DNA from: Takakia lepidozioides
Taxonomy: Eukaryota > Plantae > Bryophyta
DNA: 64,000 nt
Direction of reading: 5' to 3'
NCBI GenBank assembly: GCA_030704615.1
Contig: CM060731.1
Coordinates: forward strand, 19,344,001 to 19,408,000
A program made the translations under genes and the position numbers. The notes beneath the pieces were generated by a model. It did not search any database. It was not told where the DNA came from and was given only the letters and a program-made list of their open reading frames with translations. Below are positions 1-64,000 of this stretch, piece by piece. The stretch's first letter is position 1; each line of letters begins with the position of its first letter.

Positions 1-56
1 TGAAGCACAAGTGCCAGATCCGACCTCTAAATTATATTGGATAACAACTATCAGAC

Positions 57-2552
57 ATGCAACCTTTTCCCAGCATCGATGAAACTGTTGCCCCAGACCC
101 AACAGATTTGTGGGGTCCGTACGTTCGAAGGGCTCCATATCCTACCAACACTCCATGGCTGAACTTTGTGCTCAACAAAGGAACGTGTCCCGAGTACATA
201 CATCCTTTCTTAGTCCAAGCTCAGGACGGCCATCTCTCTATCTGCTATCCGACGAGAGCTGTCCAACCAGGATTCATCTTCCAAGTCTTTGTTGCTAATT
301 TGACTCTGCATTTACAAGAAGGTTGTGGGTGTCACGCTGTTTCACACTATGATGATCTTAGTGTGACCCTTGATTTTGGAGGATTGCTCACAGTGCCCTT
401 AGTGAGAGGGAGTCCTTATATCACTGTGATCTGCAATGGAGGCACGCCTTTTTTTTCTACCATCCATGCAGTTCTTGATTTGTGGTCCAATGCAGAAGAG
501 ACCAAGTATCGAATTACAATGAACAATGGTCAAGTCTGGTTGGTCTACTCTTCAGGGCCCTTGCATTTATCAACAGAGCTGCAAGTCGAGAGTGCTTTCA
601 GGGGGGTCTTGAGAATAACTGTGATTACGGAAGGGGAAGCATCAGAGAGCATTCTTGATCGCTTTAGCACATGTTATGCTGTGGGGGGCATAGCAGATTT
701 CTCTGTACCATTCCAAATAAAGTATCGTTGGAAGAAACAGGGGTGGGGTGACCTGCTTATGCTTAGCCTTCCTCTGCACAGAGAGATACTATCTAATCCC
801 TTGGAGAGAATTTCAGGCCTTACATTCAACAGCATGGATGGCGCACTTGAAGGTTTAGTGGGCCACATATGGGTCTTACAGGAGAGGCCCATTTCTGTTG
901 GTTGGTATTCATCAAAGGTGATTGAAGACCCTGCCGCCCGTGCTCAGGTGGCTGAAGCATTAGAGTGGGATGTAAGTCAGCTGTCCACAATAGGCACCGC
1001 CTCAACTTACTTCTTTGGAAAAGCTGTTGCCCGCGCAGCTCGGTTGGCTCTGATTGCTGAAGAGCTAAGCCTTCCTCGCATTGTTGGCAAAGTCCATGAA
1101 TTCCTTGTCTCTTCCATTACTCCATGGTTTGATGGAACATTTGCTGGCAATGCACTTTTGTATGACAGAAAGTGGGGAGGGGTGATCAGTAGAGATGGAT
1201 CCAGAGACGCAGGTGCCGATTTTGGGCTGGGTATCTACAATGATCATCATTACCACATGGGTTACTTTGTTTATGCAGGTAAGCCGACACGACACCCAAC
1301 CTACTTGGTTTGAAACAATGTGATTGCTCGCCAGAATTCTCTCCTAGTACTTTTGACAATTCCCTCCTAATTGTGGAACTCCTTCATCACAGGGCATTTT
1401 TTGTCTAGTCACCTGCTTGGAAAAAACAAAGTAACTCTGCAACTGCACTGCACTTAAATTGTATAGCAAATCAGCAGTCAGGTGTTGGCAGTATTCTAGC
1501 TGATTCAAATTCTATAGACTATCAAAAGTAAGCTTCCTCACAATAACCTGAGGCAATCCAACCTAGAGGACTAGGTTTTAGTATCTCCGGCTCACCACCT
1601 TAGTATCTCAGTGAAGTCATATGACTAATTAGTAGCTCTGAAATTCTTTCCAGAGTTGCATGCTGAAATACAACTCCAATCACTCAGTTAGAAGCAGATG
1701 TGTGCACACTGCTGTACACTGACCATATTCGAGATCCCTTTAAGAGGCAAGAATTGGCAAGGTCTGAAGATACTTCTTGTTTCATATCCTTTTGCATCTG
1801 TGATTTGTAGTGCAAAATGCACTAGCCTGAGTGGCGATGGGAAACGCAGGAGCGGTTTTGGCGAAGCTGGACCCTGGCTGGGGCCGTGCCTACAGGCAGC
1901 ACTTGTATGCCGTCGTGGCGGACTACATGAACGTCGATCCAACGAACAAATTATTTCCTCGTCTACGAAACTTCGACGCTTTCGTGCTACACTCGTGGGC
2001 AGGCGGGCTAACGGAGTTCGCGGACGGACGAAACCAGGAGTCGACGAGCGAGGCCGTGCACGCCTATTACGCTGCGTCGCTGCTGGGGCTGGCCTTCGGG
2101 CGACGCATCGCTCATCAACGTCGGTCTCACGTTGGCTGCGCTCGAAGCTCGCGCGGCGCAGGCGCTATGGCACGTGCCGGTTGCGCGCGGTGTACGAGCG
2201 GACGTTCGTGGCGGAGAACCGCGTGGTGTCGGTGCTGTGGAGCAGCAAGCGCGACAGCGGGCTGTGGTTCGCGGCCGCGGATCGCAGGGACTGCAGGCTG
2301 GGCATTCAGCTCCTGCCCCTCACTCCCTTCTCCGCCGTCCTCTTCTCGGACGCAACGTTCGCAAGGGAGCTGGTGGATTGGACCATGCCCACGCTCCAGC
2401 GGGACGATGTCACGGACGGCTGGCGTTGCTTTGTCTACGCTCTGCAGGCCCTGTATGCTCCTGACCAGGCCCTTGCGCTGGTGGTCCGTCTCTCTTCCCA
2501 TGACGATGGCAACTCTTTGTCCAACTTGTTGTGGTGGATTCACACGAGATAG
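57..2552 (+). pseudogene. Glycoside hydrolase family 81 endo-1,3(4)-beta-glucanase, two exons (57-1278, 1850-2552); exon 2 has two frameshifts
   Basis: GH81 motifs PLVRGSPYIT, STYFFGKAVARAARLALIAEE, DFGLGIYNDHHYHMGYF, RNFD..LHSWAGG, DGRNQESTSEA, KRDSGLWF, DDGNSLSNLLWWIHTR. Intron GT 1279..AG 1849 joins YA-G-AVLAKLD. The reading frame shifts near 2100 and 2185, which could be a pseudogene or assembly indels. Confidence 0.9.
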
Positions 2553-2605
2553 TGTCCCATTATGCCGTTTGTTTGTCTGCGATTTTTTGTATAGGAAGCT
2601 GAAAG

Positions 2606-3266
2606 AGCTTACAACAAGTTCGCATCTCAAAGAAAGAGAGTAATTTGTGTACTCACTGGTGTGGTTGCTTGCAACGATCTTCTTGCCATGGAGAAGGTAA
2701 TGTTGCAATTTGGGGCTAGGAGAATTGGAATAAGTTATGTAGTCGTCACCACGTTAGTATATATGACTGTGGGGTCAATGTGGACACGTGTCAAGCAGGT
2801 GCCTCGCCGCGCATGACGCAACTTTGTTTGTTAACACACTGTAACCCAAACTCTAACTGCATTGAACAACGGCAAGCACCATTGGTCTACGAGAGCTGCA
2901 AGACAACACAAACTCTAACTGCATTGAACAACGGCAAGCACCATTGGTCTACGAGAGCTGCAAGACAACAAGCTTACAAACAAGTTCGCATCTCAAAGAA
3001 AGAGAGTAATGTGTGTACTCACTGGTGTGGTTGCTTGCAACGATCTTCTTGCCATGGAGAAGGTAATGTTGCAATTGGGGGGCTAGGAGAATTGGAATAA
3101 GTTATGTAGTCGTCACCACGTTAGTATATATGACTGTGGGGTCAATGTGGACACGTGTCAAGCAGGTGCCTCGCCGCGCATGACGCAACTTTGTTTGTAA
3201 CACACTGTAACCCAAAAAATAACTGCATTCACGGCCAACTTGGTCTACGAGAGCTGCAAGACAACC
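2606..3266. repeat. Local tandem duplication (~300-365 bp unit, 2 copies) containing a nested ~60-bp duplication
   Basis: AGCTTACAA(A)CAAGTTCGCATCTCAAAGAAAGAGAGTAAT... begins at 2606 and 2971. AACTCTAACTGCATTGAACAACGGCAAGCACC... occurs at ~2849 and ~2911. Confidence 0.9.
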
Positions 3267-3689
3267 GTGAACACACAGTAGCAAGCTTCATTCCATGGAA
3301 AAATATGGAGAAATTTTTTGAGGGTTTGCTGCTGGAAGGCTTTGAAAGTGATGGGTCAAGCTATGGTAGTGATTTGCAAGTGCGAGGACACCACCACTTT
3401 GCAAATGTGAAGAGAACTTCAACTTGAGTTTGGACAAACTACACAACCTTATGGCCGCTAGATCTTTGGGAGGAGAAATACTAGGATCATTGCGTGGACC
3501 TATGAGGGGAAAAGATTGGGTTCATGCAGGTTTTCTAATGCACCACGCCGTATGTGGAAGCATTGCCGCGACGAGGTGGACTCGCCTTCTGCTGTTGCAA
3601 CTTCACCTTCTATCAAAGTAGACAATCATGCTGCACCGAAACTTGCCAAACTGTCTCAGACATTGCCATATCTAATCTCAGGCATATCC

Positions 3690-4490
3690 TAGAGCTGACA
3701 ATAATTATGTAGCACACAACAAGCAGTTGTGATTTTTTGGGCTCTATCAAGCACAAAGTTGAAGCTTCTTAGAATGTGCCAACAATTTTTCAAAGAACCA
3801 AAAGCATTTTCAGTGACAACTCTACCACTGTTCATGCTAAAATCACAACGCCTGTTATCAATGTCTTCAGGGTTACATCACAACTTGAAGTTCCATATGT
3901 GGATCAAGTAAGCGGAAGCGCCAGTCCAACATGGTGTAATCCTCATTTGACGAACTGTAACCACATATTCTTACAAAATAATATGATCTTTCATTTCTCT
4001 ATACAAGTTCTCTATACAACCGCGACACCTTGAACTAGGCTCCATCAGCACACCAGTCCCACACAGACACTCCAAAATTATACCTTGTGTGGCTGGAACA
4101 ACTTCTAAAACAATGCTCTTGAATTTTTTTCGGTTGTAAAAATCCACAGTAGGTCACCCTCTAGTTTAGTTTCTCTGAAAGAAGGATGTGACTTCCATCA
4201 ATTGCACCCACAATGTTGGGCAATCCTGTAATATGTCTGAAAGTATCGATAATTTCTATCAATTGCTCTATTGACGATATGCTAATGTATTTGCTCCCAG
4301 GTGTTTCCCCTTAAAAAAAATTAAAAAAAAAGTATTTACTGAATAAACATTCAGCCTTGGTAGTAAACGCATCACAAACAATATCAATATACTTGCGAAT
4401 GGTTGACGCACCAACATTAAATCGATCTGCCATTATGTACGATGATATATGGGCAAATCTGTACATAACAACTGCCACAATCTTTCATCG
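3690..4490 (-). mobile_element. Degenerate PIF/Harbinger transposase (DDE_Tnp_4/HARBI1-like) remnant
   Basis: Manual minus-strand translation gives MYRFAH..ADRFNVGASTIRKY (HTH), GLPNIVGAIDGSHI, FYNRKKFKSIVL and SGRVVTENAFGSLKNCWHIL...TACCVLHNYC, broken by stops and frameshifts. Confidence 0.85.
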
Positions 4491-5235
4491 CCTCATTGAT
4501 TTGTTACCTAGAGCTCCTGATGGGTCTCCAGAAGCAAGCCCTGTTTAGGTCCAAGAGTTTTTTCACTAGTATGAGGACATAAATAAACACAATAGTAAGA
4601 TCGTCAATGACCATTTATTACCAGATTTTTCAGAAAACTTGCTGGTATCAAGACCAAGCTATTGTTTCTCCAGTGAAAAATCAATCCACCCTGATAGGGA
4701 AATACCCACAAGGTGCGACAGCTCTTATTTACACTGGCTCTGGCTGGAATATTCTCTCCCCTTTTTTGAAAGATTGTGAACCCTGTCTGGGGCGGCTTGC
4801 CGAAACCAAGCCAACATACAACTATTTAGATAGCAAGCTTCTCTTGCCAAAAATGCATCTGGTGGGACGCCTTGAATCCTACCTGCATGGTGCATGTCAT
4901 CTTTTGGTGGTTGTGGAAATGGTTTCTGGATCCCGGAGGTCATTGACAGTACAAGCGGTAAGCTCACAGAGAAATGCTGCTCTTGAGTAAGAAAACGGAA
5001 TGCCTCTCAGTGTGACTGCACATCCGCCTCACTTCAAATCCAAACAAAGTAAGAAAAAAGATTTACACAGATTAACCTCTGAACCGCAGGCCATGCTATA
5101 GATATGTTCAGCCCTCTTTGAGCTCTTCGAGAGAGTATTAATGATATTCTGCACAACAATGTTACAATGGCCACCACATGATAATATCTCACAGGGGACC
5201 CATCCAGCAGATGATAAAAAAGAACACTACAAATG

Positions 5236-6196
5236 CTAAGAAATAGAACCAATTTTACAGATGTCTTCATAGTCCAATGGCGGGAAGTAGTCTGCCGTTC
5301 CAAAAGCCAATCCCTTTTCTATCTGAACCTTGGCAGCAAATTTGGCAGTATCAATAGCAAGCAACCGTGCATGCGATCCTCTGTAAGCACCATTCACAAT
5401 TTTCACAAGGCTTCCAATTTGAGGAATCACAGTCTCCAGCTCCTCCTGGTCAACTTTGAGCTGCGGCAACTCTTCGTTTTCATCCTCAAACATTGCAGGC
5501 TTCACTGTCGCATGACTACCATTTCCATTCATGGAGGGTATATCTCCACCAAGTTTAATCAAGGAAGACCCGAGAGAAAAAACAATCTTCTCACCATCTG
5601 TTTTCATAAGCTCTGTCTTTTCAATTTCTATCTGTTTCGAATCCGGCTTGGCAAACTTGGTCGCTCTTTCAATTTGATCGGCAAGGACCTTATCATGCCT
5701 ATCCTCATCAGCAAGATCTGCCCGCTGTCGCTTATTTTTTAAGCTTTCTTTCAACTCAAGGCTCTCGATCAATGAGGGTCATGAACCAGCCCTTGGGAGT
5801 TTCATCAACCTTGCACTTCCCCGTCCGCCCCAGGTACTTGACAAACTCTGTAAGAGTCGCCCACTTGGTAGAGTTCATGTGGATATGATGCCTATTTGCG
5901 ATATACTCATTCCACACCACAGTAGCCGCAACTCTGCTGAATCGATGACTTCTCTTCAAATGTTCCATGAAGGAATCCTCGAACTCTTCAGAGTAACCAT
6001 CAATGAATCGATCAGGGTTATCACCAAACACCTGCATCTGCCGCTGATGGCTCTCCGACATGCAGTGACACTTGAAACCGTTCTCATCCCGGCACTGCTT
6101 CTGGCACATCTGACAGTACCACCTCAACTTCTGCAGCCCCTTGGCCTTGATCCTGTTGGCGATAGCCTTGGGTGTCAGAAACTCATTCTTCCCCAT
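5236..6196 (-). pseudogene. KIN17: KIN17 DNA/RNA-binding protein, intronless, with a frameshift at ~5760 and an internal deletion
   Basis: MGKNEFLTPKAIANRIKAKGLQKLRWYCQMCQKQCRDENGFKCH (KIN17 N-terminus and C2H2 finger), HIHMNSTKWATLTEFVKYLGR, C-terminal VDQEELETVIPQIG..VNGAYRG. Split over ORFs 5756-6196 and 5236-5772. Confidence 0.9.
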
Positions 6197-6689
6197 CTCG
6201 CGAACCCGATGTCTCGGCCGCGATTTAGCAAACAGATGTCTCCAATCCTACTAAACTCTCTACATTCCCAACATGCATTCGAATGCTACCACATCCCCCA
6301 TAACAACCAGACCGGATTCTATGCGTGTGTGAGTGTGTGTGAGAGAGACAATCACACACACGAGCCAACAGAGCTGAGAACGCTAGGGTTTGGAGTTTAC
6401 ACTGTTTTATTATATTTTATTTATTTCTTTGGAATTACATATAATTGGAGAGGACTAAGCTTATCCAACGAGTTTAAGGCAAGCGTGTGAGGTGGTGGGG
6501 CCCGCTGGCCGGCGCTCCGAGAGGCTCCGGGAGACTACCAGTCAAATCTCATCCCGCATTGGGAAGGTGGGGAGCGCTCCACACTCCTGTTCCCTTCTCA
6601 TGCTCCCCACCTTTAAGACCATGTTCCCAAATATTCTCCAATTTTGCTCCCCTGTTCCCGCTCCCGGATCCATGCTCCCCATAGTAGCT

Positions 6690-6950
6690 CATTGATTTCC
6701 TAAGCTATGATGGTGTTCATGGCCAGCTGGAAGGTTGCTGTAGCATTTTTCAGAGCAAATGGCATCACCAGCCACTCATACAGTCCTGATCTGGTGATCA
6801 CTGCCGTTTTGATCATTCATTCCGATCTGCCAGAAGCCACTCTGTAGATCTAATGCCTAGAACCAGCTAGCCTTTCCTAATTGTTGCAAGACGTCTCGAA
6901 TCATGGGCATAGGATATGAGTCTCTCCTTGTTTGTTGGTTCAGCGATCGG
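6690..6950 (-). mobile_element. Isolated Ty3/Gypsy reverse transcriptase fragment
   Basis: Minus translation [66 protein letters not shown]. Confidence 0.85.
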
Positions 6951-7124
6951 GTCTAGTTGCTGGGCAGCTCACACATAGCAGACAGATGCTTATGTGTAAG
7001 GGCTATCTGGAGGTTATATTACCTTCCTGCAGGTAGTGGTCCGTCTTCTTTTACAGCATGCTGTTTCATAAAACTTATACCATTGGGAAATCCATTGAAA
7101 ATCCGCCTCTTTCAAGTCAGCTAG

Positions 7125-7200
7125 AGAAATGAAATGAAATGAAATGAAATGGTGCTTCATAACGTCCACGGAAAGCTCATAGAGCTTATGGGACAAAATG
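7125..7200 (-). mobile_element. Short 3'-end fragment of the LINE family seen at 54.2-56.5 kb, with (CATTT)n tail
   Basis: (GAAAT)n-GGTGCTTCATA...TTATGGGAC matches 54225-54310 ((GAAAT)n-GGTGCTTGATA...TTATGGGAC). Confidence 0.55.
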
Positions 7201-9371
7201 GAAGAAAACATGAGAGAGGAACAAATCCAGAAACCACAATTAATGAGAGATATGGCACATTTCTAGAAGATGAAACGTTGTTTTGGATTTAAAGTGTATT
7301 CATTACAAAAGTATTGAGATATCAGCCTTCAGCTTTCACAGCTGCTGGCTCGCAAAGCTCCATCGCTCCAATGCACCGGTACGTGGATTTGTGGCTCTCG
7401 GAGAGTGTGTTACAGTAGATTTTGCAAGCTCCCGAAAACCTGTAAGAAGTGACTAAGAGGAAACATCAGGAGATTTTCCAGTAAATCACGGACTGAAAAG
7501 AAAGTAGTCCAGAGAATAGGGGTCTGTACACCCAACAGGGTCAAAAAGATGCCAAAATCACCAAGCCCTAGTAAAAAGAGGCCACGAATACAAGCTCAAA
7601 TGCTGCCTCAAATGCTGCTTGGGGGGTCGTGGAAGTCATATTTGAGGTGTGGAACTTCAAGCGGAGAGTGTTGAGAGCCAGGGTGTTTTTTTCACATCTG
7701 TACAGTCTTGCAGGAAGTTTGGACAGGCATCACCATAGCTGCTCGGAGCAATAGTGCAGTGTCATGATGTATTTGGCATCATTATTCCCAAAGTTGACAC
7801 TTCTATGGAGAAGCTTGAGCAGGGTCCCTTGCACCCAATGTGGGCAGTATTCCTGTGAGAAGTAGCTCAAAAATCAAAACGATGGAGATGACATGAAAAG
7901 TATAGTATGGACGTGGGCTGATTACACAGACAGTGCACAGCGAGAGCAAAGTGAGTTGGAGAGCTATGGCGGCGGGCTTGCTAACATCGTTAACCTTGAC
8001 TAGGGTAGAGGTGCCGCTAGAGAGAGTCCGGATAGTGACTAGGATGAGCAGAGAGTTTAGTGGAATTCTTAAAGTAGCAGGTAGCAGAGAAGATAGCAAA
8101 GGAGCACTACAGAGAGCGGCACTCCAGGCTACATTTGTATCATACAAACCAATGCAATGTGTAATGAGACATCGAAAACCCACAAAACAAAAACAGTATC
8201 ATTAAGATAAAGAATAAATACACCAGAACTGCACATTGCAGCGTCCTGAAAGAAAACGGTTCGAATATGATGGTGTTGAAATCATGTATCCTATCGGTTG
8301 GCACAGAGAACGAAATCTATGCGTCATCTTTCATACAGGCATTTGCGAGCAGACCCAGTACAGCAGCATTGCTTTCCATGATGTCCCTCTAGAAAATCCT
8401 TAAGATGGACTAGGGATTTGCCTTTGCCATCGCCCAAAAAAGGGAGAGAGAGTGGACTCACCAGAAGAATGTGTGATGCCCGAGCAAGAATTTGTGATTG
8501 CGATCCTAATTTGTAGCTGGCAACATGGCAAGAAGATGTTGTTGGCGACGCACATTCCCTAATGTCACTTCATGTATTTCCGTGTGTATACATGCTAGTA
8601 TGTTGGTTGACAGGTGTTGTACAGCAGGTGAGTTGCGTCCTCGAATAGGAGATGATTGCCATACTGAAGGTAAGCGCATGGGGAAGATGGGCATACAATC
8701 AGTCTATCGAGGCCCCCTTCTTCCCCCTTCTTTAGTGCCAAGTACCACAATACTTAGAGATGAGACCCTCCTCCAAGTGCGGATACTGACTTAGTTCTTA
8801 TGAGCCAATAATCTCCGGCAATCTGCGAGAAGCTTATGTACCTTGGAGGGGGATCATTCCTTTGTCTTGAGTGGCTCTATGACAACAGCAACTCCACTGT
8901 CCTGTATTAAGGCTTTTGAACTCTTTCGTCTCGCTACAGCGCATGACCCACTGGGATCCTTGAAACACATTCAAAAAATCAAAAAATCGGCAGAGCCATG
9001 AGCATATCCCATGCTAACTTCACGTTCTTGGTTATCAATTCTGCTGCAGGTACTCGGGTGGCGATTATGCTTAGAGATCTTGCCATTGCTATAGTTGCCA
9101 TCTGTAGAATTCAACCCACCAGTTCCACTTCAGCCATTAAGATCCTATTCCTACGCCACTTCTCCCCATCCTCTTATCAAGCAAACATATCTTCAGATGT
9201 ACCACTCCTAAAACCCAGACAAGCACCTTGCCTACCAGCAGAGGCCCAGGCAGGAAAGGTTTCTACTGCTTAATCCGAGATGAAGAACAAAAGGAGGAAA
9301 CCTAAGTGCCCCACACAGATTGGTGATTATGACCAGCATCCACATCATTCACTCACATTAAGTAGTACCTT

Positions 9372-10517
9372 CTAAACGAGCAAAGGGGGAGAAGTTCGGA
9401 AGCGAATACTAACCACTTTCCATTGCCGCTCAAAAAAGTTGTGTAGCTCTTCCCAGAGCTTTTCCTTCAAGGTGGTCACCTCTTCCAGGTGGACGGGATC
9501 AACTTGCAGCATGCCCAAAATGGGCTTACGCAGGTTGTAGGCCAGCCAAGCAACCGTAAGGGGGTCCATTGCGTTGGTTGCTTGCATCAGTTCTCTATAT
9601 TGGGGCGGGCTGGTGGCTAAAGCAGCCACCACAGCCTCGCATATGCGGACGAGCCCAAAGAAGGAGAAGGCAAACACAAGAATGTCAGTTGCAATTCGCA
9701 CCAGCGCGGCGCGCTGCATTGTCAGTTCTGTTGCTGTCCATTGTGCCACCGTCGACACTCCCTGCTTGGTTTCATACATGGCTGCCCCGAAGGCTGGCCC
9801 ATGTGCCTTGTCTGTCTTCTTTCCCATATTCAACAATTGTTTGACGCTACTGAGTGAGAATTCCTTCCCGCTAACTCCTAATTTCCGAATAAGCTCCTTG
9901 ATTGACCTCAATGAATATTTACGTGCGCCTGATAAGTCTTGCATCTGCGCATCTGCATCTCCTGACAGTGACATCTCTGACACCAGGCCCACAGTTCGAG
10001 GGTCTGCCATCAGCACTTCTGGTATCAATGTCTCGTCCTCTGCTGCCGAGCCCTTCTCTGCTCTGGACGTGGCCTCTACTTCATCCCAATCTCTGTCGAC
10101 CAGCGAGTTTTCATTTAAAGAAGCAGCAAAACTTGCTCTAACATCAGGAGATGCTGAAGGATTGGGCCTCCTCGCTAGGCGATTTTCACCTAATGATGTA
10201 CCTCTTGAATAAAATCGCATATGCTGGGACGCCCCTCCATTAAACTTTCTGGCAGTCTCACTAGTGGAACAAGCCCGCGCGCATGTGACAGATTCAACCC
10301 AGCCTGAACCTTGATCTACCCAATTCCTTGCTGCGCTCCTTCCCAACTCTAGCCTTTCGCACACACCCACCACCCTACATTTAATGATTTTTGAATTCTT
10401 ACGAACAGAATTTTGTGACAAGGAGATAGTGGAGCTGGAGCTGACTCTGGAGATGCCCTGTGGAACAAAGTCAAAGCCGCATAGCATCCCTCCTCCCACT
10501 TTGCGTGCCGACTCCAT
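9372..10517 (-). CDS. Uncharacterised protein, probably the first exon of a spliced gene; S/R-rich transit-peptide-like N-terminus and hydrophobic C-terminal segments
   Basis: 381-aa non-repetitive ORF with the hydrophobic stretch IATDILVFAFSFFGLVRICEAVVAAL. Candidate downstream exons at ~8462-8505 and ~7410-7440. No family recognised. Confidence 0.6.
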   Translation of the reverse strand: MESARKVGGGMLCGFDFVPQGISRVSSSSTISLSQNSVRKNSKIIKCRVVGVCERLELGRSAARNWVDQGSGWVESVTCARACSTSETARKFNGGASQHMRFYSRGTSLGENRLARRPNPSASPDVRASFAASLNENSLVDRDWDEVEATSRAEKGSAAEDETLIPEVLMADPRTVGLVSEMSLSGDADAQMQDLSGARKYSLRSIKELIRKLGVSGKEFSLSSVKQLLNMGKKTDKAHGPAFGAAMYETKQGVSTVAQWTATELTMQRAALVRIATDILVFAFSFFGLVRICEAVVAALATSPPQYRELMQATNAMDPLTVAWLAYNLRKPILGMLQVDPVHLEEVTTLKEKLWEELHNFFERQWKVVSIRFRTSPPLLV

Positions 10518-11172
10518 AGCCCCACTGGCCCCCTCGTCCCAGGCGTTTCGCCTGCAACTGTGTTTGCTCTCTCACTCACTCTTTTAAAAATCCGCACATC
10601 GCCAGCAGAATTTTTTCCTTACTCGGCTGCAACTTCTTCTATGCTATACATTATTCAACTTCCGCAACATCCAGTCACAATACAATGCAATTCAATCCAT
10701 CTTCGAAATCCCATCGCGATCTGGAGAATGCCAAGCTGCTCCACAAACCCACCACCTGCTAACACGATTGATCTTGGAAAAATCTTGGCAAGAAAAGCGC
10801 ACCACTTCACCCAACCATGTAACTTACACCTACTAACTTACAGCACTCGGACCTTTCGAGCTGGACAAGCGTGTATGGTAAAAAAATGAGCGACCACACG
10901 CAGTGTTACCTCTAGTGTTTCTCAAAGGCACTAGTTGGCCTGATCTCTCCCACGCCATCTCACCACTTGGCACCGATCCCTCCTGCCACGTGGCGATCAA
11001 TCTAAACTACCATATGCCATTGCATGGCCGCGTGGCTCACTTGGCGATCCAATGTATGGATGATGGCATGCCACATTCATCCATAATTACCATTCATTCA
11101 TCCATTCAAAAGTCTCAGCTGTGAGGAGCCTGATTCCTCGCTGCTTTATTCAGCTTGGATGAATGTTCCAGG

Positions 11173-11643
11173 CCAGCGTTGGACCGGTATAGAGGTCCAA
11201 CCCGGGTATCCATGGTAGGTAATACCATACCCGGGCAATACATACCTCATTCCATACTACTATATGTATCATACCCGTCTGGTATTGTGGTGGACGATAT
11301 TGCTAGTGATACCGGTATTGCTGCTATGTGCGCCTCCAAAGGCACAGATATGTGGAGTTAGGGCAAGGGAATTCATGGGCACTTATGGCATTTATGGCAT
11401 CTTTTTGATACTCAATGTACAATATGCAATGTGCAAAAATACAGGTATGGTATGGTTTATTTTTGCAATGTGCAATGTGTGTGAGCAACGTATTTTTGTA
11501 TGTGTGCATTGTGCTGTAATTGTGATCCATTGTGAAGGTCAATTCTTTTTTTCAGGGGCCCATACCAGTATTGGGAAGTGTGGGCCCTTGTGATACGAGG
11601 ACCAGTCTGGTATCATATTTTTGTGATACCAGTTCCATGCTAG
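11173..11643. mobile_element. Possible degenerate MITE / non-autonomous TIR element
   Basis: Imperfect terminal inverted repeat (CCAGCGTTGGACCGGTAT ... ATACCAGTTCCATGCTAG) with repeated GGTAT/ATACC subterminal motifs. No clear TSD. Confidence 0.3.
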
Positions 11644-12112
11644 TGACCGGACAAACGACTAAGCTCTCTGATTGGTTGAAAATTGGGACTTGTGCACTAT
11701 GCAGATTTAGACATGGCTTTATATGCCCCAACACGCCCTATCGTTGCTCTACATTTGCCACCTCAGCGGAGAAAGCCTAACAAATTTGAGACCGTGGTAC
11801 TAGATGCCCCAAAAAATTTCTAGTGGACAAAACCGAATGAGGCCTCTCCATCCCGCCTCTTTATTATGGCTCCATCTCCTCCTACCTTCATCTATAGGAG
11901 CCTCTATGTAGTGTGAAGCCATGATTCATGAAGACTTATCTTCAAGTACATGACATGTTTGCAAATCAATTTTCCCAAAGCCCCTCTCAATAAATCATTT
12001 CATCTTAAAATGATTACCGATTAATGATTTACTACCCTTTGACGGATACAACGATTCTTTGTTCGGCTATTACGAAGGAAAAACCCCAAAAAAATGGTGC
12101 CCCTTTTCAAGT

Positions 12113-15100
12113 GCCTCTCATTTTTAAGATAATAGGGTCTTCAATGGGCACGTGCGAGGTGGCTGGTGGGCCCCGCGCACGGACGCCCGGCTCCCCCCAC
12201 CCCGCCCGCCGCTACACGCGGTCGCCCAGCCGTGGGCGCAGCTGCAGCAACCACGCCCCCGTCCGCTGCACGGCCAGTCCCCTGCCCATGAGTCCGTTGC
12301 CCTCCATTCTGCCAGACCGCTGCTGGCCAGTCCGCTGCCTAGCAGTCTACCAGTCCGCCAGTCTGCCCGCCCATCCACTGCTGGCCAGTCCGCTGCCAAG
12401 CAGACTGCCAGTCCGCCAGTCTGCCCGCCAGTCCGCTGGCCAGTCCCCTGCCATCCAGTCCGCTGACGGCGCAGGATCTCCACCGTTTGTTCCCATAACC
12501 CATCTGAGCCCTCCATTTTTAGGGCTGCAATTCAAATCTTTATCCCTGTCGCCTGCCACTTGCCAACAGCCGCGAACGTGCGCATTGTTCTCCTGGCACG
12601 TTGTCGATCGTGTCCTGGGTACTGCGGCGCGTTTCTTGCAGGTTCAGAAGCATGTCATTTGTACTGTATAGGGCATGGACGTGGAAGCAAAACCCGATGA
12701 TATACTGATCACGGAAGTCATAGAATCGACACCACAGCTCCAAAAGTCTATCTGTGCACTCCGACTCAACCTTCTGGAGCGCCTTTATGTCATCCGGCGA
12801 CAGTCCGCATTCAAACCGTGGGTCCCCTTCAAAAAACATTAGCATGGAATTACCCGCCTTAACGTGCAGAACGTGTGCTTTGCCAAACCGAGCACCCATC
12901 CTGCACAGAGCAGACCATCCTTCGGGAAGCCTCATGTACTGAACAGACTGACGTCAACATGGTACCAAACACTCTACAGGCTGAACAGTTTATCAGTAGA
13001 CTGAACACTCGCTTCCGCACGAGATTGACAGTACTGGCAGACTAAGCACAGCAGACCGGTTTGCAGAGCAGACTGTGCATAACATGGCAGACCAAGCACA
13101 GACAATGATGACAACCAGCAGCAGACTGACCACAACAGATCGCAAAGCACTTAGTGACAAAGACAGACGAGGAGACTGAGCACAGTACTCACCTGTGCTG
13201 CTCCAGGAAACGACCCATATCTTTGTCCATGTCCAAGGCCAGCTTGCGGTTCTTGTTCATAACAGACTTTTTCTTCGCCGGTCTCTTGGTACTCGGACCC
13301 TCCTCATCCTCCTCAGCATGGTCCACGACAGTCCGCTTCTTGGCTTTGCCTCTCCCCTGGGAAGCAGGGACAGCTGTAGGCGGGCTGGATAGAGCAGACA
13401 AACGTAGCGTTGCCGCCTTATTTTGCAACAGAAGCTGGTCAGCAGGTTTGTTTACACTTGCTGGACTTGTCTTTGCAGCTTCGTGGGTCGTATGCGTAGA
13501 ACTGACCCGTGCATCGGGAGGCGTGCTCACCCCCACACCTTTCTTGGTTGTCGATCCCACGTTTGCAGCATGGGCGGAAGATGTCATGTCCTAAAAAGTA
13601 GACAGTCTGCCGACGGAGGGACGAACATCCTGTGAGGATACCGAGCAAAATGACGAATTAGCCCAATTTCACAATGTGCTAAAACATAAACAACAGTGTT
13701 GAAAGAGGAAATGGCACAACCTGCCCAAGGGGTGAGGGAGCAGACTCCATGTAATCCAGCGCTATACCAGACGGTGTCTGCGCCGCATGTGGTTCCTTGT
13801 CAGTGTGTCTGCCAGCATGTTCAGTCTGTTGCTCAATGTGGGCAGTCTGCTCGACCGCCGGTTCTTCGTCAGTCCTTCCGTCTGTGAACTGTGCAGTCTG
13901 TCGGCGACTCTGTGGTTCAGTCTCTTCCTCAATGTGGGCAGTGTGCTCGGTGGCAGGTTGGTCGTCAGTCCTTCCATCTGTGAAGTGTGCAGTATGCTGG
14001 TCAGGCCGTGCAGTCTGAACTGTGCTGAGCTGTGCAGTCTGCCGCTCCGAGCCATCCTGGTCAGTCCTTCCCTCTGTGAGCTGTGTAGTCTGCTGGTTAG
14101 TCTGCGGTTCGGTCTACTCATCAATCAAGACAGTTTGTTGGCCCGCCGCAGGTTGCTCTGCAATCCTTCCATGTGTCGACTGTTCAGTGTGCTGGTCAGT
14201 CTGGTGGACAGCCGGCTGGGTGTCCTGATCTTGTAGGCCGAGGAGCAATCTACAACTTCTCCATGGACTTGGGAAACATCAAGAACATGTATGGAAGACC
14301 CACCGACAATTGCTTCCTCAGACTCTTCTGTAAGATCTATGATATGGTTTTGCGTTCCCAGATTGAGTTCGGTCATCACGTAAGACTCATCTATGGCTTT
14401 CGTCACTGAGCGCACGAAAACGGGACTGAGCTAAAAGGTCATAGAAGGCAGGCCACGGGGAGCTGGATAAGAATGTTTTACCGGCGACCTGGTGACGTCA
14501 TCAGTGAATGTGCCTAGGAGAAAAGTGGACTCGCTCAAAACACTCATACTGGCAGATCCAAAAACATGTTGTTGGGAACTCTGCAGAAATTCGTTCACAG
14601 GGTCCCGGTGAGGCCAGTGCATCCGAGTCTGTTGCACAATCCAGGGAACAGACTGGCTGTTAGTCTCCTGGATAGTCTGTTCGGCCATCTGCTGAGTGGG
14701 TTCACCAGTGTGCTGCATAGTCTGCTGAGGGGCAATCTGCTGGCTGGATTCGCCGGTCTGTTGCACGGTCTGCTACACAGTCTGCTGATGGACAATCTGC
14801 TGGCTAGATTCGCCGGTCTGCTGCACAGTCTACTGAGGGGCAGTCTGTTGGCCACGTTTGTTGGTCTGTTGTATAGTCGGCTGAAAGGCAGTCTGTTGGC
14901 CGGTCTGTTTGCCGGTCTGCTGCAAAGTTCGCTACCCGCTCAGTACTGTTTGCACATACTGAGTATGTGTGTGCGGGGCAGTCTGCTGGGAGTGTCCGGC
15001 CTATTACCCGGGACAGTCTGATGCACATGCTCGGTCTCCAGCACTTGGGCAGTCTGCCCACATGTGTCGTGGGGAATATGTTGTTGGACATTCTCGTGGC

Positions 15101-18100
15101 CAGTCTACTGGACAGTCTCACGAACTCCTTGTAAAGCCAGGACAAGATCACTTGCACCTCTGGCAAAAGAGTCGAAAGTAGTCTGCACTTGCTTGTCTCC
15201 CACATCAACTCGCCCTGCAACACATATTTATGCAAATGTGAACTTCTAAAAAAGTTGACAAAAGAAATGGAGCTGAAACATGAAAGATGCCCAGAACATT
15301 TTACCTTCCAAGAGATTTCCAATGAGGCCAATGTCCTTGATTTTCCGGCACAGGCATGCTCCATCGAGATGAGCAATGGCGCCGATGCGGTCTTTAGTTG
15401 GGGTCCCACACCACAAGACTTTGAAGACATTGGGATTTTGCAAAACAATGTCAAATACTGCTCGCTCCATCACCAATGCAAACCACTGCAATGCGTCATC
15501 CACCACAAACTTCTATGAATGGTCTGTTCCATGGAGCAAGTCCATCCTCAAATTATGCAGATCCTTCATCAACTTGTTGTACGAGCGGAAATTGCCTAAT
15601 TGCATCCATCTGTGTTGTAGGAAGGAAGTTGTCATGCGCTCAAAGTCCTCCTCAGTCAATCCGAACAAATGCTTTCTTCGCACCCCAAAGGTTGGATGTG
15701 CCATAGGCATATGTCTGAGGTCTTCAGGCCGTGGGTCATCCATGAGAATCAGCTACACAAGTAGAGGCGGCGCATTTTGGACGGTTGTGGCTTCAATGGC
15801 AACAGCAGAGGCGGCTTCCAGAACATGGTTGGCTTCCTCAATAGAAAACTCCATGGAATAATGAAAGGGTACAAATGACCACCGGCGGTCCGCAACAATC
15901 CGGTGGAGCTCATTATGCCAATCCAAATGGGGATTAATTTCTCCCACCCTAAGCCGGGGAAGTGTGAGGTCTTCAGCTCCAAGTCGAATTACCGGTGATG
16001 GCGATCGCCAAACCGCAAAAAACGCCGTGCTATGTGGGAGAAAGGCAGTCTGCTGGTCAGTTTGCTGGCTGTCAGTCTGCTGGTCCGCAGTCTGTTGGAT
16101 GACAGGTCTTCCCATTGGCATGGGCTGCATGATGGGCTCCTGGAGAGGAGTCTGCAGGATGACAGGCTGCTCGTTGGGAGTCTGCTCCGTTGGAGTCTGC
16201 TGGATGACAGGCTGCTGAATGGGAGTCTGCTGGATGACGGCATGCTGTATGGGAGTCTGCTGGATGACGGCCTGCTGAATGGGAGTCTGCTGGATGGCAT
16301 ACTCGGCAGTCCTAGATGCATTCCCCCCCGACGCGTCTTGAATATGTAATGCCGCTATAGCAGCAGTTGACCCAGGATACTTCAATAATATGTACTCCCG
16401 CACGCGGTCCACTTCCGCACGCACCACAGTCGCTTATAAAGGAGCATCATTGCTAGGTATCCGCCAAGCCTGAATGGCCCTACGAATAGAAACACGTTCA
16501 TCCTGGTACACGGTAGAGAACTTGGACGTTAGGAACATGGATGTGGACTCTATATTCACCTCGTGCAACGGACTGGACTCACAGACCAGCAGACTGACAG
16601 ATGTAACGTGCGTACGTAGGGTGGAGCCAACTAGTAGACTGTACCAGCGGACTGGACCAGCGGACTGACAAATGGACTCAGTAAGTAATGCAGCGATATA
16701 AAATAGACTAACTGACGAGCGGAGTGAGCCAGCGGACTGAGGAGAGAACGCAGCGGACTGACCAGACTGAATAGGCAACGTGACCCCCATGATGGACTCA
16801 AACAACACAGAGAACAGACTGGGCGGTCAGACTGACCATTACCTCCTCTACTTCTTCATCGTCATCTTCATCTTCAAAGCTGTTCAACCAGTTCTGTTCC
16901 GCCTGTCGGATGAATGTGCGTAGCAGACCTGACTGGGCAACTTTGTAGAAATAATGGAAGAAGTCTGGATCCCCAATTGGTAGGCACTCTGGTGGGAAAA
17001 GCCCAAAGTCAACGAGGCGCAATGTGTCGGGGCAGACTGGCCCTTCAGTGCTTTATTGAGTTTTTGGTTTTGACCCTAAACCGATGGCATGGGTCGCGAT
17101 ATTTGTGTGAGTCTGCTGCCGAGTCTGGTCAGGCAAGTCAATGTCCACTGGACTTGTCACCCCTTCTAGGCCTTCGAAGTCATCATTCCGGATAATGGTT
17201 TGCCCGCCCTGAGCAGATTCACTTTCAGTATCAGTACTGATGGTGTGGGTCTGCCGCCCAGGACGGGGTTCAGTCTGCTGCGTGGATTTTGCCCTTGCCT
17301 CGCGAGCAGACCTTGCAGCCTTCTCCTTTTTTTGCCTCTCCTTTTTTTGGGCCCCATCACTCAGTTTACGTTTTCTGGCAGCATCCGGCATTCCCTGCAC
17401 TTGCAAATCCTCCATTGACGGACCACCAGAATGGACGCCATACCATGCGCGCACTTCGTCTAATTCCAAAGTGCGGGGGTCAAGCACTGATCCGTGCATG
17501 CGCATTGTGGCCTCTTTGACAATCGACATTTCTTTCAGTATCGGCCAAGGCATGAAATCCCGTGGAATCGTTGCAACAGTCTCTTTGCAACCCGTGTCAA
17601 CACAATGCCGATTTAGTTGGATTTTGTCCTTGATAACCTCTTCACAGAAAGTACAGAAGAGCTTGTCCTCCTGCCAATTCGAGTTTTTGGGCTTCCGGGC
17701 GCGGAGGTCTACAAATGCTTCCACTATTTTATGATCAAACTCCTCTGGTGAGTACCAGTACCTTCGCTCATTCTTCAGTCTGGTTTGGTGCACAAAATCC
17801 ACCCAGTCCGCTCCACCCTTTTCACAAGCATCCTCCATCGCTGCAGAATGAAACGAGGGTGCAAAGACAATGAGCGACAGACATAAGTCCTATGAAAAGA
17901 CTCACCCTAAGCAAGAAGAGGACACAGAATGGAATGGAAACACCGTAGCAAATAAGAAGCTCACCGAGCCGATGAACTTCGAGTTGTTACGAAGGCGAGC
18001 GTGTTTGCGACGCTTTGCGGCTCACCGCGACTCTCCACACCTGGGGAAGAACGGCCCTCTTTTGTTACGGTGATGGAAACGCAAAGAGGAAAACGAAACA

Positions 18101-20112
18101 GTGCGAAGAAATAGGCGCAAAGAGAATGGAGTCGACACAGGGAACATGAGAAGAAAGTAGAAGTAGAAGAGGCCTAGCATGGCACAGCCAACGTGGCGCA
18201 ATTTCACAAGCGCCAACTATCCGTCGTCATTGCATTGAATACGTCCACCGAATGAACGCATCGTACTAAATTCATCCACGGTCCTTGCACGTGCAACAGA
18301 TTCATTTCCCATCGGGCCGAGAGTCCACCAGACCGCCAGTCCAGCGGACTGTTCGCTTTGTTGAGGCGTAGCGGCTTCATATTGGAGGCAATTCCCTGCC
18401 AACGGACACACTGCAAAGAGACTGGCAGCAGAACAGACTGACAAAGTACCAGGCGAACAGACTGATATCCATCAGGGAACGATTGTTGAGCACACCTCCA
18501 GTTCAGCAGACTGGTTTGCAAAGAAGCGGGCGGAATGAAGACAAAAGAGAGTAAGGGGAGAACATGAAAGTCGAACATACCCATTGCGAATAGACTCGCG
18601 GCACAACAGACTCATGCATGCACAGTCCAACAGACTGATATCCATAGAGGAGAACTGTCCAGCAGACGGACGTTTCGCCAGACTGGCGGGAGAACAAGCC
18701 AAAAGACTGACCGGAGGTAAAATAAGAAGTCGAACAGACTTAGTGCAACAGACTTCCGATACAACAGACTGACAAAGTCACAAGTGCGACAGACTGATAT
18801 CCCAACAGACGGACTTCCAGTAGACCGCCTCCAAACTGACTGTTATGCAAGCGATAAGGGGAATATCCGGAGCACTGACGGGCCAGTGGACCCACTGCGA
18901 ACAGACTCGCGACACAACGGACCTCAAACATCCACGCGCATTTGCAGATGCAATTGTCTCAGCCTGGTCCGTCTCCTGGCAAATGCGACAATGTACCAAT
19001 TCTGCACCTACTCCCGCATTCTGTACCTACTCCCGTCGTGGCTCAGACATCTGCATTCAGCAGGTGCGTGTGGATGTTTGAAGACCTTAGGACTGGATGG
19101 TGTTCCGTGACGACTCGTATTGCTTTTTGTGCTGCCATACCTTATATAATACCATGTGGATCCATCACAAAGCTGGGTTTCTTCATATTCTCCACCCTTT
19201 TCCACAACTTATGCATAACGGATGCAAGCCGCTATACTTGGTCACATAAACAGTCCCATCGTCCGATACGAAATCTGCAATACACGCCCCCATGTGCATA
19301 CGCTTCCGCCATTTTCGCGCCCATGTTACCCATGCGTTCCTTTAACAAACTAAACTTGTGAAGGCTCTCATGAGGGATGCAGTACGAAGGGGCTAAATGT
19401 AACATGACGAATCACAAGCAGAGGACGTTATCGAGGACAGATGTCTGCATTTTCCATATTTATGACATAGAACCAAACCATAAAACGAAGGTTCCCGAAA
19501 GCACAACAAGAAGGCAAAAATAGTGGAAGCATATGCACGATGGTGGCTGTAGTGCCGAGACAGTCTTCTCATGTTCAAGCACACGCTTCATCATCATCAT
19601 GAACATCGCGCGCAAAAGATAAACAGTCGCGTGCAACGTCTACCGCAACATCGGACAACAAACAGCCGTCAAAAGAGAGCGGCCGGGATCTGGTGGCAAG
19701 ATCATTGCCGCAACCCTAAAAATGGAGGGCTCGGATGGGTTATGGGAATGGACGATGGAGATCTTGCGCCGTCAGCGGATTGGATGGCAGGGGACTGGCC
19801 AGCAGACTGGCGGACTGGCAGTCTGCTTGGCAGCGGACTAGATGGCAGGGGACTGGCCAGCAGCGGACTGGCGGCAGACCGGCGGACTGGCAGACTGCTG
19901 GGCAGCGGACTGGCCAGCAGCGGTCTGGCAGACTGGAGGGCAGGGGACTCATGGGCGGGGGATTGGCCGCCGCGGCAGACGGGGGCGCGGGCGCGGTTGC
20001 TGTAGCTGCGCCCGCGGTTGGGCAGGGTGGGGGAGCCGGGCGTCCGTGCGCGGGGCCCACCGGCCACCTCGCACGTGCCCATTGAAGACCCTATTATCTT
20101 AAAATGAGAGGC
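12113..20112 (+). mobile_element. Mutator-like element (MULE), non-autonomous internal-deletion derivative, 8.0 kb
   Basis: TIRs begin GCCTCTCATTTTTAAGATAATAGGGTCTTCAATGGGCACGTGCG and extend imperfectly ~400 bp (12113-~12528 / ~19710-20112). 9-bp TSD TTTTCAAGT at 12104-12112 and 20113-20121. Colinear with 32339-44609 but lacks the transposase. Confidence 0.95.
17053..17838 (-). CDS. MULE accessory ORF with putative zinc finger (CxxC-x12-HC) and basic NLS-like region
   Basis: CTFCEEVIKDKIQLNRHC and ARKRKLSDGAQKKERQKKEK. The homologous ORF at 41671-42661 is frameshifted. Confidence 0.5.
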   Translation of the reverse strand: MEDACEKGGADWVDFVHQTRLKNERRYWYSPEEFDHKIVEAFVDLRARKPKNSNWQEDKLFCTFCEEVIKDKIQLNRHCVDTGCKETVATIPRDFMPWPILKEMSIVKEATMRMHGSVLDPRTLELDEVRAWYGVHSGGPSMEDLQVQGMPDAARKRKLSDGAQKKERQKKEKAARSAREARAKSTQQTEPRPGRQTHTISTDTESESAQGGQTIIRNDDFEGLEGVTSPVDIDLPDQTRQQTHTNIATHAIGLGSKPKTQ

Positions 20113-20369
20113 TTTTCAAGTAAGGTGTCATCTTTGGGATTTGCTAAAGAAAAAGAAAAAGAAAAAATCTTTGTCAGTGTTATCAAGTGCTTAAGAGCTG
20201 ACGGGCACTCACTCGTTTTTTCAACATCTCTCTTTCTCTTTCATGAACTAACGAGTAGTGTTTATATAAAAAGGCCCAAGTGTGGTGACTATACGAATGG
20301 GTAAAATCATTGTCCCCAAGAGCAAAAACAAAATCTCATAGGGCTAGATATATTAACAAAAAGAAATCA

Positions 20370-20750
20370 AACTATTCTAGTAGTATCTACTGCCTGAAGA
20401 AGGTCAAACGACATAAAAGACAATGGGTCAGAAAGTGCCGGGAGGCGAGATGAAGCCGCCCCGTCAACCTTTGCGTGACGTAAAACAGATAGAGCTTGAG
20501 CCTTTTGTAAAGCAACAAAAACTTGTTGTCTAAAGAAGGCTACAAGAACAAAGATGTTTGGGCTTCCAAGATTTTTGTTTTCCGGTATGGCATGGGCACA
20601 ATGGTGCAAGGAAAGTCGTTGAACTGATGATGGAAACAACCGAAAATCTCGACTGCCAAATGGAGGAATGTGTCTGTGGGGTGACGTTCCCAATAAGTGC
20701 GCTCTTTTTCTAGTGCAGCTATTGAAGCATCAACTCCTCGCAATGCAACA
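20370..20750 (-). mobile_element. Fragment resembling the C-terminal restriction-like endonuclease region of an early-branching non-LTR retrotransposon
   Basis: AALEKERTYWERHPTDTFLHLAVEIFGCFH...FFRQQVFVALQKAQALSVL fits the K..KY...F.P.A.E.FG pattern. Frameshifted. Confidence 0.45.
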
Positions 20751-21559
20751 CAGCTACGGCGTGAGCCTAGCCCAGTGAGCTAGGCTCATACTTCACCCAC
20801 AAAGTGTGAGTGTAGGATGGTGTTCAAAGAAAGATGACCTATACCTGAGGTCGGGCGGAAGAAGACCTAATACCGCGAGAAACTAGATATATATATATAT
20901 TTTTACACCAACGATGAGGGGCAAAACAACGATCGTTGTTTTTTTTTTTTTTTTTTGGCTTGTTGTTTCTTGTACAAACGATGAGGGGCAAAACCACAAT
21001 CATTGACAATCCTGTTTGAAAGGTTGCACGTCCAGGGAGATTTAAAAAATAATAAAAATTTCCAATAATATTGCACAAAAATATGAATAAAACAGAGCAC
21101 TCTAGAAGGTAGTGCTACCCGTAAGCAATCGAATAATGCCCTATGGTAGGTATGCATAAGTGGGTAAGTCTACTTTGGGTCGTTGGGTTGGTTGCAAACA
21201 CTAGATCTCGTCTCTTTTCACTCGGTAACTTGGATATTTGCCGTTTTGTCAATAATAAGCATTGAAACTATAGTCTTAGATCTAGACACGGACCACGTGC
21301 AACGTTCGGGCTTTCCAAATGTTCCAAAGTGTCGATACTCAAATTGAGTCTGCAAGTACTGGGCAATGTGTTGGCTGTGTTTGGTTATGGGGTTGACATA
21401 GTTGCAGAGGGGTGTCCTATAAGCACGGCATGAGCACAACCCATGGTCATGGGGGTTGTATGTTTATAAACCGCGGTCATAGGAATTACATGTTTTGAGG
21501 CACGGTGCATTTTATTATAGGGTGCAGTTGCACCAAAACGATAAACTATTTGATCTATC

Positions 21560-21716
21560 TTTTCAATTCACATGAGAAATTAAAATTAAGTAGTAGTTTC
21601 GGGAGTGAGAGTTTTAATTTTTCATTGAGAAATTAAAATTAAGTAGTAGTTTCGGGAGTGTAAGTTTTAATTTCGCATTGAGAAATTAAAATTAAGTAGT
21701 AGTTTCGGGAGTGAGA
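21560..21716. repeat. 53-bp tandem repeat, units 1-3 (unit 4 displaced to 44610-44670 by two TE insertions)
   Basis: TGAGAAATTAAAATTAAGTAGTAGTTTCGGGAGTG at 21573, 21626, 21679 and 44628. Confidence 0.95.
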
Positions 21717-22205
21717 TGTCGTGCGCATACATATCGCTACACAACTCTCCAAGGGTTGGATCAGCAATAGGAAGCAACTTCACAAGCTGACTCTTGTGTT
21801 GCTCCCTTGCTTTCAATCCCACACAACACATGTGCACACCACACACTAGTATACCACTAGTCCACCACTAGTCCAACCACTAGTCCATCCACTAGGCTAC
21901 AACTAGCCAGTCACTAGGCTGCCACTATGCTGCCCACTATGGCAGTCACTAGTCCACACAATCGCCCCCCTAGCTGGTGCTTAGGTCCCTCTAAGTCCAG
22001 GTAGCCACAAGATGTGATAGTGATCATAGCCTCACTAAATCCTCCACCACTATCTCTACTACACTCAAACTCGATAGATCAAGAGGTCGGGTGCAAGAGT
22101 TGCCCCATCGTTAGTCGCCGTCTTGCAACCTGTGAACTTGAGCTTTGGATCTCATGTATTGACTCCTATGAGCTTGGCCTCCCATGTCTTGTTAGCTGCC
22201 TCCAG

Positions 22206-22370
22206 TCATGTCCACTGCCAATATCCCAAGCAGTGTGGATACAACCAATCTCCGTTAGGAACCTTCTCAAGAGGTGGTGTCAAGCATCCCATATGCCAAC
22301 CCCTTGAGCATCGATCACACACCAGCATGGTGGCTGCCCCTTTGGCAGACCCACAGAGCATGCACCTCAA
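22206..22370 (-). CDS. PHD finger at the integrase C-terminus
   Basis: CMLCGSAKGAATMLVCDRCSRGWHMGCLTPPLEKVPNGDWLYPHC: C4HC3 pattern with the penultimate Cys changed to Tyr. Confidence 0.9.
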   Translation of the reverse strand: MRCMLCGSAKGAATMLVCDRCSRGWHMGCLTPPLEKVPNGDWLYPHCLGYWQWT

Positions 22371-23500
22371 ACCTGCAGGTACCACTGCCAAGTTTGGGTC
22401 AACTCTACCATCGACATTGGGAAGGTGACATGGCGCACAATTACGCACATGGTCCCTCCAAGTCATGCCATCCCGACCCTCCAAGATCATGACCCCTGAG
22501 GGCAACACCTCTCGAACCCTCAGAATAACACGCCTGCAGTAACATCCAGAGTGGTAGGAGCAGTCTGCTGCAAATAAACATAGTCACCAGGGCTAAAACT
22601 CTGAACCCCAGGACAATATCCTCCACCACGTATAGTGGCATACCTCAACATATCACAGTGTTGTGCAATGGCAAGGTTCTCAAAAGCCATGGGCATGACT
22701 TTCTTGAACAACTCTGCACGTTGATCACATGCACGTACCCACACGTCCGGATCGTCAAGGTTAAGGACTTGAGCAGTGTCCCTACGAATGGCAGCAGGCA
22801 AATCCGGCTCTCGGCCAAAGAGAAGAAAATATGGTGAGAAGGAGGCAAGTGAAGCTTGTTTGCTGAACCTGTAGCCCATGGCTAACCAATGAACCTGAAG
22901 ATCCCAATCTCCTAGGTGTCCCTTCTGCAAGCCATACTTGCGCAAACCCCTCTTCACCGTCTGAACAACTCTCTCTGCTAAGCCATCGGCCTCAGGATGA
23001 TCCCGAGAAGTGGTGCGGTGGTCTATCAAGGCTTTATCACACAAAGCCTGAAACTCCCCCAAGAACTCTCTCCCTTGGTCCGTGAGTACCTTAGCTGGAG
23101 CACCAAATCGGCTAAGCACACGATCCAAGAATGCATACGCAGCCCCCTCACTAGCCTTGTCAGGCAATGGAACCAACTCAATCCACTTGGAGAAGTGCTC
23201 CACCATCACCAACACATATCTGTGGTGGCGCATAGTCAGTGGCAACGGTCCTGCGAAGTCAAAGACTCCACCTGTAGCCCAATCCCATGATTGGTAAAGG
23301 ATGCAACTGTGGTGTAGGGGTGTTGAATGAAGCACGCACCCTGTCACACACCATGCACCTAGCCATGAACTGTTGCACCTCTGTATGCATACCACACCAC
23401 CAATACTGCCCTTGCAGTAAACTGTGAGTGCGTCGCACTCCAAAATGCCCCAACTCCTCATGGGCATGCCGCACTAACCGTGCACGATGTGTGGGTGAGG
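22370..23500 (-). pseudogene. Retroelement integrase (HHCC + DDE core)
   Basis: HEELGHFG...YWW..M...V...CMVC; DFAGPLP; VLTDQGREF; HPEADGLAERVVQTVK; SPYFLLFGR. Confidence 0.95.
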
Positions 23501-23867
23501 CACAATCCTCACCCGACCATCCTCCCACACTCAAAGTAGGTGTATCCCCTCCCACTTGAACCTCTTGGCTCGTTGCAGGATCCGATCCCTCTCCCTGGCA
23601 GTCACAGTGGCTGTGTGTCTCCAGTGCGGAGGTAGTCCAACACAGCCGAATCCTCATGTATATCTTTGGCACCACCTGGCTCATCACTAGCCTCAAGGTC
23701 CTTAGACACTCCGTCTACAGTCATCCCTGTTGTAGGTCCAACCTGACCTCCCGATGCCAAGATACACAAAAATGCAGATGCGTGTCATCCCGGCACCATC
23801 TCCTTGTCCGTCTCACCATGCCACCGAGCTCCAGTGTCATCCTGCTGGCTCATGCATGGATTGCGAC

Positions 23868-25200
23868 TCAATCCATCCGCATCCCGATTGACCAAACCGG
23901 TCGATGCACAACCTGAAAGTCATACTCCTGGAGTATGAGTGCCCACCGTGCAAGCTTCCCCGTAAGCTTGTCTGACTCCATCAACCACTTGAGTGGCTGG
24001 TGATCCGTGACAAGGGTGAAAAGATTGCCGTATAGATAGTACTTGAAGTGTGTCACGGCCCACACTGCAGCTAAGCACTCTCCCTCATATGAGCTGTACT
24101 TAGCCTCTGCAGTGTTGTTCGAGCGGCTAGCATAAGCCACTACGAACTCTCTTCCCTCATCATCCACCTGTGTGAGCACCGCTCCAAGCCCCCCAGCATG
24201 CTCCAATCCGTATGCAGCTGAAAGGGACGCCCACTGATAGGTCGTCTTAGGATAGGCGCCGAGGTCAACCTCGCCTTTGCTCTTGAAAAGCTCGTTCCTG
24301 CTCATCTTCCCACTGCCACTCCTGGTCCACCTTGGTCAGCTTGGTTAGAGCCTTTGCAATGGTACTAAATCCCTTGACAAACCGTCTATAATAGTTTGCC
24401 AACCCCATGAAAGCTCGAAACGGCTCACATCCGTGGGGTGGAATTTGTGCAATGGCTCTCTACCTTAGTCTGCTGTACCCCCAATCCTCCAGGATATATC
24501 ATGTGACCCAGATACTCAATCTGGTTGTGGAAAAACTTGCACTTACCCCGGATGCAACTTCAATCCGTGCGCTCTCAAGCGCTCCAATACCACCTGAAGG
24601 TGTCTCTCATGCTCCTCCATCGTAACACTAAAGATGATGATGTCATCTATGTAGCACCGAGCAAAGTCCACCCCTGCTAGAATCCTATCCATGACTCTCT
24701 GAAACCTGCAGGAGCATTCTTAAGCCCAAATGGTAAGAACCGCCACTGATATAGGCAATCCTTGCCGTGCTCATTGATCCCCCAGAATGTCGTCTTCTGC
24801 TTGTCCGCCTCCTTGATTGGCAACTGGTGATATCTGGATCGTAAATCCAAAGTGCTAAAGACCTTAGCATGCCCGATGGCATCAAAGATCTCCTCTGGTG
24901 TTGGCATGGCATACTTATCGGACTTGGTCTGACGATTTACAGGCCGGTAATCACCGCACATACGTCTCTCCGTCCAATTGCCATAGACATCCTTCTGGCT
25001 GGCATCACTGTGGCTGAAGCATACTCTCCACGAGAGAGCTCCACCAAACCTGCCTCCCAGAGATCTTGAGTCCTCATCTGAATCAAAGACCTCTCCATGT
25101 CACTGTATCTATAGGGTCTCCGAAAGATTGGCGTGTCAGTGGCCAACTCAATACGGATCTCTTGACCCTTCAGTGCTCCCAAGTCTTTCAAACTGAAGGC
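23868..25200 (-). pseudogene. Retroelement reverse transcriptase and RNase H
   Basis: MCGDYRPVN..T.SDKYAMP, FSTLDLRSRYHQ, LPFGLKNAPA, RCYIDDIIIF (~24635-24660). RNase H motifs GLGAVLTQ, YASRS, YSSYEGECLA, VTDHQPL. Confidence 0.95.
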
Positions 25201-25644
25201 AAAGCAATTCCTGTAAGCCCTCAGGAACCGCCGTATACGTCGTCTCTCTCCTCCGGTGACAATGGGTCCAATGTCAGGCTCCCAATTGTCCTCTGTAACT
25301 GCAACCTTAAGTCCAGTGGGCTTAGAGGTAGAGACGCGTCCGTGGTTGCTATGTGCAACCTCTTGAGCAGTACTCCCTGCCTGCTCAGTCAATAACAAGA
25401 CCTCATCCTGCCCCATCATCTCATCATTGAGGACCTCCTCAACCGAGAAGAATCCCCAACCTCATCTATTACAGCCGCCTTGGCTGCCAACTCCCTCTGA
25501 ACCTCGAGCACCTCCCACGTGTGCCATGGATGACTATGCCCTGTGGTCCTCACCGGCTCGCCCCCACTCACTGCCTGTACCGTCTCGGTAGGCAGAGAGA
25601 CCATCGAGGGAAGTGTACTCCGCACTCTGCGTTGCTCAGCCAGA

Positions 25645-26600
25645 GCCAAGCTGATAATCCAGGTCAAGCAATTGAGATCCATTGCTTGCCCCAACACTTG
25701 ACGAGGTGATGCCTCAGAAAGAGACGACACCGCTGTGGTACCAGTGGTAAAACCCATTGCCCGCTCACGCTTGTCGGCTCCACTAACTGCTGCAACTGAG
25801 CATCCCACAGGAGGCCAGGTCCACTATCCCGGAAAGCATGCGATCCTGGGAAGCTGAGCAGTGTAGGTAATGCTGCTCGTGGTTGACCCACCTTGTTGAC
25901 CACTGCCAAAGGCGAATGGTCATCGTGTCTCACACGCTGAGACTGCCTCCTGTGTCCAGAATGCTATCCACTGTAAGATGTGCTGGCCGCTGCACCCCAT
26001 CAAATGCACGCTTGAGCAGTGCGGGTGGCATCAAGTTAGTCCACCATAGCCGTGGACGATGAGCCCGTGACCCCACTGTAGCTGCATCTAGCAACACTGC
26101 TGACCCAAGCTATGACCGGACTTGATGCACACTGGCCATTACCTTGGCCCGAGAATCGCCCATCAGTGGCACATTCTCCAAGATGTATGCTGGAGATACA
26201 GCTTGATGAAGCTGCAAGTGGCGCAAAACCCGCACCATCTCCCAAAACAGACCCGACCTCGAGTCTCGCAATCCATTGCCATGCCCGGCTGATGAATGCC
26301 CTTGGCAGGGCCAACCTGCCACTACCAGATCAATGGAGCCAACCCGCTCCAAATCTGCGCCCCCCAGCAACGAAATGTCTGCTGGCAAGGCTTGCTGATA
26401 TCCACGAATTGCAGACACCGACAACAACTCAGGGTACTGCTGCACCAATTGAGCAACATGGCGAAGTGAAACGCGTCGTGCAGTCTCATCCCTCTCCACA
26501 TACAGGTAACGCCGAACTCGTACACCTGCCTGTAACACAGCAGCCAATCCGGTGCTGATCCCGCCAAACAAGTCCAGAAGACAAATGCCTTCATCCGGAT
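25645..26600 (-). pseudogene. C5 cytosine DNA methyltransferase domain, DNMT3-like, inside pol between protease and RT
   Basis: Motif I LLDLFGGISTG; II YVERD; IV DLVVAGWPCQGHS; VI YILENV; VIII LLDAATVGSRAHRPRLWWTNL (read through the TAG at 26110-26112); IX ERAMGFTTGTT; X RQVLGQAMD. Confidence 0.92.
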
Positions 26601-26899
26601 ACTGCCACACAATAGGTGTGGTGTCCAATGGAGACAACTGAGGTGGTCCTGGTGCAATCCCCGCACTCTCCTCCTCTCTGACGGTACAAAAGCCTCCACC
26701 CAGGCTTGTTGCACCCGTCGATCAGCATCCCGCTGCAAATCCTTGCTCGTGCCCCACAATGGAGTCTGAGCAACCATGGTAGGCAACTCCGCCATACCAT
26801 ACATGTCATCCTGCTCTCCCGGAGGTGGCACATCCTCTGAATGAGCGTTGCCCTCAAGCAACTCTCTAGGCCAACTCACTGCCGCTGTGAATGCTGCTA

Positions 26900-27458
26900 G
26901 TGTCGGCATCTTGCCTCGCTGGGCAACCGCAACTCCTCCTATGAATGTCACAGGGAGCTGCACACGCCGGCCCTCCCCTGACTGCCATGCAGGCCTATAG
27001 GAAGCTGACTCCTCCCAAAAATCCAGGGTGAAGCCCATGGGGTACAACACTGCCCCACCAACCAGGACATCGTATGAGACCGCGTCTGTCACAATGGCCT
27101 TGGCTCGCATCACTGAGCCATCTGTAGGGTGATCCGGCCGTAGTCTGATAGCCAACTCACGCCGTGTCATGCCCCGAGCCTGCTCCGATCCTCCCAGAGA
27201 CGTCTGTATCTGGAAAGGACAAGGCTCCATATCCGCCTCCGTGAGGCCCAAGCCTGCAATAGCAGCTCTGCCCAGCATCAATGGCTGAGCTCCCGAGTCC
27301 AACAAGACCCGCAGTGGCCGGTACCTCTTGCCTGCCGATCCACTCAAACAGAAAATGTCATCCTGGTTGTCTAACATGACAACTCCAGGTGTCACCATGG
27401 CGCGCTCAATGGCTGGCCTAGCTGGCAGCTCCATCAACTGGCAGCTGCAGCTTGCCAT
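26900..27458 (-). CDS. Retroelement aspartic protease domain
   Basis: RVLLDSGAQ (D-S-G catalytic motif ~27300) and YDVLVGG (ILG-equivalent). Confidence 0.85.
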
Positions 27459-27694
27459 GGCGCCGCCGTGGCAGTCTTGACCCTCAAATCCGAGGATCCC
27501 TCCGGCACTACACCTCCCACTATCTCCGCAGAAGATGAAGTAACCTCCCCACTCTCACAGAGTGTAGCTGCCAGCCTGAACACCTCAGCTGGTCTTACCC
27601 CGGCGTCGCAATCATGGTAGCCGAGAACAATGGAGCCTGGCACACAGATGTGGCCGCTCCTAGCAGCACACTAGCTGCCGTAGCCTTGGCAACA

Positions 27695-29520
27695 CTAGGT
27701 AGTGGTGCTACCCGTGTAGCTCTCCCCAATGGCATAGTAACCTCCGCCTCGGTAACAGTCGGGGCGAGAACTAGGTGCCATGGATGGCGTCGACACTGTC
27801 TCCGCCAATGTGAATGACTGAGGAAGCCTAGCCTGACGGCTTGCCTCCCCACGCTGTGGATCCAACTCCACCTCTGCACCTCGTGGCTCAGGAACTCGTG
27901 CTGCTCCTCGAGTCATGGCTGCAGCAGACTCCACCTGCACTAGTGGTAGTGCTGCTCCACACATAAATCCCATGCCTCCCATATCTCCTCCCTCAGGAGC
28001 AGGAGGTGGACCATCCGGCCTTAGAGCCGGTACCACCTGAGCTGTAGCCATGGCAGCAAGCCTCTGCTCTAGCTGCTGAAGCCAGTTGGCCATGCCTTGG
28101 TCAACACCCTGACCTCCGCGTCCTTGGCCATGTTGAGCTTGCCCTTGGCCTGCACCTTGTGGCTGGCCACCTCGTCCTCTCTGGGCTGCTTCACCTTGCC
28201 CCCGGCCACCATTGTTCCCTTGGAACTGGCCTGGGCGCAACTCAGGATGCAAACCATAACACTGGGCCTCTCCATGCCCGTGCTTGCCACAATGCCCACA
28301 CTGCAATTGTGCAGGTTGTGCATGTGCCGGCCCTTTGCCTCCCTCTGGGCAATCCTTCTTGACATGGGGTCCTCCACATGTCTAGCACACCACATCCGCT
28401 CGTTGTTGGCCAGCAAATGAAGGGAGAGACCCCTGCATCTGAGGTCCTCTCTGCCCTTCCCTGAGCTTCACCTTAGCCCCCTTGTTGCCTTGAGCACGTT
28501 GAGGTAGTGGTTGGCTAGGAGCACCACTACCCCGTGGTGTCTCATCAGCAAATCCCACCATGACCACTCGTTCCTCCACCATGTTGAGCTCTATCCGCTC
28601 TGCCAGCAAAAACACATTTGCTAAGGTGGATTGGGCCGCTTGTAGGAGAGTTGCATCCCGCACCCTTCTCCTCAGCTCCTTGTCCAATATCCCATACCAG
28701 AATTGGACTGCCTAAGCTTCTGTAACCCCTTGGGTTACATTTATCAAGCGCCTCATGCGAGTGAAAACCTCCCTCAAGCTCTCGGTCGGCTTCCGTTGGA
28801 ACTCTTGCAAGCTCCGCAACTTCTCTGTCCTCACCCCTTGGTAGTTCCCTCTCAACTCTTCGAAGAACTCCACAACAGGGTTGAAGGCAGGCACGGCTGC
28901 TAGTGCTGGTGCAGTAGTGGCTTGGGTGGACGTCGTAGCTACTGTACCACCAGTCCCACTAGTCCCACTGCTACTTGCTGAAGCTGCCGGTGCAGCGGCA
29001 GGTGTAGCCATTGCCCTCGTGGCTCTAGTGCCCCTAGTGATGGAGACATAGTCGGGTGACCAGTACATCCTCCACTCCTCAATCTCAACCTCATGCCCCC
29101 GCCTGAACTCATGGTAATCATCCATAGGCGGCCCCTCAAGGTGTTGAAATAGCCCTTTCCATGCCATGAACGGCGTAAATAGTTGTGGATTGCGCATTTG
29201 CTGCAAATCACACCAACTATCAAACTCTTGGATAAAATCATCCAACTCGATGGTGCCCACCGCCCCCAGAGTACCTTCGTGGCCCCTTGGTAGCTCCATA
29301 CATCTCCTCCATTGTGTCCCACAACAATGGCAAAGAAACAACTTGCACCGCCGGTATGAGTTCTCCTGATTCACAATCCGAATCAGAACCTTCCGTAGAA
29401 GACACGGGAGGTGAAGGTGGCCTAAACTGCACACCTCGTCTTGTGTACCTACTAGTATTGCTAGTGCTCGAACCGCACTGTCCCCAACAACTAGTGGCAC
29501 CTCCGTGTTGACACTCAACC
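27695..29520 (-). pseudogene. Gag-like region with two CCHC zinc knuckles
   Basis: FQRKPTESLREVFTRM (major-homology-like region), C*TCGGPHVKKDC (~28350-28390) and CGHCGKHGHGEAQC (~28260-28300). Confidence 0.85.
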
Positions 29521-29789
29521 GGTCATGAACATGTCCCTAACCCCCTCTCCACAAGGTAACCGGGTAGAGAACCTGTTGCGGCTTATGGTTTGGAATACTA
29601 AGTTCCTAACATAGCCTATACCTGTACCTGCATCCACCGCAAGCACTCTTGCATGACCATGGGAATATCATGAAGATACTCCTCAAACCGCCCTCCACGA
29701 GCTTCAAAATTCGGCCTTCAAGACCACATGCCAGTCCTTAGGCAGTCCACCAGTGCCTCCACGAGTCGGCACAGGCCGTCCACAGGTCA

Positions 29790-30475
29790 ACACGGGCCAC
29801 CATAGACCAGCACAGCCCACACAGCTCACTGGTCACAGCCGTCACAGTCCCACAGGCCACTGGGCACAGCCTGTCACACCCCGCCACAGCCTGTCACAGC
29901 CCATCACAGCCTCACATGCCACAGGGCATAGCTGCCACAGCCTGTCATAGCCCCGCTCAGCCCGTCACAGCTCGCCACAACCTGTCATAGCCCGTCACAG
30001 CCCCACAGGCCACTGGGCACAGCCTGTCACAGCCCCTCACAGCCTGTCACAACCCTTACAGCCCCTCACAGCCCCTCACAGCCCCGAAGGCCACCGGCGC
30101 AGCCCAGCACAGCCCCTCACAGCCCTGAAGGCCACCGGCGTTAGCCCGGCACAGCCCCTCACAGCCCCAAAGGCCTCAGGCACGGCCTGACACAGCCCCT
30201 CACAGCCCCAAAGGCCTCAGGCACGACCTGTCATAGCCCCTCACAGCCCATCACAGCCCCAAAGGCCTCAGGCACGGCCTGTCACAGCCCCTCACAGCCC
30301 ATCACAGCCCCAAAGGCCACGGGCACAGTCTGTCACAGCCCTCACAGCCCGTCACAGCCCCAAAGGCCTCAGGCACGGCCTGTCACAGCCCCTCACAGCC
30401 CCTCACAGCCCCAAAGGCCACGGGCACAGCCTGTCACAGCCCCCAAGGCCACAGGGACAGCCCGTCACAGCCCCA
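29790..30475. repeat. C/A-rich tandem array of CACAGCCC-based units in the retroelement 5' leader
   Basis: Dozens of (T/G)CACAGCC(C/T) motifs in higher-order units such as CACAGCCCCAAAGGCCTCAGGCACGGCCTGT. Confidence 0.9.
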
Positions 30476-32930
30476 TCCATGGCCGCTCTGGCAGTTTAGC
30501 CATTTCTCCAAGGGGTTTAGCCACGCCAAGCTAGGGTTTGTGTCTCTTGGACTCTAGGCTTCTTTCCACCGAGCTATGGCGGCTGTGAGGAAATCAACAA
30601 GGTATTCTTGCTCTTTCGGCTCCCACACACCACCATAGTAGCCCTAAGCCATGAGGTGGTTGCCACAAACCAAGCCTTCTTTCTCACTTAGCCTCCCCAA
30701 ACACGCCACTAAACTCAATGGCAAACAACCAAGCCCTGCTGGTTCCCAGCCCTTGTGAGCACTCATTCAAGCACTCTCCTTGGCCATAGCATCTGTCTTA
30801 GAGCCTATTCCAGCCCCCTACACCTGCTGCTTCAAGAGTTGCGCTCCCGTCAAGCTTGAAGTTGGAACCCCAACTCACATAGGCCCTACAAAGTGCTTTT
30901 CTTTCACTCCAAGTGGAAACCAGCCCTAGAGCTTCCATTTTAGCTCTCTAAAGCTTGAAAACAAGAGCCTCAATGGGCTAAAGGCATGCTCCACACATGC
31001 CCCACTCTCACCATAAGAGAATCAGCTCATTTGCTTCATTTCTTGCACCCACAAACCTGAAAATACAAGCTTCAGCAGGCTGAAAGCATGCTCCACATGC
31101 CCTACAGGGAAACCAGCCCTTCCTTCCTTTCTTGCACTCCCACACCTGAAAGTGCAAGCCTTCACCAGGCTGATAGCATGCTCCACACATGCATTGCCCT
31201 CACATAAGGGAAGTCAGCCCTTCCCTCTTCCTTGCTTGCCCTCCAAGCTTGAAGATGGAAGCTTCAATGAGCTGAATACATGCTCCACACATGCAACCTC
31301 TTCACACATGAGATATCAGCCCCCTATCTTGGCTCCTTGGCTCCTTGGCTCCTTGATGCTCTCTAAGACAAGACTAAGCACTCCACAGCCTTTGCCAAGC
31401 TCCTGAAACCCTAAGGCTTACATTTCCAGCCACAAGACACTTCTCTTGTGGTACAAGAGCTCTTCTTCCAAGCTCTGAAACCCTAGGTGCACATTCCATG
31501 GCCTTGCCGCACCTCTTAGCTCCTGTTCTAGCCCTGCTCTTGCCATGACAAGAGCCTTCTCAATGCTGAAGCTCGAGATTGAAACCCAATCTCACCATAC
31601 TCCACAAAGTGCACTGATTTGCCCCAAGCCAAATCAGCCCTTTCGCTTGGTCTTGCAATCCTTCACACAATGAAAGCTCGCATTCCCAAGTCCAATTCTC
31701 AGCTTTGCCACCAAAGCCACTATAACCTGCTCTTGACTGGTCCTCTTCCCAATCGTGCTTGCTCATGCATGTACACAATCTGAAACCATCAAAGTGCTCT
31801 GGAATTACCTGCAGCATGGTGCTTTCATCTCTGAAGCTGAAGATCGAATGCCAAGGTCTAGCACCTCGTAACCCACATCGCCTCTGCTTCTAACAACCAA
31901 GAGCTCCACGGTGCTCCTTGCATAACAACTTGGTTTCTCTCATTCTCAAGCAAAAACCACAAGTGCTACAACTAACTCGTATCTGGCACTCACAGATACG
32001 AGCTCATCTTTCTCGAGTGATAAAGAGAAGAATACAAGCACAAGCTCATGCGAGCTCACAAAGCTGAAGCATAAACTCATGCATATATAACCTCATCACT
32101 CAAATACAAGTCAAGCCAAGTGCACCCCACGCCATGGGGAATCCACACTACGGTGCCATAGCTAGGCGCGGTGAGGCTCAACTCGAGAAAGATGAGCCTC
32201 CCGCGCTTGCCGTGAAGATAACCACTCCAGGGCCTAAATCTGCCTTACTTGGGCCAATCCCAAATATCAATATGTAAAAACTAGCTATTTCCTAGCTAGT
32301 TTCACACTAGTGGTAAAATAACTTGACAGAGAGTTTCAGCCTCTCATTTAAAGATAATAGGGTCTTCAATGGGCACGTGCGATGTGGCCGATGGGCCCCG
32401 CGCACGGACGCCCGGCTCCCTAGCACCCCGCCCGCCCCGCCCGCTGCTGCGCGCAATCGCCCAGTCGCGGGCGCGGCTGCAGCAACCGCGCCCGCGCCCC
32501 CGTCTGCCGCGCGGCCAGTCCCCCGCCCACGAGTCCGCTGCCCTCCAGTCTGCCAGTCCGCTGCTGGCCAGTCGGCTGCCCAGTAGTATGCCAGTCTGCC
32601 AGTCTGCCCGCCAGTCCGCTGGCCAGTCCCCTGCCATCCAGTCCGCTGATGACGCAGGATCGCCACCGTCCATTCCCATAACCCATCCGAGCCCTCCATT
32701 TTTAGGGCTGCAATTCAAACCTGCATCCCTGCCGCCTGCCACTTGCCACTTGCCAGCAGCCGCGAACGTGCGCACCGTTCTCCTGGCACGTTGTCGATCG
32801 TGTCTTGTACTGCGGCGCGTTTCTTGCATGTTCAGAAGCGTGTCCTTTGTACTGTATAGGGCATGGACATGGAAGCAAAACCCGATGATATACTGATCAC
32901 GGAAAGTCCGCTTATATAGCCTCTTCGACA

Positions 32931-35900
32931 ATGTTTGCAAACAGCAAAACCAAGTCCTTTCAACAGGAATGATCTCCTTTGGAAGAGTGAGACGCAATAT
33001 GGGTTTATGGGTGTGCGAGTGAATGTTGAAAAGGCCTGCATACCTTGGGATAGAGTTGGTGACTTCGTCCTGGGAGAGGAGAGTTTGGAGGACTACCCCA
33101 CTCAGTTTTGGGTGAATGTCCATTCTAAAGTGGAACCCGGCTTGCGAAAAGCACCCAGAGCCAACACATTTCTGTCCAGTATTATGTGTGCACCATCCTC
33201 AGTCCTTTTGACGTTTCATTGCATGTCTATTGCCATTTTTTGTTTCACGAGTTCTCTGATTTTATGCTTCCTCAAGTCGTTGGATATCGATTTTAGAATT
33301 TTCTGTCCATGTATCAATGCTGCTACGGTCCTGATGACAAGCGCACCAACAAGGCAATAGTGGAGGATCCAAAACAGAAGCGTGGAGGACCTCTTGTGGG
33401 TGCTGGAACATCTTGCCCTCATAAAGGCCCAAGGAGAAAGAAGTCGGAGTATGGAGAGTCTTACAAACGTGGTTGCCAATGCTGTTTCAAGGTCCAGCAA
33501 TGCTATCTCGCCCCTGACATCTGTGTCCTCACGTACTACAACAAGATGGAGCATACAGATGCACAAGGGAAACCCTCGCATGGGAAGTCCGCAGAGTTCA
33601 GGAACACCCGCCACGCCTATGCACCATACATTAGCGAGGAGTTGAAAGCCTGGGTCGTCGAGTGTTTGTGCCGAGGCCTATCGGTCGCCCAAATCATGAT
33701 GGAGCATAAAGAGCACGTGATGAACAACACCGGCTTGGGCGATGCATGGACCCGCGATGATTTCTTGTTGGAGCAAGATGTTCGAAACCTTGCCGAGAAA
33801 CGTGCGTGACAAACCTTCAAAAAGCTCGCCAATGATGCAGAAAGTGTGCGCATGTGGAGAGACCAGAATCCTGCATCCATTTTTTTCTATCAAGAGGAGA
33901 AATTAGAGTCAACATTCGAGCATTTTGATGGAGATTTGACATTCACTATTGGCATACAGACTCCGTGGCAGAAACGACGAATGCTGGAACTAGGACATGA
34001 CCATATCGTTGCATGTGATGCAACCTTTGGGACAAATCATGACAAGATACTATTCGAATGATTCCATGGACTTGTACGAGCATGATAGCATAGTACCATG
34101 CAACATTCACATAATATTTGGTGTGCTGACCCTTTCTGTATGTTTAGGGTTGTGTACGTTGCGGAAGACCGAGAGGCAGACCCATTGTGAACCGCTACAG
34201 ACCTCATCACTCTTATGAAGTCTTCTCGTGCAGAACTGAGCGGAATTTGCATGCTCTGACCATCTTACATTGTGCATTCCAACAGTTCCCATTGTACACG
34301 TTGATGGTCTTCGACGAGTGGTTGAACGGTATACCAATTGCCTATATCCTATCCGCAAGGAATCGGACAAGAGACCTGGTTCCGTGGATGAGAGCCTTGC
34401 GCGATTCACTCCTCGCAGATTTGCCGAGCTGGCGACCCAATGCCTTCATTGTGGACGATGCCGAAGCATAAATCAACGTTATTCGGTAAGTCTGTTGGTC
34501 CACAGCACCGGTCCATTGTCGAGGTCCACTGCAGCAGTCCATTGCTACAGTCCACCGGCAGACTCCTATGGCAAAACCCGATGGCAATTCGCTGGGCAAA
34601 TCCACTGGTAGTCCGCTGTCAAGTCCGGTCATCAGTCCCCTGGCAAGTCCGCTGGCAGTCCCACTCGGCAGTCCCTGGCAAGTCCGCTCGGCAGTCCGCT
34701 GTGGCAGTCCAATGGGGCAGTCCGCTGATGCAGTCCGCTGCCCCAGTCCTAGCTAGGGGAAGTCCACTGGGTAGTCCAATGGGGTTATTCCAGCACATCA
34801 ACGTCATGGCATTGTACTGTCCACTGGGCGAATCCAGTGGCTCTGCCCGCTTGATACAGGTCGCTGTTACAGTCCACTCCGGTAGTCCACCATTGCAGTC
34901 CGATCCCAAGACTCTAATGTGTACCATGTGTGTTGTGTAGAATTGTTTTTGAAGGAGTACTCATTTTCCTTGCCTTTGGCATGTCCGCAAGGCATGGGTG
35001 AAGCAATCATGCAAGAAAACGAAGGATCCGGTGACCGTTGTAAACTTGTTGAAGGATATGGGAGACCTCATGTACTGTAGAGGGGGACCACGCAACGAGA
35101 AAAGAGCGCTTCGGTGGGTTGCAAGGAGAATCCGTCGTATGAGGTCAAAATACCCAAAATGACATGAATTTCTTGACTATATCGAACAGTACTGGAAGCC
35201 CAAAATAGCAATGTGGTGTACAGCAGCCCGCCATGTCCTCATGCGAGCCAAGACACAAACGCAAGCATTGAGGCATACCATGGAAATCTGAAGGCAAGAC
35301 TTGTCATGGGGAAAGGCAAGATGAGTGGTCGTAGAGTGGACTGGCTTATATGGGAACTCACTGGCCGTGTGCTAACACACTACTGGTACGCAATCCATTT
35401 GAAGACCCACGGGTTCATAAGAAATGACAAACACGAAAAGTACATATCCAGTTCTATACTTGCGGCACGAGACATTCCTGCTGAGAGTGTTACTCTTCCC
35501 TTGGGTCCTGGTGAACCAGCCTACGTTCTCAGCAGCAACCACCCCGGCACAACATACATTGTTTACAATCCTGATTGCGATTGGGGTTGTTGCACGTGCC
35601 CATGGGCAATGAAGGGAAACTTATGCAAGCATCAGGTCCGTGTCCTGAAGATGCTTCACCCTGACCTGCAGGATGGCCTCCTTGTGCGCGCTTGTGGCAC
35701 AGCGCTGGGAACCATTCATGGAGGATTACCTAACTTGCTCTTGGGCAATGGTGCCGGCGGCAACGACGAATCCAATCAGTTCATGGAAAGACATCCTCCG
35801 GACGACTTCCCCTACGACGAGGCACCTCTGGAGGTCTCAGCCTCATTGGAACAAGAATTCGCGGACATACTTTGCATTGTAGGTGATGACAAATACCTGG

Positions 35901-36343
35901 AGGCACATGCCCGATCTGCTCTTCATATGTGCAGAGGGCAGCTCGTTGATATCCTGGCGAAAAGTGCGGCTGGAATGTTGCACCCTGCGGCAGCGAAGGC
36001 TTTCCGTCCTCTGAACGACAACAACAACATGTCTCTGAAAAGGAGACGAGATTTCGTGGAGGCCTGGAAAACCCGGCCTAGGGTTTTGCGGAGAACCAGC
36101 AAGAGGGTGTCTGCACCTGCACTGCAGCACATATATACTCGAAAATTGCAAGGTTTCAGGTCGTGTAGATGTCACGAAGAAGACAATATAAGTCTGCAAT
36201 GCCTCGAAAAGAGACAAGGTTTCACGTCGTGTAGGTGTCACGGAGAAGACAATATAAGTCTGCAATTCCTCGAAAAGAGACAAGGTTTCATGTCGTGTAG
36301 GTGTCACGAAGAAGACAATATAAGTCTGCAATTCTTCTGGTAG
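32931..36343 (+). pseudogene. MULE-type DDE transposase with SWIM zinc finger, ~4 exons, nonsense mutations
   Basis: RGCQCCF...H (WRKY/GCM1-like), ACDATFGTN, FPLYTLMVFD, AFIVDDAEA, LWHVRKAW, TNASIEAYH, SWIM CTCPWAMKGNLCKH. Introns at ~33186-33296, ~34048-34285 and 34486-34940. Stops at 33807, 34469 and ~35160. Confidence 0.9.
36149..36340. repeat. Three 66-bp tandem repeats at the transposase 3' end
   Basis: AGGTTTCA.GTCGTGTAG.TGTCACG.AGAAGACAATATAAGTCTGCAAT at 36151, 36217 and 36283. Confidence 0.9.
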
Positions 36344-36868
36344 CATTGTCCCTTTCTGAAATACAAGTCCGCAATGGACTAATGCAGTCTCCCAACGGAC
36401 TCCTCCAGTCTCCCAACTGACTCCCACACAGTCTCCCAAGCATAGTCTCCCAACGGACTCACGCACAGTCTCCCAACGGAGTCACAGTCAACAGACTGCG
36501 AGCGCCAGTAAGCCAGTCTGCTGGTCAGTCTGCTACCCACTCCAAAAGTCTGCTCACCACACTTCCACCTCATCCCTGCAACTTATGCCAATCCAGCGTC
36601 CCAGCGGACTCATGGACATGGTGCCTCCCAGACTAGGTACCAGACCCAGCAGTCCTAGCCTCGGCAGCGTACTGCTCGCACATTCAAGCTCAGCAGACTC
36701 GGGTGCACAGTGCATGGAAAAATTGACACCATTGAGTTTAGTGACAACATTACAAAACATGCCAGCACCCACAGTACACAAAAGTGCTCATCACCACTGG
36801 AATAGTAAGCGAAAAGACTCGCATTTTTTATTTCGGTACATAGACTTCACATGACAAGTACATCATAC

Positions 36869-37927
36869 TCATGAGAGCAGTTTCTCTACATTGTCCAACC
36901 CCCGCACGATATACTGGGCACACTGCATTCGCTGCCCAAGTGCAAACTTGAAAGTAAACCAGTCCTTCGTGAAAGGTGTTCCTCTCTCTGGCTTTGCAGT
37001 CTTGGAGACATTTGCTCTGACTTTTACCCACTCATAAAACACTTGAATGAATGACATGACATAAAAGCCACACTCCCAGCTGAATGGTTGCTGGGGCACA
37101 TCAGGCGCGTGAAACTGAAATGCTTGGACAATCTCATGCCACTCTGGTGAGTCCATCGAGTACCCTAAGCACTGCGCATGAAGCTTCCGAATCCACCTTA
37201 GAACAAAGGGACATTTATATAAGTCCCTGATAGAGTTCAGGTGTGTGTAACAGCCCTTGCGGAGGTCGATGATACAAACACTCCAGTGCCCCCTGCAATG
37301 GTATCAAACAACATGGCGTCATTGCACAATCATGATGGGCAGACTCAGCAGACTGACACTCAGCAGACCGACCACTCAGCAGACTCAGCACTCAGCAGAC
37401 TCAATCTTCAAACCCAGTCCACTGCACAAATACAGAGGTCAACTTAATCGCTTAGAGTCAAGAGGACACTGCGAAACCAGACTATGACTCAGGAGACAGT
37501 CTCAACAGACTCAGAAGAGTTCTTACTCGTCCCCAATTGGCACCAAAATGAAATCGCACTCTTTCAAGTCCTTGCCCAGTCGTTCAGTGCTGAGGCAACC
37601 TTTCAAGACCTCCAGAAGGCTTTCATGTTGCCCCACCCCCAATGACTTCAACACCGTCCACGTCGACGTTGGAAGAACATCAATAGTGTTGGTGAACGCA
37701 GCCTCAACCGACTTCTCATAGAATCGACACCACAGCTCCATGAGTCTATCTGTGCACTCCGACTCAACCTTCTGGACCACCTTTATGTCATCCGGCGACA
37801 GTCCGCATTCAAACTGTGGGTCCCCTTCAAAAAACATCAGCATGGAATTACCCTGTGCAGAGCATGTGCTTTGCCAAAACCGAGCACCCATCCTGCACAG
37901 AGCAGACCATCCTTCGGGAAGCCTCAT
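36869..37927 (-). CDS. Ulp1/SENP-like (peptidase C48) protease exons of the MULE accessory gene
   Basis: CDFILVPI | GHWSVCIIDLRKGCYTHLNS (~37230-37290) ... DVPQQPFSWECGFYVMSF: the His, Asp(Asn here), Gln and Cys signature of C48. Confidence 0.85.
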
Positions 37928-38099
37928 GTACTGAACAGACTGACGTCAACATGGTACCAAACACTCTACAGGCTGAACAATTCATCAACTGACAAGACTA
38001 ACCACAACAGACAATGATGAAACCAGCAGCAGACTGACCAGCGTGCAGACTGACCACAACAGAGCGCAAAGCACTTAACGACAAAGACAGACGAGGAGA

Positions 38100-41000
38100 C
38101 TGAGCACAATACTCACCTGTGCTGCTCCAGGAAACGACCCACATCTTTGTCCATGTCCAAGGCCAGCTTGCGGTTCTTGTTCATAAAGACGCCAGACTTA
38201 TGAGAGTGCAGCTATTAATACTACAACACCACCGATATCAAAGTGAAGTACACGTTTGAAATGAGCTATGAAAACGATAGTCCGCTTCTTGGCTTTGCCT
38301 CTCCCTTGGGAAGCAGGGACAGCTGTAGGCGGGCTGGATAGAGCAGACAAACGCAGCGCTGCCGCCTACTTCGCAACAGAGGCTGGTCAGCAGGTTTGTT
38401 TACACTTGCTGGACCTGTCTTTGCAGCTTCGTGGGTCGCATGCGTAGAACTAACCCGCGCATCGGGGGGCGTGCTCACCCCCACACCTTTCTTGGTTGTC
38501 GATCCCACGTTTGCAGCATGGGCGGAAGATGTCATGTCCTCAGAAGTAGACAGTCTGCCGACGGAAGGACGAACATCCTGTGAGAATACCGAGCAAAATG
38601 TCGAATTAGCCCAATTTCACAATGTGCTAAAACATAAACAACAGTGCTGAAAGAGGAAATGGCACAACCTGCCCAAGGGGTGAGGGAGCAGACTCCATGT
38701 AATCCAGCGCTATACCAGACGGTGTCTGCGCCGCATGTGGTTCCTTGTCAGTGTGCCTGCCAGCATGTTCAGTCTGTTGCTCAATGTGGGCAGTCTGCTC
38801 GGCCGCCGGTTCTTCGTCAGTCCTTTCGTCTGTGAACTGTGCAGTCTGCTGGCAACTCTGCGGTTCAGTCTCTTCCTCAATGTGGGCAATGTGCTCGGTG
38901 GCAGGTTGGTCGTCAGTCCTTCCCTTTGTGAAGTGTGCAGTGTGCTGGTCAGGCCGTGCAATCTGAACTGTGCAGTCAAGCTGAGCTGTGCAGTCTGCCG
39001 CTCCGAGCCATCCTGGTCAGTCCTTCCATCTGTGACCTGTGCAGTCTGCTGGTTAGTCTGCGGTTCAGTCTGCTCATCAATGAAGACAGTATGCTGCCTC
39101 GCCACAGGTTGCTCGGCAGTCCTTCCATGTGTCCACTGTTCAGTGTGCTGGTCAGTCTGGTGGACAGCCGGCTGGGTGTTCGGATCTCCATGGACTTGGG
39201 AAACATCAAGAACATGTATGGAAGACCCACCGGCAATTGCTTCCTCAGACTCTTCTGTAAGATCTATGATACAGTTTTGCGTTCCCAGATTGAGTTCGGT
39301 CATCACGTAAGACTCATCTATGGCTTTCGCCACTGAGCGCACGAAAACGGGACTAACCTGGAAGGTCATAGAAGGCAGGCCACGGGGAGCTGGATAAGAA
39401 TGCTTTACCGGTGACCTGATGACGTCGTCAGTGAATGTGCTTGGGGGAAAAGTGGACTCGGTCAAAACACTCATACTGGCAGATCCAAAAACATGTTGTT
39501 GGGAACTCAGCAGAAATTCGTCCACAGGGTCCCGGTGAGGCCAGTGCATCCGAGTCTGTTGCACAATCCAGGGAACAGACTGGCTGTTAGTCTCCTGGAT
39601 AGTCTGCTCGGCCATCTGCTGAGTGGGTTCACCAGTGTGCTGCACAGCCTGCTGAGGGCAATTTGCTGGCTGGATTCGTCGGTCTGCTGAGGGGCAATCT
39701 TCTAGCTGGATTCGTCGGTCTGCTGCACGGTCTGCTGAGGGGCAATCTGCTGGCTGGATTCGTCGGTCTGCTGCACGGTCTGCTGTACAGTTTGCTGAGG
39801 GGCAGTCTGGTGGCCATGTTCGCTGGTCTGCTGCACAGTCGGCTGAGGGGCAGTCTGCTGGCCGGTCTATTCTCCGGTCTGCTGCAAAGTCTACAAAGTT
39901 CGCTGCCCGCTCAAAACTGTTTGCACATACTGAGTATGTGTGTGCGGGGCAGTCTGCTGGGAGTGATCCGGCCTATTACCCGGGACGGTCTGGTGCACAT
40001 GCTCGGTTCCAGCACTTGGGCAGTCTGCCCACATGTGTCGTGGGAAATATGTTGTTCGACATTCTTGTGGCCAGTCTGCTGGACAGTCTCCCGAACTCCT
40101 TGTAAAGCCAGGACAAGGTCCCTTGCACCTCTGGCAAAAGAGTCGAAAACAACCTGCACTTGCTTGTCTCCCAGATCAACTCGCCCTGCAACACATGTTT
40201 ATGCAAATGTGAACTTGTAAAAAAGTTGGCAAAAGAAATTGAGCTGAAACACGAAAGTTGCCCATAACATTTTACCTTCCAAGAGATTTCCGACGAGGCC
40301 AATGTCCTTGATTTGCCGGCACAGGCATGCTCCATCGAGATGAGCAATGGCGCCGATGCGGTCTTCAGTTGGATCCCACACCACAGGACTTTGAAGACAT
40401 TGGGATTTTGCAAAACAATGTCAATACTGCTCGCTCCATCACCAATGCAAACCAGTGCAATGCGTCATCCACCACAAACTTCTGTGAATGGTCTGTTCCA
40501 TGGAGTAAGTCCATCCTCAAACTATGCAGATCCTTCATCAACTTGTTGTATGAGCGAAAATTGCCAAATTGCATCCATCTGTGTTGTAGGAAGGAAGCTG
40601 CCATGCGCTCAAAGTCCTCCTCAGTCAATCCGAACAAGTGCTTTCTTCGCACCCCAAAGGTTGGATGTGCCATAGGCATATGTCTGAGGTCTTCAGGCCG
40701 TGGGTCATCCATGAGAATCAGCTGCACAAGTAGAGGCGGCGCATTTTGGTCGCTTGTGGCTTCAATGGCAACAGCAGAGGCGGCTTCTAGAACATGGTTG
40801 GCTTCCTCAATAGAAAACTCCATGGAATAATGAAAGGGTACAAATGACCACGGCGGTCCGCAACAATCCGGTGGAGCTCATTATGCCAATCCAAATGGGG
40901 ATTAATTTCTCCCACCCTAAGCCGGGGAAGTGTGAGGTCTTCAGCTCCGGGTCGAATTACCGGTGATGGCGATCGCCAAACTGCAAAAAACGTCGTGCTA

Positions 41001-42661
41001 TGTGAGAGAAAGGCAGTCTGCTGGTCCGTAGTCTGTTGGATGACAGGACTTCCCATTGGCATGGGCTGCATGATGGGCTCCTGGAGAGGAGTCTGCAGGA
41101 TGACAGGCTGCTCGTTGGGAGTCTGCTCCGTTGGAGTCTGCTGGATGATGGCCTGCTGAATGGGAGTCTGCTGGATGGCAGACTCGGCTGTCCCAAACGC
41201 ATTCCCCCCGACGCGTCTTGAATATGTAATGCCGCTATAGCAGCAGATGACCCAGGATACTTCAATAATATGTACTCTCGCACGCGGTCCACTTCCGCAC
41301 GCACTGCAGTCGCTTGTAAAGGAGCATCATTGCTAGGTATCCGCCAAGCCTGAATGGCCCTACGAATAGAAACACGTTCATCCTGGTACACGGCAGAGAA
41401 CTTCGACGTCAGGAACATGGACGTGGACTCTATATTCACCTCATGCAGCGGACTGGACTCACAGACCAGCAGACTGTAACGTGCGTACGTAGGGTGGAGG
41501 CAACTAGTAGACTATACCAGTGGACTGGACCAGCGGACTGACAAACGGACTCAGTAAGTAATGCAGCGATATAAAACAGACTAACTGACGAGCGGAGTGA
41601 GCCAGCGGACTGAGGAGAGAACGCAGCGGACTGACCAGACTGAATAGGCAACGTGACCCCGATGATGGACTCAAACAGCACAAAGAACAGACTGGGCGGT
41701 CAGACTGACCATTACCTCCTCTACTTCATCATCGTCATCTTCATCTTCAAAGCTGTTCAACCAGTTCTGTTCCGCCTGTCGGATGAATGTGCGTAGCAGA
41801 CCTGACTGGGCAACTCTGTAGAAATAACGGAAGAAGTCTGGATCCCCAATTGGTGGGCACTCTGGTGGGAAAAGCCCAAAGTCAACGAGGCGCAATGTGC
41901 CAGGGCAGACTGGCCCTTCAGTGCTCTGTTGAGTTTTTGGTTTTGACCCTAAACCGATGGCATGGGTCGCAATATTTGTGTGAGTCTGCTGCCGAGTCTG
42001 GTCAGGCAAGTCAATGTCCACTGGACTTGTCACCCCTTCCAGGCCCTGAGCAGATTCATTTTCAGTATCAGTACTGATGGTGTGGGTCTGCCGCCCAGGA
42101 CGGGGTTCAGTCTGTTGCGTGGATTTTGCCCTTGCCTCGCGAGCAGACCTTGCAGCCTTCTCCTTTTTTTGCCTCTCCTTTTTTTGGGCCCCATCACTCA
42201 GTTTACGTTTTCTGGGAGCGTCCGGCGTTCCCTGCACTTGCAAATCCTCCATTGACGGGCCACAACAATGGACGCCATACAGTGCGCGCACTTCGTCTAA
42301 TTCCAAAGTGCGGGGGTCAAGCACTGATCCGCGCAAGCGCATTGTGGCCTCTTTGACAATCGACATTTCTTTCAGTATCGGCCAAGGCTTGAAATCCCGT
42401 GGAATCATTGCAACAGTCTCCTTGCAACCCGTGTCAACACAATGCCGATTTAGTTGGATTTTGTCCTTGATACCTCTTCACAGAAGGGACAGAAGACTGC
42501 CAATTTGAGTTTTTGGGCTTCCGGGCGCGGAGGTCTACAAATGCTTCCACTATTTTATGATCAAACTCGTCTGGTGAGTACCAGTACCGCTCCTTCTTCA
42601 GTCTGGTTTGGTGCACAAAATCCAACCAGTCCGCTCCACCCTTTTCACAAGCATCCTCCAT
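38100..42661 (-). pseudogene. MULE accessory coding region: zinc-finger ORF followed by Q/T-rich low-complexity exons, possibly spliced to the Ulp1 domain
   Basis: Homologous to 13190-17838. ORFs 41671-42408, 40365-40823 and 38710-39645. Exon structure not resolved. Confidence 0.45.
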
Positions 42662-45600
42662 CGCTGCAGAATGAAACGAAGGTGCAAGGACAATGAGTGA
42701 CAGAGCGACAGATAGAAGTCCTATGAAAAGACTCACCCTAAGCAAGAAGATGACACATAATGGAATGGAAACACCGCAGCAAGTGAGAACCTCACCGAAC
42801 CGATGAACTTCGAGTTGTTACGAAGGCGAGCGTGTTTGCGACGCTTCGCGGCTCACCGCGACTCTCCACACCTGGGGAAGAACGGTCGTCTTTCGTTACG
42901 ATGATGGAAACGCAAAGAGGAAAACAAAGCAGTGCAAAACTGTGCGAAGAAACAGGCGTGAAGAGAATGAAGAAAGTAGAAGTAGAAGTAGAAGGGGGAA
43001 AGCGGGCATGGCACTGCCAACGTGGCGCGATTTCACAGGCGCCAACTATCCGCCGTCATCGCATTGAATACGTCCACCGAACGAACGCATCGTACTAAAT
43101 TCATCCACGCTCCTCGCAAGTGCAGCAGACTCATTTCCCATCGGGCCGACAGTCCACCGGACCGCCAGTCCAACGGACTATTCGCTTTGCTGAGGCGAAG
43201 CGGCTTCATATTGGAGGCACTTCCCTGCCAGCGGAATGAAGACAAAAGAGAGTAAGGGGAGAACATGAAAGTCAAACACACCCATTGCGAGTAGACTCGC
43301 GGCACAACAGACTGATGAATGCACAGTCCAACAGATTGATATCCATAGAGGAGAACTGTCCAGCAGACGGATGTTTCGCCAGACTGGCGGGAGAACAAGC
43401 CAAAAGACTAATCGGAGGAAAAATAAGAAGTCAAACAGACTTAGTGCAACATACTTCCGACACAACAGACTGACAAATTCACAAGTGCAACAGACTGATA
43501 TCCCAACAGACGGACTTCCAGCAGACCGCCTCCAAACTGACTGTTATGTACGCGATAAGGGGAATATCCGGAGCACTAACGGGCCAGCGGACCCACTGTG
43601 AACAGACTCGCGACACAATGGACCTCAAACATCCACGCGCATTTGCAGATGCAATTGTCTCAGACATCTCCTGTCGTGGCTCAGACATCTGCATTCAGCA
43701 GGTGCGTGTGGATGTTTGAGGACCTTACGACTGGATGGTGTTCCGTGATGACTCGAATTGTTTTTTTGTGCTGCCATCCCTTATATAATACCATGTGGAT
43801 CCATCACAAAGCTGGGTTTCTTCAGATTCTCCACCCTTTTCCACAACTTATGCACGACGGATGCAAGCCGTTATACTTGGTTATATAAACAGTCCCATCG
43901 TCCGATACGAAATCTGCAATACACGCCCCTATGTGCATACGCTTCCACCATTTTCGCGCCCATGTTACCCATGGGTTCCTTTAACGAACTAAACTTGTGA
44001 AGGCTCTCATGAGGGATGCAGTACAAAGGGGCTAAACGTATCATGACGGATCACAAGCAGAGGACGTTATCGACGACAGATGTCCGCATTTTCCATATTT
44101 ATGACATAGAACCAAACCATAAAACGAAGGTTCCCGAAAGCACAACAAGAAGGCAAAAATAGTGGAAGCATATGCACGATGGTGGCTGTAGTGCCGAGAC
44201 AGTCCTCTCATGTTCAAGCACACGCTTCATCATCATCATGAACATCGCGCGCAAAAGAGGAACAGTCGCGTGCATGGAAACGTCTACCGCAACATCAGAC
44301 AACAAACAGCCGTCAAAAGAGAGCGGCCGGGATTTGGTGGGAAGATCATTGCCATTTTCGCAGCCCTAAAATGGAGGGTTCGGATGGGTTATGGGAATGG
44401 ACGGTGGCGATCCTGCGCTGTCAGCGGACTGGATGGCAGGGGACTGGCGGGCAGACTGGCGGACTGGCAGACTGGAGGGCAGCGGACTCGTGGGCGGGGG
44501 ACTGGCCGCGCGGCGGACGGGGTGCTGGGGAGCCGGGCGTCCGTACGCGGGGCCCACCGGCCACATCGCACGTGCCCATTGAAGACCCTATTATCTTAAA
44601 ATGAGAGGCAGAGTTTCAATTTTGCATTGAGAAATTAAAATTAAGTAGTAGTTTCGGGAGTGAGAGTTTCGTCTCGATAAATTATCCATGGGATGTGACA
44701 ACCTTTAAGGTCTCTTGGAGTCTAAGCGCCTTTTTCTCAAGTCTATCATGGAAAGGGCCTAGTATGGGGTGAGCATAGCATGAGCAAATCCCACGCCTAT
44801 AGGGTAACATGTGTATCATGTACAAGGGTTACTTGTTTCTTAAGTGTTGTTGTGAGGGCCTATGTGGGCAAAAATAGTTTCGCAAATTTTTTTCTCAATT
44901 TTCGTTTCGCTGAGGAATATTCAGAAGGCATCTTAGGAATATACGATATATTCGCTTGTGCTCACGTGAGCATGCTCACTCGCTACCCAACCTAACCTCG
45001 TTGTAGAGAAGCAAGGATGTGTCTAAGATTGCTTTATTGGTTCCCAAGTGACTAGTAGAAAGCTTTGATAGATGGTCATGTAGCCATGATGGAAATACAG
45101 CATCCTAAGAGGTAGTGTCCCAAGATTTTCGGGGTGCCTAGTAGGAGGCAACATTTACACAGAAGCGCGTTTGTAAGTTGCAGCCTGGCCACCTTGAAAA
45201 CTTTTTTTGCAATATGCTATAGGAATGCACTCATCAGGGACCAAATAGAGGTCCGGTTTTCACCTACTAGATGAAAAGTGAATCCATACAAGGTACAGTA
45301 AAAGTGAAATAGACAATCAGACGATCAGACTTCTACCAGTAACTTTGTATAATCTCGACTCATATGACCGTTGACGTTCCCGTTCAGTTCAACATCGCCG
45401 GGATCCGTCATTGGCGGCATCATCTAGCGGATCTATCCACCGGTGCTGGTTTGCCACGGTGGGGCCCACCCGACGATGATCGATGATCGATGAACGGAGA
45501 TTCCGTCAGAGGCAACATTATTATCGGATGAAAAAGAAGAAAAAACTGACCCCAAACTGTGGAGTCCTCTCTCTGAATGGATGAAAGTCTTTTGTCAGAT

Positions 45601-47230
45601 TCTGTTGTGTGGGACCAATTGTCAAACCTTGGGAGGTGCGCACCACCGTTGGGCGTGCGACCCCCTCTCGCCCTGAGGATAACAGGCTTCATCCTGGATG
45701 GATGGATGGATGGATAGATGGCTTACGACAAACAACTAGGGAGTAGCCTGATGGATGTAGATCTGGTCTGCTGGATGAACTGTCGTGGTCGAATTACGGG
45801 CAGGCGCAAGTGGCGATGATGGCGACGTGTTGTTGGTCGCAGGGGAGCAGTGGATTGAGCGATTCTTCGGCGGCCACGTGGCCTGGAACCCAGCTGGACG
45901 GCGCCAGATCTGCCAGGTGCCTGTTGCAAGTGGCTACTGCAAGTGGCTATTGAATGACGGGATGGATGTGCGTGCCCTAGTGAATTCATCCATCTAGTCG
46001 CTGTAAGGGATGGATGAGAAAAGCTTTTTCCACATGGGTTTTGGTTTCAGGCCCCTTTCAGTTTGCACCTCTCCTTTTCTGTTCAAGGGCCAGGGTTTAG
46101 CCAGGTTTCGCCGCATATCCTGCCTGGGAAGCAGGATTGAGAAGCGCCCCACTGCACCTCGTTCTCGGCTTCTCAGGGTTTGCCAGCCAGATCACCATTG
46201 TGCTGCAAATCTCGCAGATTGCTCAGTTTGTACTCGTATGATCTCACGAATAATTCTGTTTCTCTTCTGGTACTGTAGAAATTTCTGTGGAGCGAGAAAT
46301 TCTTGCGCACAGCTGCAGGCCCGGAAGCGTGCGTTGATGCAGGCGCCCCTCCTCATTTGGCTGCTTTGTTCCAATTCTGTGGGGCTATGGTTTCCAGCAC
46401 GTGTTGCCTCGTTCTCTTGGATGATTTATTTTCTTCAATTATGTGCGCAACATATGGTGAAATGGAGATTCCAGCTCCTGCTTCCTGGCTTCCTCTTTAG
46501 TTTGATCACCTGGGGTGCGTCAGTCTGTGTGGGCACCGCAGGACGTACTGGAAGAATATCTATGTTACCTAATCGTTGGATGGAATGAAGAAACGACGTC
46601 AGTTGCTCCGGGAATATGTCGAATCAGAGGCTCAAAGTCAGTTTCAATTGCTGCTCCGGGTGCAAATGTTATTGAGGCATTCTCGGGCCAGTTCGACAGA
46701 ATTGGACGCTAACGCAGGTCGGCGCTTAAGATAAGGCCTCAGTGGACAAAAGTTTATCAAGGGAAGAAGCAAAAGCATATATGGATTGAAAGGCTTGTCA
46801 CCCTAACGCGCTAAATGAAAATATGAAGAATGCCGAATTCTAGTTCAAATCATATAACATTCTTCCAAGGCAACTACTCAAGTGAGCTGGCCAGATTGGC
46901 CGTTAAAACAAGTCTTATCAGGGATGGTCGCAGCGAGGGCCTTTTGAAGACTTGATGTTATTGCAAAGGATTATGGTTGAGATTCGATTTAGCTGGCGCA
47001 GCTGCAGCCCCGGAACATGAACAGGAGATAATCTTGGATTCTGATTTGAAGAAGCTGAGTGCGTCTGCAGATTATAGAATTTGATCTTTGCCTCCGATGA
47101 AAGTCTGGCTCTTTCTAATCTCTTCTAGAGTTCGAGGATATTGTAGCGGGGGTAACGGTCCAAGGTCTTCAAAAGTCGACAGATGCTCTGGACATGAATG
47201 TGCTTCAAAATTGAGGATATTGTAGCATAC

Positions 47231-50200
47231 ATGGAGAAAGGCGGTAAGTGCCTGAGCGTGGGAATGACGGTGGTGTACGCCAGCCTTGCCGCCATCGATG
47301 GCTTCATCGCGATTACTGCTGCGCTTCAGGCATGGCCCCTCAATTGTGCATTTACTAGAGTGAAATATAAATTCTGTAGGAGGGGTTGGTTTCTCTATTT
47401 GTTGTGGCTTGAGGGGAAGGAGGGGGGGGAATAGACGAAGGAGAGGGAAGGACAGTGTTGAGACTGAAGGTGGAAGCACATGAAATAGACTAGAGATGGA
47501 ATCTAGTCTCTGCTGAAGGGCTTGTGGGATTAGCGTATGCAGCTGCTGAGGCTGTATGTACATAACCGACATGCGGGCTGGAATCGGCAGAAGGTTGGCC
47601 TCTTCTTTCTCCCAACAGAAGTGATTATATGAGCAGATAATGTTGTCTTGATAGAGAAAAGAATAATCCCTTGCTGATTGAGGTTATGAACCTAACTCAG
47701 TTCATGCATCTGTTTTTCCAGGTGTTTCACTGTATGATTGGCGCATCAAATTTAGGTTAGCTTGGTCTCCTCCACCCAATCTTCTCTCTCCCTCTCGGAT
47801 GTTATAAAGCACCATTTCATTTCCCTCTCTCACTTTGTGCCCTTAGTAGACAAGCAGTGGCACATCTGTGGTCAGGGCTTAGGGAAGCGAGAGCTGGAAT
47901 CAACTTTGTGCTTTCTAGCATGATGTCTTTACCAGCCTGTGTTTCTTTGGAACGTCATAGCACAAAAGTACATCGAATTTGCTGCACTTAAGCATTTAAC
48001 AGGCTGATGGCTGGTGGGTGCTGTGGATGCCACATCTATCATTAGGAGGTATGCACGAGAGGGTAGGTATATCCAGATTTGTACGTGCACTGAATGTTAG
48101 GGGGATTTAGTGCTAAAGAGCGAGGGCATCCGGTATACCAAGTGCCCTCCCCAGGAAAGGTCAGCTCCATGTCAGGAAGGGGGTTAAAATACCTTTCTGA
48201 ACAGCTGCACTCTGGAACACATGTAATCACAAGCCGCTGGCTCTAGGGGAAGAGCTGGTCCATTTTGTTGCTTAATCCTGTCAGAGTCAAACCACAAAGC
48301 TGTCCTTCAAGTTCTGGTTCATGGAATCATAAACACCAAAATGTATGACCAACATGCCTTCATTATGTATCATGGGAAGCAGGTTACTTCATGTATTTTC
48401 TTTTGAATCTGGTGGCGGCTTGTCGAGGGTGGAGCTGCTGGTCAAATGCGTGCGGTTTCATTCTCATAGGTCTCTCTCTCCCTCTGTGTCGCTCTCTGTA
48501 TGTCAGTTACTCGAGTGTATATCAGCTCTTCAGTTTGTGGAACTCTTAATTGATTGGTTATACCATGTTGTCATTACGTATGCTGTTGTGTTTCAAGGTT
48601 CTGTGCTCCTTCCTTGGCATACTTTCACCCATTAGGGTTAAGATAGTGTATCTTCACCGCAGGCAATTGTATAGGTCCTCATATGAAATCCCAGGGTCTG
48701 TGAGACTTGGATATCCATCACCTCAGGGGGTTTGGGGGATCTATGTATGTGTTAGCATGCTCAAAGGGTTGAATTGTGAACCCTTTGTGTGTGGTGGGGT
48801 TTTGCAGCTGCACCTCAGATCATCTTCTTGGCCACGTTTCTTCTACTCCTTTCTTTCTGGTACATTTTTACCATCTACTACCAAGCAATCAGACACACAA
48901 GCAAAAGTTGCGAGACGAACGCCATTTACTTTATCCACACTCCTTAATGGAACCTGTTGTTATTAAAGATTTCTGACCCAAGAAAATTGCCGTAGATTCT
49001 ACCCACCTGAGTCCACCATTGTGGGGATCTGGGTTGTGCGGTGGAGCCTTACTCCAGCCACCCTCTTTGAGGCTTGGGTACTGATGCTGTCCTCTCTTAA
49101 TCATGGAGTCTATAATAGCAAGTGAAGTATAAAGAATTGTAGAGCTGTCACAAATATGCATGACAATGTAGTTTATTGCTGCCGTAAGGAGGATACCCTC
49201 TGTTGACTGTGATGCTGTGCAGCAGTGCTGGCCATATAGCCGTAGAATATGACTCTACTGCCTCTCATGTTGAAGATCAAAGTTTGAGTACCAGTTGGAA
49301 AAACCACACTCCACATATTTGTAACTGTGTTAGTGAAACAAGAGGGTTTGGTAGAACTATGTTCGGATAGTTTGTCATTATCTTGCTGACAATCATGTGA
49401 GGTGCCCCTCGTTCTAGGGTGGATTTGTGCCATCAAGCGACTGACCGCGAGGAGGAAGAGGAAGAAGATGATGACTATATTCAAGATGAGGGATTACCTT
49501 TGTTCGTTGACAATCAAGCTTCTAGGGGTGGTGACAGCCACCGCAAATGTTGCCTACCAATACGACGCTGGCGTATTCGAGGTCGTCAAAGGTTTGTAGT
49601 TGTGGTAAGTGTACTCTAAACCTGAGATTCTGCAAGACTGAGTAGACTTGTCGACATCCATTCTCACAAACTTTCGTTCTCTCTTACAAGTGGGTAGATC
49701 CTGATCCTCACCTGTTGAACAAACTGGGATATTTTTGTTGGGGAGGTTCTACGTTATGTTTAGGTACTCCGTATCTTTCATGCATCACTCTTCTTCTTTG
49801 GAGGGTGTGTCAAACTTTCATGATGGTTTTTGTGGGTGAAACTCCATGTGTGGTGCACCATCCAGATACGTTAAGGCCTGGCATTCTTAAGTGTATAGGA
49901 CTGCAATTGGTGAACTCAGACATTAGCTAAGGGCTGCTAAGTTTTAGGCTGATGTAGGGTTTTGGTTGGGTGGAATGAGGCAGGTGGTAATAGGCATATG
50001 TCTGCTAACAGCAGCATTTGCAATACTCATTGGATATGGGATGGGTGATAACCCAGTTGATTCCATCAAAATGGCGGAGGTGTGCTCCCTCCCTCTTCGG
50101 GCCTCCATTGGACGTAATAAAGTTTTCTTTCTTTCTTTAGCTCCACTGTGTCCCATGGGCCCTCCTGTTGACATTTTAGAGTTTTTCTTTCTTTGTTACT

Positions 50201-52904
50201 GTACTGTGTCCCGTTGACTTTTGGGCCCTTCATGGGACAATTTCTTTGCATCATCCTTTGTCTTCGTGCTTTTCTTGTCTTCGTATGTTATATGCCATTG
50301 GCCTTGAAGCACTTTTCGGGCTCCCTATGACTCCGAGATTTCTTTCTTTCTCACTGTCTGTTGAGGGTTAACATCCTTTGGGGAGTATGCCCCGAAGGGT
50401 ATGCCATAGCTAATGTCTGGAGAAAGTGCTCAATGACTACATTTCCCTCTTCTTTTGCTGGTATTCAATGAGAGACTTTCGTTCTGGATGGCTAGAGATG
50501 TCTAAATGAAGGGATTGGGTATGAGAGAGCTATGACAGTCCATACAGAGGCTGTCACATGTCACTTAACCAGTAGGGAATGCATTTCCATCGGGTCTATT
50601 GCTTCAAGAAGGATACAACATCTGTTCTAATGGAAAGTCATCGCAGTGGACAAGTATCAGTTCTTAATTAACAAACCATAAGACTGTGTTGCTCTGAGTT
50701 GAATTAGCTTCTTACTTTTGAGGCCATGCAGGTGTATGCAGACTTTTTCGCAATTGTAATACTTTTCTCTGGAGGGGGACTTGCTGTGTATGGTGAGCTT
50801 GGCTTCTCAGTCATCTTCCAATTTGAATTCTCTTGTCCACACTTGATAGGGGAGGGGAGGGGAAGGTGAAAGGGGGGGACGACTTCTGTTTCAGCTGTTG
50901 GATTGCGCAGCTTTGGAACTTACCTGCCATATTCAGTTATGAAATGCTGCATATATATTAGAGTGCGTCACAGACGAGCCATTGATTCATGTATTTCATC
51001 CCATGCAGATAATTGGGGTGGGTTTTAAGCAAATGTTCCTCACACACTCAAGACAGCCTGTGCACCCTGGGCAATATTCATACTATGCATTATACTCGAT
51101 ACGTCAATATTTATACTCTCCAACTAAAATAAGCAACTCATTTTGTCAAAGCAGTAGCTTGTAGAAAATTGTAAAAGTGAATGATAAGATTGAATTTCAG
51201 GGATATTACATCCTTTCAAGTGTCAGATGTTCATTTGGTTCCTCTGAATAGCTTTAGAGTTGTTCCCTCTCAAAGAGTCTTGAGGTGTTTGCTTGATGTT
51301 GTCTTTATTCTTTCAGGGCTGCTTTTATACACCAAGATGTGCAGGGTGAAGTCATGCAAGGCTTCTGCAGATATTAGAAAGGTGCAATTTTGTTTGTGTA
51401 CTGATCCTTTACTAGGGCTCGTGCATACTATTATGTGTTATACCATGCCACGGTTATCTTATATAGGATAAAATTGAACAGTGAGTGCAGGTTTTTAAAC
51501 ATATACATTTACTGATCTGCATGGGTCTTCATGCCATCAGTGACTATTTACTGGCTGCAGGTGGCAGGGTTGGCAATGGTCTCAGTAGTCTGCTTCTCAC
51601 TTCGAGCTTTTTTGGTGCTCTTCAGTGACATCCCTGTAAGCCTCTGAGCACCTAAGATTGTCACGGTATGTTTGAAACTGAATAAAGAGTTAACAGTACA
51701 ATAGTAAGTAAATGAGATGATAAGCATGGATATTACAAGTGATCTCATGAGAAGCAGTGAGATCTCGTGGGCCTGATGACACCACTTGTCATCACGATCC
51801 GGTGGTTGTCGTTTCAAATCTGAACCACTCGCTGTTGTGTTCAAAGGAATAGCTATCATGCTGATTCATTGAACCCCTTTCTCTTCCTGACAGATCTAAT
51901 TTTCTGTACGTTATATAGCAAGGTCAAAGAGTCCTTGAGTGGAATCAAATCAGGACAATCTATTCTACTTGGTATTTGATGTTGGTTTGCTTCTGATTAT
52001 GTTTGCTCATGGCGTGGAACAGGTAATCTGGCATTTTCATGATGTGGAAAGTCAGCTTTTTCCACCACTTACCTTCTTGTATTATGTAATAGGTATTTCC
52101 TCTAGCTTGCCTTTGAGGTTTTGCTTACATGTAGTGTTGGCTGCATTTGAATTGTTTTTGAAGTTTTATCTTACCTTGACTTTTCTAGTTTCACACAATT
52201 TTGAAGTTCCAAGTAAACAAGAAGGTCAAAGTTATCTCTTTTTGTAATTGATGTCTATGAGAGAGTACCAGAGATCTTGGTAAACAATTCAGATCTTTGT
52301 CCAGATCTGCTCTGTCCAAAATGAATGCAAAAACATTTGCAGACAGCAAGTGTGAGTTGTCTTACTCTCCTTCCTGGCTCTTTTAGCTTTTGGTGATTAT
52401 CATTATTCTAGCAATGATAATTCGATATGTGCTCAGCTTCCCTCACAAAGGGAATACGAGTGAAATCTTTGTGATAGAGTAATTCAATGTGCTGGAAAAC
52501 GTCTACATGTGCTTCTTTGACAGGTGTGCAAACTAATGGTTTGAATTGACCCCCAGCTCTGCAATCTATTGTCCTGTGTTCTTGGTACAAGTTATCTATG
52601 GCACTTGGCATTGCTTGTGGTTGTTATGGCAGGGGAAGCTATACCTTCCATTGTTGTGCTATGGGTGATGAGAGAGATGCCCCCCCGTTCACATGATAGT
52701 GGTTTGAGAGGTTGTGGCTCACCTGTCGAATCCACAGAGAATGGCTTACTCGAACAAGCTCTAATACCAGACACAACAGTCGTGCCACAATGGGTAGTTT
52801 CGTCAGCTGGCCAACCCTATCTTGTGCTTCCAGCTTCCTCTTCCAGTGATATTCCTTTGATGCAGCCTGAGGTAGCTCCAAGAAACCATTGTTCAGAACA
52901 ATGA
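47231..52904 (+). CDS. Tobamovirus multiplication protein 1 / THH1 / TOM3-like (DUF1084) multipass membrane protein, ~12 exons
   Basis: Exons MEKGGK..AALQ (47231-47329), LLRLYVHNRHAGWNRQK (47543-47593), VFHCMIGASNL, GYFMYF..CWSNACGFILI, AAPQIIFLATFLLLLSFW, VDLCHQ..., GGGLAVY, GLLLYTKM..DIRK, VAGLAMVSVVCF.LR, FLYYVI, GEAIPSIVVLWVMREMPP..*. Joined by canonical splice sites except the first coding donor (GC). Confidence 0.88.
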
Positions 52905-54222
52905 GGTTAATGATACAGGTGATTATCACAAACGCGGACCCATGCTCCTTCTGTATGCTCGTCTTCTAAGGAAGTGGGGGGTTGAGATTGAGGTCTATTT
53001 TATCTAGCTGCCTAGGACATGTTGCTTGAACATGAATGGCTTGAAGTTGTAAACTTCTCTTGGGCCTCAAACGAACAAATGGTAATTCAGGAATGGACCA
53101 ACTTTGTGCTCTCTGCAGTATTCAAACTAGAAGTAGACGAACATCACAAGTGAATGTAGCTGGGAGGAAGGGATAGGGATTCCATGCACTCTCTTCTGAT
53201 CAGGATAGTGTACAACGGGTACTTCCCACCTGGTTTTGCTAAGGTTGACTGATTGGATACCATGCCTTTGCTTACCCATCCTGGTGTGATATTGGGCTTG
53301 GAAGTAGTTTTGTCTCCAGTGCTTTGTGTAGTATTGAGCATATGTCTTCCAAATTTAAAGTTCTGGAAAGTAACAGTGTTGTTGGTTTGGTTGCCAGCTT
53401 TTGGGGAGTGGCGGCCCTGGGTAGGGATTTATTTTAGCCTGCAAAAGTTGGTCAGGTATGCCTTATGAATGACAGTCACAGCCTCAGAGGCCCCGAGCCT
53501 CTACCTTCACACATACTTTGACAACAGAGGAAGTGGAGAAAGAGATGCCTCATGGTCCCAAATCTAGGAGGCAAGGGACTTGGGGGCGAGTTATCAAGAG
53601 AATGTGTTTGAGAGTGCCACGTGATGAGACAGATGTCAAGTGGGATGTTTCTTGAAACTTGTACAGCTGTCATCAGTCCGGCTTCTGGGACTGCAGGAGC
53701 TGTGAGGTAGTGTACTTGACTTCTAATCACATAACTTCTGACTAACTTCTATGCTTAAAAGTGAGTTGGAGCCCATTCTTTACCTCATGATCTGACAGAT
53801 TACCCAGTTCGAGTCCTGGAAACATTAGAACTTTTCTCCTCTTAGAAGAGAGCAGTGAGTAAGAAGTGCTCTCTATGTGCATAGACTGTCATTTGGATGG
53901 TCAGAAGCATCTCCATCAGTTAGGAGTGTCTTCATTTAACCATCCATTCTGTACACTACAGCAGCAAGAATTTGCTTAGAAACAAACTTGAATAACAGAC
54001 TCGGTACAGGTTGAAAGCTCATAATTTAGGTAGTGCTGAAATTGGAGTACTTTCCAGCCAAGTGAAATGCTGGAGGTGAGTCTTCATGTATATCAACAAT
54101 AAAACTTGTTTTTGCTTTGTTGGCCAACCTGCTTCTGAAAGTCAATCTGGACCTCAATAAGTTGTGTGGGTGGAAGGTTTGTGTTGATGGTGCTTTAGGA
54201 AGTTACTATTGGCACGAGAGAT

Positions 54223-56510
54223 AGAAATGAAATGAAATGGTGCTTGATAGAAAGAAAGGAAGAAATGCATTTTATAATGTCTGCAAGAAGCCAAAGGAGT
54301 TTATGGGACCCATACGGATAACTGAGAAGGCTATCTACATAGCTGCACAAAATGGATGCTTCATGAAGGTTAGTTGCCAAGCATTTTTAGGGGAGATGGT
54401 GGTAATCTTATCATAATGCATGAGGCACAAGAAAAATAATATATTCTGTCTCCACAGGGCAAATTCTCTCCTCTGGCACTCTGACACTCCATATGTCTTG
54501 ATTTGGAGATTGCTCAAGCCCTGGTAGGTGATGAGCAGAACCTGTGGAAAAGAAGTGGGCACTAGGATGTGGCTAGAATACTCTTTTCAAAGGTGCTGAC
54601 CCTAGCCTTGTTTGTTGCGATAGACCAGGGTTGGGAGAAGGCAGAGCACACAGTGTACTTACGGAGTGGGACTTACCTTGAGAGTATGTACTCATATGAC
54701 GATGTTTGCACTAGCCTTGTGGCCAAAGACCCCACGCTCAGTTTGGGTGGGACAACAGAGACTGGAAACTACCTTTGTGAGGGGCTCATCCGGTAGTGTG
54801 ACTTACCTTTGTATAAACAAGTAGTTCAGGCTTTCCAGATATAGAAAGCCCTTCACACAAGCATCAATCTGCTGTGTGTAAGCAGCCCAAAAGTTGGACC
54901 CCAACAGGGCCATGGCTTTAGGCTCAGCACCCAAGATTTGGAAAGTTGGTGGACAGAGCTGCTGGGCCAATGTCCTTGACTCTCCTGAAGAGGGTCTCTC
55001 TGGTGAGAATATCCCGGACAATGTATCAGAAAATGGATATCGTCTTTAGGTTGCCCACACCTCGGGCAATTAATCTCCTCTTCCTCTCTGCATCTGTTGA
55101 TCATTCGAAGGTAGGCTTCTTGCCTTGAGTTTAAACTTCAGTCTAGATCATTCGTAACGTCCTCGCCCTTGTCATACACTGGAAACAAGTTCAGGGAAGT
55201 TTGATGCCTGACTCCATTTTCACAACCCCCTCTAGGTCAGCTTCGACAGATATTCAGAAATTTCAAGATCTCTTCTCCCCTTTTCCGCCAAGACTTGGCC
55301 TGTTGACTCAACAGCGTCGATTATTTTAGGGTATCTGGTATTCGGCGAAGACCAAAGCCGGAGCCACAGCCCGTCGTCACGCCAGACTGTGTCATAAGCC
55401 TTTTTGACATACAGGAAGAAGACAAAAGTGGGCTACTCCAGTTCATCAGGCTGTCTTGGAATTCAGGAACTGTAACCTGTTGTATCTAGTGTGTCCTTCC
55501 GCTCTTTAAAATGTCCTTCACTATTATATTTAGATTCATGGCCAAGAAGGCTGAAAGTCATGGAAGTTTTCAAAGGTTTTGACGATGTCAACCGTTGAAG
55601 TCAACACTGCACCCCCATTATTCCTTAAAGCCTGTACTTGCTGGTCATTCTTCGGCTTGTACAAACGCTACATAGTGTAAGGCCAACCGAATCTCTTACC
55701 ACCATTGTTCAAGTTAATGTCTTGGTACAACTTTTCCCAATGAACTTTCTTACGAGTCCTTACAAGCTCATCTCTGCGCAATTGGTAGTATTGAGACCAC
55801 AGATCTTTGTCGTTTTTGATATTACAGCAGTCTACACAAAGTGTCCGTCTCTCAGTGAGCTCCATCTCATTGGTCCACCAATTTACTGCTCTACCACAGA
55901 CAATTACTTTCCTCCCAATGATCTTATCAGCCGCAGAGTTGACGAAACTCTCCCAAGAATCCACAGCTCGTTCGACTTTGCTTCTTGGATCAGCTAACCA
56001 AGAAGAGAGGTGTTGGAGTGATTGAATCAAGTGTGGGAGAGGCTCATTTAAGCCCATTTAAGGTCTGGACAGATTCCGTCTGGACCTCTTCATTCTGGAA
56101 TTTCCTTGCACCACTTTCGAATCGAGCGTTTCACGGATCTCTTGGTGTTAAGAAAACACCTTTTGATCCCAGTCCATACAAGACAGTGGTCAGAAGACCT
56201 AATATCGGTTTTATCAACCGCCACTTTGGGAACAACTCCTTATCGATCACTACGAGATAATCCACAATGGACCGTTCCCAGTTTGGGCTTTTTCACGTTA
56301 AGGGTCTTCCATGGACCTACTGTTCGAAGTCAGCAGCTGAAGTTCGACCATCAAATTGACAAGTCATTTTCCATGGGAATTCTGCTCATCCTCACCAAAA
56401 AGCCCTCTGAGATGTGTCGTTGTAGACTCTTGCCCACCCCGGCAATAAAGTCCCCTAACAAGACCACATGGCCTTTGGTGAGGAACTTAGCACAGTCCAG
56501 CTTGACTCAA
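54223..56510 (-). mobile_element. Degenerate LINE (APE endonuclease, RT remnant, C-terminal CCHC) with (CATTT)n tail
   Basis: HVVLLGDFIA (~56450), DIRSSDHCLVW (~56190), FFLYVKKAYDTVWRD (~55400), CPRCGQPKDDIHFLIHC (~55040); tail at 54225-54238. Confidence 0.8.
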
Positions 56511-58100
56511 CCCTGGTGAGGGTGTGGGACGACACTGATAGCTCAAGGAAGTGAAGCTAGTTTTCAGATGACTGTTCTATGTCTTATGTTGAGCACAGAA
56601 TTAGTAATCTGTGGTGGGGTAAGCTAATGTACCTTTATGTGTTCTTTCTGATTTGGTACATATACATATATATATAAGACGCCAACCGAAGTTAGCGTAA
56701 ATAAGAACCTAATTTGGTACATAAAGTTGATGCTTGGACGTGAGGGCAGTCATTAGGAGGAGGATCACTCTCATAAGCTCTTGTTCCAGTAGAACAAGTG
56801 TGGAGTAACATTTAAGGGTTTAGAGTATAGTAGCAACTGCTTGCATCTGCTTAGCCCAGTAATCGCTCCATATGCCCATATGCTATGTCACTTGTGACTC
56901 CCTGCTACATCAAACTTCGGCATCATCTCTTGCATACACAACATACTTCTTATGCCCAATCTCATGTCACTGCTAAATGCTAAAGGGGTAGTTGTCTGTT
57001 TTGCAATGCAACTGACAAAACAAAAGAAACTAGAGGAAGCCATCAAAGAAATAACTTTCAATAAGGCAGACTACTCCCACAAGGCTAGCAACAGAAAAAG
57101 CTCGGTGAGTTGCTGGAGTGTGTATGTGTGTGTGGGAGAGAGAGAACTCATTACACTTTGTTTGTTGCAGTGTGTTATCCATGAGAGAGAGGGAAGGAAA
57201 AGAAAAGAAAAGAAATTGAATGGAACTAAGAAAGAAAGAAACTTATTACATCCGTGGGTCGCAGGAAAGCAGAATGGAGCAGTGTTGGAAGAACCATAGA
57301 ACTATATACAGGGAAAGAGCTTATAGGGACAAAAGAAAGGCAACAGTGAGAGGAATGATGCTTTCCAACAGTAATGTTTTTACTCAAGACTTGTCAAAAT
57401 TGTCACCCTCACGGGTTGAGCTGTATCTACAAGAGGCAACTTAAGTATTCGCCATTCAAGCTGCCTGTGCTTTGAAACCCGCAGCGTTCCTGGCTATCAG
57501 CCTGTCATACAGCACCCAGAAGTTTGGCAGCGTTTGGTGTTGTGTCCTCGACGGCGGGCGGGCGCGTTCGACAAGGAGCAACATATACCTTGGAGCTGAC
57601 TGCACATCTGGCTCGGAGAGGAATTGGCTCTGCGGTGAACAGAACATGCGCCGACTCCACATCAGGAAAGGAAATTGCTTTCGGCATAAGTTTGATTGAT
57701 TCTCTGCAATTTTGGCAAGGATTATCTCGCCCAATCTTAGTTCTGAAGATACAAAGTATGGAGCTCAACGCACCCCCTCATGCCCCGCCCCAGTTTTCAG
57801 GGGAAGTTCCAGTGGTCCTCCTGCTCCCTCCCGCGTGGACTTAAGCAAGAGACAGACATACGTATCTGAATCTGCTGAAATGCCTACTTGGTTTGGAGTC
57901 TGTAGAGCCTGTGTCAGGCTGCCTGCCGCACAAAGTATCTTCACATTATTGATCCTTCTTTGTGTCGAATTGGAAGCAATGACCACAGCGCATCCCCATC
58001 TGTGCGCTGTATAATTTGCAGTTGTGTGTGTGGCCGTTCGATGCGGCTTCATGCGCACATGCAATGCACGGTTTCACTCAAAACTGGCCACAATGCAGGT

Positions 58101-58859
58101 TCAGCTGGTATAGCTCCAGAGACAGGGCTCCCAGTCCTCATAGTCTGTTTGCGAATGGGGACAGTCAAGAAGGCTTGGAACTGAGAATTTAAAGCTGTCC
58201 TCCATTTCTTCCAGTAGTGGAGGCAGGTGTACGAGCCCACAAGATGAGTCGGCCTCCTCCGAACTCATAATCTCCAACCAGCGTTCAAGATCGTCTGAAA
58301 CAGGAACCTGGCTTGGCAATGCGGGGTCACTGCATTCATCCTCCGCCGTCTTCTGTGAAGTTTGGGAATCTGGGTTTGCTACTCCAGATTCTGGTATAGT
58401 TGACGACATTGACTCATCTGCATCTGACTCCAACGGCGTCCTAGGGGAAACAGAGGTGGCCTCCTCAGCGACAAAAACTGGTGTGCAGGGACTGGCGAGA
58501 GCAGCTGCTGCAGCCGCAACAGCTTGAATCTCTCTGGGAGAAAGATGCTGGGGGAAGGACGGAGGGGCGGATTCGGGGAAATTGAGGGGCGCACTGCGGC
58601 CGGGCCTCAAGCACATCACAGCAGCGTCGTAAGCACGTGCCGCCATCTCCGGGGTGGGGAAGGAACCCAGCCAAATTCTAGAACGTTTATTGGGCTCCCT
58701 GATTTCTGACACCCACTTTCCCCATGCCCGCATCCTCACCCCTCTGTACGTCGTGCTTTTTGCAATGGAACCTTTCGACTCGCGATTCACGGGCCCCAAT
58801 AGGTCTGCTCCCCGCTTGGCCTCTTGGGACATAGAGTGTGTCCTTTGCTTCTCGACCAT
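58101..58859 (-). CDS. AP2/ERF transcription factor, DREB subfamily (TINY/A-4-like), intronless
   Basis: [43 protein letters not shown] (V14/E19), [17 protein letters not shown], acidic C-terminus ending LWSY. Confidence 0.95.
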
Positions 58860-60262
58860 CCTCGGGATTTCCCTTTTCTGTCTAGCTTGTAGACTGTGGA
58901 ATGCGAGACAAAGAGACCTATGACTCAGCTGCTAAAAAATGGGAACTCGACTGTACTGCGAAGTTCAGCTCTAGAAGACACAGCCTAGCATTGTAAATCC
59001 TACGAAGAAAGGAGGACACAACTCTGGACAGGCACACGGGGGAGTATGCTGCGCGACAAGAGCACCAATGCGTTGAAACCATTCTTAGGGGTGTATGCGA
59101 GTCTGACACTGAGAGACAGTGTGCGTGAAATGTGCTGGAGGATGTGTGAGAGGAATGTTTGTAAGTAAAAAAGTGAGTATTCTTGGGGAAGGGAGCTACA
59201 GCGAGTTTGAATTGGGCATGTGGTAAGTAGAGAGCTATGGGGTTGAGAATCTCTGAGTGAAGCTGAGATAAGTTATTCCCAGAGCCTCCAGACAGAGAGA
59301 GGAGATGAGGGAGAGAGGAATGGTACAGTGACGATGATCACACACTTGCAAGTTGCATCATATGAACCCGCACACATCCCGCGTGTACAACTGTGAACTC
59401 GCTGCACACGCTTTTGCATTGTTTCTGTGTTCGTTGCTACACGACACAAACATCTCTGGTCCCGAGATCGCCCTTTACTCCCTCACTCTCTCTCGCACAC
59501 TCGCACACGCTCTGCTCTCCTTATCCAATCCTACAGGATCCTTGCGCGTTGCCAAGCCCACGCCTCCGATCCAGATTCACCATTTCCCAGCCGCTCATTG
59601 AGAAAGAGACCAGCTCCAGGTAAAAGATAGCCGCCGTCTGGGGTGCCACCTCAGCAGAATCTTGCCAAATCAGCCCCGTCGTGGCCGTATCAAGTTGGAA
59701 GCCTGTCGTTTGAGACATCAGAGAAGGTGGTGTCAGTGAAGCAGCCACTTGTTAAAGCGCGTTGGAAACGGAAGGGGTGGGTCCATGAGATCTGAAAAGT
59801 AGTCGTTTGTCCTCAGTGAACAGTGTCACACGTGTGCAAGGATTGACGCGTGGGATCAGATATCCATTATACAGTTATTACATCATCCATCCACTCTGTA
59901 CCACGCCTCTGATACGCGCCGTATGGATGGATGCTAGCTGCCGTCGGATGGATGGTGATGCGACAACGCGTCTCTGGGATTCTGTGGATGAACGTGTATG
60001 AGATGAATGGTGTAGCACAGCGTGGGTGGTTTGGCTTTGAAATTGCAGTGAGGGAAGCTCGCGAGCTTGCAAGGCCGTAACTCTCTCCCGAAGGCTTGGC
60101 TTGCAGTCTCAGATCTGAGGCTGCCAACAGGGGAAGCTGGACCATGAGCAGGTTCATCCTTTCTGTAGAAGATCTTTTGGAGTTCTGTTTGGACCCAGGA
60201 CGCCGGCCTTGCATGTAGCCTGCCTCCAGAGCTGTGCGTGCTGAGGGCCAGAAGGAGCAGGG

Positions 60263-63200
60263 ATGGCGGTGAAGCTCCAGCCCGTGCAAGTGCTCTATTG
60301 CTCTGGTATTTCTTCTCAGTGAATTTACTACCTTTCTGGGTCGCGATCTCGCCGCAAATTCTAGGGTTTCCGCGGCGACGTACTTGTAAGTACAATTGGC
60401 TAATGCCTCGTTGGGCACTCCCTTTTGTCTTCGACTTGAGCTGAACCTTTGATCGAAACTGGCTTTCGTTCAGCTTCTTGAGAGTGAAATGAGCACAAGG
60501 AAAGATGTTGCAGATCTTCCACTTCAATGTGACAATAATCCTGGAGATATGGAAGAAGTTGATCCTTTGTGGCTCTTTAGTTTGCTGCCTGTTTTCCCCC
60601 CTGTGTTGAATTTCTCTACGAGGAAATGGACCTTCCTAACAGATTGTGAAATTGCCCCATCCCTTCATCAGAGATCTTTCTAGACCCCTCTAGTTGTTCT
60701 TCCAGAATATAAGTGTCAATTTCTACTCTACAATGTTCTTTTAAAGGCGTTGTGTTAATTTCCATTGATTGTGCAATGATGTAATTGAGAAGCCAGTGCC
60801 ACACTAACAATGGAAGTTGATTGAACAAATAGTGTCCTCTTGACGGGTGGGGGGACCAGTCTGCAGTTTGCCTGCGGAGTATTGTGAGTTTACCCCTGAT
60901 TTTGAGAAGTGCAAACCATGGCTTATCAAGAATGCACCAGAGCTGTATCCTACTTTAATGAAAGGTGAACTGGCATGGGGAGGGGGAGAGAGTTGGAGGT
61001 GCATGTCTGTATTGTTTCCTTCATTGTATCCACTTGCTTTCACATCCTAGCTGACTGTGTTCCACCCTCATGAAGGGGCTCTTGACTTCTATGCAAACAG
61101 TGACCTCAATTTTCTGTGTGTTGCTAAGTTAATTGATGTTGACGTGCTATACTTTCTTTATGTGACCCTCTCTCAGAGGCAGCAGAGAAGACAGCAGAAC
61201 AGCTAGAGGGTCTGGATGTTTCAGGTGAGAAAGGAGATGCCACAAGGAGTCAAGGTAATTATACTGACTTTCTTTCTCAATCGTGTAGGGATTTCAACTG
61301 ACCAGGGTATGTGAAATTGTGAGGGGTATGTGTGTTTTGTGTGAGAGAAAGAGTTTGGAAGAGAGACGAACTCACTGACTATTCCTGCAAATATTGGCTA
61401 TGGCCTACCCTTAGGGCCATAGTTCGTCTTTCCAGTGTCCTTCTCATTGCTCGGACTTGCTGTCATCTCATCTGGATTCTATGGCTGCACAGGAAGCACA
61501 TCTGATGGCAAGAAAGAAGAGGAGGTGAAGAGGCTGCCAGGGGGCAAGGTGAAGAAGAAGGTAACTTTCTAGACTCATAGACTGTAGTTTGGCTTAGTAG
61601 TGGGCCCTTTATATAAAATCATGTCAAATCTGGAGCGATTTGGTGTGCAGGAAAAACCAGAGGTGGTGGTTGAGAAGATAGTGCGCAACAAGCGCAAGTG
61701 CGTGACCATCATCAAAGGCCTTGACATGTTTGGTAAGTATATTCTGCACCCTCCACTAAATATGTGGGAACTTGTATTTAGCCAAATCTGTGTCCAGCAA
61801 ACATTGGCAGGATGCCACAGATTGGTATGGTATCTGGAGAAGCAACAACCAACCTCCCATAAAGTACTTACATAAGTTGCTTTGTGCCCTAAATGCTGAT
61901 GCTACCATTCTTGGAAAGTGGACAATGGATAAGAAGAGTGGATAGGGCACCCCGTATCTCAGCTTGCTGTGGATGGATCGTATTCAACTACTTTCCAGAA
62001 TGTACGAACTGGTACTGCCTCTATCAATATCTACAGTTCTGTTCTTCATCTTCTTTTAGTTATATGTATATGACTAAAAGATGCAGTATGATGGTTGCCA
62101 ATTTGCTCTGCAGGAATCAAATTGAGTGATGCTTCCAAGAAGTTGGGCAAGAAATTCGCCAGTGGGGCATCTGTTGTGAAAGTGAGGTCACTTCCTTCAG
62201 ACTGCATTCATATGGAGAGGATCTGTGGTAGGATTTTAGGGTGAAACACTCTGTCATCAATACACAGAGGGAGGAGAAAGCAGGAGGGAATGTAAGGTCA
62301 AAGGGCATTGATTTTACGGAAGTCTCAATCTCATTGTGGACTTGTTGGTTAGGGCTTTGAGAAAGGCAGAATGGTCCTTAGACTTTGCTTGCCATAGTCT
62401 TATAGCCATGTGAAGAGAGAGAGAATGTACTCATAAGACATTGTTTGCCGTAGCCTTGTGGCTATTGAGCCCGTACCCAGTTTGAGTGGATGCTGGTGCT
62501 GGTAGTATGACTTACCTTGGAACAGAAGATTGATCCGAGTTTTCCAGATATCCTCTAGAAATCCCTTTACACAAGCATCAATCTGCCCAATAACTAGGCC
62601 CCAAAAGGGCTGGGCTTTTGGCTCAGCCTTGAGATTTTCCAAGTTGGTAAACATAAGTACAAGAACAAATCCCTTGATTAAGAGAATGTTCTCATAAGAC
62701 GTTGTTTGCCGTAGCCTTGTGGCCATTGACCCCTCGCTCAGTTCTTTGGTAGAGAGAGAGAGAGAGAGAGAGAGAGAGTGTACTCATGAGACGTTTACAC
62801 CCTGCGCCCAGTTTGGGGGGAACAAGAGAGAGAGAGAAGAGATGTACTCGATGAACCATCCCCTGTGAATGTTGTCTGCCAAAATGCTCTTTAGGTGTCC
62901 TCACAAGCTATGACTCCCTTGCCTGTGGGGTGGTCAACTGCCACAACAAGGAACTTGCCCAAATTGCCTTTGCACTTGAACAGCCACACAGTAAATGGAT
63001 TGAGTACTATTCAAAGTAGAAAGCATTATGTCAAAACTAGCAGCACAGCTCAAACCCTGCGTGGGTGCCACACATGTGACTGGGTAAAGAGAGAAAAAGG
63101 TCAATGCTGGCATGGCATTGCCTCCGTTCAGTTGCCTGGTTGGAGCTCTTGTGTCACTTCCATGTTGATGTATTGTTGCAAGAACCTTTCCATCCAGGTG

Positions 63201-63744
63201 ACATCTTCACTATTGTCGTCCTTTGGCAGGGTCCGACGGAGAAGGAGCAAATAGATGTTCAGGGAGACATAATGTATGATATAGTTGACTTCATCACCGA
63301 GACTTGGCTAAATGTAAATATCTTGATCTCTCCCTTTCTTTGCTGCTCCTTTGATTGTAGGTGGTAAGGTCCAATGCTTTTAGAACTACTTTTGGGAACA
63401 GAAGCTGTCACTAGAACAACAAGAAGAACAACTCGACCCTGCATCACTGTACATGTATATTTTTTTCAGCAATTAGTTAGTTTGTTCTTACCCAATTTTT
63501 TCCTCCAAATGATAATTTCTACAACTGTCTATAGGAAAAAATGGATGCAGGTATGGTTACATGTTGGTGGTGATCTATGCCATGGCTTGTACACTTACTC
63601 TACATATGTTTTGGTATGTTAAGTTTAAGGTGATTTGAGATAAAGATGTAAAAGGACTGAAATATGGATGCTTCTTCATAGCAGGTGCCAGAGTCAGCAA
63701 TTTACTTCATTGAGGATGGAAGGAAGGTACCGGCTGTTGGCTAG
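60263..63744 (+). CDS. DENR: Density-regulated protein / translation machinery-associated protein 22 (SUI1 domain), 8 exons
   Basis: MAVKLQPVQVLYCS (60263-60305) | VCSLPAEYCEF..KCKPWL (60860-60964) | ... | EVKRLPGGKVKKK | VVEKIVRNKRKCVTIIKGLDMF | GIKLSDASKKLGKKFASGASVVK | GPTEKEQIDVQGD | VPESAIYFIEDGRKVPAVG* (63685-63744). Confidence 0.95.
62420..62830 (-). mobile_element. Intronic 3' fragment of the same LINE family, partly duplicated, with (GA)n microsatellite
   Basis: QIDACVKGFL...GKS segment matches 54800-54950; CTCATAAGAC.TTGTTTGCCGTAGCCTTGTGGC is duplicated at 62430 and 62691. Confidence 0.7.
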
Positions 63745-64000
63745 GCACTGACTGTGGTCCATGTGTTACTTTCCATCTATTGTCAAGGGCAGATGTTCTT
63801 ACTGATTACTTTTTATCAAAAGAGGAGCTAGTTTGTACTCAGTTTCTGAGGCTCGTGTAATGCATGATATAGTGATGTGTATTCCTTATCATTCCAAATC
63901 TATCTCAAACCCCCCACCCCACCCCACCCCACTTCCACACACACACCCACCCTGTTCCCCCTTGTCCGTTTCTCTTTTAGTGTTATTAGCAATCCCATGT

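Follow-up and report, generated by a model that had tools for sequence, protein, structure and literature searches.

The window, by which we mean the whole 64,000-nucleotide stretch of Takakia lepidozioides DNA analyzed here, contains a Ty3/Gypsy retrotransposon of the KnitGypsy-Dnmt3 lineage, which is abundant in bryophytes (mosses and liverworts) and carries a DNMT3-like C5 cytosine methyltransferase (DNMT) domain between its protease (PR) and reverse transcriptase (RT). The element in the window is a dead copy in which all ORFs are broken.

The copy spans 21718..32328 on the minus strand (10,611 bp, form A-coding-B), starts with TGTCA, ends with GACA and is flanked by an exactly matching 4-bp target site duplication (TSD), TCTC on the minus strand, at 32329..32332 (5' copy) and 21714..21717 (3' copy). 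The 3' boundary is supported by contigs of other copies, which diverge from the window at 21717, where depth also drops. On the minus strand the domains run gag, protease, DNMT, RT, RNase H, integrase, PHD finger, and the gag-PR-RT-RNaseH-INT order, Ty3-type RT, TG...CA ends, 4-bp TSD and polypurine tract (PPT) are those of Ty3/Gypsy elements. A repeat-pair search found no ordinary LTR pair flanking the coding region in the 64-kb window. DIRS elements have a tyrosine recombinase and lack both a DDE integrase and a TSD; membership of that tyrosine-recombinase class was considered and rejected, since an rve integrase and a 4-bp TSD are present here.

The coding region (all coordinates on the minus strand) is preceded by a long leader at 29313..32001 with tandem repeats (29811-30475; periods of 10, 41 and 51 nt). 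Gag (27700..29312) comprises a capsid-like region and two CCHC-type knuckles, is interrupted by stops and frameshifts, and matches P0005/P0227 at 46-49%. The Gag model of the unbroken relative L046 aligned with Copia, PNMA2, PEG10 and MLV capsids at Z 9-10.5 (VIA-align), a range that helical folds can reach by chance, yet the top 31 rows were all capsid-type; Foldseek with the same model returned nothing at E<=0.001. The aspartic protease (26990..27400; LLDSGA, DSG at 27302-27291) matches PF13650 weakly (E 0.016), and that of L046 has a Pfam match at E 2e-4. Downstream lie the RT (24450..25210, with several frameshifts; YIDD at 24653-24642), RNase H (23870..24230; PF17917, E 4e-32) and the integrase (22530..23500), with an H2C2 zinc finger and rve core; the best PDB match of the L046 RT-IN ORF is Ty3-G Gag-Pol (E 1.7e-98). 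The integrase ends in a PHD finger (22230..22370; PF00628, E 2e-9), in the position that a chromodomain takes in chromoviruses. Its L046 counterpart best matches CHD4, PHF12, PHF21A and KAT6A, and the element PHD, which probably lacks the H3K4me3 cage tryptophan, would presumably read unmethylated H3K4.

Two Mutator-like elements with TIRs and SWIM and Ulp1 domains, sharing a 5.8-kb block at 88%, occupy 12113-20112 and 32339-44612, and the retrotransposon lies about 10 bp from one Mutator-like TIR. A 53-nt tandem repeat (2.7 copies) and an AT-rich palindrome at 21573-21716 abut its 3' flank. Host genes in the window are a GH81 glucanase (45-2500, plus strand), KIN17 (5239-6247, minus; identity of 95% to Sphagnum, 94% to Ceratodon and 92% to Marchantia and Diphasiastrum) and an AP2/ERF factor (58104-58931, minus). 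The KIN17 identities favor a moss as host without being decisive. A short RT-like remnant (6703-6949, minus) adjoins KIN17, and a 399-codon ORF (9375-10571, minus) has no Pfam match.

The DNMT domain (25640..26600) holds motifs I to X in unpermuted order: motif I LDLFGGISTG (LFGG at 26571-26560), motif IV GWPCQ with its catalytic cysteine intact (26313-26302), motif VI ENV (26178-26170), motif VIII RAHRPRLWW (26067-26050), motif IX ERAMG (25766-25752) and motif X VLGQAMD (25697-25677). An earlier note on this DNA had described such an unpermuted series on the minus strand between PR and RT, broken by one TAG and about two internal frameshifts, and had called it DNMT3-like. Every motif could be located, and the breaks proved to be one TAG (26112-26110) and frameshifts at ~25950 and ~25775, with an extra frameshift just 5' of the domain (~26680) and others in the DNMT-RT linker. 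The profile check that the note suggested was equally favorable: when the TAG is read as X, the N-terminal 263 aa match PF00145 at E 1.7e-13 and 51.2 bits, against a cut-off of 22, and this match together with the motif series indicates that the resemblance is not due to chance. Ranked against PDB sequences, the window DNMT lies closest to DNMT3A (E 2.6e-9), followed by DNMT3B/C, DRM2 (E ~1e-4) and M.HhaI. The predicted structure of the unbroken L046 DNMT (pLDDT 96.5, from a 45-row alignment) matches DNMT3A-DNA with TM 0.72/0.82 and E 2.8e-19, and the fold matches listed are all to DNMT3A/B/C. Judged by sequence and by predicted fold, the domain is DNMT3-like, with DRM and bacterial enzymes more distant from it than DNMT3.

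That the domain belongs to a land-plant retrotransposon family, as the earlier note had proposed, is borne out by sister contigs, which cover the element evenly, and by homologs, which share its position. In run X1, 92,879 contigs fell on the element; every bin between gag and the PPT had a summed contig depth (not a copy number) of 0.68-1.29 million, and depth dropped at the 3' end. At the TAG within the DNMT, sister contigs depart from the window in 747,693 of 747,884 of the depth in X1 and in all of the depth in X5, X6 and X7, and they show length differences at the window's frameshift sites. An exhaustive homology search gave 650 representatives at E<=1e-10; the 58 longer homologs include, among the matches listed, 20 from Marchantia, 2 from Calypogeia, 2 from Sphagnum and 1 from Klebsormidium, with Closterium homologs also among the matches listed. 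Among the named matches listed, a minority of all, from searches limited to ~8000 candidates, none came from ferns, lycophytes, hornworts or seed plants, which is no proof of absence. IMG/VR yielded only 6 matches, to distant phage-type methyltransferases, and the ESM Atlas only generic PF00145 clusters. A metagenome scan produced 423 relatives, of which 80 were retained; as these loci were retrieved via their DNMT, the sample is blind to DNMT-less sisters. Marchantia, Calypogeia and Sphagnum homologs reach up to 76% identity to the window DNMT. A comparison of the window with P0003, P0005 and P0014 gives a moss/liverwort identity of 67-76% with short branches, which may reflect strong constraint or horizontal transfer among bryophytes.

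In the DNMT tree of a 42-row subset, all 26 of the 26 pre-RT DNMTs fall on one side of a branch with SH-aLRT 99, a side that holds the window, Klebsormidium and Closterium; the window DNMT belongs to a set of 7 rows that also holds Marchantia, Calypogeia and a Sphagnum-like family, and in a 151-row FastTree it groups with the K. nitens retro-DNMT. Distances in DNMT and RT are correlated across 64 elements (Mantel r 0.66, a value inflated by related rows). The catalytic cysteine is retained in 77 of the 81 loci and the glutamate of ENV in 75/81; the motif VIII arginines are retained in only 56/81 and 64/81, losses that we attribute to decay at CpG codons. Among the well-kept relatives L046, L048 and L050, dN/dS is 0.09-0.12 for the DNMT, 0.02-0.04 for RT and 0.07-0.13 for the protease; for the DNMT of decayed copies it is 0.17-0.44, and dS between the window and its relatives is at or near saturation. 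A dN/dS of about 0.1 among well-kept relatives indicates that the DNMT is under purifying selection. Both the selection check across copies and the phylogenetic tie to the Klebsormidium element, which the earlier note had named, thus came out in its favor.

On the reading frame our results depart from that note, which had placed the DNMT inside pol and expected a continuous PR-DNMT-RT ORF: in the window's clade the DNMT closes the Gag-PR ORF before TAG-CARYY(A). L046 displays this arrangement most clearly, with an unbroken 1369-aa ORF, TAG CAG TTA, and a 1047-aa RT-RH-INT-PHD ORF, all in one frame. The corresponding TAG with CAA CCA, a CARYYA readthrough signal, lies at 25343..25351 (minus strand) in the window, at the boundary of Gag-PR-DNMT and RT, out of register in this decayed copy. 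A stop occupies the boundary in 37 of the 39 Sphagnum-like loci that cover the column, the next commonest stop column having 11/28; once near-duplicates are removed, the boundary is TAG or TAA in 28/30 copies and TAC in 2. The stop is followed by CAA CCC A in the Sphagnum-like family, CAG TTA in L046 and L048, CAA TCA in L050 and CAA CCA in the window, and it is the sole stop triplet with CARYYA among 225 (window), 252 (L046), 94 (L048) and 237 (L050). At the protein level, 27/36 PR-DNMT proteins end 71-164 aa past motif X without RT, an overestimate because the motif-X pattern missed continuous proteins such as P0070 and P0111; Gag-PR-DNMT is also the make-up of five Marchantia proteins of 1278-1281 aa, of which the four listed end 98 residues past motif X. 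CARYYA is important for readthrough in the account of VdLTRE5 (PMC3441728), and this context makes it likely that the TAG is read through at a low rate. As the stop parts Gag-PR-DNMT from RT-RNaseH-integrase-PHD, the DNMT would be produced in amounts comparable to Gag. This dosage is not required across the lineage, since no near-fixed stop after the DNMT was found in a second family (L054-L080, 21 loci), and P0044, P0070 and P0111 are continuous from DNMT into RT. The second family (e.g., L069:5634-14948) comes from the same metagenome contig sets, is 40-43% identical, and combines split repeats with self-priming and a 4-bp TSD.

The ends of the element are organized as split repeats. Terminal repeat A (32018..32328, minus strand, 311 bp), which we infer to be the promoter and R-U5 half of a split LTR, has a homologous layout in L039, L069, L059 and L071, and is followed directly by a primer binding site (PBS; 32002..32018, minus) that lacks a tRNA-type TGG start and complements the element's own 5' end. 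A predicted self-primer of 17 nt within A (32181..32197, minus) is a perfect complement of the PBS and was matched by 0/500 shuffles. Self-complementarity of 11-17 nt between the PBS and a stretch in A was present in 5/5 correctly bounded elements (L011 being excluded from this count), with 0-1/500 in shuffles. Four relatives have a TATA-like motif ~30 nt 5' of the self-primer stretch; upstream of this stretch in the window there is no clear one. At the other end, a polypurine tract (21962..21971, minus) precedes terminal repeat B (21718..21961, minus), which is single in the window copy and in full-form relatives appears as B1, followed by A2 and B2. Neither the split-repeat ends, the self-priming site nor the PHD finger had figured in the earlier note.

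The layout in these relatives is A1-coding-PPT-B1-A2-B2. Seven of 24 loci stop before the PPT; among the 17 others, 8 have the B1-A2 junction GACA-NN-TGTC (or TATC), B occurs once in 6, the window among them, and 3 are ambiguous. One X5 contig passes from the end of B into the start of A, and hence the full form exists in the window's family too. An exact 4-bp TSD flanks 5/7 elements with both ends, with an imperfect one in L071 and none in L059. The sequence of the integrated ends recurs in the internal GACA-NN-TGTC junction, suggesting that the element integrates through a site within the LTR. A2|B2 links the primer-site end to the post-PPT start, like a two-LTR circle junction; in L011:13409-13435 it retains 9 nt of the primer-site side, like imperfect two-LTR circle junctions.

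It is plausible that replication runs as follows. Reverse transcription would be self-primed, in the manner of Tf1, and would give cDNA with B-NN-A LTRs, in which integrase may cut the internal GACA-NN-TGTC site. If both strands were cut 3' of CA in a staggered fashion, two processed ends with 2-nt overhangs would result, and the internal cut would yield either A-coding-B-A-B copies, via an end-joined circle, or A-coding-B copies like that in the window. The A-coding-B form is explained equally well by recombination between B1 and B2 after insertion. Furthermore, equal cutting of a circle at either internal site should also yield A-B-A-coding-B, and the absence of this mirror form from 15 distinct 5' ends (0/15) is a point against the route.

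For the enzyme itself we favor, with moderate confidence, a model in which the DNMT is packaged with Gag at capsid-level copy number, freed by the protease and methylates new cDNA in the particle. In this model readthrough would set the Gag:RT/IN ratio, as in in-frame-stop retroelements, the protease would release the DNMT inside the particle, and pre-methylation of the cDNA would let the new copy arrive already in the host TE methylation state. A role in guiding integration is probable for the PHD finger. The most inclusive version, a green-lineage-wide Ty3/Gypsy clade in which amber readthrough loads an active DNMT3-like enzyme at capsid stoichiometry, the cDNA is pre-methylated and a circular intermediate is cut at an att site in a permuted LTR (GACA-NN-TGTC), is possible and we put it forward tentatively. 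If true, that route would stand between the replication of LTR elements and that of DIRS elements, and would occur in the model plant Marchantia.

A different role, which we think unlikely, would be played on chromatin after insertion: the DNMT would methylate genomic copies of the element itself, the site of insertion or further TEs, and transposition would thereby be damped or the local chromatin state set. This option was listed by de Mendoza et al. (PMC5890265), the host PpDNMT3b methylates heterochromatic TEs de novo (PMC6453930), and an abundant ORF1 product need not remain in particles. However, the element DNMT is without the DUF3444 of host plant DNMT3 (no Pfam match to it in the window pieces or L046 ORF1) and the PHD finger sits on the integrase beyond the stop, which leaves the DNMT with no chromatin reader of its own, and the Gag-PR fusion points to the particle. 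The C-to-T spectrum of the copies (CG 0.13-0.15, CHG 0.16-0.19, CHH 0.05) is that expected from host CG/CHG methylation and bears no imprint of the element's own enzyme; in CpG/CHG depletion and in the mutation spectrum, host and element methylation are not separable.

Rather less probable again is a conserved domain that does not methylate DNA and whose role in packaging or reverse transcription is instead nucleic-acid binding or RNA methylation. Gag-level dosage would suit such a stoichiometric role, and the KnitGypsy-Dnmt3 domain gave no de novo methylation in yeast, a result that its authors do not regard as decisive; human DNMT3B failed the same test (PMC5890265). The retention of the SAM-binding phenylalanine, the catalytic cysteine, ENV and the motif VIII arginines in the window and most loci, and a predicted fold comprising the full DNMT3 catalytic domain, argue against this reading.

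An objection to the readthrough step only, which we judge improbable, is that translation truly ends at the TAG and that RT-IN comes from a spliced RNA, from one started internally or from reinitiation. An ATG lies three codons past the stop in the Sphagnum-like family, and the linker is left out of gene models P0011 and P0032; yet the window, L046, L048 and L050 are without that ATG and, despite far-diverged or saturated synonymous sites, have preserved both the shared frame and a perfect CARYYA. Finally, a single event in which a host DNMT3 fragment was captured, a nested insertion or a chimeric assembly, to which the breaks on both sides of the DNMT in the window copy might point, has a negligible chance of being correct and is refuted by the shared DNMT position in moss, liverwort and algal homologs and the even sister-contig cover, with the lack of introns and of DUF3444 and the congruence with the RT tree also against it.

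Retroelement DNMTs have been known from algae, and the lineage now reaches land plants. The unbroken Gag-PR-DNMT genes of Marchantia, such as BBN08134.1, annotated as hypothetical proteins, make the role of these DNMTs testable in a genetic model with mapped host methylation pathways. The packaging model, in which the stop position predicts many DNMT molecules but few RT/IN per particle, and the split-repeat anatomy, which predicts an unusual integration substrate, would be natural subjects of such work. There are also practical consequences, in that PF00145 gene models of the family inflate bryophyte DNMT counts and LTR finders that require two LTRs will miss it.

The earlier note's view that the family is undescribed in embryophytes held up in the literature searched, which contained no land-plant report of Gypsy-DNMT3 and no account of Gypsy-DNMT3 readthrough or an internal att site. 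The name "streptophyte Gypsy-DNMT3" is used in a 2026 preprint (bioRxiv 10.64898/2026.05.21.726589), whose main text, as far as available, contains neither "land plant" nor "bryophyte" and whose DNMT tree may include land-plant sequences. The available text of bryophyte chromatin papers or reviews and of the PpDNMT3 paper (PMC6453930) makes no mention of Gypsy-DNMT3.

Other retroelement-borne C5 methyltransferases are those of SymbioDIRS-Dnmt3 and the EpiLTRs (PMC5890265; 10.64898/2026.05.21.726589). SymbioDIRS-Dnmt3 methylates CG de novo in yeast (PMC5890265), but these elements differ in belonging to the tyrosine recombinase class or a DNMT4-related clade, and are described as independent captures. 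Host plant DNMT3 (PpDNMT3a/b; Yaari et al. 2019, PMC6453930) shares the DNMT3-type unpermuted catalytic domain and has a C-terminal DUF3444, whereas the element DNMT lies in a retroelement ORF. A large sister group (P0076, P0242, the Scenedesmus sp. PABB004 'pol', P0034, P0036, P0040, P0068 and others) carries a DNMT between RNase H and integrase. This RT-RH-DNMT-INT-PHD order occurs in 28/208 proteins, whose DNMTs separate from the pre-RT group; it implies that the DNMT moved within pol or was captured a second time, and this chlorophyte-type layout was not met in the literature searched.

Individual features of the window family have parallels elsewhere. Tf1/sushi elements and plant Tcn1 chromoviruses, the latter in mosses (PMC6317226), resemble it in features, with a self-priming PBS, Ty3-type RT/IN and a chromatin reader at the integrase C-terminus, but the window family has a PHD finger, not a chromodomain, split and not ordinary LTRs, and a DNMT cargo. 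In-frame stops are a known means of keeping Gag above Pol: Tj1, Tosmo and Tcry1 of fission yeasts have one before RT/IN, Tj1 and Tosmo being self-primed too (bioRxiv 10.1101/2022.12.06.519325), and in Tca2 (PMC2194720) and VdLTRE5 (PMC3441728) a stop parts an abundant upstream product from RT/IN. In those elements the stop lies between Gag and protease, whereas in the window family protease and DNMT are both upstream of the TAG-CARYYA signal. The unusual point is this position of the stop.

The closest known system is KnitGypsy-Dnmt3 of Klebsormidium nitens, which combines Gypsy domains, a DNMT3 and DIRS-like repeats (de Mendoza et al. 2018, PMC5890265), and whose DNMT capture its authors assigned to the K. 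nitens lineage. Shared with it are a DNMT3-like domain, intronless, unpermuted and under purifying selection (Ka/Ks < 0.2), inside a Gypsy element, and DIRS-like split repeats, the latter seen in relatives (8/17 loci), the window copy having A and B only. In P0044 (KFL_009030040) from K. nitens the domains likewise run PR-DNMT-RT-RH-INT; identity across the matched stretch is 49%, and its DNMT belongs to the group that holds the window DNMT. From species and domain order we infer that this protein is a KnitGypsy-Dnmt3 copy. In contrast, the window family is a very abundant land-plant one in which the DNMT ends the Gag-PR ORF before TAG-CARYYA; KnitGypsy-Dnmt3 has its DNMT in the Pol ORF (PMC5890265), and P0044 continues into RT. 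The single ORF of DNMT with RT/RNase H is thus absent from the window's clade, where a single polyprotein would arise only through readthrough. A PHD finger, self-priming, a 4-bp TSD and an internal junction go unmentioned for KnitGypsy-Dnmt3 in the available text of PMC5890265. What the present family adds to this known lineage is its range in land plants, a stop that follows the DNMT, and the internal junction.
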